Shown one piece after another: positions 1-64,000 of a stretch of DNA of 64,000 nt. Made by a program: the position numbers and the translations under genes. The DNA is from Utricularia gibba (lineage: Eukaryota; Plantae; Magnoliophyta), in assembly GCA_002189035.1 (NCBI GenBank), contig CM007992.1, positions 1,550,001 to 1,614,000 on the forward strand, in the 5' to 3' direction. The notes below the pieces were generated by a model. It saw only the letters and a list, made by a program, of their open reading frames with translations. It ran no database searches and was not told the origin of the DNA. Each line of letters opens with the position of its first letter. The first letter of the stretch is position 1.

Positions 1-1440
1 ATGAGATGACTCCTCCCTACTCCCCTGAGTCAAATGGAGTTGTTGAGAGAAAGAATAGGATATTGAAGAAAATGATGAATTCAATACTTATTACTTATGG
101 CACTCCAAATGAAATGTGAGGGGAAGCGATTCTCACAGCCTGTCATGGAAAGGCTATATACCAAAACTTAAGTATTTAAGGGTGTGGGGGTGTTTAGAAA
201 AAATGATGTTATCTGATCCTAAGAAAAGGAAGATTGGATCAACAACATCTGATTGTCTGTTCATAGGATATGAACAGGGGAGTACCGCATGTCGATTCCT
301 TGTGATCAAGAGTGATGTCCTTGATCGGCTACAATACTAGAAACAAAGAATGCATAATTCTTTGGGAGCATCTTTTCCTCTAGCAGAAAAACAACAAGAT
401 GGTGGTGCTAAGACACCTAGCATTGAACCTACTGAAACTAGTGAACCCTTGGAGGAAGTGCCTCTAAGATGAAGCAAAAGCCAGAGGACAGAGTTTAACT
501 TCGGTAATGACTTCTATGTGTACCTCACTAGTGAAGATCCTCTAACCTACGACAATGCAATTAGTTCCCCAGATGCTTCATTGTGGATGGAGGCCATTCA
601 GAGTGAGATGGATTCGCTCCATCATAAAAAGGTATGGGAAGTATGACCTACCTCTTAAGGCATAGACAAAATGAGAGCAAGTGGATCTTTAAGAAAAAGC
701 TCCTAGCAAATGGTAAAGTAGACAAATACAAGGCTCGCCTTGTAACAAAGGGTTTCACTTAGAAACTAGGTGTTGACTACTTTGAGACATTTGCCCTAGT
801 GGTTCATGGCACAATTGGACAGTTCACCAAATGGATGTCTAAACGGCCTTCTTGAATGGTGAATTGGAGGAAGAAATCTACATGTTTCAGCCTGAGGGTT
901 GCATAAAAGCTGGAGATGAACATAAAGTATGTCAACTGAAGAAGTCATTGTATGGCTTGAAACAAGCACCTAAATAGTGGTATGAGAAATTTGATGAAGT
1001 CATAACATCATCAGGCTTCACATCAAATCTAGGTGAAAGATGTGTTTACTCTAAGACGTTTAATGATCAATGTGTGATCATCACCCTTTATGTAGATGAT
1101 ATGCTAATCTTTGGATCAAACCTAGACACTGTACCGAAGGCCAAGAAATTCTTAACCTCTAAATTTGAGATGAAGGACATGGGTGAAGCTAACTACATAT
1201 TGGGCATCAAAATTGTGTGAAATGAAGAAGGGTTTCTACTGACTCATAGTCATTACACTGAGAAACTCTTAGAGAAGTTTGGTTTCCATGAGGCGAAACC
1301 GACTCGAACTCCATATGATCCCAGTATTAGCTTAAAGAAAAATAGAGATGACTGTATGTCTTAGAGTGAATATGCTCAAATAATAGGAAGTATGATGTAT
1401 CTAATGAATCATACCCGACTTCACATAGCATATGCAGTGA

Positions 1441-2697
1441 TGTTGTGTGTCGTTTCCTCAAAAAAATTTAAATATTTATAAAACGTAAAACATAAAGAGC
1501 AAAGTAGTGTGTCAATCTTAGGGAGTTGTTTTTCTTGAAAATTGTTTTGTAAGAAACTTCTACAAAATGTCACGGTTTTGTAAAAGGGCGTTTGCGAAAT
1601 GCAGAAATGAAAGATACAACCTAAGTGATGGGCCTTGACTATGGGACGCAGTTCCTGGGAATGAGATTCCGTCTCCTTCCTTTGTCTATCCTCGCCTTCA
1701 GTTTTCTTTGATTCCTTCTAAATAGCTGGTTATAGAAGCAAGGAATAGCCTACTCTCACTTACACTCTGATTGACAAGGAGGCACGGGAATAGCCTCATG
1801 CGATTCCCCCTTGGAAGATTAAGAAGACAAGAGAATTCCCTCTGATTGCCTTTAAAACAGAATTGCGCGTGTGTGCCCAGCTGTTGCCAATGGCCAGTGG
1901 TAGGCACGAGGTCACTACCTATCCACTGTCGTGATACCTCGGCCACAAACAATCCGCTACTTCCTTTGAACCAGTAGGGTTGAAATTGGTGCTCTTCACC
2001 TTCATCTTCACCAAAATCCACAAGGAGTGGCCTGCTACTCATGGACCTTGACTAGGAGTCGTTACAAAAAGACTGCAACAAGATGTATGGAAGTATGTGA
2101 AATCCGAAATGAATTCAACGAAGAACCGAGTAGATTGCTCAAGACTTAGAAGGTAACTTCATCTTCTCCTAGAAACTAAAAATGTTTTAGCCCAAAAGGG
2201 TCATGAAAACATAAATGAAAATGGAAGCTAAGTGTTCTTCCTCCTTGGAGGGGAGGAAGAACCCAAAAGTTACAAGTACAGAAATAAAGGTTGAAAAGTT
2301 TGAAAATAAGTGTTCCAAGTTGATTGTATATCACTCCCCACGTGCATTAACTCCTTCTGGTCCTCTTCCCATCATTCCTTTTGTCTTGACTCTGACATAC
2401 CGTAAGTCAGGGGCCTTGACCAGTGTTAGTTTTCCACCCACAATCGTTCCAAGTCACGCACAAGGCATGAAAAGTCTGAGTCTGACCACCTACAATACTT
2501 CTACAATACTCCACGACTGCCTCCTAACATATCTCGGTCAAAGTGCACGAAAAAGACAAGGAAAATATATACCAAATAGGAAAATAGGATTTTTCTAGAA
2601 AAATCAATTACTTATCAATATAATTCCTAATTGAGCGACTTAACACAAGATCACACATAATAATATCTAATAATACACTAGAAAATGGCACTTAACA
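1441..2697 (-). mobile_element. Solo LTR (probably Gypsy) inserted into the Copia pol
   Basis: Termini TGTT...AACA. 5-bp TSD AGTGA (1436-1440) / AGTGG (2698-2702), one mismatch. No internal domain. Reverse-complement homology to 4591-5931, e.g. GGCACACACGCGCAATTC and GTAGTGACCTCGT. Strand is only relative to that second copy; Gypsy assignment is inferred from length and termini. Confidence 0.85.
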
Positions 2698-3493
2698 AGT
2701 GGGTAGATTGAGTAAATACACATATAACCCAAAGTAATTGGGTAGTTGTGAGATGGTTATTGAGATACCTCAAAGAGACAACTAATTATGACATTCAATA
2801 TTATAGCGAACCCGCTATACTCAAGGGATACAGTGATGCTAGCTGGATATTTGGGACAGAAGAGCCAAAGACTACAAGTGGAATGATTTTCACATTGGGC
2901 AAAGAAACTATGTTATGGAAATACACTAAACAAACCTTGATAGCTAGATCAACAATGGAAGCTGAGTTCATTGTACTAGATCTAGTAGAAATTGAGACTG
3001 AGTGGTTGAGAAACTATGTGATGGGAATCTCACTCAAGTAACACAAATCTTTCTTAGTGGTGCTGCATTGTCACTGTCAAGCAGCAATGGCCACTACCAA
3101 GAATCGATCCTATAACGAAAGAAATATACACATGTGACTGAGGCATGGAACATTGAGGCAGCTGTTGAAAACCGGTGTGATATCCATTGAATACATGAGA
3201 AGGTCAATGAATTTGACCGATCCATTGACCAAACCTCTCAATAAAAAGAAGATCTGTGAGCTTTCGAGGGAATGAGACTAATGCCGTTAAGCAAATGGCA
3301 ATGATGGTAACCCAACCTGTGAGAGGAGAAACACCTTGGATAATAACAAATCACTGCTAGTTCTGAAAACATAACTCTTGGCAAGTGGTAATTGCTATGA
3401 AACATGTGTTCTACCTGCAAAGTGAAGTATGAGTACTTACTCCTAATGTCTATGTAGCTGATGAAATTAAGTAACGCATATAAGTAGGGTGTG

Positions 3494-4045
3494 TAGGGAT
3501 GAAACTTAAAGCCCAAGCTTGTGGGCCGGGTCAGCCCCGGCCCTAAAAAACATCGAGCTTGGGTTCATACATTGATGACCCAAAAGATTGTCGGGCTTTA
3601 TGGCCCAAAGCTTTAAGCCCTTAGGGCCGATTGGGCTTCGGGCCTTAAAGCCCTATGGGCCTAGGGCCAATTTAAAAATATAATTTTTATATATAATAAT
3701 TATAATTATTTTTAATTTTGAATAATTTAAATTCATTATATATATATTTTAAGGGTAGATAATATGAATTAATAATTTATATAATAATTTTAAATTTTTT
3801 TCTATAAATTATTTAAATAATATTAAAATATAGATTAATGGTTAATAATTTTTTAAATTTTTTATTTATTATATGATAAGCCCGTGGGCTAGGTAGGGCC
3901 AGCCCGACCTTATGAATAATCGGCCTAGGACCATGTGAATCATATTTTTATATGATCAGGCTTTAGCCTGAACCTAGTCCAAAAGTTAGCGAGGCCCTCT
4001 AAAATAAGGTCGGGCCAGCCTGGATTGGCCCAACTTTCATCTTTA
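3494..4045. mobile_element. Non-autonomous hAT (Ds-like) element, 552 bp
   Basis: Left TIR TAGGGATGAAA (3494-3504), right TIR TTTCATCTTTA (4035-4045, 2 mismatches). Perfect 8-bp TSD AGGGTGTG (3486-3493 / 4046-4053). GGGCC-rich subtermini around an AT-rich core. Confidence 0.9.
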
Positions 4046-4365
4046 AGGGTGTGTTAGGCAGAGACACCTATATAAGTGTGGAGGATAGCTGCTCCTATGA
4101 GATATATATGATCTCTAGAGCACTTATGAATCAACATGAGCTTCATTGGACTTATGGGTGCGCTTGAGCATTAAACATTCAATAATTGTGGGGGTGGGCT
4201 TAATATGATTGACTATACCTCTATATCACAAAATAGTATTCGGTTTATAGAAATACAATTTCACTATCTACTTAGTGATATATGTGTAAGGCAATCAAGA
4301 GACTGATTCATAATTGAAAGATACCATTCTCCATACATTAAAGCCTACATGACTTGGACCTTCTC

Positions 4366-7300
4366 CAAGTTTAGATTTTGTGGGGAACTAACTGCCCAAG
4401 TGATAAGGAGTCCTAATCAGCAAGCATAAGCATGCATACCACATATATTTGGTTGGTTTTCACTCATTTCCCCCGTCGCCCATTCCCTCGTTTCAAACTC
4501 ACCAACACCCCATAAAAAAAAGTAAAAAATAGCACCTTCTTATATTTGTTAACTTGTGATGAGATAATACTTATGTTCCTTGTGATACCGTGTTAAGTGT
4601 CATTTTCTTACTATTTCTTAGGTTGTTTTTATGTTTAATTGTAATTAGAAGCGTCTAATTAGGGGTCTATAATATGATATTTAGGTTTTTATGTAGTTTA
4701 GGACAATTATCCTAAATCTTGTATTTTATCTATTAATTTTACTAGTTTTAATTCAGTTTTTCTAGAGGCGCACACATGGCAGGAAGTGAGAGAAAGAGAG
4801 CATCAGATGGCGACAAATTGGATCTTCCCGAGCTGACACTCTCTTGATTTCCGGAAGACTGCAGACACTTAATCATGAGCCTTGACATGCGGAACACGGG
4901 AGTTTCTGACAGGCGACATCATTAGCGTACTAGTGTCAAACGTTGCTTGCAAGTCATCCCAAGTTCAGCAAAATTACAGGGACACGAAATTTCAGACTCT
5001 CATTGAAGTTCAATTGTGTTCAGATGTTAGAAGTAGTAGTTAGTTTAGTTTTCACTTTTGTTTTTCTCTCTCTAGAGGAATTTTACTCTAACTTCTCTCT
5101 AGAACCTTGTTTCGTTTTCTTTAGTTTGTATGGCCGTTCGTGGCTAGAAACTTCCGTTTCTGGGTTGGAACACCACCAAATCTATGTTTTGTTAGCTTAT
5201 CTTCACATTTTCTCTGAATCCAAACGGGTTTTGTATGTCTTCGCGCGACTATGTTGCAGTCTTTCTATAACAGTCCCCTTATTCAAGATTCATGGTTAGC
5301 TGATCAATTCCTGCGAGTTTTGGAGAGGAGCAAGGCACTAACTCATGCCCTTTTGGCAGGAGGAAGACTACGTTTTATCTGTGGCCGTACCTCAGGATCA
5401 ATGGACAAGTAGTGACCTCGTATCTGGACTCATTGGATCATTGGCAACACTTGGGCACACACGCGCAATTCGGCCATGAGGGTACACTAGCAGGACCTCT
5501 TATTCTCACGTTCGTCCAAGGAGGAGCAACAACGGGCTATTCCCATGCCTTCTTGCAAGAGAGTGTAAGGGAGGGTAGGCAATTCCTTACTCCTATAACC
5601 GAGTACTCGAGAAGACCAGAGAAGAGTGAAGACGCAACGAACATAGCTGGATGGGATTCCAAACCAAGAAACATTTACTTTATTTAAGGTTCATCGCTTA
5701 CGTTTATTTCAGCTGTTTATTCAAAACCCCTCTTATTCCCTTACTCAAGCTTCATCACCAACGTTTCTCGCACCTTTTACTTTCAAAACCGTTTACAAAT
5801 CGTGACAGTTGTATTCGGGGTACCTCACATTTTACTCAAAAACAACTCTCTATGTTCGACACCTGTACTACGCTTTTGTGTTTTACAAGTTTTAAAAGTA
5901 TTAAAATTTTTTGTGGAAATGACACGCATCATACCGTGCGAAGCAGATGAACTCTATCTTGAGCAACAACACAGGGAAGAAGATGAAAAAAACGAAAAAA
6001 AAAACTAGCGCAAATATGAATGATTGGGTCTTATGGAACATGTGAAGTAATACTTATCTAACAAATGAAAAAAACAAAGAGGCCCACATGAGTAAGAGCC
6101 CACTAGCAGAGCATGGAGTAAAGATGCAATCCCAATGACTTTTTTCTTTACTGTTGAGTTGCAAATTTATACCTATAAATTGTACATTGTCTAGAAGCTC
6201 TTTTTCTTGATAAAAAAAATACTATGCAACTTTTGCATCTTCACATACTTTTCTTTACCGTTAGTGAGCTACACATACTTTTCCAATATTGGCTTCCAAT
6301 TTTTGTTTTTTTTCATAATTTTTCTTAGAGGATAAGCTTCATCTACTGCACAAATGCAGTGCACAAGCATTGGAGGACAATGAGTTTGTGAAGTCGTATT
6401 TACATCACGTGGATGACTCGTAATATATGTTGTTGGAGCTCCACTGGCATGAATGCGCGGCAGTGTGAAGGGCTCCTGAAAGTGCAACACGTTCCGGAGA
6501 GTCCTGGATGGTTTCCATTTTTCAAAGGAAAAGTTCATACAAAACATAACAAAAAACGCACGCACTTCTAAGGATTTTTAGATCAGCCATGCCAATCAAT
6601 CCTTCGTTTTAGCCACGCACTTCTCGGTTAGTTAGCTTCTTTGCATTTGCTGATGAAAATAAATGAATTGAAGCAAAGAATGTTTTGTAGGTGTTGATGT
6701 AGAAATGCAGCAACAATGTTGCTTCAGGAAAAAACATGTAAATGGGTTACTACCCGTTGCATATACATTACAACCTAGCCACATATTTATAACATTCAGA
6801 AATAGACGTTGGTTTGGAATCTAACAGAATCAAAGCTTCTGGAGCCTCTAGAGTTTTACCCGTTGCATTGTATGTTTGAATCTATGGGCTTTTACTTAGA
6901 GGTTGGAACTTGAGCTTCACTGTTATCATGATTGTCTTCCCAAGGTTCAATCCAATTTATTATGCTGTTGGTCCAGTCGCATATTTCATTTCTTTTATTG
7001 GCCCAATCATACATGTCTGCATTTTTTTCCAAAAATTCCCAGAAGTTGCAACATCAAGAGAGCTTGGTGATCTCATAAAAAATTGAATGAATAATCTCCA
7101 GAAACGATGGCATATGACGGTTTTCTCAGCCCAACTAAAAATCTGTAGTTATCATCAAGGAAACTAGGGTGTTTTTTGAACTAGAAGAGGACTTCAAAAA
7201 AAACATCAGGCTAGCATTTTATCATTTCATTTTTTTTATTAGAACACATCTATAATTATTTGTTGGCAAATAAAAAAATTAATGGGGCGTAATTGTGTTT

Positions 7301-7512
7301 ATATCAATTTCTTGCATGTAAATACAACTCATATTCTCTAATTCGTATATTTAATGGTACTCTAGAGTTAAAATATGTATTCGGATGATATCATGAGAAA
7401 CATGCATAAGTTAAAAAGAGTGAAAATTATCTTAAATTAGTAAAAAAAACAATAAACTGATTGCATGAACTATTTATGAACCAAAAGAATTTAATTATGA
7501 TTATGTCGAATC
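4366..7512 (+). repeat. Third, older copy of the invertase 3'-flanking region, interrupted by a solo LTR and other inserts
   Basis: 4366-4530 matches 36070-36330 directly (CCAAGTTYAGATTYTG..GGGGAACTAACTGCCCA; ACTCACCAACA..AAAAAATAGCACCTT) and the reverse complement of 15420-15580. 6280-6445 matches 36325-36550. 6540-6650 and 7140-7512 match the reverse complements of 15255-15365 and 14865-15235. Confidence 0.85.
4591..5931 (+). mobile_element. Solo LTR (probably Gypsy), same family as 1441-2697, opposite orientation
   Basis: Termini TGTTAAGTG...GACACGCATCA. Perfect 5-bp TSD TACCG (4586-4590 / 5932-5936). Colinear homology with the reverse complement of 1441-2697, including both ends. Confidence 0.9.
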
Positions 7513-7612
7513 TAATTAATATTACAAACAATTGATTTTTTTCAAATAAATGATTATAATAATTTTTATATGATAAACTGCAAAAATTTACAACGGCAAT
7601 GGTGACTGGTGG

Positions 7613-8862
7613 TAGAGCTGGACATGGATCCGGGTTGATCCAAATATCCGACGGATTGATCCATGATGGTCCAATCGTTATCCATAACCATCCAAAAGGG
7701 TATGAGACGGATCGGAGGTGCACGGGTACAGGTTGACTCAGCAAGTCAACGAGTTTGGGTTAGTACTCTTCTAGCCACCTCAAATGTACAATTTCAGTAT
7801 CTAAACCTCAAAGTGTTTCAATGTTTCTTTTAGGTACCTCAAATGTGATATTACAGTACCTCAACGTTAAAGGTTTCAGTGACTCTCTCAAACACTGTAA
7901 ACTTGTAATTGTAGTACCTAAATATTAAATAACTTGAATTTACTCTATCCTAAGTCAACCAATGACCTAGGACAGGTCGGCCTTTATAACTCATTGACTT
8001 GTACCTGTCGAGTCACGAAATCAATTTCCAACCCGGCAGGTTCAACCCGTAACCCACCGGGTCAGACTCGTGCCCAGCTTGAACGGGTGGTGTCGTGCAA
8101 CAAATGACAAAACTGTAGAGAGTTGAACAACACACGACCAGTCATTTGTTGCACGACACCACCATGACATGCAGTGCGAGATCCACGTCGGTACTATGCC
8201 ATAAATACATGGACATAGAGATGGTCACGGGTGGGGTTGCTTAGATTGCATCCAGAATCCATCATTAAGACATAGATCCATCAGGTTCGGGTTTAAATTG
8301 ATATTAATTTGAATATGTTTTAGAAATATTGTAAAATGTATTATTCATTTCATTTTTTATAATAAATTATAAATGGCAATGTTTTACATACAAAAAATAT
8401 CATTAAAATAAATAAAAATCTCAAATGATTGAAAAATCAAAATCCAAGGTTAATTGTTGTAACCTTCAAGTAAAATCATTAAAATATTATATTTTAAATA
8501 TATGCAGCTATAAAAATAAGATCCTAGTTGATCAATACTAACTCTATTAACATACGATTTTTGGTATTATAATTTTTCTGTTAAATATGTACATTTTCAA
8601 TTATTATTATTTTTTATTTCTCATTTGTTGAAGTCTCATATAAAAAAATATTTTAAATAATCATTCACATAAGAATATATATTTAATTAACCAAATATAT
8701 CGGTATGCCGAGTTCGACCACCTACACACCAAACCCGAATCGAAAATTTATGGGTCTTAAATTTCTTGTTCAAACACTACCCCAAAGTATTTATATAGAA
8801 CCAAATCCATCTAAATAATTCAAATCTATCAGATTTGATCTATCGGGTATTACCCAACTCTA
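7613..8862. mobile_element. Probable nested non-autonomous DNA-transposon remnants (hAT-like)
   Basis: TAGAGCTGGACA at 7613 and TACCCAACTCTA ending at 8862 resemble hAT TIRs, with GGATC/AACCC-rich subtermini. The flanks do not form a TSD, so boundaries are uncertain. Confidence 0.35.
8086..8163. repeat. Perfect 23-bp inverted repeat with 32-bp spacer
   Basis: GGTGGTGTCGTGCAACAAATGAC (8086-8108) is the exact reverse complement of GTCATTTGTTGCACGACACCACC (8141-8163). Confidence 0.9.
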
Positions 8863-11345
8863 AGTGGACCTATTACGCCCATCCAAGAATAGGATAGGGA
8901 TGGTGACAATCTGTTGAAATTATTGACGACACATCATTATTTATGGTTTTTAGATAAAAAAAAATTATATGTTTTATATCAAAAATTAGGATTTAGAGTT
9001 AATTATAGTATTTTTAGTAATATTAGATTAGTTTTCATCTTTTGTTCAAATTAGGGGTTAAAGTAATTTATTCCCAACATTCAACTACTAAATACACCAG
9101 CACACTTTTGAGTTACATCCCGAAAGTTCACATCTAACATAATCTACTCTGATATAAAGATAGTAGAAGAGTAATGAGGCTCCAAGGAGATGAGGAAAGA
9201 GAAACAGGAGCAAATAAAAAAAATTTCAAGGAATGGGAAGGGAGACTTTCGAGAGAGAATAAACTATAAAAACCTGAAGATTTTGAAGAACATCGCAAAG
9301 AAGAATAAGAATATCTTTCAATTGCTCAATCACACAACAAACCGTTCCTACTTCTGATTAGTATTAGACCAGAAACGCATCATCTCACTTTTATTTTAAA
9401 CTTGTTCTGTTTTAGCCTACTATTTATCTTTTTCTATTCATCCTCTGATATTATAGAAGTGTTTGCTATGCTCTTTTCTATTTTTATCTTATTTTAATAC
9501 TACAGAAATAGCTAAATAAACAAGTGATCTCTTAGGGTAGAAATGGATGGCTTACTCTTTACCTCGTAGTTTATAATCGATATCTTTTACTCTTTGCATA
9601 TTAAACTAGAATAGAGCTAGTAGATAAAGAGGTGGGAAGGAGAGTAATCTATTTATCCAAACAAAACCTAATTAAAGATAGATCAAAGTTGGAATAAAAA
9701 GAACATTTAAGTAGACCTAAATTTCTTGCAGGATAAAAAGAGTTGCATTTGTTTGAACCGAGAATAGTGTAAAGTATTACACTTCTAGAACCTTGAGGTG
9801 TCAACTTTATCGCTTTTGTATTTTAATCTGATGTGTCATCATGTATATTTTCTACAAATTGTGTTCACGTTTTACTAGCCTCTGGCACCACTAGCCTTGA
9901 AACTCAACCCTCACCGCTTCTGATTTTTATTGTTAAGAATTATATTGTTTAAATTTATTTGATACAAAAGATTTAATATTACAACAACTCATATTCTTCT
10001 ATTTATCACGATGATGGGGGTACAGGAGGCTACTGATTATGAGTGTGCCCAGCTATTAGGGTTCGAACCATTGCTAGTAGCATCTCCATTCTAGAGGGAT
10101 GGCTGTCCCTATGATTGTGACCAGTGACCTTGGAATCGTTGCAAGAGTTTTTTGGAGCATTGGCAATAGCCTCAAATGCAGTTCTCCATTCATCGCCAAA
10201 TGAATCACTCACTGCTCGTTTTGTTGAACAACTATCTGCAATCAAAGATATGTCCAAGCTACCCTTACACTTGATTAATGCATCCTAATGTTGCAAAGAA
10301 CTTGATTAACCGTTCCAAGTCCAAGGGAAAATCTAACTAAAAAACATCCATGTGATGTTGTTGATGGTTGGAAAGTTTTAAAGATATCGTGGGCTTAAAG
10401 GTTTTCATCATTAAAAATAATTTATAAACTAAACAAATAGTTTACATTTTATTCATAAAGAAATTAATATAGTATTAGTAAATTTAAATTGATCCATATA
10501 AAGTAAATAATTTTTAATTGTTAGTCCTATATGTAAATGGAATTAAACATTAGATTTATTTAAAAGTAGTTTTCTACTCTAACTAAAATTTATAAAAGAT
10601 ACCTATGGTTACTTATGGTAGGAGAAAATATCTCTAAGAGTATATATTTTTATCTCTCCACTCACTCACTCCCCGACATGCTAGCCGCCCCACGTTATTA
10701 CTTCTACGTTTGCTTGTTTTCTTCTTTTATGCTTATCTTGCTTGTTTCTGACTTCATAGCAGACCTCCAATTCCTGTCGTACCCTTAAACTAAAAACAAT
10801 TTCATAAATTGGTTAAAACAAACGGCCCAGCTTGAATGAGCAACTGCATATGGGCTTAGACGAACAGTGACGACACCCTACTATTGGACAGGGAAAAAAA
10901 AAAGTGTAAAATGCGTTTTTACCGAAAATACTTTGATCAGCATACATTTTAATATTTTTTCTATTTTAAATCACACAATCCTAACAATCTAACACTAAAA
11001 TTGATTCAAATATGATATAATCTGACACAACATCAGTTGTCATCTGAGATCTTGGAGGTTAGATATTGAGAATCATGAATGCTATTGGTGGATGTAAAAT
11101 TCTATAGAACACAAAGTTAAAGATTTTCTCTGTCAAAAATAATTTTAAACTAAACAAACAATTCATATATCATTTGCAAATGAATTAATGTAGTGGTAGT
11201 AATAAGTCCAAATCGATACACAGAAAATAAACAGTTTTTAATTACTAGTCGTATGCGTAAGTGGAATTAAATAAAGTGGTTCGTATAGAAATGAATTTCT
11301 ACATTAAATATGGCTTTTAATGTAGAGCTTGCTAGCCTCACCAAT

Positions 11346-12222
11346 GGATAGTTTCAATAGAGGTGGGCAAGAATATGGATCAATTCGTTGACTCGGCGAG
11401 TTGATTGGTGACTCGTACTCATGCGAAAATAAGTATGAGTCGCTAAATTAGCTTATTTTTTAATAAAAAAATATTTTAGATTAATGTAATGATTCATTAA
11501 TTTTTTTATCAAGTCTAATTATTATACCCAAGTTCTAACCAACAAAAGATAGTACCGTGACTTTGACACTAATTTTTCAAATCTCAAATCTAGGATTTAA
11601 AAAAGTTTTGATTTTATCATTTTCTTCATGTTTGCAATAGTATTTTTAAACTGATTTCTTCTGCCATTTTATTGTTTTTCACTACTTGTGACTTTTTATC
11701 TTAATTCTTTGCATTTTTATTTATGTATAATTTTTGTAGATGGTTGAATCCTTGAACCCTTCTGTCCCACAGTTACATGATTAAAGCATTGATGTTATGC
11801 CATAGAAATGGAGGATGAATGTATTAGCGATGCCGAATGAGCTTCTTCAATCTAGAACAAGGGCAAATCATCTTTGCTAGATTGACATGATCATTTCATG
11901 TATGACATGAACATATATTCTGCATAAGTATGTTTTGTGAATAATTTTTCTTTTTTTACATCAAGTATTTTAATTTGATTAATTGATTTTAATTCTGTTG
12001 CTTGCTGTACATAAATCGAGTCAAGGATCAACTTGTGACGGGTTGGACTCGACAAGTCCAATTACTCACCTTTGACTCATCTAACTTGACCTGAACTCGT
12101 ACGAGTTGGACCCATGCCCACCTCTAATTTTCAATCAAGGGGTTACTCTCACTAGTGGATTCCATGAACAATGGCACCAACCATGAGTGGGGTGATATCT
12201 TTGTATGCCAACATTTAAATTG
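11346..12222 (+). pseudogene. Small GDSL esterase/lipase relic split by the hAT element
   Basis: GGATAGTTTCAA + TCAAGGGGTTACTCTCACTAGTGGATTC...GAGTGGGGTGATAT.TTTGTA.GCCAACATTTAAATTG matches the GDSL relics at 20185-20235 and 30715-30816 (reverse complement). Confidence 0.7.
11358..12126. mobile_element. Non-autonomous hAT element/MITE, 769 bp
   Basis: Perfect 12-bp TIR TAGAGGTGGGCA...TGCCCACCTCTA. 8-bp TSD AGTTTCAA (11350-11357) / ATTTTCAA (12127-12134). The empty site is preserved in paralogous sequence at 30778-30816 (reverse complement). Confidence 0.9.
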
Positions 12223-13686
12223 AAATGAGGGCTGGCATGGAGATTACGTGAAGATTGATGACGACAATCCGTTGATTTATGTTGTGCTTTTATATGGGCT
12301 AAACCTGAGTACATACAAGACAACACTTCAAGTATTGAATGTATTGCTTGAAACAAGTCTAATTATAATACAAGTAGTTTATTATGAAGAACATGCATCT
12401 CATTCAAGCAGTTGAGGAAGTAGAAAGTAAAATGAGAAGAAGTGATAGGATGATGGCTTTGATTTTTGTTTGGGACTTATTGTATGATACCTAATTTTTA
12501 TGATGAACTTTTAGTTGTGTCAATTATTAGGAGTGAACAATTTTTGATATATTAGCACTTGGTGATTTTGCTTGAAGTAAATATTTATGTGGTTTTGTTG
12601 CATTAACTATGATTTCAATCAAAGAAATGCTTAGTTATTGATCTCTTTTTTATGTTAAAATTGTATCATTTTTTTCAAATTACAGTGATTCTTGAAGAAT
12701 GCATAAATAAAAATTAATAATAGTTATCAATTTTTATTTTAGGTATTGCTTACTTCATTAAAAAAACGACTAAACATTTAGTGTGTCAAATTGGTATCTA
12801 TGCAGAAATTGTATAACTCTTCTGAATTAGTGTGTTTCTGAAACTGTGGGGAATACAATTGATTCCAAAATCAAAATTGGGGAAAATTACCTCTCAAATT
12901 TTATTTGGACCACTTATTTCATATAAAAAATGGCTTTGCTCCCTTATTTATAATATATATATATATAATTTAATTATGCAAATGTTTATATCACTCTTAT
13001 GTTTAGTTGGTTAACTGGAAAGGTATATTTTTCTTTAATGTTCGTAAAGTATTTGAGAATGAAATGATATAACTTACCTATTTAATATCATTCTATACAA
13101 TATTATGTAATTATATATATGAAATAATTCCCTTCAATGCCTACTACGATATCATTCCCATACACTTCGTGAGGGGGTTTAGTTCAAAATATACCTTGAT
13201 GTAGTAGCAGCATTATCTTGAAATTCCTTGGGCATCTATTTGTTTTCAGGACCATCTCACAAAGAATGACCCGGTCCCTCTTCTGATGACTTATATATTC
13301 CTAGTTAGTTGCAAAAATAAACAAAACTGTTAGGAGTAAATTCCGCCATTTTATCAAAATAACTATATTGGTAAAATTTTTTTATCAAAATACTTAATTT
13401 CTTATGATTAGGAAAATACCTGTGTTTGCTTAAAATATTTGTGTTTTGTTAATCTTTTTTAAATAAATTCATTGTTAGTAAAATACTTGTTTTTTAAATT
13501 AAATTATTTACCAATATATAAAACTTTAATTCAAATATTAATATATTTATATTTCATAAATTTGTATATACACTTGCACATCATAGGTAATGATTTCTGT
13601 ATCATTGGGTATTTAGATATTAGAAAAGAAAAAAATGATATGTAGTAAATTTGAGCAAGTTTGAAAGAAAAATAATTATATTGTAC

Positions 13687-13951
13687 TTGGCTTATAAAAT
13701 TCTCTATCGAGCCATGAAAAAAAATCAACAAAAGACAGAAACAAATCTATTATCTGTTTTTTGTCAAGCAAACAATACATATAGTAACTCCAGATATAGC
13801 AGTAAAAGCAAGACGTGTTGGTGGATCGGATCAACTCATCAAATTCCCAATGAAATAGGAAAAACACTTGGCGTTCGTTGGTTATTAGCAGCATCTCGAA
13901 AAATTCTGGGTCAAATTATTGCTTTCAAATTAAGTTCCAAATTCTGGATGC
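13687..13951 (+). pseudogene. rps7: Nuclear plastid DNA insertion (NUPT): degenerate fragment of chloroplast rps7
   Basis: Translates, with frameshifts, as [65 protein letters not shown], matching plastid S7 ([64 protein letters not shown]). No introns. Confidence 0.9.
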
Positions 13952-14399
13952 ATCCATTCAGCACGAATCAAAGATCCCTTTATGTTGATGGTCGCTTGCC
14001 AACCTATAGCATAGGATACTGATGAAGATGATACAACATACTTGACAACAAATTGTTAACAATAAATCAATAAAGCAACATAACTTGGAGAACTCAAGTT
14101 GGATTTGACTAATAGTAGAAGTCAACGAGTTTTAGGGAATAAGCCAATAATATTTTCCTATAGAATTGCTTTTTTGGGTTGGTTTTATGCATTTGGTTAA
14201 AGAAGAAGGTAATCTTTTCAAATGAAAAAAAAGGTACTTTGTTTCGTTTTTTTTTTTTTTTTTTTGATAATACACATTTCCCCTCAACTAGTCAACTGCT
14301 CTAACGAAATGAGTCTTGTCTCCATATGTAATGAGAGATCAACGTCCCCTACCGCAATCATGCTATTCCAACTTTTCTTATCTCTTTCGTTCCTTTTAC

Positions 14400-14745
14400 T
14401 TGTAGTAACTTTGATGAAGATGTAGAGTCATCCTCATTATTCTATCGTGCCTCCTACGCTTGAAGAAAGCTGGTTAATTCATCCAACGGCATATCATCCA
14501 AATCCTTTGCTTCCTCTATTACCACAAAGTTATATTTGTGATCCAAGGATCGTACAACTTTTCAACTAATCTTACATCTGTTAGCTATTCTCCAAAGCAT
14601 TTCATCTAATTTCTTGCCATGAACATGAATCACATACTTTGCGATTCCCTCACCAAAATTCTGATGAAGAGATTCAAACTCACCACGTAAAGTTTGTAAT
14701 CGAACTTTCTTAACTTTATCAACCCCTTGAACACAAGGCCAATGT
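14400..14745 (-). mobile_element. Copia gag (UBN2-type) fragment
   Basis: Minus strand gives GVDKVKKVRLQTLRGEFESLH, then after frameshifts LTDVRLVEK and VRSLDHKYNFVVIEEAKDLDDMPLDELTSFLQA*E, which is typical Copia gag. Confidence 0.8.
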
Positions 14746-14821
14746 ACTATAGAAATTAGATGAAATGCTTTGGAGAAAAGCTAACAGATGTAAGATTAGT
14801 TGAAAAGTTGTACGATCCTTG
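14544..14821. repeat. 71-bp inverted repeat (70/71 identical) with 136-bp spacer
   Basis: 14544-14614 versus the reverse complement of 14751-14821; single mismatch at 14587. Confidence 0.9.
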
Positions 14822-15811
14822 TAGAAAGCTATTTGACCATGCCACTCAAACTTCATTATATAAAAATTCGATACAATCATAATTAAATTCTTTTGTTTCA
14901 TAAATTGTTCATGCAATCAGTTATTTGTTTTTTTTACTAATTTAAAATAAATTTAAATCTTTTACACTTATGCTTCTCATGATACCATCCGAATTTATAT
15001 TTTAATCCTAGAATATTTTTAAATGTATGAATTAGAGATTATGAATTGTATTTACATGCAAGAAATTGATGTAAACACAATTATTTGCCTCCTTAATTTT
15101 TTATATTATCCTACCCGATAATTATACACGTGTCCTAATAAAAAGTTAGCCTGATGTTTTTTAGAAATCCTCTTCTAGTGCAAAACACCCAAGTTTCCTT
15201 GTTGATGACTATAGATTATTCGTTCGCTGGCTGATTATTACCTTCTCCTTTCCTCGGCAAACGCAAAGAACCTAACCTAACCGAGAAGTGCGTTGCTAAA
15301 ACGAAGGATCTATTGGCATGGCTGATCTAAAAATCACCAGAAGTGCGTGCGTTTCTGGTTATGTTTTTGTATGTGTGTGTGTGTGTGTTAATTGGCGCAT
15401 TTCTTGGGGCGTTTTTATGGGGTGTGAGTTGGAAACGAGGGAATGGGCGGGCGACAGTGTAGAGAAGGGAAATGAGTGAAAACCTATGTGGTGTGTATGG
15501 CTATGCTTGCTTATTGATTAGGACTGGATTATCATAATGTGGCACTCCTTGTCACCTGGACCCCCCAGAATCTAACTTGGTTTTCACACATTATATATAT
15601 ACCTTGTGTGGATTAATCAACTTTATGAAGAAGTGAAATCATCTTGGAACAACAGCAGATCATCTCAGGTCATCATTATTTATGGACACATGGAAAAACA
15701 TGACAAAGAAGGGATAGTTCCAACAATCTAGCAATAAACAACATAGAACAATAGAACAAGACGGCTTTATTTAAGTTTCGTGAAAATTACTAGTTCATGG
15801 GATGGTCTTCA

Positions 15812-18332
15812 CTAGTTCATGAAGACAGATCTTTTCATGCTCCACGAACTCAGCTTTTGGATTCTCACTGATTCAGTACCGTTGTTGAAAACGTACAAGT
15901 GTGACTCTTCAAAAATTGCTAAGGTTGGATACACACGAGATGTTATCACAGTCTTTCCTCCAGATGCAAAGCTCTCCACAACTGAGTGATCAATCTATTG
16001 AAGATAATGACAAATGCACCATCAAAAAAAGATGAAATAATGATAATAGATTTGCACCAAAAAATGAGATGACATTGTACCAAGCTCCTAAGGGAAAGAC
16101 TCTTGTACTTCAAGTCCACATTTACAAATCCTCCGAAAGATGGTCGATATGCATCGCTTCCTCCATCCATTTGTGATTTTCCACTCACCAATGTGGATCT
16201 AGAAGCATTAAACAATGAGACCTACAAAATAATTGACATATAATATATAATTCAAGGATTAATAGATGTTGAGAGTACCTTGTAGCATCTGAACATAATA
16301 GAACTAAATATTGATTTTGATCCTTGAAAATCCTGAAGAATACTGGAGTGTATTCTTCCAGTTTCTCAGAAGCTAGAGTAATAAGACCAAATGGTCCTAA
16401 TGTTCCTTGAACACTTGAGTCTCTCTCCCCACAAATCTTTTGTGGATCATGTATATCCCATCTTGGATCCAGAGGTTCAGCCTTGTCCAAATTATCAAAA
16501 GTAAAGGTGACATCAACATCAACTTGGGCGGGAGTGATGCCATGAATCTCAATTTGTTGTCCACTATGAAGATCTTTGTTGTTCAATTCCACCTTGTTTT
16601 TCCTTAGTGTTTCCACTTCCTTAATAGGCCATTGAATAAGTTGTCTCCCATTCGGATCCAGAACCAATGTTCGAGGAATCAACTGAAAAAAAAAAAAAAT
16701 CAATTAGCATATGAATTTAAATACAAAAGAACTAGTTAATTAGGTACCTGTATACCGGCCCATCCCTTCTTAACATCATTTTCAGTAGTATCTGATTCAT
16801 TTGCCCATCCCCACAAAATTCTTCGTTGCTTGCTAAGATCATAAAAAGATTTTGAAGCATAAAAGTTTCCATAATCATACCTCAATCCATGCCACCCATC
16901 AATCAAATCCTCATCTGGAATATATTTATCCAAATCACGATGATATGTCCCAATGGTGTAATACTCATACCTCGTAACATCAAGACTTACCTTCATCACA
17001 TGCTTCACATTTTCCCCAAAAGCTGAAGTATCAAGTCCATTTCTTGTGGTAACAGAAACAGGGAAGAAATCTGGGCACTCAAAATTGCCGGTTCCAGACA
17101 CAGAATGCAATGGATGCTTCGCCTTGATCCATTGCTTGAAGTCTTTGCTCCGGTAAAGGAACGTCATTCCCCTATGCTTACGCCGACCACCAATGACAAT
17201 TCTCCAGTGGCCATCATGACCGAACCATGCTGTAGTTGGATCACGAAAAGCGGTCTTGTTGATGGATTCATCCGACACGATCAATGGATTATCATTGGGC
17301 TTTATCCATTCTCGAAGATAAGGATCTGAAAGATTAGCTGGAACAGCATAGTTTTGCACCTGAGTATTGTTTTCATCAACAATCCCAGTATAAAGAATGA
17401 CCGGCTTATTTCCAGGGAGAACAGTTGCAGAGCCGGACCAACAGCCATAATTATCAAATGACTTTGATGGATAAATGGCTGGTTCAAGTTTGATCCAGTT
17501 GATCAAGTCTTTCGAAACTGAATGAGCCCAGACGATGTTACCCCAAACCGCTCCTTTTGGATTGTATTGGTAGAAGAGATGATAAAATCCGTTGTAATAC
17601 ATTGGACCTGTTATTATTTAAAAAATGATCAAACTATTGAATAAACTGGAAAATATGCCAAAAGGTTAAAAGGAACGAACACTCACCATTGGGATCTGAT
17701 TTTGTTTCCATTTTCCCAGGATCGTCATGTGGAGAAACAAAAGCATGAGCCCATTAGTTCATAAACCAAACTTCCATCAACAAAAAAGTAAAATAGCAGA
17801 ATGAAAGAACACATGGGGTACGGTTTTAAGACACAACTGGAAAAGGGGAAAAATGTTGCCTTTTAGGGAGGAAAGGAGGAAATGGTATCAGAATCCAAAA
17901 AAAAAAAAAAAAAAAAATGCATGCATGCAATGAAATTGCCAAGTCATTGCTTATTCGGACTGGTTCAGAATAAAATAAAAATGGCGTGTGTTTAATAGGG
18001 GGAAGGATGCCTCATTAATGCGGAGTGATGCCCTCGTGTGTGGTGTGTTCAGATTCTGGATAAGAATTGAGGTTTTCCAAAACAACAATATCTTCACAAA
18101 ACTCATGCAGAAAGCGAAGCTAAAACATGAATTTGGTACCGTTAATCCAATGTCTTGAGGGTTGAAAATGGTATGCTGTCCGGTGCTCCTGCTTCACATT
18201 AGCGGCTACGACAGATTGCAGATTGGTGAATACATTGTGTGCCCCATGGACGCCATCTACGCTGAGCATCGCCAAAAAACACAGGGCCAAAACAAGGAAA
18301 TCCCATCTCCTACCAGAAACTAGAAGCGCCAT
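15812..18332 (-). CDS. CWINV: Cell-wall (extracellular) acid invertase, GH32, copy B; 6 exons, 588 aa. Exons 18332-18140, 17695-17687, 17607-16748, 16682-16279, 16198-16081, 15994-15812
   Basis: Signal-peptide-like N-terminus. WINDPNG built with the 9-nt mini-exon, FRDP, ECPDF (P = cell-wall type), SLDVTRY (Asp239/Arg242-equivalent pair), IDHSVVESF. All introns GT-AG and frames join without stops. Confidence 0.95.
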
Positions 18333-18405
18333 GAGTGGGAGGACGAATAAACCAGAAGCTAACCAGAAGAATAAGGCTGAGTTTGGATGCTGTGAATCTG
18401 AAGAG

Positions 18406-18413
18406 TATTTATA
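18406..18413 (-). promoter_or_regulatory. TATA box of invertase copy B
   Basis: TATAAATA on the minus strand, ~75 bp upstream of the ATG; identical in copy C. Confidence 0.75.
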
Positions 18414-19799
18414 AGGGAAGAAGAGAGAGGGGCTTTGGGTTTGAAAAGAGGGTAGAATCTGTTAAGAGTCAAATGAATAAATTTGCTGTTAGCGGAAATC
18501 TCTCGTTCATTTGAATGAGTAAGGCATCTTTATCTTGACTTATGAATCAGCAAATATTAACTTATTAGAAGATATGTCAGTTAATAAGGTTAAAAATGGG
18601 GAAACTCCTGTTTCATCTCAACAACTTGGAGGAATTTTTGTTGGTCTTTAACTAACGCTACAGATTTAAGGGGCCCTTTGGCTTTGGCAACCGAATGAGA
18701 TCCTTCGGATGGTCTCATCTTGGCGAATCCTTCGTCTGGCCTGACCCAGTTACCTGAAGGCTGGGCAGTCGCTGAACCAGTTACCACCAAAAAAGAGTTG
18801 GTCAATAAAACTAATATCATTTTTTTCGCCCTTGATTTGTGCCTGTGTTTGTTTGTTTCTTTTTTTTGTTTTTTTTTTTGAGCACGTGTTGATCGCCACC
18901 GTCATGTCCTGAGACAATTTGGTGATGGCAAATTCAACCAGGCGACACGGCCGCGATGCACGTCCCTGGAAAAACAAGGTACGACTGATGATGATGATGA
19001 TGATGATGAGTCGCTCACTGAAACCGATCCAGAACTGTGGTACAGCTTCCAGTGCAATTTGAAGGTCGAATACTACACCCATTGAAAACGTCGATTGAGT
19101 AGGCTGGATGGATTCCAGCACGCCATCAATTGCCAGAATCATGTTCTCTGCACATGTCGCTGATTTGGTTCTACCATCCATCATCTATAGCACAAGGTTA
19201 AGGACTCTTTAGAACCCCAGTTGCCAAATTTTCAGCTCTGTGAAGCGTCTTCCTCCTGCAATCAATCCCTTGCAATGCATCCCACAGCCCGCCCACCCTT
19301 GTATTTTCAGCTCTGTGAAGCGTCTTCCTCTCTGCATTGTGGATGAGCCCCCGTAGGAAGGGCGCTGCATTAGTTGGGTAGTTGGTGTAGGCGTCCCCAA
19401 GGAAAAGAGACGGTCACCGTGTCATTATCTGCATTTAGTTTTGGAGTTCCGATGCATTTACTGCAACATCTCGCCCTCTCATTCACGAGGCTGACTCTCG
19501 CATACCAAGAAGACACCGCAGGCGCCCGGAGATATCTCATCCCCCATGGGACTTCACTAGGCCGGGAACAGCGCCCTCGTAGTGTACCCTTGTTCGTTCC
19601 CGTTAATGTAATATTGTAGCTTGATCTCTAGGGTATCAGGATCAGCTGGATCCTGGATTCGGGTCATCCAGACCCGACTCGGCTGACTGTGGCAGTTAGC
19701 ACCATGTGTGTGGAATATTGTCCAAGCTTACTTTGGCAGTTTGTTTATTCTTCCATTCAATTCCGGTGATAAGCGGAATTCATGCCATCAATTCTTCAC

Positions 19800-20400
19800 A
19801 TGTGCATGTTTGGGGCTTCCGGGGCCGCTTGCTTCCTTCAATCCTGCTACAACCGGATCATCTCGAATCCTCGCTCGACAAAACCGGTCGGCACCATGTA
19901 AGAATCTGACAGTTTGCTTACTAACCGAAAAGATGTAATCAGCTCCTTTGTGCGAAGAGGAAAGGCATTCTCTGTGCCGGCCACCGGTGAGCTTAGAGGC
20001 AACTCTAAGCCAACTGGGGAAAACGATGAACGGAGAAAATCTCGCGGCGTCTGTGTCGAACGCCATCTTGGTTCTTGTTTCCGGCGGCAAGGACTACATC
20101 AACAAGTTCTACATCGCCCATCGCCGGCGACGGTCCCCTGGGCTGCATCTATAATCAGTTGGTCTCGTGGCAGGAGTCTACTAAGGGATAGTTTCAACCA
20201 GGGGTGATATTTTTGTACGCCAACATTTAAATTGCGATGGGCGAGGTGCTGAACAATCCGGCGAGATAAGGGTTCTCGGTGGTTGACAGAGCGTACTGTG
20301 GGTTGGGGCAGAACCAGGCGCCGAGGGCGTACGCCGGAACGCCTTCAGAGTCTCACCCATGAATGTGCAGCAGCAGCTGGGTGTTATCAAGTTCAAGCTT
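19800..20400 (+). pseudogene. GDSL esterase/lipase pseudogene (downstream exons), left arm
   Basis: Fragments ACLGLPGPLASFNPATTG, LDKTGRHH, VSNAILVLVSGGKDYINKFY (block III GxNDY-like) and EVLNNPAR*GFSVVDRAYCGLGQNQ. Stops and frameshifts. Confidence 0.8.
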
Positions 20401-20497
20401 CCGTGAGTGTAACTGCGATTAAATCCGAAAATTTTGGATTGACGAAACATGTTTTTATGCCAACCACATTTTTCATCTCAGCGCGGGAAAAACGAAG

Positions 20498-20534
20498 TTA
20501 TTTAATTTTAGGACATAGGTAAAACTTGGGGTCT
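20498..20534 (-). pseudogene. PTD: Duplicated tail of PTD (11 codons + stop: DPKFYLCPKIK*)
   Basis: Reverse complement matches 30409-30445 ([11 protein letters not shown]) with 2 substitutions. Homology ends abruptly at 20534, where AT-rich transposon-like sequence begins. Confidence 0.8.
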
Positions 20535-23500
20535 ATCAACAATATATAATTACATATATGATCTAAAAATTATGAATTTAGAATATAACGGATATTTAAA
20601 CTTTCATAATGAGGCATAACGGTCCTATAAAGTTTTGTGAATGGGTATATTTGACCCATAAGTTTGATGAATTGATATATTTGATTTTCGGATTTTTTTT
20701 ACTGTAGAACACATCTATTTAATAATGATAGATTTAATCCGATAAAATTTCGATTTTAACATATTTGACCTACATAAGTGAACCCGGTTCAATAATAATA
20801 AAATTTTATTAATATATATTTAATTATTAATATCTATTTAATTATTAAAATATTTAAAAAAATTTACTTCCGATATTTGACCCTAAATCGAATTGGGGAT
20901 GACCCTATTCTTCATCTACAGGTAAAGGTGAACTACCGAGAGATCGAGAGAAGTGATTCCCACACAAGAGAAAGGTGTGAAGTTGCTCTCGATTATCATT
21001 CTCTTAAGGTATGGCTTTCGTGATTTTTTTCGCTTCATTGCATTATTGCATTTGCTTCTTATTCGCCTGGTTGCTATTGTTGAAATTTTATGCAAAAATC
21101 AGTTGGTTTGTGAATGATAGTTTTCCTCGTAGTGTTCACTACACCCTTATCATATTGTGCAATCTTGGAGAAATATCTGTTAGAGATCAGCCTCAATCCA
21201 AAACTTGAAGGTGATTGGAAACACTAATCTTGTGTTATAAAGTCATGTTTCAGTTAAAAAGTGTTGGATTTGATTTGTTGGGCTTTTTGTGTGTTTTTAA
21301 TTATTGTGGCCCACTATTGGATAATCTAAGTATTGGTTATATATAAACCCTACTAGGAACACGTGTGAATTAGGTTTTTGGTCATTTTTATTGTTCATGA
21401 GTCGTTTTTTATCCAAGGCGATCTTATATGAATTATTCATTTGTTCCTTCCAAAAACTCTATCTTTCTTGCATCATCATGATATCGGAGCAGTAAAGTTC
21501 TCAAACCTATGTTCATTTCAGTATTTTATTTACCGTTCAGCCTTTTTCACTTAGTGGTTTGCCAAGTATCAACGCGAAGCTTGTCAAACGGTGGCTATGA
21601 TGGCATCTGGTAGGGGGCCTCCGATATTTGATGGTTTTGAGTATGGAAGTTGGGTCAAAAAGATGCATAGGTACCTTCGAGTCAAAAAGATTTGGGATAT
21701 TGTTGAAAGGGAGATACTAGCTATTACACTAACAAGCAAATCTACATCAGAACAGAAAGAGGAAGCTAAGTATCTTCAATAGAGAAAAGATGAAACAATG
21801 GATACCTTATATCAAGCCATTTCTGAATATCTGTTAGATGATATTGTAGAGTGTCAATCAACGAAAGAAATATAGAATACTCTCAAATCCCATTATGATG
21901 GTGATGTCATATTTAGAGAGATAATACGCAAAAACAAGATGGAGGACTTTGAGAGGAACAAATTGTTAGACAATGAAACTATACAAGTCTATTATGAAAG
22001 TACTACGGAGCTTGTGAAGGAGATTCGAGGATTGGGGGAAAAACTTGAGGATAAAAAGGTGATTAGCACGGTAATTATGAGCCTACCTGCAAGATTCGAG
22101 CCAAAGTTATGTGCACTTGAGACAGAAAGAAAAATCTTTGACATTATTGAAGGAAGGCTTCATCAGTTGTATCCTGAATATCTTCTTACACCAGAGCCAA
22201 TATTTAGAGAGTTCATGATTGAGTAGTAATCTACATAAAAGAGATTGGAACTAAGAGATGGTTGTGAGCTTGAGAAAACTTATGGTGAAGCTGCTCTCCT
22301 CACCAAAATGCAGAATATGAATATAAACTCAGGTGCAACTAACAATGTCAAGGATGTCAAGTCAATAGTCATCAAACAATCACCAACGTCAATCCCAACT
22401 TCAACCATGGGTAATCAGAAGTGCAGACATTGTGATAAATCTAACCACAAGAGTGAAGATTATTGGACTTTAAGCACAAATACTTGCAAGCATGGCAATC
22501 AACAGAAACACAAGAGTGAGTTTTGTTGGTAGAAGTCTTATGCTTTGTGCACGAAATGCAATCAAAGAGGCCATCTTGACAACGTCAAATCCAATCAAAA
22601 TTGATCATAACAAGAAGACTACTTCCAAGGATGAAAAATCATATGCATACTTTACCTACTTTGAAGACGAGTCAGAGATATCTTTTGAAGATTCTTGTGA
22701 TTATGAGTGTGCTCTAATAACATTAATCTCAGATGCTAAAGGGTGGTACTTGGATTTTGGCACCTCCTATTATGTATGTTGTGATACAAGATCATTTCTC
22801 TAACTTGAAAAAATTGGGAAGGAGGTAAGCACGTGCAGTGGTGAAAATATTCGCATTGTGGGAAAAGGAAGTATTTTACTCATGCTAAAAGAAAGAATTG
22901 TTCAAGTTGATGATGTTTATTATTCACCAAACCTCAAACAGAACCTATTGAGGTTTGGCCAATTGAGCAGGCAAGGTTTTGACATTGAGCTAATGAAGGA
23001 TGCTGATGGTATAACCACTAAAGTTAAACTTGCTGATCCAAAAACGAAGATTGAATTCCATGTTGTGTTGACCAACTATAACTTCTACCAAATCATGGTT
23101 AGTGATCATAAAATTTGTATTTTCTCACTTCAGGATCAAAGCAACCTTTGGCATAAACGTTTTGAGCACTATAGCTTTAACAATATGAAAATATTGCAGA
23201 AGAATAAGGAAGTACTGGAATTGAAAAATATCAAGTTTGCTGATACCAAATGTGAAGTGTGCCATCAAGGTAAACAGTGTAGAAAACCATTTCATTCGAG
23301 TGATTTAGTAGCAAAGGAGAAATTAGAACTTATGCATACAAATTTTTGTGGACTATTTAAGAAATGTTCATGGGGGGGGGGGGGGGAGGGGAGAGTAGAT
23401 ATTTTGTTACATTCATTGATGATCATTAACACTATTGTTGGGTTTACTTTCTTAAAAACAAATCAAAAGTTCCTCATATCTTTCGAAAATTCAAAATGAT

Positions 23501-26500
23501 GACTTATAATCAGAGTGGATGCTCCTTAAAGATGATTAGGTCAGACAATGGAGGTGAAAATGAGGGAATCATTCATCAATTCACAATATCATATTCTCCA
23601 CAATAGAGTGGTATATGTGAAAGGAGAAACAAAGCAATTCTTGATATGTCAAGATGCCTATTGTTTAAGAAAGATCTTCCTGTAAATTTCTGGGCTAAAT
23701 CAATATCTACATTTGTATATCTTTTAAACTTGCTTCCTTCTAGGGTAATTAGTGAAAAAACCGCCCATGAAAAATGATATGATTATATTAAAAAAGTTGA
23801 TCATTTCAGAATCTTTGGTAGTTTGTGTTTTACTCATGTACCAGACCAAAAACAAGGAAAACTTGATAAGAAATCTGTATGTGATGTATTTGTTGGTTAT
23901 AGCAACACTACCAAAGGATATAAAGTTTATATACCTGACCAGAAGAAATTCATCTTTAGTCATGATATCTCTTTTGATGAAAGTGCAAAGTACACTTTGA
24001 TTAAAGATTACATTTCTGTAAATGATGCAGAAGCTCATAAAAATCTTGGAGGGCATAACACTCACGTGAAATTTGACCTTTGGATACACATACCTCAAAA
24101 CATCTCTTCCAGGGACTCAACAAACCAAGAAACTAAAGATGGAATTAAAAATATACAGGTGAATGAGAACTCAAAATCAACTTTGGAACTCTTCCATGAA
24201 GATTCAAATCAAGTAAATGATCAATATTCAGATGAGAATTTCCCACCTCCAAAAGAGGAGAAGGTTGCAAATGAAGACGACTCATCTGATGAGAATTCAA
24301 AATCAATCTTAGAACCCTTATATGAACAATCACATTAGGCCAATGATCAATATTCAGATGGGAATTTTGAAGTCCTAGAAGAGTAGCAAGGCACGAATGC
24401 AGAAGACTTATCAATAGATGAATCTGATGGAGAGGAACCTGATACTAATGATGAAGATTATTACCCATCTGATCGTGATTGGCAAGGAAACGAAAAAAAG
24501 ATCAGAGATTCAATAGATAATGAAGATAGTCATGTTACTGAAATAAGACGAAGCAAAAGAAACAAGACTCCTACAATAAGTTTCTCCAAGTTGAATGATG
24601 ATGTTCAAGATGTTGTAGCTGATATTTTGGCTGGATTATTGACAGGAGATCCAACATCATTTGAAGTGGCTGTACAAAATCCAAAATGGGGAGATGCCAT
24701 GGAGGAGGAAATGAATTCTACACTTAAAATGAAACATGGGAGTTAGTTGATAAACCCAAGGATAGGAGTTTCAAACCTATTGGTCTCAAGTGGTTATTCA
24801 AAACCAACATGAATACGGATGGTTTTGTTAACAAATATAAGGTTAGATTAGTAGCCAAGAGATATAGTCAGATCAAAGGAATAAATTTTCATGAGATTTT
24901 TGCACCAGTAGCAAGATTTGATATGATTAAAGTAATTCTTGCCATTTCAGCTGCTCATGGATAGAAAGTGCATCATATGGATGTGAAGACTGCGTTTTTG
25001 AATGGTGTGTTGGAGGAGGTTGTTTATGTTGAACAATCAAAGGGCTTTGAAGTGTCAGGTCATGAAGGCAAAGTATTGAAGCTAAATAAATCTATCTATG
25101 GGTTGAAGAAAGCTCTTAGAACATGGAATGAATGCATGGATAACTTTCTCCAGGGTATTGGTTTCAGAAAAACATATAGTGATTGCTCACTATATGTTAA
25201 AGAAAAGGGAGATGATCGTTTATTTGTTAGCCTATGTGTGGATGATCTTATGATTATCTTAGGTGATGAAAGGAAGATTAAAGAATTCAAAGCTCTACTC
25301 AAAAATGAATTCAAGATGACTGACTTTGGAATGATGTCCTACAATCTTGGCATAGAAATTCATCAACTTGCAAATGTTAGAACATTCATATCTCAGAAGA
25401 AGTACTGTAATTAACTTCTTGAAAGGTTTGGGTTCAAAGATGTCAATCCTTCAAAAACCCTCTTGGATTACAAACAAGTGATTGGAGAAAACAACTAGGG
25501 AAGGAATGTGGATGCTACTACTTATAGAAGTATGGTTGGAAGCCTCATATATCTCTAGCATACAAGGCCTGATTTGTGTTTTTGTGTAAATGTCTTATCT
25601 CACTTCCTCAACAAACCAACAACAACTCACATGATAGCTGTTAAAAGAGCTTTTAGATATATAAAATCTACTAATAATTTCGGATTGTTCTATCCCTATG
25701 AAGGTGAAAAACCAGTCTTGAAACTTAGAGCCTACTCATATAGTGATTATGGTATGGCTAAAGATAGCAAGAGTATATCTGGTGCATACTTCTTCTTAAA
25801 TAAGAACCCTATAATTTGGTTTTCGAAGAAACAAAAGGTGGTAACACAGTCAACAGCTGAAGCATAATACATCTCAGCAGCACATGCTTTGAACTATTAT
25901 GTTTGGTTGAGACAGATGTTAAACGAACTTGGATTCATACAAAAGGAAGCTACATATCTGCTTTTGGATAATCGAGCTGCAATCTCCATTGCCAAGGATC
26001 CAGCAAACTTCAACAAAGCCAAACACATAAGAATAAGGTATCATGTCATAAGGAATTACATCAAGGAAAAGAAGATCAAAGTGCAGTATGTTGAGAGTGG
26101 TAATCAGCTTGCTGATGGGCTTACCAAAGGTTTGAATAGAATTCAATTTGAGCTAACAAGGAAGAACATGAATCTCATGACTATGGAAGACTTTCTCAAG
26201 TTGGGAGATCTCGATCTAGAGGGGAGTGTTAGAGATCAGCCTCAATCTAAAACTTGAAGGTGATTGAAATCACTAATCTTGTGTCATAAAGTCATGTTTC
26301 AGTTAAAAGTGTTGGATTTGAATTGTTGGGCTTTTGTGTGTTTTTAATGATTGTGGTCCACTATTGGATAACTTAGGTATTAGGTATATATAAACCCTAC
26401 TAGGAACACGTGTGAATTAGGTTTTTGGTCATTCTTATTGTTCATGAGTCTTTTTTCATCTAATGCGATCTTATAAGAATTATCTTTTTGTTCTTTTCCA

Positions 26501-27500
26501 AGACTCTATCTTTCTTGCATTAACAATACCAATGATGTATCATCGTCTTGGATTCGATCCATAATATGTTAACTCATATAACAAGTAACCTTTGAAAGTA
26601 AGTAGTGTGTTTTAATATCTTGTGTTATATTGTTTTTTATTATTAATCTGTATTAATCTTTTTGTTATGCATGATTTATAGATTAGTGGACTCTATTTTT
26701 AAAGTTAATGGTTGGGATGATGATTGTGTGAAGTAGCTTGAGTTGCCTATTTTTTGGCCAGAGGTTAGTATGACTTTGTTGATATTATTTTTTTTTCTTT
26801 ATTTTAACGTTGATCAACATATAGGTCCCTAAGCAAAAGGGTACAATTGAATGTGAGATTTATGTGTTATACAATATGTATCTCTTCCTCCAACAAGCTC
26901 ACGACCTTTACACTATTGAAACACACCCTTTGTTTGTTAGTAATTTTCAAAATTTGTTGGTTATTTATTAGTCGTTACTAAATACTATTATATTTCTATA
27001 GATGGTACAAGATTGGTTCGTTAAAGAAGATGTTCGTGAATTTGCAGAATTAATGGAGATTCCTCATCGATCTAGGAGCGGCCGAGTAAGCAAACCTTTC
27101 AAAAAAATGTAGACATTGAACTTGTTTGTTGATATGAGCTTGTAGACTTTGTTATTTGTCTTTGACACTATTTATACATTATGTTTGATTCTTTAAATTT
27201 TTAAACAAACATTATACGGACAATCATAATATGCTTATGATTTCTCTAATTATAAATACATCTAATAACATTATACGGACAATCTATTTATTTGAATACT
27301 TATTATTATCATTCTAATTACATCTAATAAAAAATATATACAAGTATGTAGAAGGGCATAGAAAATACCATATAGGACCCATGCCCCTATAGAGGATGAC
27401 ACACGGGCATGGAGGGTGGCATACGGGTGTGGGCTACGCATATGGAGGGTGGCATACGGGCGTGGGTTATAGCAACCCACGTCTGTGTGTCATGCCGTGT
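20535..27500. mobile_element. Possible degraded DNA-transposon host sequence flanking the Copia (20535-21177 and 26531-~27500)
   Basis: Subterminal-like motifs (GGGTATATTTGACCC, repeated ATATTTGA), spliced-looking coding scraps at ~26690-27090 and short tandem repeats at 27187-27290 and 27405-27470. No paired TIR or TSD found. Confidence 0.3.
21178..26525 (+). mobile_element. Full-length but degenerate Ty1/Copia LTR retrotransposon (5348 bp); Ivana/Oryco-like by size and gag (inference)
   Basis: 5' LTR 21178-21478 and 3' LTR 26227-26525 (TGTTAGAGATCAGCC...CA). PBS TGATATCGGAGC (degenerate tRNA-iMet PBS) at 21479. PPT AGAGGGGAG before the 3' LTR. TSD ATATC/ATACC. gag PPIFDG, GAG-pre-integrase LWHKRFEH..CEVC, RT HHMDVKTAFLNG and CVDDL, RNase H ADGLTKGL; many stops. 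Confidence 0.95.
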
Positions 27501-28941
27501 GGAGTTTCCTAAATTGTATTATTGGATAATAGATGGACTTTTTTTTCCTAAACGATTTTGACAACTTAAAATGTATTGTTTGTAATTTCAAAATCAAAGA
27601 ATTATACTATTTATACTAATTAAAACTTAAATTATACTATTTATAAATTTTTATGTCGCATGTTAATAAGGTAAACAAAAAACAGAAAATAGAAGTTATA
27701 ATAATGACTTCCCAATCAAAACAACTTGATTGATATTAATAAAAATTACGTACAACCAAATATTAATATATTATAAAATTATTAAAATAGAAATAAAAGC
27801 AACATTAAAAAAGTGAAATTGCTGCCTAGCTTGATGACAGTTTCTACCAATTAGGAGGGTATGTGATTGAATAGATCAATCTATATTTGAATTTGATAAA
27901 ACATAATCCTCCTTTTCTTCACCTCAAATGAGACTTGTCAACACTATTAAATTTTGAAATGAAAACGAATTGTTCATGCATTGTGCGGGATGCTTTTTAC
28001 CCTCCCCACAGCGATGAGTATGTGGTCAATCTTGATTAAGCACCAATAATAAATCAATAGTGGATCTCATGCCCTCATTTCTACAAATTATTTGGTGTAA
28101 AATTGTTAACTTTGAAAAGTATATTATCTAAATTCATATAACTAGTTGGTTTAAAAAAGATCCTCAAAATAGGATTAAAAATGGTTTTATTAATCCACTT
28201 GTATCTATTTTATACATACAAATCAAATGCGCCTTGAGGGCTTAATTTTTTATAAAAAATGAATGATAAAATCAAATGGTGGGAAGAATCAACGACATAC
28301 CAATGCAGGATGGTGTATCAAACTATTCAATATTGCCGACTTATCACCCCTGGAAAAAGCCCAAGTGAAATGGAGGAGTATTTCTATTCAGAGGCAGCAA
28401 ATGACCCGTTAGCACATAAGCTTCTTAACGATTTTCCTCAAGTATTATCAAGGCCATATAAAGGGTCTATCACCAGCAGTCAGTGTTCGGAGCAAAAATA
28501 AAAGTTATTTTATTTAAAGTCATTCAATCTATTTTTAATTTAGTTATATGTTTAAATTAACTAAGTATTTTAACTCCGGTTAAACACATATAAAACACTA
28601 CATCCATAAATCACGGGCTTGTCGTCGATATTCACATAATCTCCATGCCTCTGTCATTTGTCGCCGAGAGGTTCTCAACCGCACTCCACATTTTCAGAAC
28701 ACTTTGAGACCCAGTCGTCGGGATTCATTACCGATAACGGGATAGGTTCTTGCTGCTGCTGGATCTGTTGGTTGGATCGTGTCATTTGGTAAGATTTTAT
28801 TGCAGAATATTAGAGGCTTGATGTCGTTGCACTAGGCAAGACTGTGAGTATGAACCTTTGCTGCCGTTATATGGTTTTCTGATGTTCCCGTCTCTGTTTC
28901 TAAAGATCAAAATCAGCGTCGGTTGCCGCTCGACTGAGAGA

Positions 28942-30445
28942 ATGAACGTTGCGCAAGAGTCTAGAGAATCTACGCCGTCGAATATTTCCAATTCAGGTAA
29001 ATCGGCTGAACGAAACCAGTTTCTCGGTAGGCTTGCGTGGTGTTCGATTTGTTTGTTGTTCCGATCAGTTATCAGATGCTTTTATTGAACTTAGGCATCT
29101 AGGTTTCTATTTGCTTGTTCGATTACGGTGCTAAGATAGATATCTGCGTGGCTGAGATCTGTGATGTCTTGTTCCGTAATTCACATGCATGAATAGACAA
29201 AGAGGCTTCATGCGAATATGTTTGATGAATTTGCGTGTGTATACATTGAAACAAGAGTTAAGTCTGGGCTGGAAACCGAGTAGTTATACCGGTTGATGCT
29301 ATTCAAAGGTCGTTTAGTATTTGAATCTTACATCCGTTGCAGGATTCTCTGGTGTCTGTATCATGAGCACCTCGTGGAAGGAAGCCCAACATTCATCTTT
29401 TATCAAGTTTATCTCTGCTTTTCTCGGCGCGAATTCTTACAGATTGAAATTCATGCCAATAGCTCCAGTTCTTTCTTTCCCCTCCTTCTTCTATTTAAAT
29501 TTGTAATATCAGTGCCTTATAGTATCTATCTGCAGGACTTCATTTTCAATTGTGGCGGGCTTTCTGTGGCCTTCGTGTTTGTCACTACTTGGAACTCTAC
29601 GGAAACTGCCTCCATCTTCAGCAGGTAACCGATGATCACTGTTTAAACTCCTTTCGCTTTCTTATCCACTTAGTTGAGCCTATGCAGAATCCAGAAATTG
29701 ACTGGACAATTTGCTCATTTGTACGTCGTTGTGACGCTGCCTTCGAAGGATCAAAATGAGAGTTTTGTGCACGCTTATTTCAAGTAAGTAGTTAAACTGA
29801 AAGTAAATCCTTCTGTTTCCTTCTGTGGTGTGGAGTTGAATTGAACGTATCCTCGTTCAAGATATGGGTTCGAGCTTGGCAAGCCATCTTTCATTCCTGT
29901 GCTAGACCTGGAAATGGGGTTCGAGAAGATTGTCAAAATAGCACATGCACGTGGAGGTACAATTAAGCATTTCATCTCTAACGGAATCTTACCTAAAACT
30001 TGATTGTCATTTCTAACTACCAACTCCATGACAGTCTGCAAGAAGCAAGATGCTATAGCCAAATTGAGAGCTGAGGTGCGTTTCAGTAATCACGGTACGT
30101 TTTACTGGTTTCTGGCTGCTGAATTACTTGCGAATATATGATTTTAGAGGACGACTTCGGTGCAATCCATGGAAATATACAAGAAAGTGGTGACATCAAT
30201 TCCAGGGATTGACAGCCATGACGCCAATACAGTATGTAAACCACTCTTACTTTTTCACGTCTCATTTTCACCAATCTCATATTCATTCCTTGCAGCTACA
30301 GCAAGCCATTGGCTCCATAGAAGCAGTTGCAAAAGCGTCCAAGAACCACATATTAGATAACACTGATCTCTCAGCGGAAAAAGCAGAAACCATTACCAGG
30401 TTCTTCAGAGACCCCAAGTTTTACCTCGGTCCTAAAATTAAATAA
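28942..30445 (+). CDS. PTD: PARTING DANCERS homolog (ERCC1-like partner of SHOC1, class I meiotic crossover); 8 coding exons, 244 aa. Exons 28942-28996, 29343-29467, 29536-29624, 29688-29783, 29862-29956, 30035-30075, 30148-30231, 30296-30445
   Basis: Spliced product contains [87 protein letters not shown] and [10 protein letters not shown], closely matching Arabidopsis PTD as I recall it. GT-AG junctions keep frame (735 nt). A probable 5'-UTR exon ends near 28790. Confidence 0.92.
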
Positions 30446-30539
30446 CTTTCGTTCCTCCCGCGCTGAGATGAAAAATGTGGTTGACGTAAGAACATGTTTC
30501 ATCAATCCAAAATTTTCGGATTTGATCGCAGTTACACTC

Positions 30540-31230
30540 ACGGAAGCTTGAACTTGATAACAACCAGCTGCTGCTGCACATTCATGGGTGAGACTCCGAA
30601 GGCGTTCCGGCTTACGCCCTCTGCGCTAAGATAAGAACATGTTTCATCAATCCACAGCACGCTCTGTCAACACCGAGAACCCGTATCTTGCCAGATTGTT
30701 CAGCACCTCGCCCATGGCAATTTAAATGTTGGCGTACAAAAATATCACCCCACTCACGGGTGTTGCCGTTGACCGTCGAATCCACTAGTGAGAGTAACCC
30801 CTGGTTGAAACTATCCCCCTTAGCTGACTCCTGCCGCGAGACCAACTGGTTATGGATGCAGCCTAGGGGACCGACGCCGGCGATGTAGAACTTGCTGAGG
30901 CTATCTGACGGGGTGTAACGTGTGAGAAGAAGATTGCAGGATAGACGTTGAGGAGGAGGTAGTTGTTAATTTAGTCCTTGCTGCCGGGCCCGGAGACGAG
31001 ATCCAAGATGGTGTTCGACACATACTCCACGGGATTTGCTCCGTTCATCATTTCCCCGAGTTGGCTAGAGTTGCCTCTATATGCGCCGCTGGCCGAGCAC
31101 AGAGAATGCCTTTCCTCTCTACGTACAAGGGTGCTGATTACATCATTTTCGGTTAGCCAGTAAAGTGTCAGATTCTTACATGCTGCCGACCGGTTTTGTC
31201 GAGGATGCCTCCTGTGGCGGAACTCCACCG
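30540..31230 (-). pseudogene. GDSL esterase/lipase pseudogene (downstream exons), right arm, tail-to-tail with PTD
   Basis: Minus strand gives SSATGGILDKTGRQH (block II region), FNQGLLSLVD, EVLNNLARYGFS and VDRACCGL, with frameshifts. Confidence 0.8.
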
Positions 31231-31518
31231 AGGAGTTCTTATCTCACGGGAATGGAATGGAAGAATAAACAAACGTAAGTGCCAAAGTAACCGACGAAGG
31301 CGCTGCAGTGGCCAATCTCGGACATAACCTTTGACAATTTTTCGGTGCTAACTGCTTCCGTGGACCAGAGTCGGGTCTCGAAAGACCCGAATCCAGGATC
31401 CAACTATTCCGATACCTAGAGATCAAGCTACTGGATTAAATAAACGGGAACAAACAAGGGTAGCTCAAGATACACTACTAGGGCGCTGCTCCCTGCGTAG
31501 TCAAGTCCCATGGGAGAT

Positions 31519-32152
31519 GTATAGCCCAGATTTGTAAATTACCAAAAAAATAAGTTGTTTTTTGCATTTTACCCTACCTTATGATTTTTTCGTTTTTGAA
31601 TGTTTTTTTTTTTTTTGGATTTATAATTTAGGGGTTCAATTTTAAAGTTTAATATTTAGTATTTATAACTTAAGAATATTATATATTAAGTTTTCATAAT
31701 TTTATGATTAATTTTTGTGATTATTTAGAGTTTAGGGTTTAAGATTTCACAATTTTTTAAAATTACTGATTTAGGGTTTAAGATTTTAATTGGGATTTAA
31801 TTTTTTTGGTTTCAGATTTAAATTTTAGAGTTTAAGGTTTAAATTTTAGAACTTGATATTTAGTTTTGTGATTTAAGATTTAAGGGTTTAAGATTTCGAA
31901 TTTAAATTTTAGATTTGAAGTTAGATTTTAGGTTTTAGACTATGAAATTTTTAAATTTCAGATTTCGTATTATGATTTAAGTAAAGATTAAGTTTTATAT
32001 ATTTTTATTTTTATGATTTAATTTATAACTTAAATCTTACTATAAAGTATTTTACAAATGGTAGACAAACATAAGGTAATTATCAAAGAAAATTTACAAG
32101 TAGGGTAAAATGCAAATATAATGCAATTCACAAACGTAAAACGTGGAGGCAG
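31519..32152. mobile_element. AT-rich MITE/Mutator-like insertion present only in the right-arm invertase promoter
   Basis: The left arm reads straight through this site (…CCCATGGGGGATGAGATATCTCCGGGCGCC…). The insert has imperfect TIRs (TTTGCATTTTACCCTAC / GTAGGGTAAAATGCAAA) and internal TTTAGGGTTT-like repeats. No clear TSD. Confidence 0.7.
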
Positions 32153-33178
32153 CTCCGGGCGCCGGCGGTGTCTTGGTATGCGAGAATTAGCCTCGTGAAT
32201 GAGAGGGTGAGATGTTGCAGTAAATGCATCGGAACTCCAAAACTAAATGCAGATAATGACACGGTGACCGTCTGCCTACACTAGCTACCTAACTTATGCA
32301 GCGCCCTTCCCACGGGGGCTCAAGCTCATGCACAATGCAGAGAGGAAGAGGCTTCACAGAGCTGAAAAATTGGCAACTGGTTTCCTAGAAGTCCTTAACC
32401 TTAGTGGCAATTGAAAACTTAGAAACTGGGGTTCTAAAAAGTCCTCAAAATTCAGCTATAGATGATGGATGATAGAACCAAATCAGCGACATACGCAGAG
32501 AACATTATACGGGCAATCCACGTTTTAGGGAGCTATCACTTCTCTTTCAATGGAGTATAGTATTCGACCTCGAAATTGCGCTGGAAGATGTACCACAGTT
32601 CCGGTTCGGTTTCAGATCATCGGCTGCTGGTTCCCAGCCTCCAGGGGCGTGCATCGCGGGCGTGTCACCTGGTTGACCCAAGCCTTCTTGAATTTCCAAT
32701 CGCCAGATTGTCTCCGGTGGCTATCAGCATGTGCTCAAAAAAATGGAAACAAATACACACGTGCAAATAGGAAAATATGGGATTTTGATATGCCCGAAAA
32801 AAATAAAATGATATTTGACTAACACCTGGTAACAAACTCGCTAAGCTACTGCCCAAACTTCAGGTAGCTGGGTCAGGCAAGACGTAAGACCAAGATGAGA
32901 TCACCCGAAAAAGTATCTCATTTTGGTTACGAAGGGGCGATAAAATCTCTATCATTAGTTAAACATCAAAACTAAAATTCTAATCTCATATTTAATCTTT
33001 TAATTGATACATTTCTAGTAATTTAATATTTACTGATTCATCCACGGGATCTGATCCAAATCAAAATAAAGATACATATTTTTTATTACTTATTCAAATA
33101 AACACGTTTGTTGATAGATTTCCTTAACAACAAATTTAACTGTTAATCCCCTCTAAACCCAAGATTTCTTTATTCCCT

Positions 33179-33186
33179 TATAAATA
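33179..33186 (+). promoter_or_regulatory. TATA box of invertase copy C
   Basis: TATAAATA ~75 bp upstream of the ATG at 33260. Confidence 0.75.
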
Positions 33187-33259
33187 CTCTTCAGATTCAC
33201 AGCATCCAAACTCAGCCTTATTCTTCTGGTTAGCTTCTGGTTTATTCGTCCTCCCACTC

Positions 33260-35781
33260 ATGGCGCTTCTAGTTTCTGGTAGGAGATGGGATTTCCTTGT
33301 TTTGGCCCTGTGTTTTTTGGCGATGCTCAGCGTAGATGGCGTCCATGGGGCACACAATGTATTCACCAATCTGCAATCTGTCGTAGCCGCTAATGTGAAG
33401 CAGGAGCACCGGACAGCATACCATTTTCAACCCTCAAGACATTGGATTAACGGTACCAAATTCATGTTTTAGCTTCGCTTTCTGCATGAGTTTTGTGAAG
33501 ATATTGTTGTTTTGGAAAACCTCAATTCTTATCCAGAATCTGAACACACCACACACGAGGGCATCACTCCGCATTAATGAGGCATCCTTCCCCCTATTAA
33601 ACACACGCCATTTTTATTTTATTCTGAACCAGTCCGAATAAGCAATGACTTGGCAATTTCATTGCATGCATGCATTTTTTTTTTTTTTTTTTTTGGATTC
33701 TGATACCATTTCCTCCTTTCCTCCCTAAAAGGCAACATTTTTCCCCTTTTCCAGTTGTGTCTTAAAACCGTACCCCATGTGTTCTTTCATTCTGCTATTT
33801 TACTTTTTTGTTGATGGAAGTTTGGTTTATGAACTAATGGGCTCATGCTTTTGTTTCTCCACATGACGATCCTGGGAAAATGGAAACAAAATCAGATCCC
33901 AATGGTGAGTGTTCGTTCCTTTTAACCTTTTGGCATATTTTCCAGTTTATTCAATAGTTTGATCATTTTTTAAATAATAACAGGTCCAATGTATTACAAC
34001 GGATTTTATCATCTCTTCTACCAATACAATCCAAAAGGAGCGGTTTGGGGTAACATCGTCTGGGCTCATTCAGTTTCGAAAGACTTGATCAACTGGATCA
34101 AACTTGAACCAGCCATTTATCCATCAAAGTCATTTGATAATTATGGCTGTTGGTCCGGCTCTGCAACTGTTCTCCCTGGAAATAAGCCGGTCATTCTTTA
34201 TACTGGGATTGTTGATGAAAACAATACTCAGGTGCAAAACTATGCTGTTCCAGCTAATCTTTCAGATCCTTATCTTCGAGAATGGATAAAGCCCAATGAT
34301 AATCCATTGATCGTGTCGGATGAATCCATCAACAAGACCGCTTTTCGTGATCCAACTACAGCATGGTTCGGTCATGATGGCCACTGGAGAATTGTCATTG
34401 GTGGTCGGCGTAAGCATAGGGGAATGACGTTCCTTTACCGGAGCAAAGACTTCAAGCAATGGATCAAGGCGAAGCATCCATTGCATTCTGTGTCTGGAAC
34501 CGGCAATTTTGAGTGCCCAGATTTCTTCCCTGTTTCTGTTACCACAAGAAATGGACTTGATACTTCAGCTTTTGGGGAAAATGTGAAGCATGTGATGAAG
34601 GTAAGTCTTGATGTTACGAGGTATGAGTATTACACCATTGGGACATATCATCGTGATTTGGATAAATATATTCCAGATGAGGATTTGATTGATGGGTGGC
34701 ATGGATTGAGGTATGATTATGGAAACTTTTATGCTTCAAAATCTTTTTATGATCTTAGCAAGCAACGAAGAATTTTGTGGGGATGGGCAAATGAATCAGA
34801 TACTACTGAAAATGATGTTAAGAAGGGATGGGCCGGTATACAGGTACCTAATTAACTAGTTCTTTTGTATTTAAATTCATATGCTAATTGATTTTTTTTT
34901 TTTTTCAGTTGATTCCTCGAACATTGGTTCTGGATCCGAATGGGAGACAACTTATTCAATGGCCTATTAAGGAAGTGGAAACACTAAGGAAAAACAAGGT
35001 GGAATTGAACAACAAAGATCTTCATAGTGGACAACAAATTGAGATTCATGGCATCACTCCCGCCCAAGTTGATGTTGATGTCACCTTTACTTTTGATAAT
35101 TTGGACAAGGCTGAACCTCTGGATCCAAGATGGGATATACATGATCCACAAAAGATTTGTGGGGAGAGAGACTCAAGTGTTCAAGGAACATTAGGACCAT
35201 TTGGTCTTATTACTCTAGCTTCTGAGAAACTGGAAGAATACACTCCAGTGTTCTTCAGGATTTTCAAGGATCAAAATCAATATTTAGTTCACTTATGTTC
35301 AGATGCTTCAAGGTACTCTTAACATCTATTAATATTTGAAATATACATTACATGTCAATTATTTCGTAGGTCTTATTGTTTAACGTTTGTAGATCCACAT
35401 TGTTGAGTGGAAAATCACAAATGGATGGAGGAAGTGATGCATATCGACCATCTTTCGGAGGATTTGTGAATGTGGACTTGAAGGACAAGAGTCTTTCCCT
35501 TAGGAGCTTGGTAAAATGCCATCTCATCTCTTTGCCACAAATCCATTATCATTATTTCATTTTTTTGATGGTGCATTTGTCATTATTTTAAACAGATTGA
35601 TCACTCCGTCGTGGAGAGCTTTGCATCCGGAGGAAAGACTGTGATAACATCTCGTGTGTATCCAAGCCTAGCAATTTTTGAAGAGGCACACTTGTATGTT
35701 TTCAATAATGGTACTGTACCAGTGAGAATCCAGAAGCTGAGTTCGTGGAGCATGAAAAGGCCTGTCTACATGAACCAGTGA
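33260..35781 (+). CDS. CWINV: Cell-wall acid invertase, GH32, copy C; 6 exons, 589 aa. Exons 33260-33452, 33896-33904, 33984-34843, 34909-35312, 35393-35510, 35596-35781
   Basis: Same motifs as copy B (NDPNG via the 9-nt mini-exon ATCCCAATG, FRDP, FECPDF, SLDVTRY). The 1770-nt spliced CDS is in frame and all introns are GT-AG. Confidence 0.95.
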
Positions 35782-38244
35782 AGATATCTCATGTACAAAA
35801 CCTGGATTTTGCTGCTGCTGCTTTTTGGTGAATTCTTTTATTTCTAGTAGCTTGTCAATAATTTTCATGAAACGTAAATAAGTTCATCTGGTTTGATTGT
35901 TCTACGTTTTTTATTGTTAGATTTTTGGGACTATCCATTCTTTCTGATGTTTTTCGATGTTCCATAAAAAATGATAACCTAAGATGATCCGCACCTTCTG
36001 TTGTTGTTCCAAGATGATTTCATTTCTTCATAAAGTTCCTTAATCTTACCAAGGTATAACATCTTATAACCAAGTTCAGATTCTGGGGGAACTAACTGCC
36101 CAGGTAACAAGGAATGCCACATTGTGGTGCTACAACTGAGACATATTCAATAACTACCTTTAATCCAGTCCTAATTAGCATCCATCCACTCAAATATATT
36201 TGTTTATAAACGGAGACAAGTTTTGAATTGTTGACTATCCATCATTCCTTGTTTCTTCATTAAAAGTAAGTATGTACCCATTTCGTACTCACCAACAACC
36301 CATGAAAAAAAAAAATAGCACCTTATATTGGCTTCCAATATTTGTTTTTTTTTTCATAATTTTTCTTAGATGATGTTACATTGAAAAGAAGCGAATAATT
36401 AATATTTGGCCATTTGATTCATCCTCTCCAAAAATACAATTCACAACCAATGGAGGACAATGAGCGACACTTAACAGCAATTTATGAAGTCCTTTGCGTG
36501 GGTATTTACATCACGTGGATGGCTTGTGATGAATTTTGCTGGAGCTCTACCATTATAAACAAAAATAGTACAAAAAACTTTAAACAAAAATGGTACAAAA
36601 GATATATATAATATCTTTTGGCTAATTTATATCTTTAAACTTTAAATTCCTTAACATTTTTAATATTTTTTCTATCATCCCTAAAACTAACGTCTCCCAC
36701 CACAGCCCCACATTGACCATCCCTAAGCAAAGCACAAAGGTTTAACAATTCTCCCTTCACGCTCATTGGTAAGTGTTTTTTTTAAGAACTATCCAATGCA
36801 TGTAATTTTCTCTTTTTCCTTTGTCTTGATTAGAAGACAATTGACAAAAAGAAATATTAGGAAGAAGAGTATTAACTTGATTGATGATGACAAGAACTTG
36901 TGTGGAGAATATGGTAACAATAACAATCCAATAAATTCCAATAAGGCAGCAATTAAGCAAGTTGGACAATGAAGGAAGAATTATTTCTGATATCGGTATA
37001 TTATATGATTATATCAAATGGATGGAAGATTTAAAATATATTTTATTTAGAGAATCTAAAACAGTTTGTATTATTTTAAACTTATTAAATTATTATGGAA
37101 TAAATAGGAATACTTCAAATTGTATGATTGATGGTACATCATAAAACTCACAAGAAATAATTCAGGTACCACCAATTTTTATATTAGTATTTTGATGTCG
37201 TAACATTATTGAATGATAGAAATAATTGTATTTTTTTCAATGTTTATTATACATATTGTTGTTGTTGTTATTTGGTTTTATCTAGAATACTCCAAAATTG
37301 ACAAACCATTTCCATTATTTCAGGATTGGGAAGAAATATTTAGAAGAGATCTGAGAATTTGCATTTGAATGCAATAAATTTGTTGAAGATGTTCATAAAG
37401 GTGATAAGGATAATCCATCTTTTGATCTTAGAGTGTAATCTATATGACTTATTTTACAACTTATGATTTAAAGTAAAAGTAAAAGTAAATATTTTATACA
37501 ATATCTCTAATTGTTTTAAAACTTAACTTCTATTTCTAATTATTCATAACTTATTTCAATTTTAACTATTTTAGCAACTTATCACATAAGTTGATAAAAT
37601 ATGACTTATTCAATAAATGTAACTTGTACAATAACTTCTACTTATAAATTAAGTAGAAGTTGATGATTCAGTCACACAGACTATACCCTTAGTGATATCT
37701 TATATAGCTTTTCATCAAAAACTAAGTTGTAGATTGAATCTCTCAAAAATGCTGAATGAGCAGTGCAAATGGCAAAAATGATTGATGTTACACTTGAATT
37801 AATAAACAGACTTGGATGATAGAAAAACATGATCAAGTGGCTGATATTATCTTCCATGGGGCCGCCAGTTATCAAAGAATTCTCAACTTGATGAGGTTTT
37901 TGCAAAACTTTAGCTTTGTGCCATGCTCTTGACCTAAACTTCAACCTCGTTTTGATACCAAATGTAGATTGTAGTGCAGCGAGAGTCTTACAACTTCGCA
38001 CCGCATCATCACTTTTTTGAGCAATAGCTCTCCTATTTATATTACAACATAGAATGCTTTAGATAATTTTTCGTTGACTATTTTTAGATAATTCTTTGAT
38101 ATTCTATTTTCTTCTAGATTCTTTTTTAAGTAAAATTTACCACCATATTTTAGAATATTCTAATTATTTAATCAAGTTTTGCATCATCTTCTAGAATATT
38201 TTAATCTCTGCCTTAATTGGATTGGTTTTTACTTCGTTGGGCAC

Positions 38245-38443
38245 TTGTCATAATCAATGCCGGAGGGGTAGTAATTGGATCTCGAAATTGAGTGGGTGAA
38301 ATGGCTGGTGGTTTGTTCCCTTTATCAACTGCTGAGTCGCCAAACACGAACACTGCCGTCGCCTGAGGTAGCGCACGACAGACTTCTCCGACGGCGACGG
38401 CAGGAATATCCATTGGTACAAGAAGTAACAACGTGCTGGCCAT
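38245..38443 (-). pseudogene. Isolated, frameshifted exon 1 of a GDSL esterase/lipase
   Basis: MASTLLLLVP...ATAVFVFGDSAVDKGN (block I FVFGDS), then after a frameshift RSNYYPSGIDY..PT (cf. NY.PYGIDF..PTGRF). No following exons nearby. Confidence 0.8.
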
Positions 38444-38587
38444 CTTCTTTTCAGCGTGAATTTCCTTTTATTTTATTGTCAGAATTGAATATTCAAGAGC
38501 TAAAAGCATCGTTTGAATAATAAAGCGTCGTTGCAAATTTCTTCAATGGATTGACAATATCGGCTTATGGATACAGAGTGATAGGAA

Positions 38588-39811
<1,224 letters not shown>

Positions 39812-39899
39812 TGGAGCAGGAATGTATGAGAAAGAGATGAGGAACTCCACTCCCCTCCGCTCCTTATTTGCGACGGGAGAATTGAGATCCTGTGGATGC

Positions 39900-39965
39900 C
39901 AGGTTGCCACGTCGGACAATCCATCTCGCGACCTCATTGGTCAGTTGGCAAGATGCGCAATCCCA
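39900..39965 (-). promoter_or_regulatory. LHCB5 proximal promoter with ACGT (G-box-like GACGTGGC) and CCAAT motifs
   Basis: GCCACGTC at ~39906 and ATTGG at ~39936 on the plus strand, ~100-130 bp upstream of the ATG. Typical of light-regulated promoters; motif match only. Confidence 0.45.
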
Positions 39966-42900
39966 ATGATAATTGAGATATGGTAGATTTTATGACGTGT
40001 ATTTTACTTTTTTTTTTAATTTTGTTTACAAAAAACTGTGAGGCATCTCCAGTCCGAGAAGTGATTAATCAATTTTTCTGCCGTACAAAAAATAAAACCC
40101 TCAACTGTTAAACTCTAATTTGCATAATTAAAAAATTCATTTAAAGTTATGCTATCCTTATTTAAATCCAATTTTTTCCGCACAGTATATAAATTTTCAG
40201 ATCAAATTAAATATTTTTTAAAAAAACTGGTTATCAAACAACAAACATCTCACACTTTTTATCTGGATTAATTTTTTTAATTTTTAAATGATGAATTTCA
40301 GACCTATCGATAGGTGAGTCTTCACGTTCCTCATATTCCATGAAGGCTAAGCCTTTAGGTTGGGTGACAGATCACCGGTCCCTTTCTCATTCCCGAATAA
40401 ACGGCCGCCATAGGTAATGACTACGTCTCGTAAAATTTTAAACTACATTTAATATTTCATTTATTAGGGTGTTAAATAATATTATATTTCATTAATTAAA
40501 AATTTTTATTCAAATTTATTTTCCACTATTATAATGAAATTTAAAGATATCTGAAAATAATATGTATTTTTTAAAAACTATAGTTTTCAAATATTTATTA
40601 CATAACCTAAAAATATTTCCAAATAATATATATATTTTAAAATCTTATTCCAAATACTTATAACAAAAGTTAGCAAGGTTTAAAATTTTAATAATGCTAT
40701 TATTGTGTTTCACAAAAAATGGTATATTTATTATTTAAGAATTCATATTCCGCACATTTTTTTTATTACTATCCATTATTTTTCTTTTATATTGAATAAT
40801 TATCAAATAATTTAATATTATATATTATTAATTGATAAATTTCAGATTAATTTTTAATGTTTTCTAGAACGTTATAAGTATAAAATAAAAATTTTCAATC
40901 TTTTGCTAACATGAAAATGCTAAATGGATTTTATAATTATTTTGAATAAAATATTATCAATTATTATTACAAAAATTCAAATGTAAAAATTGTGGATAAT
41001 CCTACAAAGTATGGAAATAAATTGGCATGATGATCTTGGTGCAGATTGAGATATACCTAAACCAAGTGTCAACTAAGGTTATTGTAATGGTGGCATCTAA
41101 TAATGAATATTTATTTGTATAATTCCACTATATACTTAGATTTACTTCTGTTTTATGGAAAATTAAATTTATATTTAATATGAGAATTAGAATTTTAAAT
41201 GGATATAAAATTTTCTATTTATCAAGTTCTCCACTTTAACTCATATTATGTTCGTATTTAATGATAGTACCAAGATTTGCATGTTGCAATTTCATCAAAT
41301 ATTTAAAAGGTTCCCTCGTCAATTATTCCCATGAACCATATTATAGTTTTAGGCATACATTAGATATGTTTATGCATGATAATATACAATGTCATTATCC
41401 AATTTTTATAAATTTCTTTTTTCAACTCTACTATTTGGACATCATAACAATTGAACTCAACTCTATGTATTTGAAAATTGATTATCGTTCAATGACAAAG
41501 AAACATCATTATCAATATTACTTTCAACTTCCTATCCGATCACATAAAGTATGAGTTCATTAGATAAAATATTAATTCCAAAGTTGTTAAGGAAATGATC
41601 AAGTGTATGAACACTTGGATGATCTGACACTTGCGATATTGGTGATTCTCCTTCAAGATTTGCGTACATTGTATTTAAAATTTCAAGGTCAATGTTTTCT
41701 AAATAATAATCCATATTCAAGACTTGAATACATCATATATATAATATGTTCCAACTAGCCCATAATTAAAGTCCAATATCTACAAGTTACATCACCTAAT
41801 ATGAAGAATCAATATTCCACGATAGGGTCAATTTTATTGTATCATAGATCAACGATAGTAGTATGAATATTGAGATATCTCGAACAACCTAAGTAGAAAA
41901 TCGCGGTGGTGAGTCATAGTACATACCATTGTTTCCATAAAATAAGTTACCTGCCTAGTATTATCGGATCTCAATTGGAGAGAAAGCCATTGAAATTTTG
42001 AGAGGAAGAACAGGAGGAAAAATAATGATATAAGAGATGTATTTCATAATATGTTTTGTTACTGAATTTTGAATTGAAAAAAAAACAAATGAATTTAATG
42101 TTACATCAAACTTTTTTATAATTTTAATGTTAAAATCTGAATATGTTAATATTACATGTGTATTATTGCTTTGTTTTTGAATTTTGAATTGGAAAAAAAA
42201 CAAATTAATTTAATGTTACACCAATTTTTTTTGAGAGTTTTAATGCTAAAATACGAACATGTCAATGTCACATATATATTATTGCATTGAACAGATTGTT
42301 TATGATATAATATAAAAAGAAATAAATACAATATCCTATTTATGTGAATTTTTGTGCAAAAATTAAATATAAAATGGTGAGTGAATTTTCGTACAAAAAA
42401 TAAACAAAAATGCTGATGTGGAAATAATGTGGAATATTAAAATATAAAGTTGATTATGATTTGAAAGTATCTCTACAATACTTGATGAGAAGGAATTTGC
42501 TTGAGTTCAAACCAATTTAACAACACATACAATCTATAATCCTATCTTAAAAAATATAAGTCACATTTGTATAAGTTTTTAATTTGTTCATTGTTAACCA
42601 AGTTTAAAATTAATTTATATAAAAATAAATAATTTGAAAAATATTAATATACTTTGTAAAAAGTATTATTTAATACATAATTATTTACCGTGTTGGATAA
42701 GAAACTTTATATTGATATTCATATATAATATTATTAAATATCATAACATATAAGTTGGAGAAACATTCATTAATATAATAAGATTCATATTATATTTTAT
42801 CATAGAATTATAAATTCGATTAATAAATAGATTTGCGTTTTACTATAGATATAAATTTAAAATAACAAATTGAATAACTGTATAATATTAATTAATTATT

Positions 42901-43554
42901 GACAACAGAACAAGGACAATCTTGAGTTTAAATAATATAGGATGTGGAATTGTTGAGTTTGATTATTTTTAAAATAGTTTTAATAACACAACAGGGCAAT
43001 TCTTGGATGAATTTGGGATGCCAAACCCTAGATCATTGAGTAAAATAGTTTCTGTTATGTTTTTGTTATAAATAGGAATGATTTTTATTCTAAAAATATA
43101 GAAATGCTTTCTTATTTTATTAAAAATAATTATTGAGAAATAGAACCAAACATAACTTAAATAATGTATAATTTTTATAATCTAGATCTATATGTGTGAT
43201 CCTTGTAATGTTTCAATGATTCTCAAATTATATAATCATATTGTTAAATTATGTAATTTGTAGGAGAAATTTCTTCTGATTAAAAATTTAAAATTGTACC
43301 CTTAATTTTGAAATCTATTTAATTTATGGAAATAAGAGTATTAAAATAAACCCTAGAGAAAAAAAAGACAGTGACTACGTGAGAAAGCACACACAATCCC
43401 ATGCTGCACCCGTCACTGGATTATGGAAACTCCGAATATTCGAAAAATATAGCGCAGCAGAGATTCTATTTTTTACAATTTAATAATAAATAAATAATAC
43501 GCCCAGAAAGTTGGTTGTATATATAAGAAGGGAGCGGGGTGTCCCTGCAATTGC

Positions 43555-43776
43555 ATGACTGCGAGGATGGACGCCGGCAAGGGAACAGCGGGCTCGAAGA
43601 ACGACGGCGTCTGCTGCTGCGGCCTCATCAAGCTGCCGTCGATCAACGCCCCGGGCGCCGGTCGGAAAACCAAGGGCAGCCCCTTCAGATACACTCCCGC
43701 CACCTACGCCTTGAACTTCGACGACGGGGTGCGCGGTGACGGCGACGCCGATCAGCGACCCTCCAAAGTATCGTAG
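43555..43776 (+). CDS. Small single-exon uncharacterised plant protein with FRYxPxxYALNFDDG motif (73 aa, or shorter from the second ATG)
   Basis: GC-rich island in AT-rich flanks, TATA-like TATATATAAG at ~43518, and KGSPFRYTPATYALNFDDG resembling a widespread 'F.YDP.SYALNFD.G' small-protein family. Confidence 0.65.
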   Translation: MTARMDAGKGTAGSKNDGVCCCGLIKLPSINAPGAGRKTKGSPFRYTPATYALNFDDGVRGDGDADQRPSKVS

Positions 43777-45064
43777 TCGCCGGCGGCGAGACTATGAATC
43801 TGTGATATATATATATAAATACGTATATGTGATGGAAGAAGGGGCGGCTTGGGTCGACAATAAGTATAATCGTACCCGTTTATTGGTTGGAGTAATGAGT
43901 CTGTTTGTTGTATTTTCTTATTGAATATTATTATTTTATAGTAAATAGCCTTGTAGATTTTATTTACATTCTGTGATGAACCGGGGCTCAAATTCTCTAT
44001 ACCTTTGTTTTGGAACCGGAAAAAAATCCGGTTCAGAGGGTACATAAATATTATCAATTTTTTATTTCACGTCGCACCTTTAATTAATTTTCTCTTTTAG
44101 ATATATGAAATTAAACAAGATATCGTAATTAACTTAATTATGAATTAAAAATTTATTTTTATTCTAATTTTCTCTTGAATGAATTTAGGATGCTTCATTT
44201 TTAGTTTTTGGGAAAAAAAAAATATTATATTTAATTATTTTTTATTCGTATTACTAAAGTAGGCCGTTAGGATGGCCCGAACTTGCCAGCAGAACGGACA
44301 AAACCCGACTTTAGGGTCGCAGCCGCATATGCCATGCGCCGCCGTGTTCGACGCCCGACGGTCGACGGTGACCGGCGACGTGGGGTCAATTACGTTAAAT
44401 AAAAGAGTGGGATTCAAATATGTACGGTTTGTAAATCTCAATTTCCAATTCCACGGTCAAATCTTCTTCTACTTCTAATATCATTATTACAAAAAACTTG
44501 ATATCTTACCTTTTTTTTTGTTTTGTAATTCGTATCATTACCGTTCCCTAGCACTGGTAGCAGGCCCTGGACTGAGGAGCACCGTTAGTCAAAGAGAAAT
44601 CCGACGGCGGCGGGCGGTGGGGGATGCGCGAGCGCAGTTGTACGAAACTCGAATTCTGGGAATGGAGATTGCTTTGCGTTTGAATCGAATGTTGATTGAT
44701 TTGATTCCGAGCGAGAAAAAAGGAACTCCTTTTCTCGGGGTCGGTGGAAAAGATAAGTGAGCAAGTCATTACGGTTGACCGGAACAACATTCTTGATTTC
44801 TGTTGTCCTGGGCGTCTCGTTTTTCCCTCAGAAAATCGATGGGTTCGATGCAAGTTAAAAATATCTGATCTGTTGGAGGAGGCCAACAGGAATTAGCAGC
44901 CTCCTTTTCACGCGGTTTTTCCGTTGATTATTGCCTTTCCCTTCCTCATTTTTCCGGTTATTTAGTCTTCGTTGAAGAATCTTGACTTACGTTTAGTTGA
45001 CTTGATATTGGAACTATTGTTTTACACTGAAGTTTGTTCGGGATCTTGTGGGTTTGTGAATGAA

Positions 45065-48000
45065 ATGGGAGGTGTTTGCTCCCGAGGAACTGAGAAGAGG
45101 AATGGTGAACCCAATGAAGTTGCGCATGCCAAAAATTCTGGGTTTTCGGGGAAGCTTAAATCGGTTGGGAAATCAGTATGCAGTCAAACTGATGAAGTCT
45201 CTTATACCCATAAGGATGAAGTTGATGCTTTTGAAAAGCCCCCCCATTGTGTCTCCGATTCCGGGCAATTGAAACAAAATGCGTTGCCAAACGCACCACC
45301 CACCAAGGTAGGGTACTACTTTTCTCCTCTAATTTTCCCCCGATTCCGTTTCCTGTGCTGAGATTTTCAATGGAGAGATTGCTGAAATCCATGAAAATGG
45401 GAAGAAATTATCACATGTTTCAAGTGAAAAAAAGTGAAGTTTATACAGCGTTTATCGATGATCAGGTCATAAAGCCATGTATTGCGTGTGTATAAGGGAA
45501 AAAGACTATAAAGAGGGTTCATGCATCGTTTGAAAAGCTCTAGATTCATGTGTTTTTTAACCTGCTATGCTGTTCTTCTGAAACTGAATGTGTTGAATCC
45601 TTTGATTCCTCCCCTTCTCGTGGTGTAGGCTCGGCAACTGCCATCTTTCCTTGAAAAAGCAGGCATAGTAGGCCTTGAGAAAGCGGTGGATGTGCTTGAT
45701 GCTCTAGGTAGCAGCGTGACCAACTTGAATTCTAGTGGGTTCTCGACAGGGGTGACTACTAGGGGAAACAAAATATCCATTCTGGCATTTGAAGTTGCTA
45801 ATACCGTAGCCAAAGGTTCAAATTTATTAGACTCTCTGTCTGATAAAAGTGTAAGTGAGCTGAAGAAGGATATTTTAACATCAGAAGGGGTGAAACGGCT
45901 TATTTCTACAGATATGAATGAGCTCCTGCTTATTGCCGCTGCTGACAAAAGGTGAGGTATTTCAGGCGTGTCCTCTGGTCGTAAATCTTTTCAGTGGCGG
46001 CACATGTAAATAAGTAATATGTTTTTTGTAGGGACGAATTTGATATTTTCTCTCGGGAAGTTATCAGATTTGGAAATCTATGCAAAGATCCACAATGGCA
46101 CAATTTAGATCGCTTCTTCTCAAGGTACCTTGTGCTTGACCTTTGTCTGGCTTTTTATTCAATCTCAAAGAGTGATAATTCACTGATGTTGGCCTTATAG
46201 GTTGGAATCTGATGTGGATGCTCATAAACAGAAAAGAGAAGAGATCGAAGCTTCAATGCAGGAATTAACAGCTCTTGCTCAGCGCACATCAGTAAGTCAC
46301 CTAGTGGCTGGATCCTGTTTCCGAGATTGTGGGATATGACTACAAATTTAAGATTTAGATTTATATCTGAATATCGATGGAGCATGTCTGATGTTTAGAA
46401 CCTCAACATACTGCAGCAACTGTATCATGAACTTCATGCCTTGGACAGATTTGAGCAAGACTGTCGGCGGAAGGTAGAAGAAGTAGGCTCATTAAATCTT
46501 TCAAAGAAAGGTTCGTACGTACTGCTTTTTCTCCGAGTACAAGTTGGTGTTGCATATATTCACCTTAGGATGCATGGAGGTTCCATTGACTTCATCTTTC
46601 CATGGTTTTAAAATTGATACTTGCTTAGGAGAATGCCTTGCTATTTTACAAAGTGAGCTGAAGCATCAAAGGAAACTTGTGCGTGGCATGAAAAATAAAT
46701 CCCTCTGGTCAAAAACACTAGAGCAGGTAAATTGTAGCAAAGAGAGTGAGTGTCTTCTACTTTTTATCTGTTTCATGTTCATTTTAATATGTCTTCAAGC
46801 TGCTCTGTGAGAACGTAACCACATATTGTGAAGGTTGTGGAGAAGCTCGTCGACATTGTTGGATTTATACATCATGAGATTAATGATGTTTTTGGAGATA
46901 ACCGTACGAACTCAGTGTCTCTTCCTTTCAGTCTTCATCGTTTTTCCCATGCATTTCTAATGTTCTTCAGTATCGCAGGATGCACCAGGGAAAAGGGAAT
47001 GAGCACTGCAGCTAAACCTGAAAGACTTGGTGTAGCCGGTCTTGCATTGCATTATGCTAACATAATCACACAAATAGATACTATCGTAAGTTGATCATAT
47101 TTCCGAACCAGTTTGCATGGCTTGTTAAACATGATACCACTCAAACCCATTTGTGTTCAAGGCATCAAGGCCTGCTTCTGTCCCTCCGTATACTCGAGAT
47201 ACGTTGTACAGTGGATTGCCACCATCCCTCAAGTCGGATCTTCGCGCCCGGCTGCAGCTTTACCCCAATACGGAGGTATTTTCTCTTCTCGTTTTTGTTG
47301 TGATCATCTTTTTGACACCTCACCATTTTCAGTCATTTCCTTTGGCAGCTATCATTCCCAGAGATCAAAGCCGAGATGGAGAAGTCTCTTAACTGGCTTG
47401 TTCCTTTGGCAGCTGAGACAACCAGGTATGATGCAGCAACTTGATTGTCAGTGCTGAGAGGGTCTGAATCAAAATTGTGAAGCAACCAACCTCTGTTTCT
47501 GATGCTGAACTACTATCAAGTTCCTAATGATTCCAGAACTTTCATTCAGGGCACATCAAGGGTTCGGATGGGTGGGAGAGTGGGCGAATGCAGGGTTAGT
47601 CTACGACCAGTGCACTGATCGCATTCTTGATGTCAACATTTGCTTGCAACTGTACCTTGCCTTGATAGGAGTGAATTGGGGAAGACAGCAAGCACCTCCA
47701 GCAACCTGATCCGCTTGCAGACCCTCTACCATGCAGACAAACGCAAGGTGGAAGGCTTTATCCTTGATCTCCTAACATGGCTTCATCATCTGGTTTCCCT
47801 CGTGAAATATGGGGACAGCGGATCGAAGCCGCTTCCAGTTCGCTTCCCGGGATCCAAGCCACCCACGCAAACTCCAGGGGCGTACTCCCCGTCCAATGGT
47901 GAGGTCAAGTCCCATGATGACGTTGCCGGGATCTCTTCTGAGGACAGGGTTCTGTTGGAAGATGTGACGAAACGGAGGAAGTTGGTCCCGGGACTGAGCA

Positions 48001-48176
48001 AGAGCCAGGAACTGGTGAAGGTGAGGAACATAAAGAGTAAAGTCTGGGCGCTGAGCAGGAGCGCCGGCAGCTTCCCTCGCCTGGTGACCACAGCTGAAGG
48101 TAAAGACGTCGATGTTTTAGACGTAATGGACGGTTTAGCGCCGTCGTTATGGGCTCCCAACGGCAGCCTCGGGTGA
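45065..48176 (+). CDS. PSK SIMULATOR-like protein (DUF3475 + DUF668), multi-exon; N-terminus most like PSI2
   Basis: MGGVCS start (exon 45065-45307). [15 protein letters not shown]...[11 protein letters not shown] (exon 45629-45951), [44 protein letters not shown] and [12 protein letters not shown] non-coding first exon probably lies near 44560-44760. Confidence 0.9.
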
Positions 48177-49212
48177 GAATCTCCTGCACTGCGTGCTTTT
48201 GGCCACGACGGCGCACAGACTCCGATCCCCGTTGTTGTACCGGAACTTTTGTGTATCCCAGTATCCATCTCTTTCCCTTGCTGCAGTGGTGGCAGATGGT
48301 CAACGGACCAAGTGGTGCACGACACGCACCCGGCACTGGCGCCCGTCCCTTCATCAATGCTTATTCAACCGTATCCACAAATATGAACAACAAAAAAGAA
48401 AAGATCAAGGAGATCGACTGCATCACGGGTCCTGGCAGCTGATAGTAGGGTTGTTTATCCACAAATTGACAATTTTTAATATAAAAAAAGAGAAAATTCT
48501 AATTAAATTATCTCAATTTCGATCAATATGAAGAATCAATTATGATTTCAAACCCAATAAATTTTCGCATTACTATTCTCTCATTTGCATTTGAAATTCG
48601 ATAAATCAACTGATAACTCTATTAGGGTTGTATACGTTCGTATTTTCCATAATTTAAAGTAAATGATGATTATATTACATTCATATTCATGTTTGATATG
48701 ATTCACCATCATAAAGATATTATGATCAAAACCATTTAGTTTTGGTAACATGATAAGTTAAATATATAATTTCATAAATTTGAAAATAAATTATTTGAAA
48801 AAAAACAAGTTGATGAGCTATGACATAATTTTAAAATTAAAAATTCAATATTTATAATAACTATAATTAGTGTCACCCACAAACTATACTCATAAAAAAA
48901 GTTAAGTTAATAAATTTATGACCTAATTTTGAAATTTAGAATATTTTTTTATAATAACTTTTTCCGCAAACTCCACTCATAAAAAAAGGTAAAAATGTGA
49001 AAATTACTTCCCAAATTGGGGTGGATGTGATGACCAATTTCACAGTCAGCAGGTGCAGCTCAAGTCCCTCCTCTCGCGAGGAATGGATAAGGTGGGTTAT
49101 TCACACCACGCGCATCCCCAGCGTGCGTGGAGCCACGCTCCTCCTCCACCACAAATTCTTTAAGAATAGATCCCATCCATTGGCGTTCCTTCATTCCCCT
49201 GGCACCTCTCCC

Positions 49213-49623
49213 ATGGCTTCTGCATCCTACGCCTTCCCCAATCACTGCCCATTCTCCGCCCCCTCCAATCGTCAGCCGCTCCGCGTCTCCGCCGCCTGCG
49301 CCACCGCGGATGTCGCTCCGGCGAGGAGCGCCTCCTTGTACCAGGTGCTAGGGGTCGAGGCCGGCGCCACCTCGCAGGAAATAAAATCGGCCTACCGGAG
49401 GCTCGCCAGAGTCTTGCATCCCGACGTCGTTTCCCCCCATTCGTCCCCCGACGAGTTCATACGCGTACAGGCGGCCTACGCCACTCTCTCCGATCCCGAG
49501 AAGCGTGCCGCCTACGACGGATCTCTCCACCGCCGTATCCCGATTTCGGCTGCTGCTTACCGCGGCGGTTACTCCCCGGTGCCGAGGAGAAAACGCAGCT
49601 GGGAGACGGATCAGTGCTGGTGA
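49213..49623 (+). CDS. Small chloroplast-type J-domain protein (DnaJ11-like), single exon, 136 aa
   Basis: Transit-peptide-like N-terminus, J-domain SLYQVLGV...IKSAYRRLARVLHPD...AYATLSDPEKRAAYD, and C-terminal WETDQCW motif. Confidence 0.92.
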   Translation: MASASYAFPNHCPFSAPSNRQPLRVSAACATADVAPARSASLYQVLGVEAGATSQEIKSAYRRLARVLHPDVVSPHSSPDEFIRVQAAYATLSDPEKRAAYDGSLHRRIPISAAAYRGGYSPVPRRKRSWETDQCW

Positions 49624-52600
49624 CTGAACCCAAATGGCATTTGCTTTCTTTTCTTTTTTTTTTTTTTTTTTTGAAGACAGAACCCATACTATGTAAATTC
49701 TAAAATAGCTAGTTATTAATTAGACTTGCCTAATTTTAAAATTCTATCAATTCCTCAATTATGAATTCAATTCACTATAATTTTTATACGAAAAATTAAA
49801 GTAATTAATTAAATTTAATTTTTTTAAAATTAAAATTTTACAAATTTATGAATTCAATTTGAGATTTAACTCCAAATTCCAATAAACGTGTTTTGCACAA
49901 ATTCATATAAAAGAATATAAAAAATGCTTATCATGATAATGAGACGAATGGTGGGGCCCGTGGTACCGCCACTTGTTCTTCTCGGAGTAGTAAGAGATTT
50001 AAAATGCATCCACGCGCTTCGGATAACTATAAAAAATTCCATAAATATAAGAAACTCAAAATAAAATAACAAAACAATTTACATACGTAATTGACCACGC
50101 ATTAATTAATTTATGTATTTATATCTTTTTTTTTTCGAAAAGGATCATTTAAATTCATATTTCTAAAAATCAATTTCTTAAGTAATTTTATTGTGTCATT
50201 GGAAATTATATTTCAGGTATGTTTATATTCCTTGTTTATGAGCAATCTTCTAAATCACGTTTAATTCATTTTTTGGTTTAGGGTTTTGAATTAAAATTTT
50301 TTATGATTAACTAAATCATCTTCAAATTATTATACAAATGAATATTTAAATTTCAATTTTTTGATTTTTTTATAAAAATGAAAAAATTGAATCCAAAAAT
50401 TATTAAATTAGATTCAATTACTCGATTAAATAATGAATTTTAAGATACCATGTAATAGTTGGGCCACGATGGAGCCCAATATAAATGGGCCTGGGCTATC
50501 GCATAGTTGATGCAATCCAACTCTGCGGCGTATAGCTTGATGTATATTAGAAAATTAAAAAATGGAATAATTTATAAGGTATGCTCAAAATTTCTAATAA
50601 TCATCATTGCTTTATTCCTATTAGGCATCTCTAATCAACCAAGAAAAATAAGCAACAAACATAATTTAACATGAAAGCCAATTTGGATGCTATAAGAAAA
50701 ACTAACCATTTTACATGTATGGTCACTTTTTCTCAAAAAAAAGGAGGATGGGGGGCCTGCATTTAATGCTTGATAGTTGTAAGCCAATACCAACACCAAT
50801 ACCAATACATGTTGTGTTTTATTATAAAACACCTTAGTCTTCTTACCCATGAAGAAATTCGATAATAAGTACATTCTAAGTCTATTTAGTATAGCTGCAA
50901 AAAATTAATCTAAAAAAATGATTTTGGAGCGCTTCATTTTTTATTAGAGTACCAATACTTCAACTTAGAAAAAATTGAAGCATTTCATTGTTTCAATTTC
51001 ATGTGGAACAAAATCAGTACGTGTTTTGTTCAATAATTACTTTTATAGATAATTTTATTAAAATTGAAAGTGTATTAGACAGATCCTCTCTCTCTCTCCC
51101 TTGTTGCAGCCAACGTGAATCATGGAGCAAAATCTAAGGATTGGGTGTGAAGAAGAAAGAAGATTCCGTGACCCAGGAATCACAAGGACAGTACATGGCT
51201 GCTTCTTTGGAATCCCCGTTTCACAGTGGCAGGCGCACGATTTCACTATTACAACCGCGCACCTTCCCACCAACTTTGTCCTGAGACGGAATGGATCACT
51301 TTATCAACAATACAATGACGCTTATATGCCAGAGTTGTTTCTTTGGAATTGGAAAAACATTCCAAAAAAATTTACATATATTTAAAATTTCTTCTTATTT
51401 ATAAATTAACACAATTACTGTAAATATATTGTAAATAAGAGTATTTTATTCATTTCATATATTAAATCCCTTATAAATAATCACACCTTCTTCTAATTTC
51501 GTACCTTATCCTTTTGGGTCATATCCGTTAAATACTCCTTCTCACATTATTCTTGTAAAATACTATATTTCAATATTTTTTTCAAAAGTACCCTGTGTTT
51601 AATTATCATTTACAAAATATTTTAAATTAACTTTTAATTTATAAAATAGTTTATAGAAAACTAATAATATATAAAAACAAACCAAACTTGTCGTAAATCT
51701 AAATCTAAAAATATAAAACTCTAAATCTTAAATTTTAGATCACTATATTCTAAATTCTAAAACTTAAATTCAAAACACTAAACTTTTAATATTAAATCAT
51801 AAACCTGAATCCAAAAATCAAAACTATTAACTTTAAAACTTAAATCCGATATCCAAAAAACTAGACACCCCAAAAAATAAATCCTAATAAAATTCAAAAA
51901 TTAAATTCTAAATCTATTATATATATTCATTTATGTTTGTATTTATATTTTTGTAAAAATAATTAGTTATTTTTATTATATAAATATGATATTATATAAT
52001 ATTGATAAAAAGTATGACCATTTAATAAATGAATACATAAAAGATGGTTATTATGCTAAAAATTAAAAAAATAAGATTATTGGATTAATAGATTTTTCGT
52101 AGAGAGTTATTTTGCTAAAAATTCCAATCCATTATGCTTTCTCTCTATTCATTTGAGGTGGATTTAGCTCATCTTTGAATATATATTCAAAAATATCTTC
52201 AATTATATTCATAACTATACTTTTATGAAAGTATAATGATCAAAAGATCCAAAGTATTGAAATTCTCATTTTAAAAAGGAAGCATTCTCTTGATTGTTAT
52301 GAGAAAAATTGAATTGGTTTACAATGGTGGACTTTATACATAAGCAATGAAATGTGGTTAGTTTGGTATATTGGTAATTATGACATGTGTACATACACTA
52401 AATTGGTAGTTATGACATGTGGTAAATGTATTCGATAAGTTATATTTATTAAATATCATATATTGGTAATTGTGATACTATAAGATTAAGAGTTAATTGA
52501 CTAAACAACACACTCGATATTATATAGTAATCTAGTTCACATAAGGGTCATAATAATTGAATTCATGCTACATACTACATGAAAGATCAACACTTCAAAC

Positions 52601-55600
52601 TAAACAATACGAAAGATTAATAATCATAATTCACATAATAAATATTTTTTTGTTTTTGAAAACGATTGTTCTTTATCATTTATAATCATGGTTTTTTTTT
52701 GTTCCTCTTATTTTTAGACTAGTTTTTTTGTTATTTGAAGTATTTAATTCAAATGAATTTGCATAGGTGTTAAAAATGTATTATATTTTTTATGCATTAT
52801 TATTATTTTGTCACTTTGTGCAATATTACTACAAGTGAGGTTAATAATGTTAATTTTCAGAGATATTTGATTCTTATTTTCGCCATTTTGTAAGTCTTTT
52901 GTACTTGCGCATTCAAAATTTTTGTGATTTTTACATGATGCCATGATTTGATTTATTTAAATTTAATTTATGGCATGAATTATACATAGAAAATAATATT
53001 ATACATACGGCACGTGTAATACAATCAAACAAGTTATTTGGACAAAAATTTTAATACAATTGTTGGTTTGTGGCACAATTTATCTATATGAAAAATAAAT
53101 GTTATAAATTACCATATCAAAAAAGTAGGTTTGGTTGCTTTGGTGTTTTCCCCATAATTTAATTCCCAAAAACATAAAATCACTAACAACATTTGTGTTA
53201 CCATTTTTTCATAAAACTCCCAAAAAGTGAATTTATTTATAATAAATTGAAAATAAAAAAGAAAAATAGAGGTACTCCCTCCCACACACCTAAAAATCAG
53301 TAACCTTAAGCATTATTTTGAATTTCATAAATACATGAGGAAGTTAACCTAATTATGAGATTACTAACCTGAATATTATCTTTAAATAAAAACACTTTTA
53401 CCCAATTTTAATTTTTAAATTACAGTAAAAGATATTTATTTAATAAAATTGACTAAAATCAAAACATTATTAAAAGACTTTACGCAACAAGTGTGTCTTA
53501 TCCTTCAGCCCAACCATACATACATGCATGTACATGTACCAAAGGCTTTGGCACAAAATATCTCACCAACGTATCCCCAGCGCGTCCGTGTCCGCGTCCG
53601 CGTCTACATCACTAGTTGGGATTGAACCGCATATTGCTCGGTACCTATGTATACATCCCCCACAAAGGAAGCATCTCATCTCTCCCTCCTCGCACATGCT
53701 TTAAATCCCTTGGATCACTATTGTCTTTAATTTTAGTTCTCAAAAAAACATTTTTAGACAAGACTTTTTTAATAAGACAAGAATCTATGTCTGAAACATC
53801 TTTTTAAAAAAAAAATTCAAAAATAATTTATAGCCACTTACGTTTCGAAAAAGTAGAAATTTAATAGCATTATTTATTTTTTAAAAACTATAGAGATATA
53901 TTTTGTACATATTAAAAACACTTATTGAAAAGTGATTTTTGATCAACGAGCTAAATTGAATCCATGTAATTTCTTATAAATAGTAATATTTCTAGATTTT
54001 TTATATTTTTTATTCTATTTGATAATAAAACTGTTTTTAAAAAATACAAATGATTTCAAATAGATACTAACCTATGATTAAACACTTTGGCCATGTTTGA
54101 TAAATCGGATAATATTAGTTTTCATTGGATAGAAAATATATATAATATATATTTTTTATTGGTAACAAAAACATTTTAATCTTAAGTTTGAAATAAATCC
54201 GAGATTTCGAAGATACATAGGTATTTTTCAAACCTATTGAAAAATATGCATTGATGAGTTTATACTTTTGTATCCTTTCATATTTATCATGTGCCCAATG
54301 TTAGAAACGCATAAACCAAATCCATCAAATATCCTAATTAATTATAATCCTAGTATTTACTCTCTAGTCTAACAAACACACCCTTACTTTTTTCCATTTC
54401 CTGAATTGAGTAGGCACTCACTCGCAGGGCATTTCAGCATGCCACTCGAGCCCATGATAAGGAGACCCTAATTCAGCATTTCTAGGGTTTCCCAAAGGGG
54501 CGTTGTCCGATCATGTGAGTTTATAGAGAGGTGATCCGACCCGACCCAAATGACCAGACCAACACTTGTAGTGAAAGATATTTTGGTCTCCCCGGTGCCT
54601 CAAAGCTTCTCATCCTTATCCTTCTTTCACCAAAACTTTTTTTTAAGTGGTTTGATATAAAAACTAAAAAATGTGCAGCCACCACTCTTTGCTATGTAGT
54701 ATGAGGAAACTCGGAACCTAAAACCACCTTTTTTTCCATTTTTTTATTATATATATCAAAATTATTAGCTATTTAACAATATTAAAAATGAAAAGTTCAA
54801 TACAAGAATGTGCATGTAATTTTTTTTTGTGAAGATTGATGCTATCATTGTTTTAAAATCATGACCCAATTACGGTTTTATCATAGTTCAATTAGAATTT
54901 GATATTTTTTTTATAATAAAAGGGTTCTTTTAAAAAAACAATTTAATCACGTGTGTAAATGATTTATGATTATTTTAATTATTCAAAATTCCGGAATCTA
55001 TTGGGAAGAAATTCTAGACATGCGCACCATTCATAAACATAGCTATAAATACCATGTAAGAAGCTTTACTTTCTAATACTAGAGTGGTGTCACCGACATT
55101 TAGTATATGATTATTATTTTTTTAGATATTATTATGCATCGTGATAAAGTGATGAAATGAAAGGGAAAAAAAAAAGCAATAATAAGAAGAAAAAAGTAGG
55201 AGGAAAAAGGAAGGATATGGCAGCCGCGTAACTTTACACGAAAGATAGGCATAGGCATGTAAAAATCCCTTTTCTATATTTGATTTTCAGGCGTGTCTGG
55301 AAACGAAACAGAGACCAAGGATTTGATACGATATCCAGCCACATGCTCACCATATCAAAAACTGGCCAGAGAAAGAAAGAAAGAAAGAAAGAAAGCAGCG
55401 CTTGCCTTTTTCTCTTGTCCTCGATGTGTATTTAATCAACGACGACTCCTCCACACCCTTTCGGATCGCCCCAATTTTACATTAACATACGCGTTACCTT
55501 GTACATCATACACTCATCCAATTCTCAACAAATTATGTATGTACTCCAGATTATGAGCAATAAACTACGTTGAAAAACATAAGAATTGAATGTTCAACAC

Positions 55601-56700
55601 GAAAAATATTATATATTTATAATTAAATTAGAGATGATTTTGAATGTTTAGATAAATGTGTTTTTGAAATTGGTGTAACTTTCTTTTGAAATTTTATAAG
55701 GAATTTAAATTTTTTTTATGTGTGGGTAATTTCGATTTTTTTTTATTACTATTGTCATCATATTTTCTTGATTAGTCAATTATTAATAGTACTTAATATT
55801 ATTTTCTTGAGTAATAGTATTAACATGTATTTTCAATCATGATTTGATTAAAATCATATAATCATCCAACGCCACTACTACTTTTTACTTATCAAATCAA
55901 ATATTATATTCCAGAAAATCTTACTATTGAAACATATGCATTTTTATATAATGTATTGTAACGTCCATTATTCGGTTCGGTTATTCAATCCTTATACGAT
56001 TTTACGTTTTTATCATATTTGGTCTTTCTTCTCAAAAGGCCATCCATCCTTTCGTTACTTCAAGTTGATAGTTTTTACCGAGGATCCTTCATGGTGAAGA
56101 AAACAAGCTTAATACAATATTTGTGTGGTTATTTGATTCAATCTATTAATATCCCTTCCGGGACATCCGATTAAATTGGAAAAATCCCATATCCGCATTC
56201 ATGCGTTTCTCGATATGTCAATTTTTCCAAACAAATACGCTATAATAGATTTTCACTCTAATGCATTCTAACACCAGCAATGGCGTTCTGTTGTTATAAA
56301 TGTGGACACAAGCTATGAAGGTGGATTCCGGAAGGATTGCCGAGACGGGTGCTGTCTCGCCTGCTGGCTTTCGATTCCCATTTGTTGAAAAAACCCCTCC
56401 CCTCCTCCAACGAAGCCACCATCTTTTTTTCTTTCACAGAAGAGCGACAGCACACGTAGTTTCTTCTTTCCTCCATCTTTTGCGTGGAATCCTGCACCCC
56501 GGAGCAAATAACTGCCCAGCAACCATGTGCTGTGCCTTACACTTTTAAGAATAAGATGAACCGGAACTGGACCCGACCAGCTCCTGTTCTTGCCCACTCA
56601 CCATGCTTTCCATCTCCGGTCCATGTAATAACTAAAACTTGCGATGAATTCACTAGCTTTATTTAATATGACCCAAAAGCCGTGCTGCTAGATGAGGCAC

Positions 56701-56726
56701 TGAGGAGGAGGAGGAGGAGGAGGAGG
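56701..56726. repeat. (GAG)n microsatellite; others are (TG)n at ~15372-15388, (GAT)n at ~18988-19009 and (GAAA)n at ~55370-55394
   Basis: Read directly from the sequence. Confidence 0.85.
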
Positions 56727-57268
56727 AAGGGGGCCACCCATCGCATCAGGACATGGTTGACAACTCGGCCCCAGCCACCAAAGGGATGGATGGCCATTCT
56801 CACTCGACCGAGCATTCGATACCTTCTTTTGCTTCTAAAATAAGCCTCTTCGCCACACACCATTTCATGCTCTTTTTTTCTTAAAATTTGAGGGGTGGGT
56901 TGGATGCACATTTACATCGATGAATTGGATAAATGGGGTTGTGTTTGTTGTTACAAACTCGATTATTTTTCTGTGTAATTATTCAAAAAACAAAAAGGTT
57001 TTCGGTGGAAATTACGAAACTAAGGGATATTTATCTTTGGATGAATGAATGGATATGATATCATGGTTCTCCTTTAACTCGTCACTGGCTCCCCTTTTGA
57101 CATCCACTCTTTCTTCTTCTCATCATCATCCGTGGCTTTGTTGCCTGGCGCTTAGCACCCACTCTCACCTGTAAAGTATGTTATATATATATGCCTGGAG
57201 ACCGGAGGAATCTGAGTAAACCACCCTCTTCTGATCTCTCTCGCCGGTGACTGCAGCGGACCTCCAGA

Positions 57269-58373
57269 ATGTTCTGTTACTATCTTCTTCTAACCTTTTT
57301 CTTCGTTCACAGAGGTAACTATAGTTTATTTATACTGGGGATTTGGAGGGTTGATCTTGCTGCTAACTGCGCTTGTTTTGTTTTGTGTTAGGGGGGTTTG
57401 CGATGACATTCACGGTCGTAAATAGATGCGGGTACACGGTGTGGCCGGGGATACTCTCGAGCTCCGGAAGTTTACCGGTCGACAAGACCGGGTTCGAGCT
57501 TCAACCAGGCGGTGTGGTGTCGTTCCAAGCACCGCCGGGTTGGTCGGGCCGGCTCTGGGGTCGGACGGGGTGTACTTTTGATCCGGTGACTCTGCAGGGA
57601 AAGTGTCGAACGGGTGACTGTGGCTCAAACCAAGTGGAATGCAATGGAGCAGGAGCGGAACCCCCGGCGACGTTAGCAGAGTTCACCATCGGAGCCGGAG
57701 CTCAAGACTTCTACGATATCAGCCTCGTCGACGGCTACAACTTGCCGATGAGCGTGGAGCCGGTCGGCGGCTCGGGAGACTGCGGCTCCACGCGGTGCGC
57801 GGTGGACATCAACCGGATGTGCCCCGACGAGCTTCTTGCCGCTGATGGAATGGCGTGCAGGAGCGCGTGCCAGGCCTTCGGGTACCCGGAATTTTGCTGC
57901 AGCGGCGCGTACGGCTCTCCCGCCGCCTGCCGACCGTCGACGTACTCGGCAACCTTCAAGAGTGTTTGCCCCAATGCATATAGCTACGCGTATGATGATG
58001 CAACGAGCACCTTCACGTGCACGGGAGCTGATTACACCATCACGTTTTGTCCCTTACTAACAAGGTACTTTTTCAAACCCGAAAAACTTGTTGTCAGAAT
58101 GTGATCCATCTTTGACTAAAATTCCTCATATTCCGTTGTCACAGTCAGAAATCCTCGCGGGACTCCTCCTCGTCGGCGAGCCTGGTGCCGCCCTCCACCC
58201 CCGGCTCCAGCTCCGGTGCGGCGGCCACGGAGGAGACGGACTCCCGGACGCAGGACGACTTCCCCTGGCTGCCCAGCTTTTTCAACTCTTCAGATTCGCT
58301 GTCGACTCCAAATCGGATTGACGTAACCTTTCTACTTTTGTCGCTATTCCTTGGATTATGGGCATCGCTGTGA
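57269..58373 (+). CDS. Thaumatin-like (PR-5) protein with C-terminal extension. Exons 57269-57314, 57392-58064, 58145-58373
   Basis: TFTVVNRCGYTVWPG, GWSGRLWGRTGC, PPATLAEFT, DFYDISLVDGYNLP and CPNAYSYAYDD. Ser/Pro-rich linker and hydrophobic tail. The exon 1 start codon is less certain. Confidence 0.92.
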
Positions 58374-58963
58374 TGCCCCGGACTCACTGACTTCTATTAT
58401 TGTCACATAGAGAGACCTTCCTTCACTCTTGTAATTTTGCTACGCTCTGCTTCCTCATGTAAAAAAGTATATATTAAATTTCAAAAGACTTTTTATAACA
58501 CTTCTCCAAATTCTAATTGAATAAATATTTCTATTTTTTTTTTAGGGATAGAATTTATTCATATTTTATACCAAATTATTTTTAGAGCATTTATTAAAAG
58601 AGAGAATTGTGCCAAGAACTAAAATAAACCAACTAAAAAATCAAATATTAATCTAATAATTTGTTTGATATGTGTAAATGTTTTTTTAACTAAAATCCAA
58701 TTTTAAAAATCAAAGTACGATTTAAAATTTGAGGGCTATAGTTTTCTTTAGTATAATTTGTATAATTTTTTATTACTATTAAATATTAATTTAATATTTT
58801 ACTTTCATTTTTTTAACAATATATAATTTAATATTTATTTTTGGGTTGGGCCTGGAGGTGTGCTTGGCGGACATCGGGCCGTTTCTTGCTTAAACGGTTA
58901 AACCTAACCTCGGCTTCTTCCTTAAACCCTCTTGTTCTCCGGCGGAGGTGGTGGTATCCGTCA

Positions 58964-61900
58964 ATGGCTGCGGAGGAAGAATTCTATTTCGAGCCTCCGA
59001 GCGACGAGGAAATTCCGGAGGAAACCGACACGGAATCTGAGGAAGGTGGCGAGGAGGAAGAAGCGGAGCTTGAAGGGGAGAAAGTGAAAATAAAGAAGAA
59101 ATCGCAGTCACCGTGGGACTTCTCTGCCTATTCGGAGTCGGTCGCCGATGAGCACTCGAAGCGGAGTACTACTTCAATTGATGATAAGATTTCCCGAGCT
59201 CGGCTTCGGCAGCCAGTAGCAGCGGTGGCTGATGGTGACTCGGATGAAGAATCTGATACAGAATCGCATCACCAAGTACATTTCTATCTTAGTAGTGGAT
59301 AATTGAGTCAGAATATGCTATTGTGAATCCTAATTTTACCTATTATTTGTTGATATAGGAGGATTACAGGCCTGATGAGGAAGATGACGTTCCAACGATG
59401 AGTGGAAACGATCCAAAGTCCTTTTACGCATCTGTGGACGGTGTATCCTTCAATGCAAAGTCGTTCCTGGATCTGCATATTTCAAGGCCGTTACTTCGGG
59501 CGTGTGAAGCTTTAGGTTACACCAAGCCCACACCAATTCAGGTTTTTCTATGGTCGGCTAGTTTCTGTCTCCCCCTCACTTCATATGAACGTCCAAGTCA
59601 AGGTTGGTATGTTTTTTTACTACTTGTTTGCAGGCTGCGTGCATTCCACTGGCTTTAACTGGGCGTGATATTTCTGGCAGTGCTATAACCGGTGCTGGAA
59701 AGGTATTTCCATCTTTATAACTCATTGCATAGCCTCGTTGTTTGTTAACTCAATATTTTTGCCGAAATATGGCCTGCATTGTGCTTCCATCCATCAGCAC
59801 ATCGCACTGGGTTTCTTCAACAGCAGAAAGTATTAATGTATAACCTTCCGTTGGATTAACAGTTTTTTGGCTACACAGACGGCTGCATTTGCCCTTCCAA
59901 CACTAGAGAGGCTGCTGTACAAGCCAAAAAACAGGCCAGCGATAAGGGTTCTAATCCTCACTCCAACGAGGGAGTTGGCTGTACAGTAAGTTTCTTGTAA
60001 TATTGTGCGATTTTGGTAATGTGTGTCAATTCTTGTTAGTTTAGCAGTATCTTTTTTGAAAAGTAAAACCTATATGTTGCCTTCTTGAAATATTGTTTAT
60101 TTCCAGGGTACACAGCATGATTGGAAAACTTGCGCAGTTTGCACCTGACATCCGGAGTTGTCTGGTTGTTGGTGGTCTTTCAACCAAGGTATACTTGATA
60201 CCAGGATTCCTGTCTTACTAGCAACGTTGTTCTGTGCCGTTTTTTTATTCATAGTAACAGGAGGTTCCTCTACCTATGTGATCTCTTTCTCTTCGTTGGT
60301 ATGCTGAAATGAAACATCATAGGTACAAGAAGTAGCACTAAGATCGAATCCAGATATAGTCGTTGCAACTCCCGGACGTATGATAGATCATCTGCGCAAC
60401 TCACTGTCTGTACACTTGGATGAGCTTGCTGTGTTGATACTTGATGAAGCTGATCGGCTACTTGAGCTTGGATTCAGTGCTGAAATCCGTGAACTTGTAT
60501 GTGTTTAAAGAGTTGGGTTGCAATCGAAAAGCATGCTTTCATGTCATTTCTTAGAGATGAGTTTTGTTGATATGCTTTTTGCCGTAAATGGGAATCATTA
60601 GTTTCTTGAACACTGTTCAAGGGCTTAGTTACTGTAAATTAGAAAAATTTTATGTAAGCACTTTGCTCATTTTTGCCTCGATTGATATCCTGAGGGACTT
60701 CTTATTGCATTGTAGGTAAAGTTGTGTCCTAAAAGAAGGCAGACCATGCTGTTTTCCGCAACAATGACTGAAGAAGTTGATGAGCTTATCAAGCTCTTAT
60801 TGAATAAGCCATTACGTTTATCAGCTGATCCATCAGCAAAGAGACCAACAACTTTGACTGAAGAGTACGGAATTTGAGATCCCCTATGCTATTGAAGGAT
60901 TCTGTTATTTTTTCCAACTTCGTGAACGCTGGATGTAATTACAAACTTGAACTGCAGGGTGGTTCGCATACGAAGAACACGTGAAGGAAATCAGGAAGCA
61001 GTTCTTCTTTCATTATGCTCCAAGACCTTTACCTCCAGAGTGATTATTTTCAGGTGATTTTCCTCCGGGATTGAATTGACTTCGTTTTTTGCTGTCAACA
61101 AATCACTGAACATTGATCCCTAAAACTCTTCGTTGTTATTATTATTAAAGTAGGCATACCTTTTGTGATCTTTTTCTTTTCTTAACCTGTCATGTAATAT
61201 GAAATTTGCATTCTTTAGTGGAACTAAGAAGGCAGCACATAGATTGAAAATCTTATTTGGGTTGGCGGGCTTCAAAGCAGCAGAGCTTCATGGGGACCTC
61301 ACCCAGGCTCAGCGCTTAGATGTATGTTTTACTTTCATTAAAACTTCAGGATTACCCGTCTGCTGAATCATGGCGTACTATTCATTCAATAGGCTTTGGA
61401 GCTATTCAGGAAGCAGCAAGTCGATTTTCTGATTGCGACTGATGTTGCTGCTCGAGTAATAATTATTTTTCTATGCTTTTATATATTTTATTCTTCTCAA
61501 TTACCTTAAAGCATATTTCTATCTTTAGGTTCACTGTTCTTATCACATTTTTCTTTTCTCTTGCAAGGGTCTTGATATTATTGGTGTTCAAACTGTCATT
61601 AATTTTGCCTGCCCTCGAGATCTTACTTGGTAAAGACTTACGTCGTTGCTCTTGCATGAATTATTCTCATTAACATATGAGTATTGCATCAAACAAAGTT
61701 TTCTTGGTTATTAACTCTTGTAGCTATGTCCATCGAGTGGGCCGCACTGCAAGGGCGGGCAGAGAAGGATATGCCGTTACTTTTGTTACTGATAACGATC
61801 GGTCTCTTTTAAAAGATATTGTGAGTATCCAGCTTTCCTCTTTATAGCTGATTATGTTTCACACAAGTTAAATTGTATTTTGGTTACATTCATCTGGTGT

Positions 61901-63537
61901 AACTTAGTGCAGTATCCTTGTTTTGAGCTTTGCTAGTTTCTTAATACGTTTATTTTAATATGTGCAATCTCCTTATGTTAAGTCTATGCTTTTGCCAGCT
62001 TAAAAGAGCTGGCTCAAGGTTGAAAAGCCGCATTGTCGCTGAGCAGTCTATTGTGAAATGGTCTCAAATGATTGACCAAATGGAACCTGACGTGTCATTA
62101 ATTCTCCAGGAAGAAAGGTATCTACTTGCTTTTCCTTCTGTAGGATGATTCCATAGAAAGTTTTTGACATTAAGTTTTTTCTAGGGAAGAAATGGCTCTT
62201 CGAAAAGCTGAAATGGAGGCGACAAAGGTTTGCCCACCTATTCATTTGGTTTGGTCACTGTTGTAGCGCAGATGACATGGCTTTCCTGTTATGCTGTTCC
62301 TTGTGTAACTCTTTAATGCGTCAATGTGTAGGCAGAGAACATGATTGCCCACAAGGATGAAATATTTTCGCGCCCAAAAAGAACCTGGTTTGTTACAGAG
62401 AAGGAGAAGAAGAATGTTGCTAAAGCCGCCAAGGCAAGCTATTCTTTTTTTTTCTTTTTGTGCATGCTGCGGCAAAGAGTTTTTTTTTTTTTCCTTTTCT
62501 TTCAACAGTCTGCTTTTAAGAACAATGCATATGATTTTTCTAACGACATTCAAAGCAGAAGCTTGTATTTTCGTTTTCTGAACTATTGTGCTGTGTATTT
62601 GAATGTGCATCCAATTACCTTTTTACGTGCGTTAGGTTTCATCCTGCATTGCGTAGCCTTTAGCGTTTTGCTTTGGCATAAGCGTTTGTGTTGTGCATTT
62701 GTAACTTCCCTGTTGATGACCATGTCTGATGCTCCTGCCTTTCAACATTCCATCAGGAAGCTTTGGGTAACGGCCATGTTTCCACCAAAGAGGTGGTGAG
62801 TGTTGAACAAGCCGAAGAATTGAGGAAAAAAGAAAAAAGAAAGAAAGAACGAGAGGTGCGTTATACTTCCATATGTTTTTTTGTAAGTGAGGCTACACTA
62901 CTCTCTGCGTAAGTTGACACAATCCCCTCTCTCCAAAGAAAAATCTACCAAGGAAAAAGCGGAGAAAACTGGAGGCAGCTAGGGAGATGTTAGAGGACGA
63001 AGATGAAAAGGCAAGACTTTTTTTATTCTTCATTTTGTCTACAAAATCTTGCAAAAGTAAATTGGGTGCCCGCTGTGACGCATTTCAGTTCAGTTGTGGG
63101 TCTCATTCAGTGTTGTGGTGCCTTTACTTTGAATCCACTAGGGAGAAGAGAAAACCAACAAAGGAAAAAGCAGCATTCCCCTCGTTGATGTGGCGTATCG
63201 GAGGGCAAAAGCAGTGAAAGCTGCCAAAAAGGCTATTGATGCTGGAAAGATTTTCCGGAAGCCAGAGAAAAAGCCCAAGAATCGCCCAAAACCGAGGATG
63301 GAAGAGGAGAAGAAGGAAGTCGCTTCCCGTGATGACACGAGGGAGAAGATACGGAAGAAGGCCCCAGGAAAGGGCAAGTCAACCTTCAAGAGCAAATCAC
63401 GGTACCTCATTTTTATCATCAGCTTCTGCCGCATATTTTGCCTCCTTATCCTCGTGGGTCTAATGGCTGAGCCTCGTCCCCAGCTACAAACGCCGATAGT
63501 TTTGAAGACACTCCATCAGCCACCGTATTCGGGATGA
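58964..63537 (+). CDS. RH28: DEAD-box RNA helicase 28-like (DRS1/DDX27 family), multi-exon; 3' end uncertain
   Basis: Acidic N-terminus with SPWDF, Q motif [61 protein letters not shown], and basic C-terminus KSTFKSKSR. The CDS is traced to 63401; the final codons may be in an exon beyond the window or read through to 63537. Confidence 0.9.
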
Positions 63538-64000
63538 CTCTTCTAATTGCCCCTGGGGTGGTGTGGCGTGGCGTGGCCAAGTGTCTGACCCCGGTAAGAG
63601 GGCTGTTGTTTTATTACTTGTGATCTCCTTTCTGCTTCCGCCTTCTCTACTATGGTGGCATTTTTGTTTAATTACCCTTGACAGTGTGCATTTACCTTCT
63701 TGTTTTCAATCCTATTGAACGAGTCAGGGTAGTACGTAGTAGCATAACTCTTGTGTAGTTGAGGGAACACATGTGATGGGGTATCTTTTTGCAACATGCT
63801 TAATTAATGAAAAGACGGTGAACATTTTCTATTCTATTGTAAAGTGGGTAGTAGAGTCTGGTGGGAAGTGCAGCATTGGTTGCAATCAATTGGAACAGCA
63901 GTGAATGATAATCATATATTCCAAAGATTGTCCCGTCTAACCCCTTGTCACTAGACACGGAGATCTATGATTGTTATGGCTCGTATGGAAGAATCTGTAA

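Follow-up and report, generated by a model that had tools for sequence, protein, structure and literature searches.

How two gene copies can be diverged along most of an inverted repeat and indistinguishable over some 2.1 kb is the question raised by an invertase locus in the window, that is, the whole 64,000-nucleotide stretch of Utricularia gibba DNA that was analysed. The two genes lie head-to-head, ~14.7 kb apart, on the arms of an inverted duplication: a 5.0 kb left arm (15562..20534, minus strand) and a 5.7 kb right arm (30409..36089, plus strand), with a unique spacer of 9.9 kb between them (20535..30408). The spacer contains a decayed Copia element (21178-26520) and an ORF with a weak helix-hairpin-helix match (30194-30442), the last 34 bases of which extend into the right arm.

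The original prediction held that this inverted duplication is old, and the divergence of the two arms indicates that it is. Outside the identical tract the arms are about 9-20% diverged and are interrupted by dozens of gap events. The non-coding K2P distances fall between 0.13 and 0.21 (proximal promoter, 0.21; intron 4, 0.155; intron 5, 0.132; 3' flank, 0.17), and Ks is 0.18. The LTRs of the Copia element, which provide an internal clock, are separated by a K2P of 0.091. The promoters and 3' flanks are indeed riddled with indels, as had been claimed, with 24 gap events across the proximal 470 bp of the promoter and seven in the 3' flank. The unconverted 3' part of the genes (35250..35781 on the plus strand for the right copy; 16341-15812 for the left) shows 45 mismatches in 531 aligned sites, with eight differences in exon 5 and the remainder of exon 4 together, where about seven had been predicted, and the predicted 16 in exon 6. 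The Ka/Ks of this unconverted part is 0.21, from which it follows that both genes are under constraint.

Both copies possess six intact exons, an open spliced frame, and GT..AG introns. The left CDS (15812..18332, minus strand) encodes 588 aa in exons 18332-18140, 17695-17687, 17607-16748, 16682-16279, 16198-16081, and 15994-15812, while the right CDS (33260..35781, plus strand) encodes 589 aa in exons 33260-33452, 33896-33904, 33984-34843, 34909-35312, 35393-35510, and 35596-35781. RNA contigs from run X8, which like X6 looks 2-6% diverged, contain the right-copy splice joints 33452/33983 (with the mini-exon between), 34840/34906, and 35509/35595. Pfam domains scored on segments of the right copy comprise PF00251 (GH32 N; E 8e-87), a catalytic N-terminal domain that falls wholly within the identical tract, and PF08244 (GH32 C) on exons 4 and 6 (E 1e-6 and 8e-11, respectively). 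The best match among solved structures is Arabidopsis cell-wall invertase 1 (AtcwINV1; PDB 2AC1; E 6e-116), and the catalytic triad of Asp (NDPN), Asp (RDP), and Glu (EC) is complete in the spliced protein.

These features lead us to assign both genes to the GH32 cell-wall-type invertases on the strength of their predicted products. In common with AtcwINV1 and plant GH32 cell-wall invertases, they display the NDPNG, RDP, and EC motifs and the equivalents of W20, W47, and W82; they also share with plant GH32 cell-wall invertases the 9-nt mini-exon encoding DPN (33896-33904 in the right copy) and the Pro following EC that is typical of the cell-wall type. The Asp239 equivalent distinguishes invertases from fructan exohydrolases, and the alignment with AtcwINV1 places SLDVTR opposite SLDDTK, so that the equivalent of D239 is retained and that of K242 is Arg (residue numbers are those that we take to apply from the AtcwINV1 literature). 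Besides this Arg, the proteins differ from AtcwINV1 in that the Trp preceding the catalytic Glu is Phe (NFECPDF).

Direct comparison of the arms delimits the identical tract to 16342..18419 in the left copy (minus strand, 2078 nt) and 33173..35249 in the right copy (plus strand, 2077 nt), and a repeat search of the window recovers the same inverted pair (18419-16342 / 33173-35249). It consists of 502 identical bases, a poly-T, and a further 1555 identical bases. The poly-T lies in intron 1, which measures 443 bp (~440 bp had been estimated), and its length of 20 T in the right copy (33675..33694, plus strand) and 21 T in the left (17897-17917) is the sole difference within the tract, just as the original prediction had it. 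The predicted ends are equally exact. The TATAAATA box (TATA box; 33179..33186 on the plus strand in the right copy, 18413-18406 in the left) is 6 bp inside the 5' end, upstream of which the first mismatch is 33172/18420; downstream, identity first breaks at 35250 G / 16341 A, which is synonymous (Val codon 468). Both transitions are abrupt: the final 100 bp before the tract show 16% mismatch and eight gap events, and beyond its 3' end the mismatch is 8.5%, with introns 4 and 5 differing by 12-14%.

From the core promoter and 5' UTR the tract runs through exons 1-3 with introns 1-3 and takes in most of exon 4. Its 674 bp of non-coding sequence (587 bp of introns and 87 bp of core promoter/5' UTR) are all identical, as are its 302 synonymous sites, to be compared with the Ks outside. 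With no substitution in 2077 bp, the 95% bound on divergence is <0.0015. From the neighbouring divergence, ~177 differences would be expected (~88 non-coding, 48 synonymous, and 41 non-synonymous), as against none observed. Furthermore, the arm alignment has 399 differences in 4702 ungapped columns, yet identical columns follow one another for as many as 1574 in a row even if the poly-T indel is treated as a break; across 20,000 permutations the longest run averaged 73 and peaked at 179, none attaining the observed value. The analytic chance bound for the tract is ~1e-68. Chance identity is hence excluded. A signature of GC-biased conversion was also sought by comparing GC3 within the tract (0.38) and outside it (0.40-0.43), and this comparison revealed no enrichment and hence no sign of such a bias over the long term.

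The reading that fits best, and one in which we place considerable confidence, is that members of a small invertase cluster recently underwent non-allelic gene conversion from a DNA template. One invertase copy would very recently have suffered a double-strand break or gap and been repaired by homologous recombination with a paralogous copy as the DNA template; the ~2.1 kb thereby overwritten begin shortly before the TATA box and end midway through exon 4. At the 5' end, alignable homology collapses into the indel-rich promoter, where heteroduplex extension may have been rejected. The 3' end falls within well-aligned sequence of ~91% identity and is probably a stochastic tract end. Since one or more copies beyond the window appear to share the tract, the process would amount to concerted evolution within the cluster and is probably recurrent.

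Recent arm-to-arm conversion had been predicted; recent DNA-templated homogenization stands, whereas the direct transfer between the arms is unproven, since both arms could have been overwritten from an additional copy. We consider it possible, if rather unlikely, that the donor was a third invertase copy lying beyond the window or on another haplotype, and that it replaced the sequence of one or both of the copies described here. The evidence comes from short-read Logan contigs of other samples, two of which (X1 and X4) belong to different studies; these contigs span 1.2-1.5 kb of the tract at a time, none joining both unique flanks, so that the copies are unphased. In X1, the depth within the tract is ~22, compared with 4.6-7.2 at the unique flanks. 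The ratio is ~4x, and the contigs show the junctions of both copies. A third 5' junction (33170) occurs in both X1 and X4, as does a third kind of 3' end, and a third class of contig departs from the tract sooner (variants at 35163 and 35241). As the third upstream junction and the third 3' end are missing from the window, more than two copies appear to share the tract. However, the additional junctions could be alternative haplotypes, no closer partners are known than the left and right copies, 14.7 kb apart, and conversion frequency declines with distance (PMC2277409).

The read sets also differ at the 3' boundary. At position 35250, every X1 contig reads A and every X4 contig G, while the two copies in the window disagree (left A, right G); in both samples identity reaches 35290, 41 bp past the boundary in the window. 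The boundary thus shifts between samples, which the original prediction had named as an indication of recurrent conversion. A broader scenario, which we put forward tentatively and judge doubtful, is that at least three invertase copies in inverted pairs undergo recurrent, ongoing conversion, which would hold the core promoter and catalytic domain identical across copies and leave the upstream regulatory DNA and the C-terminal 122 codons to diverge; the paralogs would then share polymorphism (A/A, G/G, and A/G at 35250) and the tract ends would shift.

The same contigs bear on the possibility that assembly or polishing produced the identity, multi-mapping reads having made alike two copies that truly differ. 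The tract exceeds short-read length, a poly-T of 20/21 is typical of consensus noise, and neither read set agrees with the window at 35250. Nevertheless, we regard an artefact as very improbable, given that the contigs within the tract are unbranched over 1.2-1.5 kb, are of multi-copy depth, and match the window: a 1498-nt contig and the right-copy promoter contig of X1, and the 1229-nt and 482-nt contigs of X4, each show 0 differences among the variants listed, with the proviso that Logan contigs drop rare variants and a few real differences could be missed or polished away. The left-copy junction in X1 is a 255-nt loose end, the final 30 nt of which agree with the window. Both read sets fork at the 5' boundary of the tract, where loose ends lie at 33170-33173, and again at 35291, where contigs begin 30 letters earlier. 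Moreover, polishing would not change identity from 100% to 84-91% within one base at each end; the most it could do is mask a few differences in what would still be a young conversion tract. An exact look-up of the exon-3 ORF returned a single 1229-nt Logan contig, and the remaining exon ORFs and the DnaJ protein gave no exact match in the searched collection.

Purifying selection on the catalytic domain, which the tract covers entirely, or an mRNA-templated (retro) event can be dismissed as virtually without credibility, because the introns of the tract are identical where introns 4 and 5 have diverged, its synonymous sites are unchanged, and, as originally argued, a template of spliced RNA is excluded by the introns and the TATA box being the same in both copies.

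Protein searches with the exon-3 ORF found at best ~80% identity (Rehmannia, Sesamum, and Penstemon). The 90% cluster from this search comprised two Rehmannia proteins, the loci of which (L002 and L003) are ~76% identical in exon 3 DNA and are thus too distant for an intron-level comparison. A search with the DnaJ protein yielded matches at no more than 56-63%, to Orobanche, Castilleja, Penstemon, and Phtheirospermum, pointing to a plant of the core Lamiales.

Recent overwriting of one gene copy from another is a clear but ordinary event of a known kind, and the invertase tract reveals no new mechanism. It does illustrate cleanly how a cluster of plant sugar-metabolism genes evolves in concert, with base-exact tract ends and a built-in neutral yardstick in the introns and the Copia LTRs. 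Regulation and C-termini can evidently stay specific to each copy even as the catalytic core is reset, probably more than once, which is relevant to the dating of duplicates by whole-gene Ks and to the design of copy-specific markers or knock-outs. In the tentative scenario outlined above, the 2.1-kb inverted identity might also let the 14.7-kb spacer flip, so that the two 3' gene ends would trade their upstream regulatory regions. We also weighed whether the inverted identity could act through a read-through hairpin or siRNA, but set this aside because the two genes are transcribed in diverging directions.

A literature search for invertase together with gene conversion found nothing specific; the nearest comparisons are with mammalian Y palindromes and with linked plant paralogs. 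The arms of mammalian Y palindromes are near-identical over their full length, from tens of kb to Mb. The invertase repeats resemble these palindromes in being inverted, separated by a spacer, and carried on one chromatid, yet only ~40% of their arms is identical, the remainder shows 10-19% mismatch, and the locus bears no sign of sex linkage or absent recombination. The palindrome-type label of the original prediction is accordingly an analogy only, as ~2.1 kb of the arms was homogenized and the rest decayed. On the Y chromosome, intrachromosomal arm-to-arm conversion keeps gene copies identical (PMC3403216). Non-allelic conversion between linked plant paralogs is well documented in rice and Arabidopsis by GENECONV or quartet methods, and the conversion tracts in rice coding sequences have a mean of 130 nt and a maximum of 1237 nt (PMC2277409; PMC6383267). 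The invertase pair shares with these cases a contiguous tract of near-zero divergence in older paralogs, the proximity of the partners on one chromosome, and the retention of both genes under constraint. It differs from them in that ~2.1 kb of genomic DNA, including the core promoter and three introns, is involved, the partners are inverted and head-to-head, and more than two copies appear to share the tract.

BLAST comparison of one side against the other delineates an old inverted duplication with a left arm at ~15562-20534 and a right arm at ~30409-36089, flanking a unique spacer of 9.9 kb. Each arm carries one six-exon invertase gene, and the two are transcribed divergently: the right copy (+; exons 33260-33452, 33896-33904, 33984-34843, 34909-35312, 35393-35510 and 35596-35781) encodes 589 amino acids and the left copy (-; exons 18332-18140, 17695-17687, 17607-16748, 16682-16279, 16198-16081 and 15994-15812) 588, with TAG in place of the final CAG. 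Neither reading frame is interrupted. The copies agree at every codon from 1 to 467 and differ synonymously at 12 and non-synonymously at 11 of codons 468-589. Within the spacer lies a decayed Ty1/Copia retrotransposon (21178-26520, +; gag-pre-integrase, SH3-like and RVT_2 matches), the LTRs of which (21178-21473 and 26227-26520) differ at 25 of 294 positions (K2P 0.091). The element has a tRNA-Met-like primer site after its 5' LTR and a purine tract before its 3' LTR; its ORFs are disrupted, and no clear target-site duplication was found.

Direct comparison of the reverse complement of 16342-18419 with 33173-35249 revealed 502 identical bases, a poly-T of 21 versus 20, and a further 1555 identical bases, the poly-T length being the sole difference; a repeat search likewise detected this pair, in the form of two inverted repeats divided at the poly-T. 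Flank differences were enumerated by gapped alignment, which places the nearest upstream mismatch at 33172/18420 and the nearest downstream one at 35250 (G)/16341 (A), a synonymous change in a Val codon. Since the TATA box (TATAAATA) of the right copy starts at 33179, inside the tract, identity begins 6 bp 5' of this element. The original prediction had described this extent, the poly-T and both edges correctly, as well as an intron 1 of ~440 bp (measured at 443 bp) and 16 differences in exon 6 (16 counted); its figure of about seven differences in the remainder of exon 4 and exon 5 was nearly right, with eight counted.

Left-right divergence is substantial in the proximal promoter (K2P 0.21, 24 gap events), the final 100 bp upstream of the tract (16% mismatch, eight gap events), intron 4 (K2P 0.155), intron 5 (0.132), exon 6 (0.092) and the 3' flank (0.174), compared with 0/2077 differences in the tract itself. 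At flank rates, the tract would be expected to differ at ~48 synonymous, ~41 non-synonymous and ~88 non-coding sites, where no difference is observed. The longest identical run, with the poly-T indel counted as a break, spans 1574 columns; when the 399 differences were shuffled 20,000 times across the 4702 columns, the longest run averaged 73 and never exceeded 179. Values for the unconverted coding part (Ks 0.18, Ka 0.038, Ka/Ks 0.21) show that both invertases have been under purifying selection. Selection is excluded as the cause of the identity, since the tract includes 674 identical non-coding bases, and RNA-templated retro-copying is excluded by the identical introns and TATA box within it, as had been proposed from the sequence alone. 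GC enrichment was looked for in the tract and none was found.

The tract is best explained by non-allelic gene conversion. A break arising in one invertase copy would be mended by homologous repair, with a paralogous copy serving as DNA template. The 5' end falls at the point where homology gives way to the indel-rich promoter, presumably through heteroduplex rejection, while the 3' end lies within 91% identical sequence and appears stochastic. Zero differences over 2077 sites bound tract divergence since the event at <~0.0015, a value below 2% of the divergence between the Copia LTRs and ~1% of that between the arms. At the generic plant substitution rate of ~7e-9 per site per year, which may not be that of this lineage, the duplication would be ~10 My old and the conversion <~0.1 My.

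Logan contigs from four sequencing runs, each from a separate study, were compared with 32300-36500. Run X1 contains a contig of the right-copy promoter (0 differences, depth 4.6) and, in a contig of depth 7.2, a 255-nt loose end at 33173 that marks the left-copy junction, its final 30 letters matching the left copy's upstream sequence. Its 1498-nt contig within the tract has 0 differences at depth 22, and its 3' contigs include right-type sequences (0 differences, depth 5.2-5.9) and left-type variants. Run X4, from a different study, yielded tract contigs of 482 nt and 1229 nt with 0 differences and 3' contigs of both types. Given these junctions and 3' types, both copies very probably exist in independent data. 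Rather than supporting one copy only, tract depth in X1 is about 4x the unique depth, with the junctions of both copies seen. Both X1 and X4 also contain, at 33170, a third 5' junction, as well as a third type of 3' end, and neither sequence was present when sought across the whole window; together with the depth, this argues that the tract is common to at least one additional copy.

It is quite possible, though less likely than not, that such a third copy acted as donor in place of direct exchange between the arms, a refinement of the conversion explanation. The proposal that an old duplication was homogenised by recent arm-to-arm conversion therefore stands as to recent homogenisation (no differences in the tract against diverged arms), with direct exchange as one candidate route, since a further copy seems to share the tract. 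A third contig class departs from the tract sooner, with variants at 35163 and 35241, and tract ends therefore differ among copies. Position 35250 is A in all X1 contigs and G in all X4 contigs, where the window has A on the left and G on the right, and the left and right types fork only at 35291 in both runs. On this low-depth, contig-level basis, 35250 looks like a paralog-shared polymorphism, with a boundary moved 41 bp between samples (35291 versus 35250 in the window), as recurrent conversion predicts and as the original prediction had named as its sign; the pattern at 35250 could alternatively reflect an assembly consensus error. Contigs of X1 and X4 cover 1.2-1.5 kb of the tract without branching at multi-copy depth, and fork at 33170-33173 and at 35291. 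That the identity is an assembly or polishing artefact is unlikely, since independent contigs branch at the tract's 5' boundary and again at 35291, and polishing could not bring identity down from 100% to 84-91% within one base.

The material behind the two remaining runs is more diverged. In X6, two forms differ by 6% at 34141-34309, and one 3' contig is a mosaic. In X8, an RNA run, spliced contigs confirm the mini-exon, intron 3 and intron 5, and the 3' end is right-type. At 33452-33983, one X8 contig, from a ~3% diverged source, carries the mini-exon as ATCCTAAT where the window has ATCCCAAT; this synonymous change suggests that the mini-exon is conserved and spliced in that source.

Pfam identifies a GH32 N-terminal domain (E 8e-87) and a GH32 C-terminal domain, and the top solved-structure match is Arabidopsis cell-wall invertase 1 (AtcwINV1; E 6e-116), followed by chicory 1-FEH IIa (E 9e-105). 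The NDPNG, RDP and EC motifs are all found, NDPNG being interrupted by the classic 9-nt mini-exon. The equivalents of AtcwINV1 residues D239, W20, W47 and W82 are retained, while that of K242 is Arg. At 34510-34527, the catalytic-Glu motif of both copies reads NFECPDF in place of the usual MWECPDF; the Trp to Phe change immediately before the catalytic Glu (the acid/base catalyst) is common to both because the site falls in the tract. The exon 3 protein has its best matches (~80%) in Rehmannia, Sesamum and Penstemon, which, with those of a nearby DnaJ11-like gene, put the source plant among the core Lamiales; Rehmannia invertase loci are only ~76% identical to the window copies and so provide no close orthologue for comparison. 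Exact look-ups of the ORFs matched one short contig.

To the right of the right invertase, an ORF at 38213-38443 (-) bears a GDSL-lipase block I motif (FVFGDSAVDKGN), and a Pfam search of it gave no match. Frame-broken GDSL-like pieces with a GPLGC motif lie upstream of the invertases in both arms (30615-30965, -; 20030-20204, +), so that the old duplication unit seems to have taken in part of a GDSL gene. A further related fragment, the fourth, is located at 12129-12222. A terminal ORF at the right-arm edge (30194-30442, +) has weak helix-hairpin-helix matches below the Pfam cut-off, and a 71-nt inverted repeat (14544-14614/14751-14821; 99% complementary, 136-nt loop) looks like a MITE or hairpin. 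The neighbourhood also holds the last exon of a chlorophyll a/b-binding protein gene (38591-38770, -), a single-exon chloroplast DnaJ11-like gene of 136 aa (49213-49620, +; best protein matches 56-63%) and a thaumatin-family ORF (57373-58104, +; Pfam E 4e-82).

Our literature search on invertases and gene conversion found no paper describing such conversion in invertases. Linked paralogs in plants are well known to undergo gene conversion (PMC2277409; PMC6383267). GENECONV analysis of rice detected 377 events, becoming rarer with increasing distance, with coding-sequence tracts of mean 130 nt and maximum 1237 nt (PMC2277409), and among 141 plant genomes surveyed conversion was relatively abundant in tandem and proximal pairs (PMC6383267). 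The palindrome-type label, taken from the Y chromosome (reviewed in PMC3403216), is an analogy only, because the whole-arm identity of those palindromes fails in the window. The invertase tract is a long, unusually clean case of the known conversion between linked paralogs.
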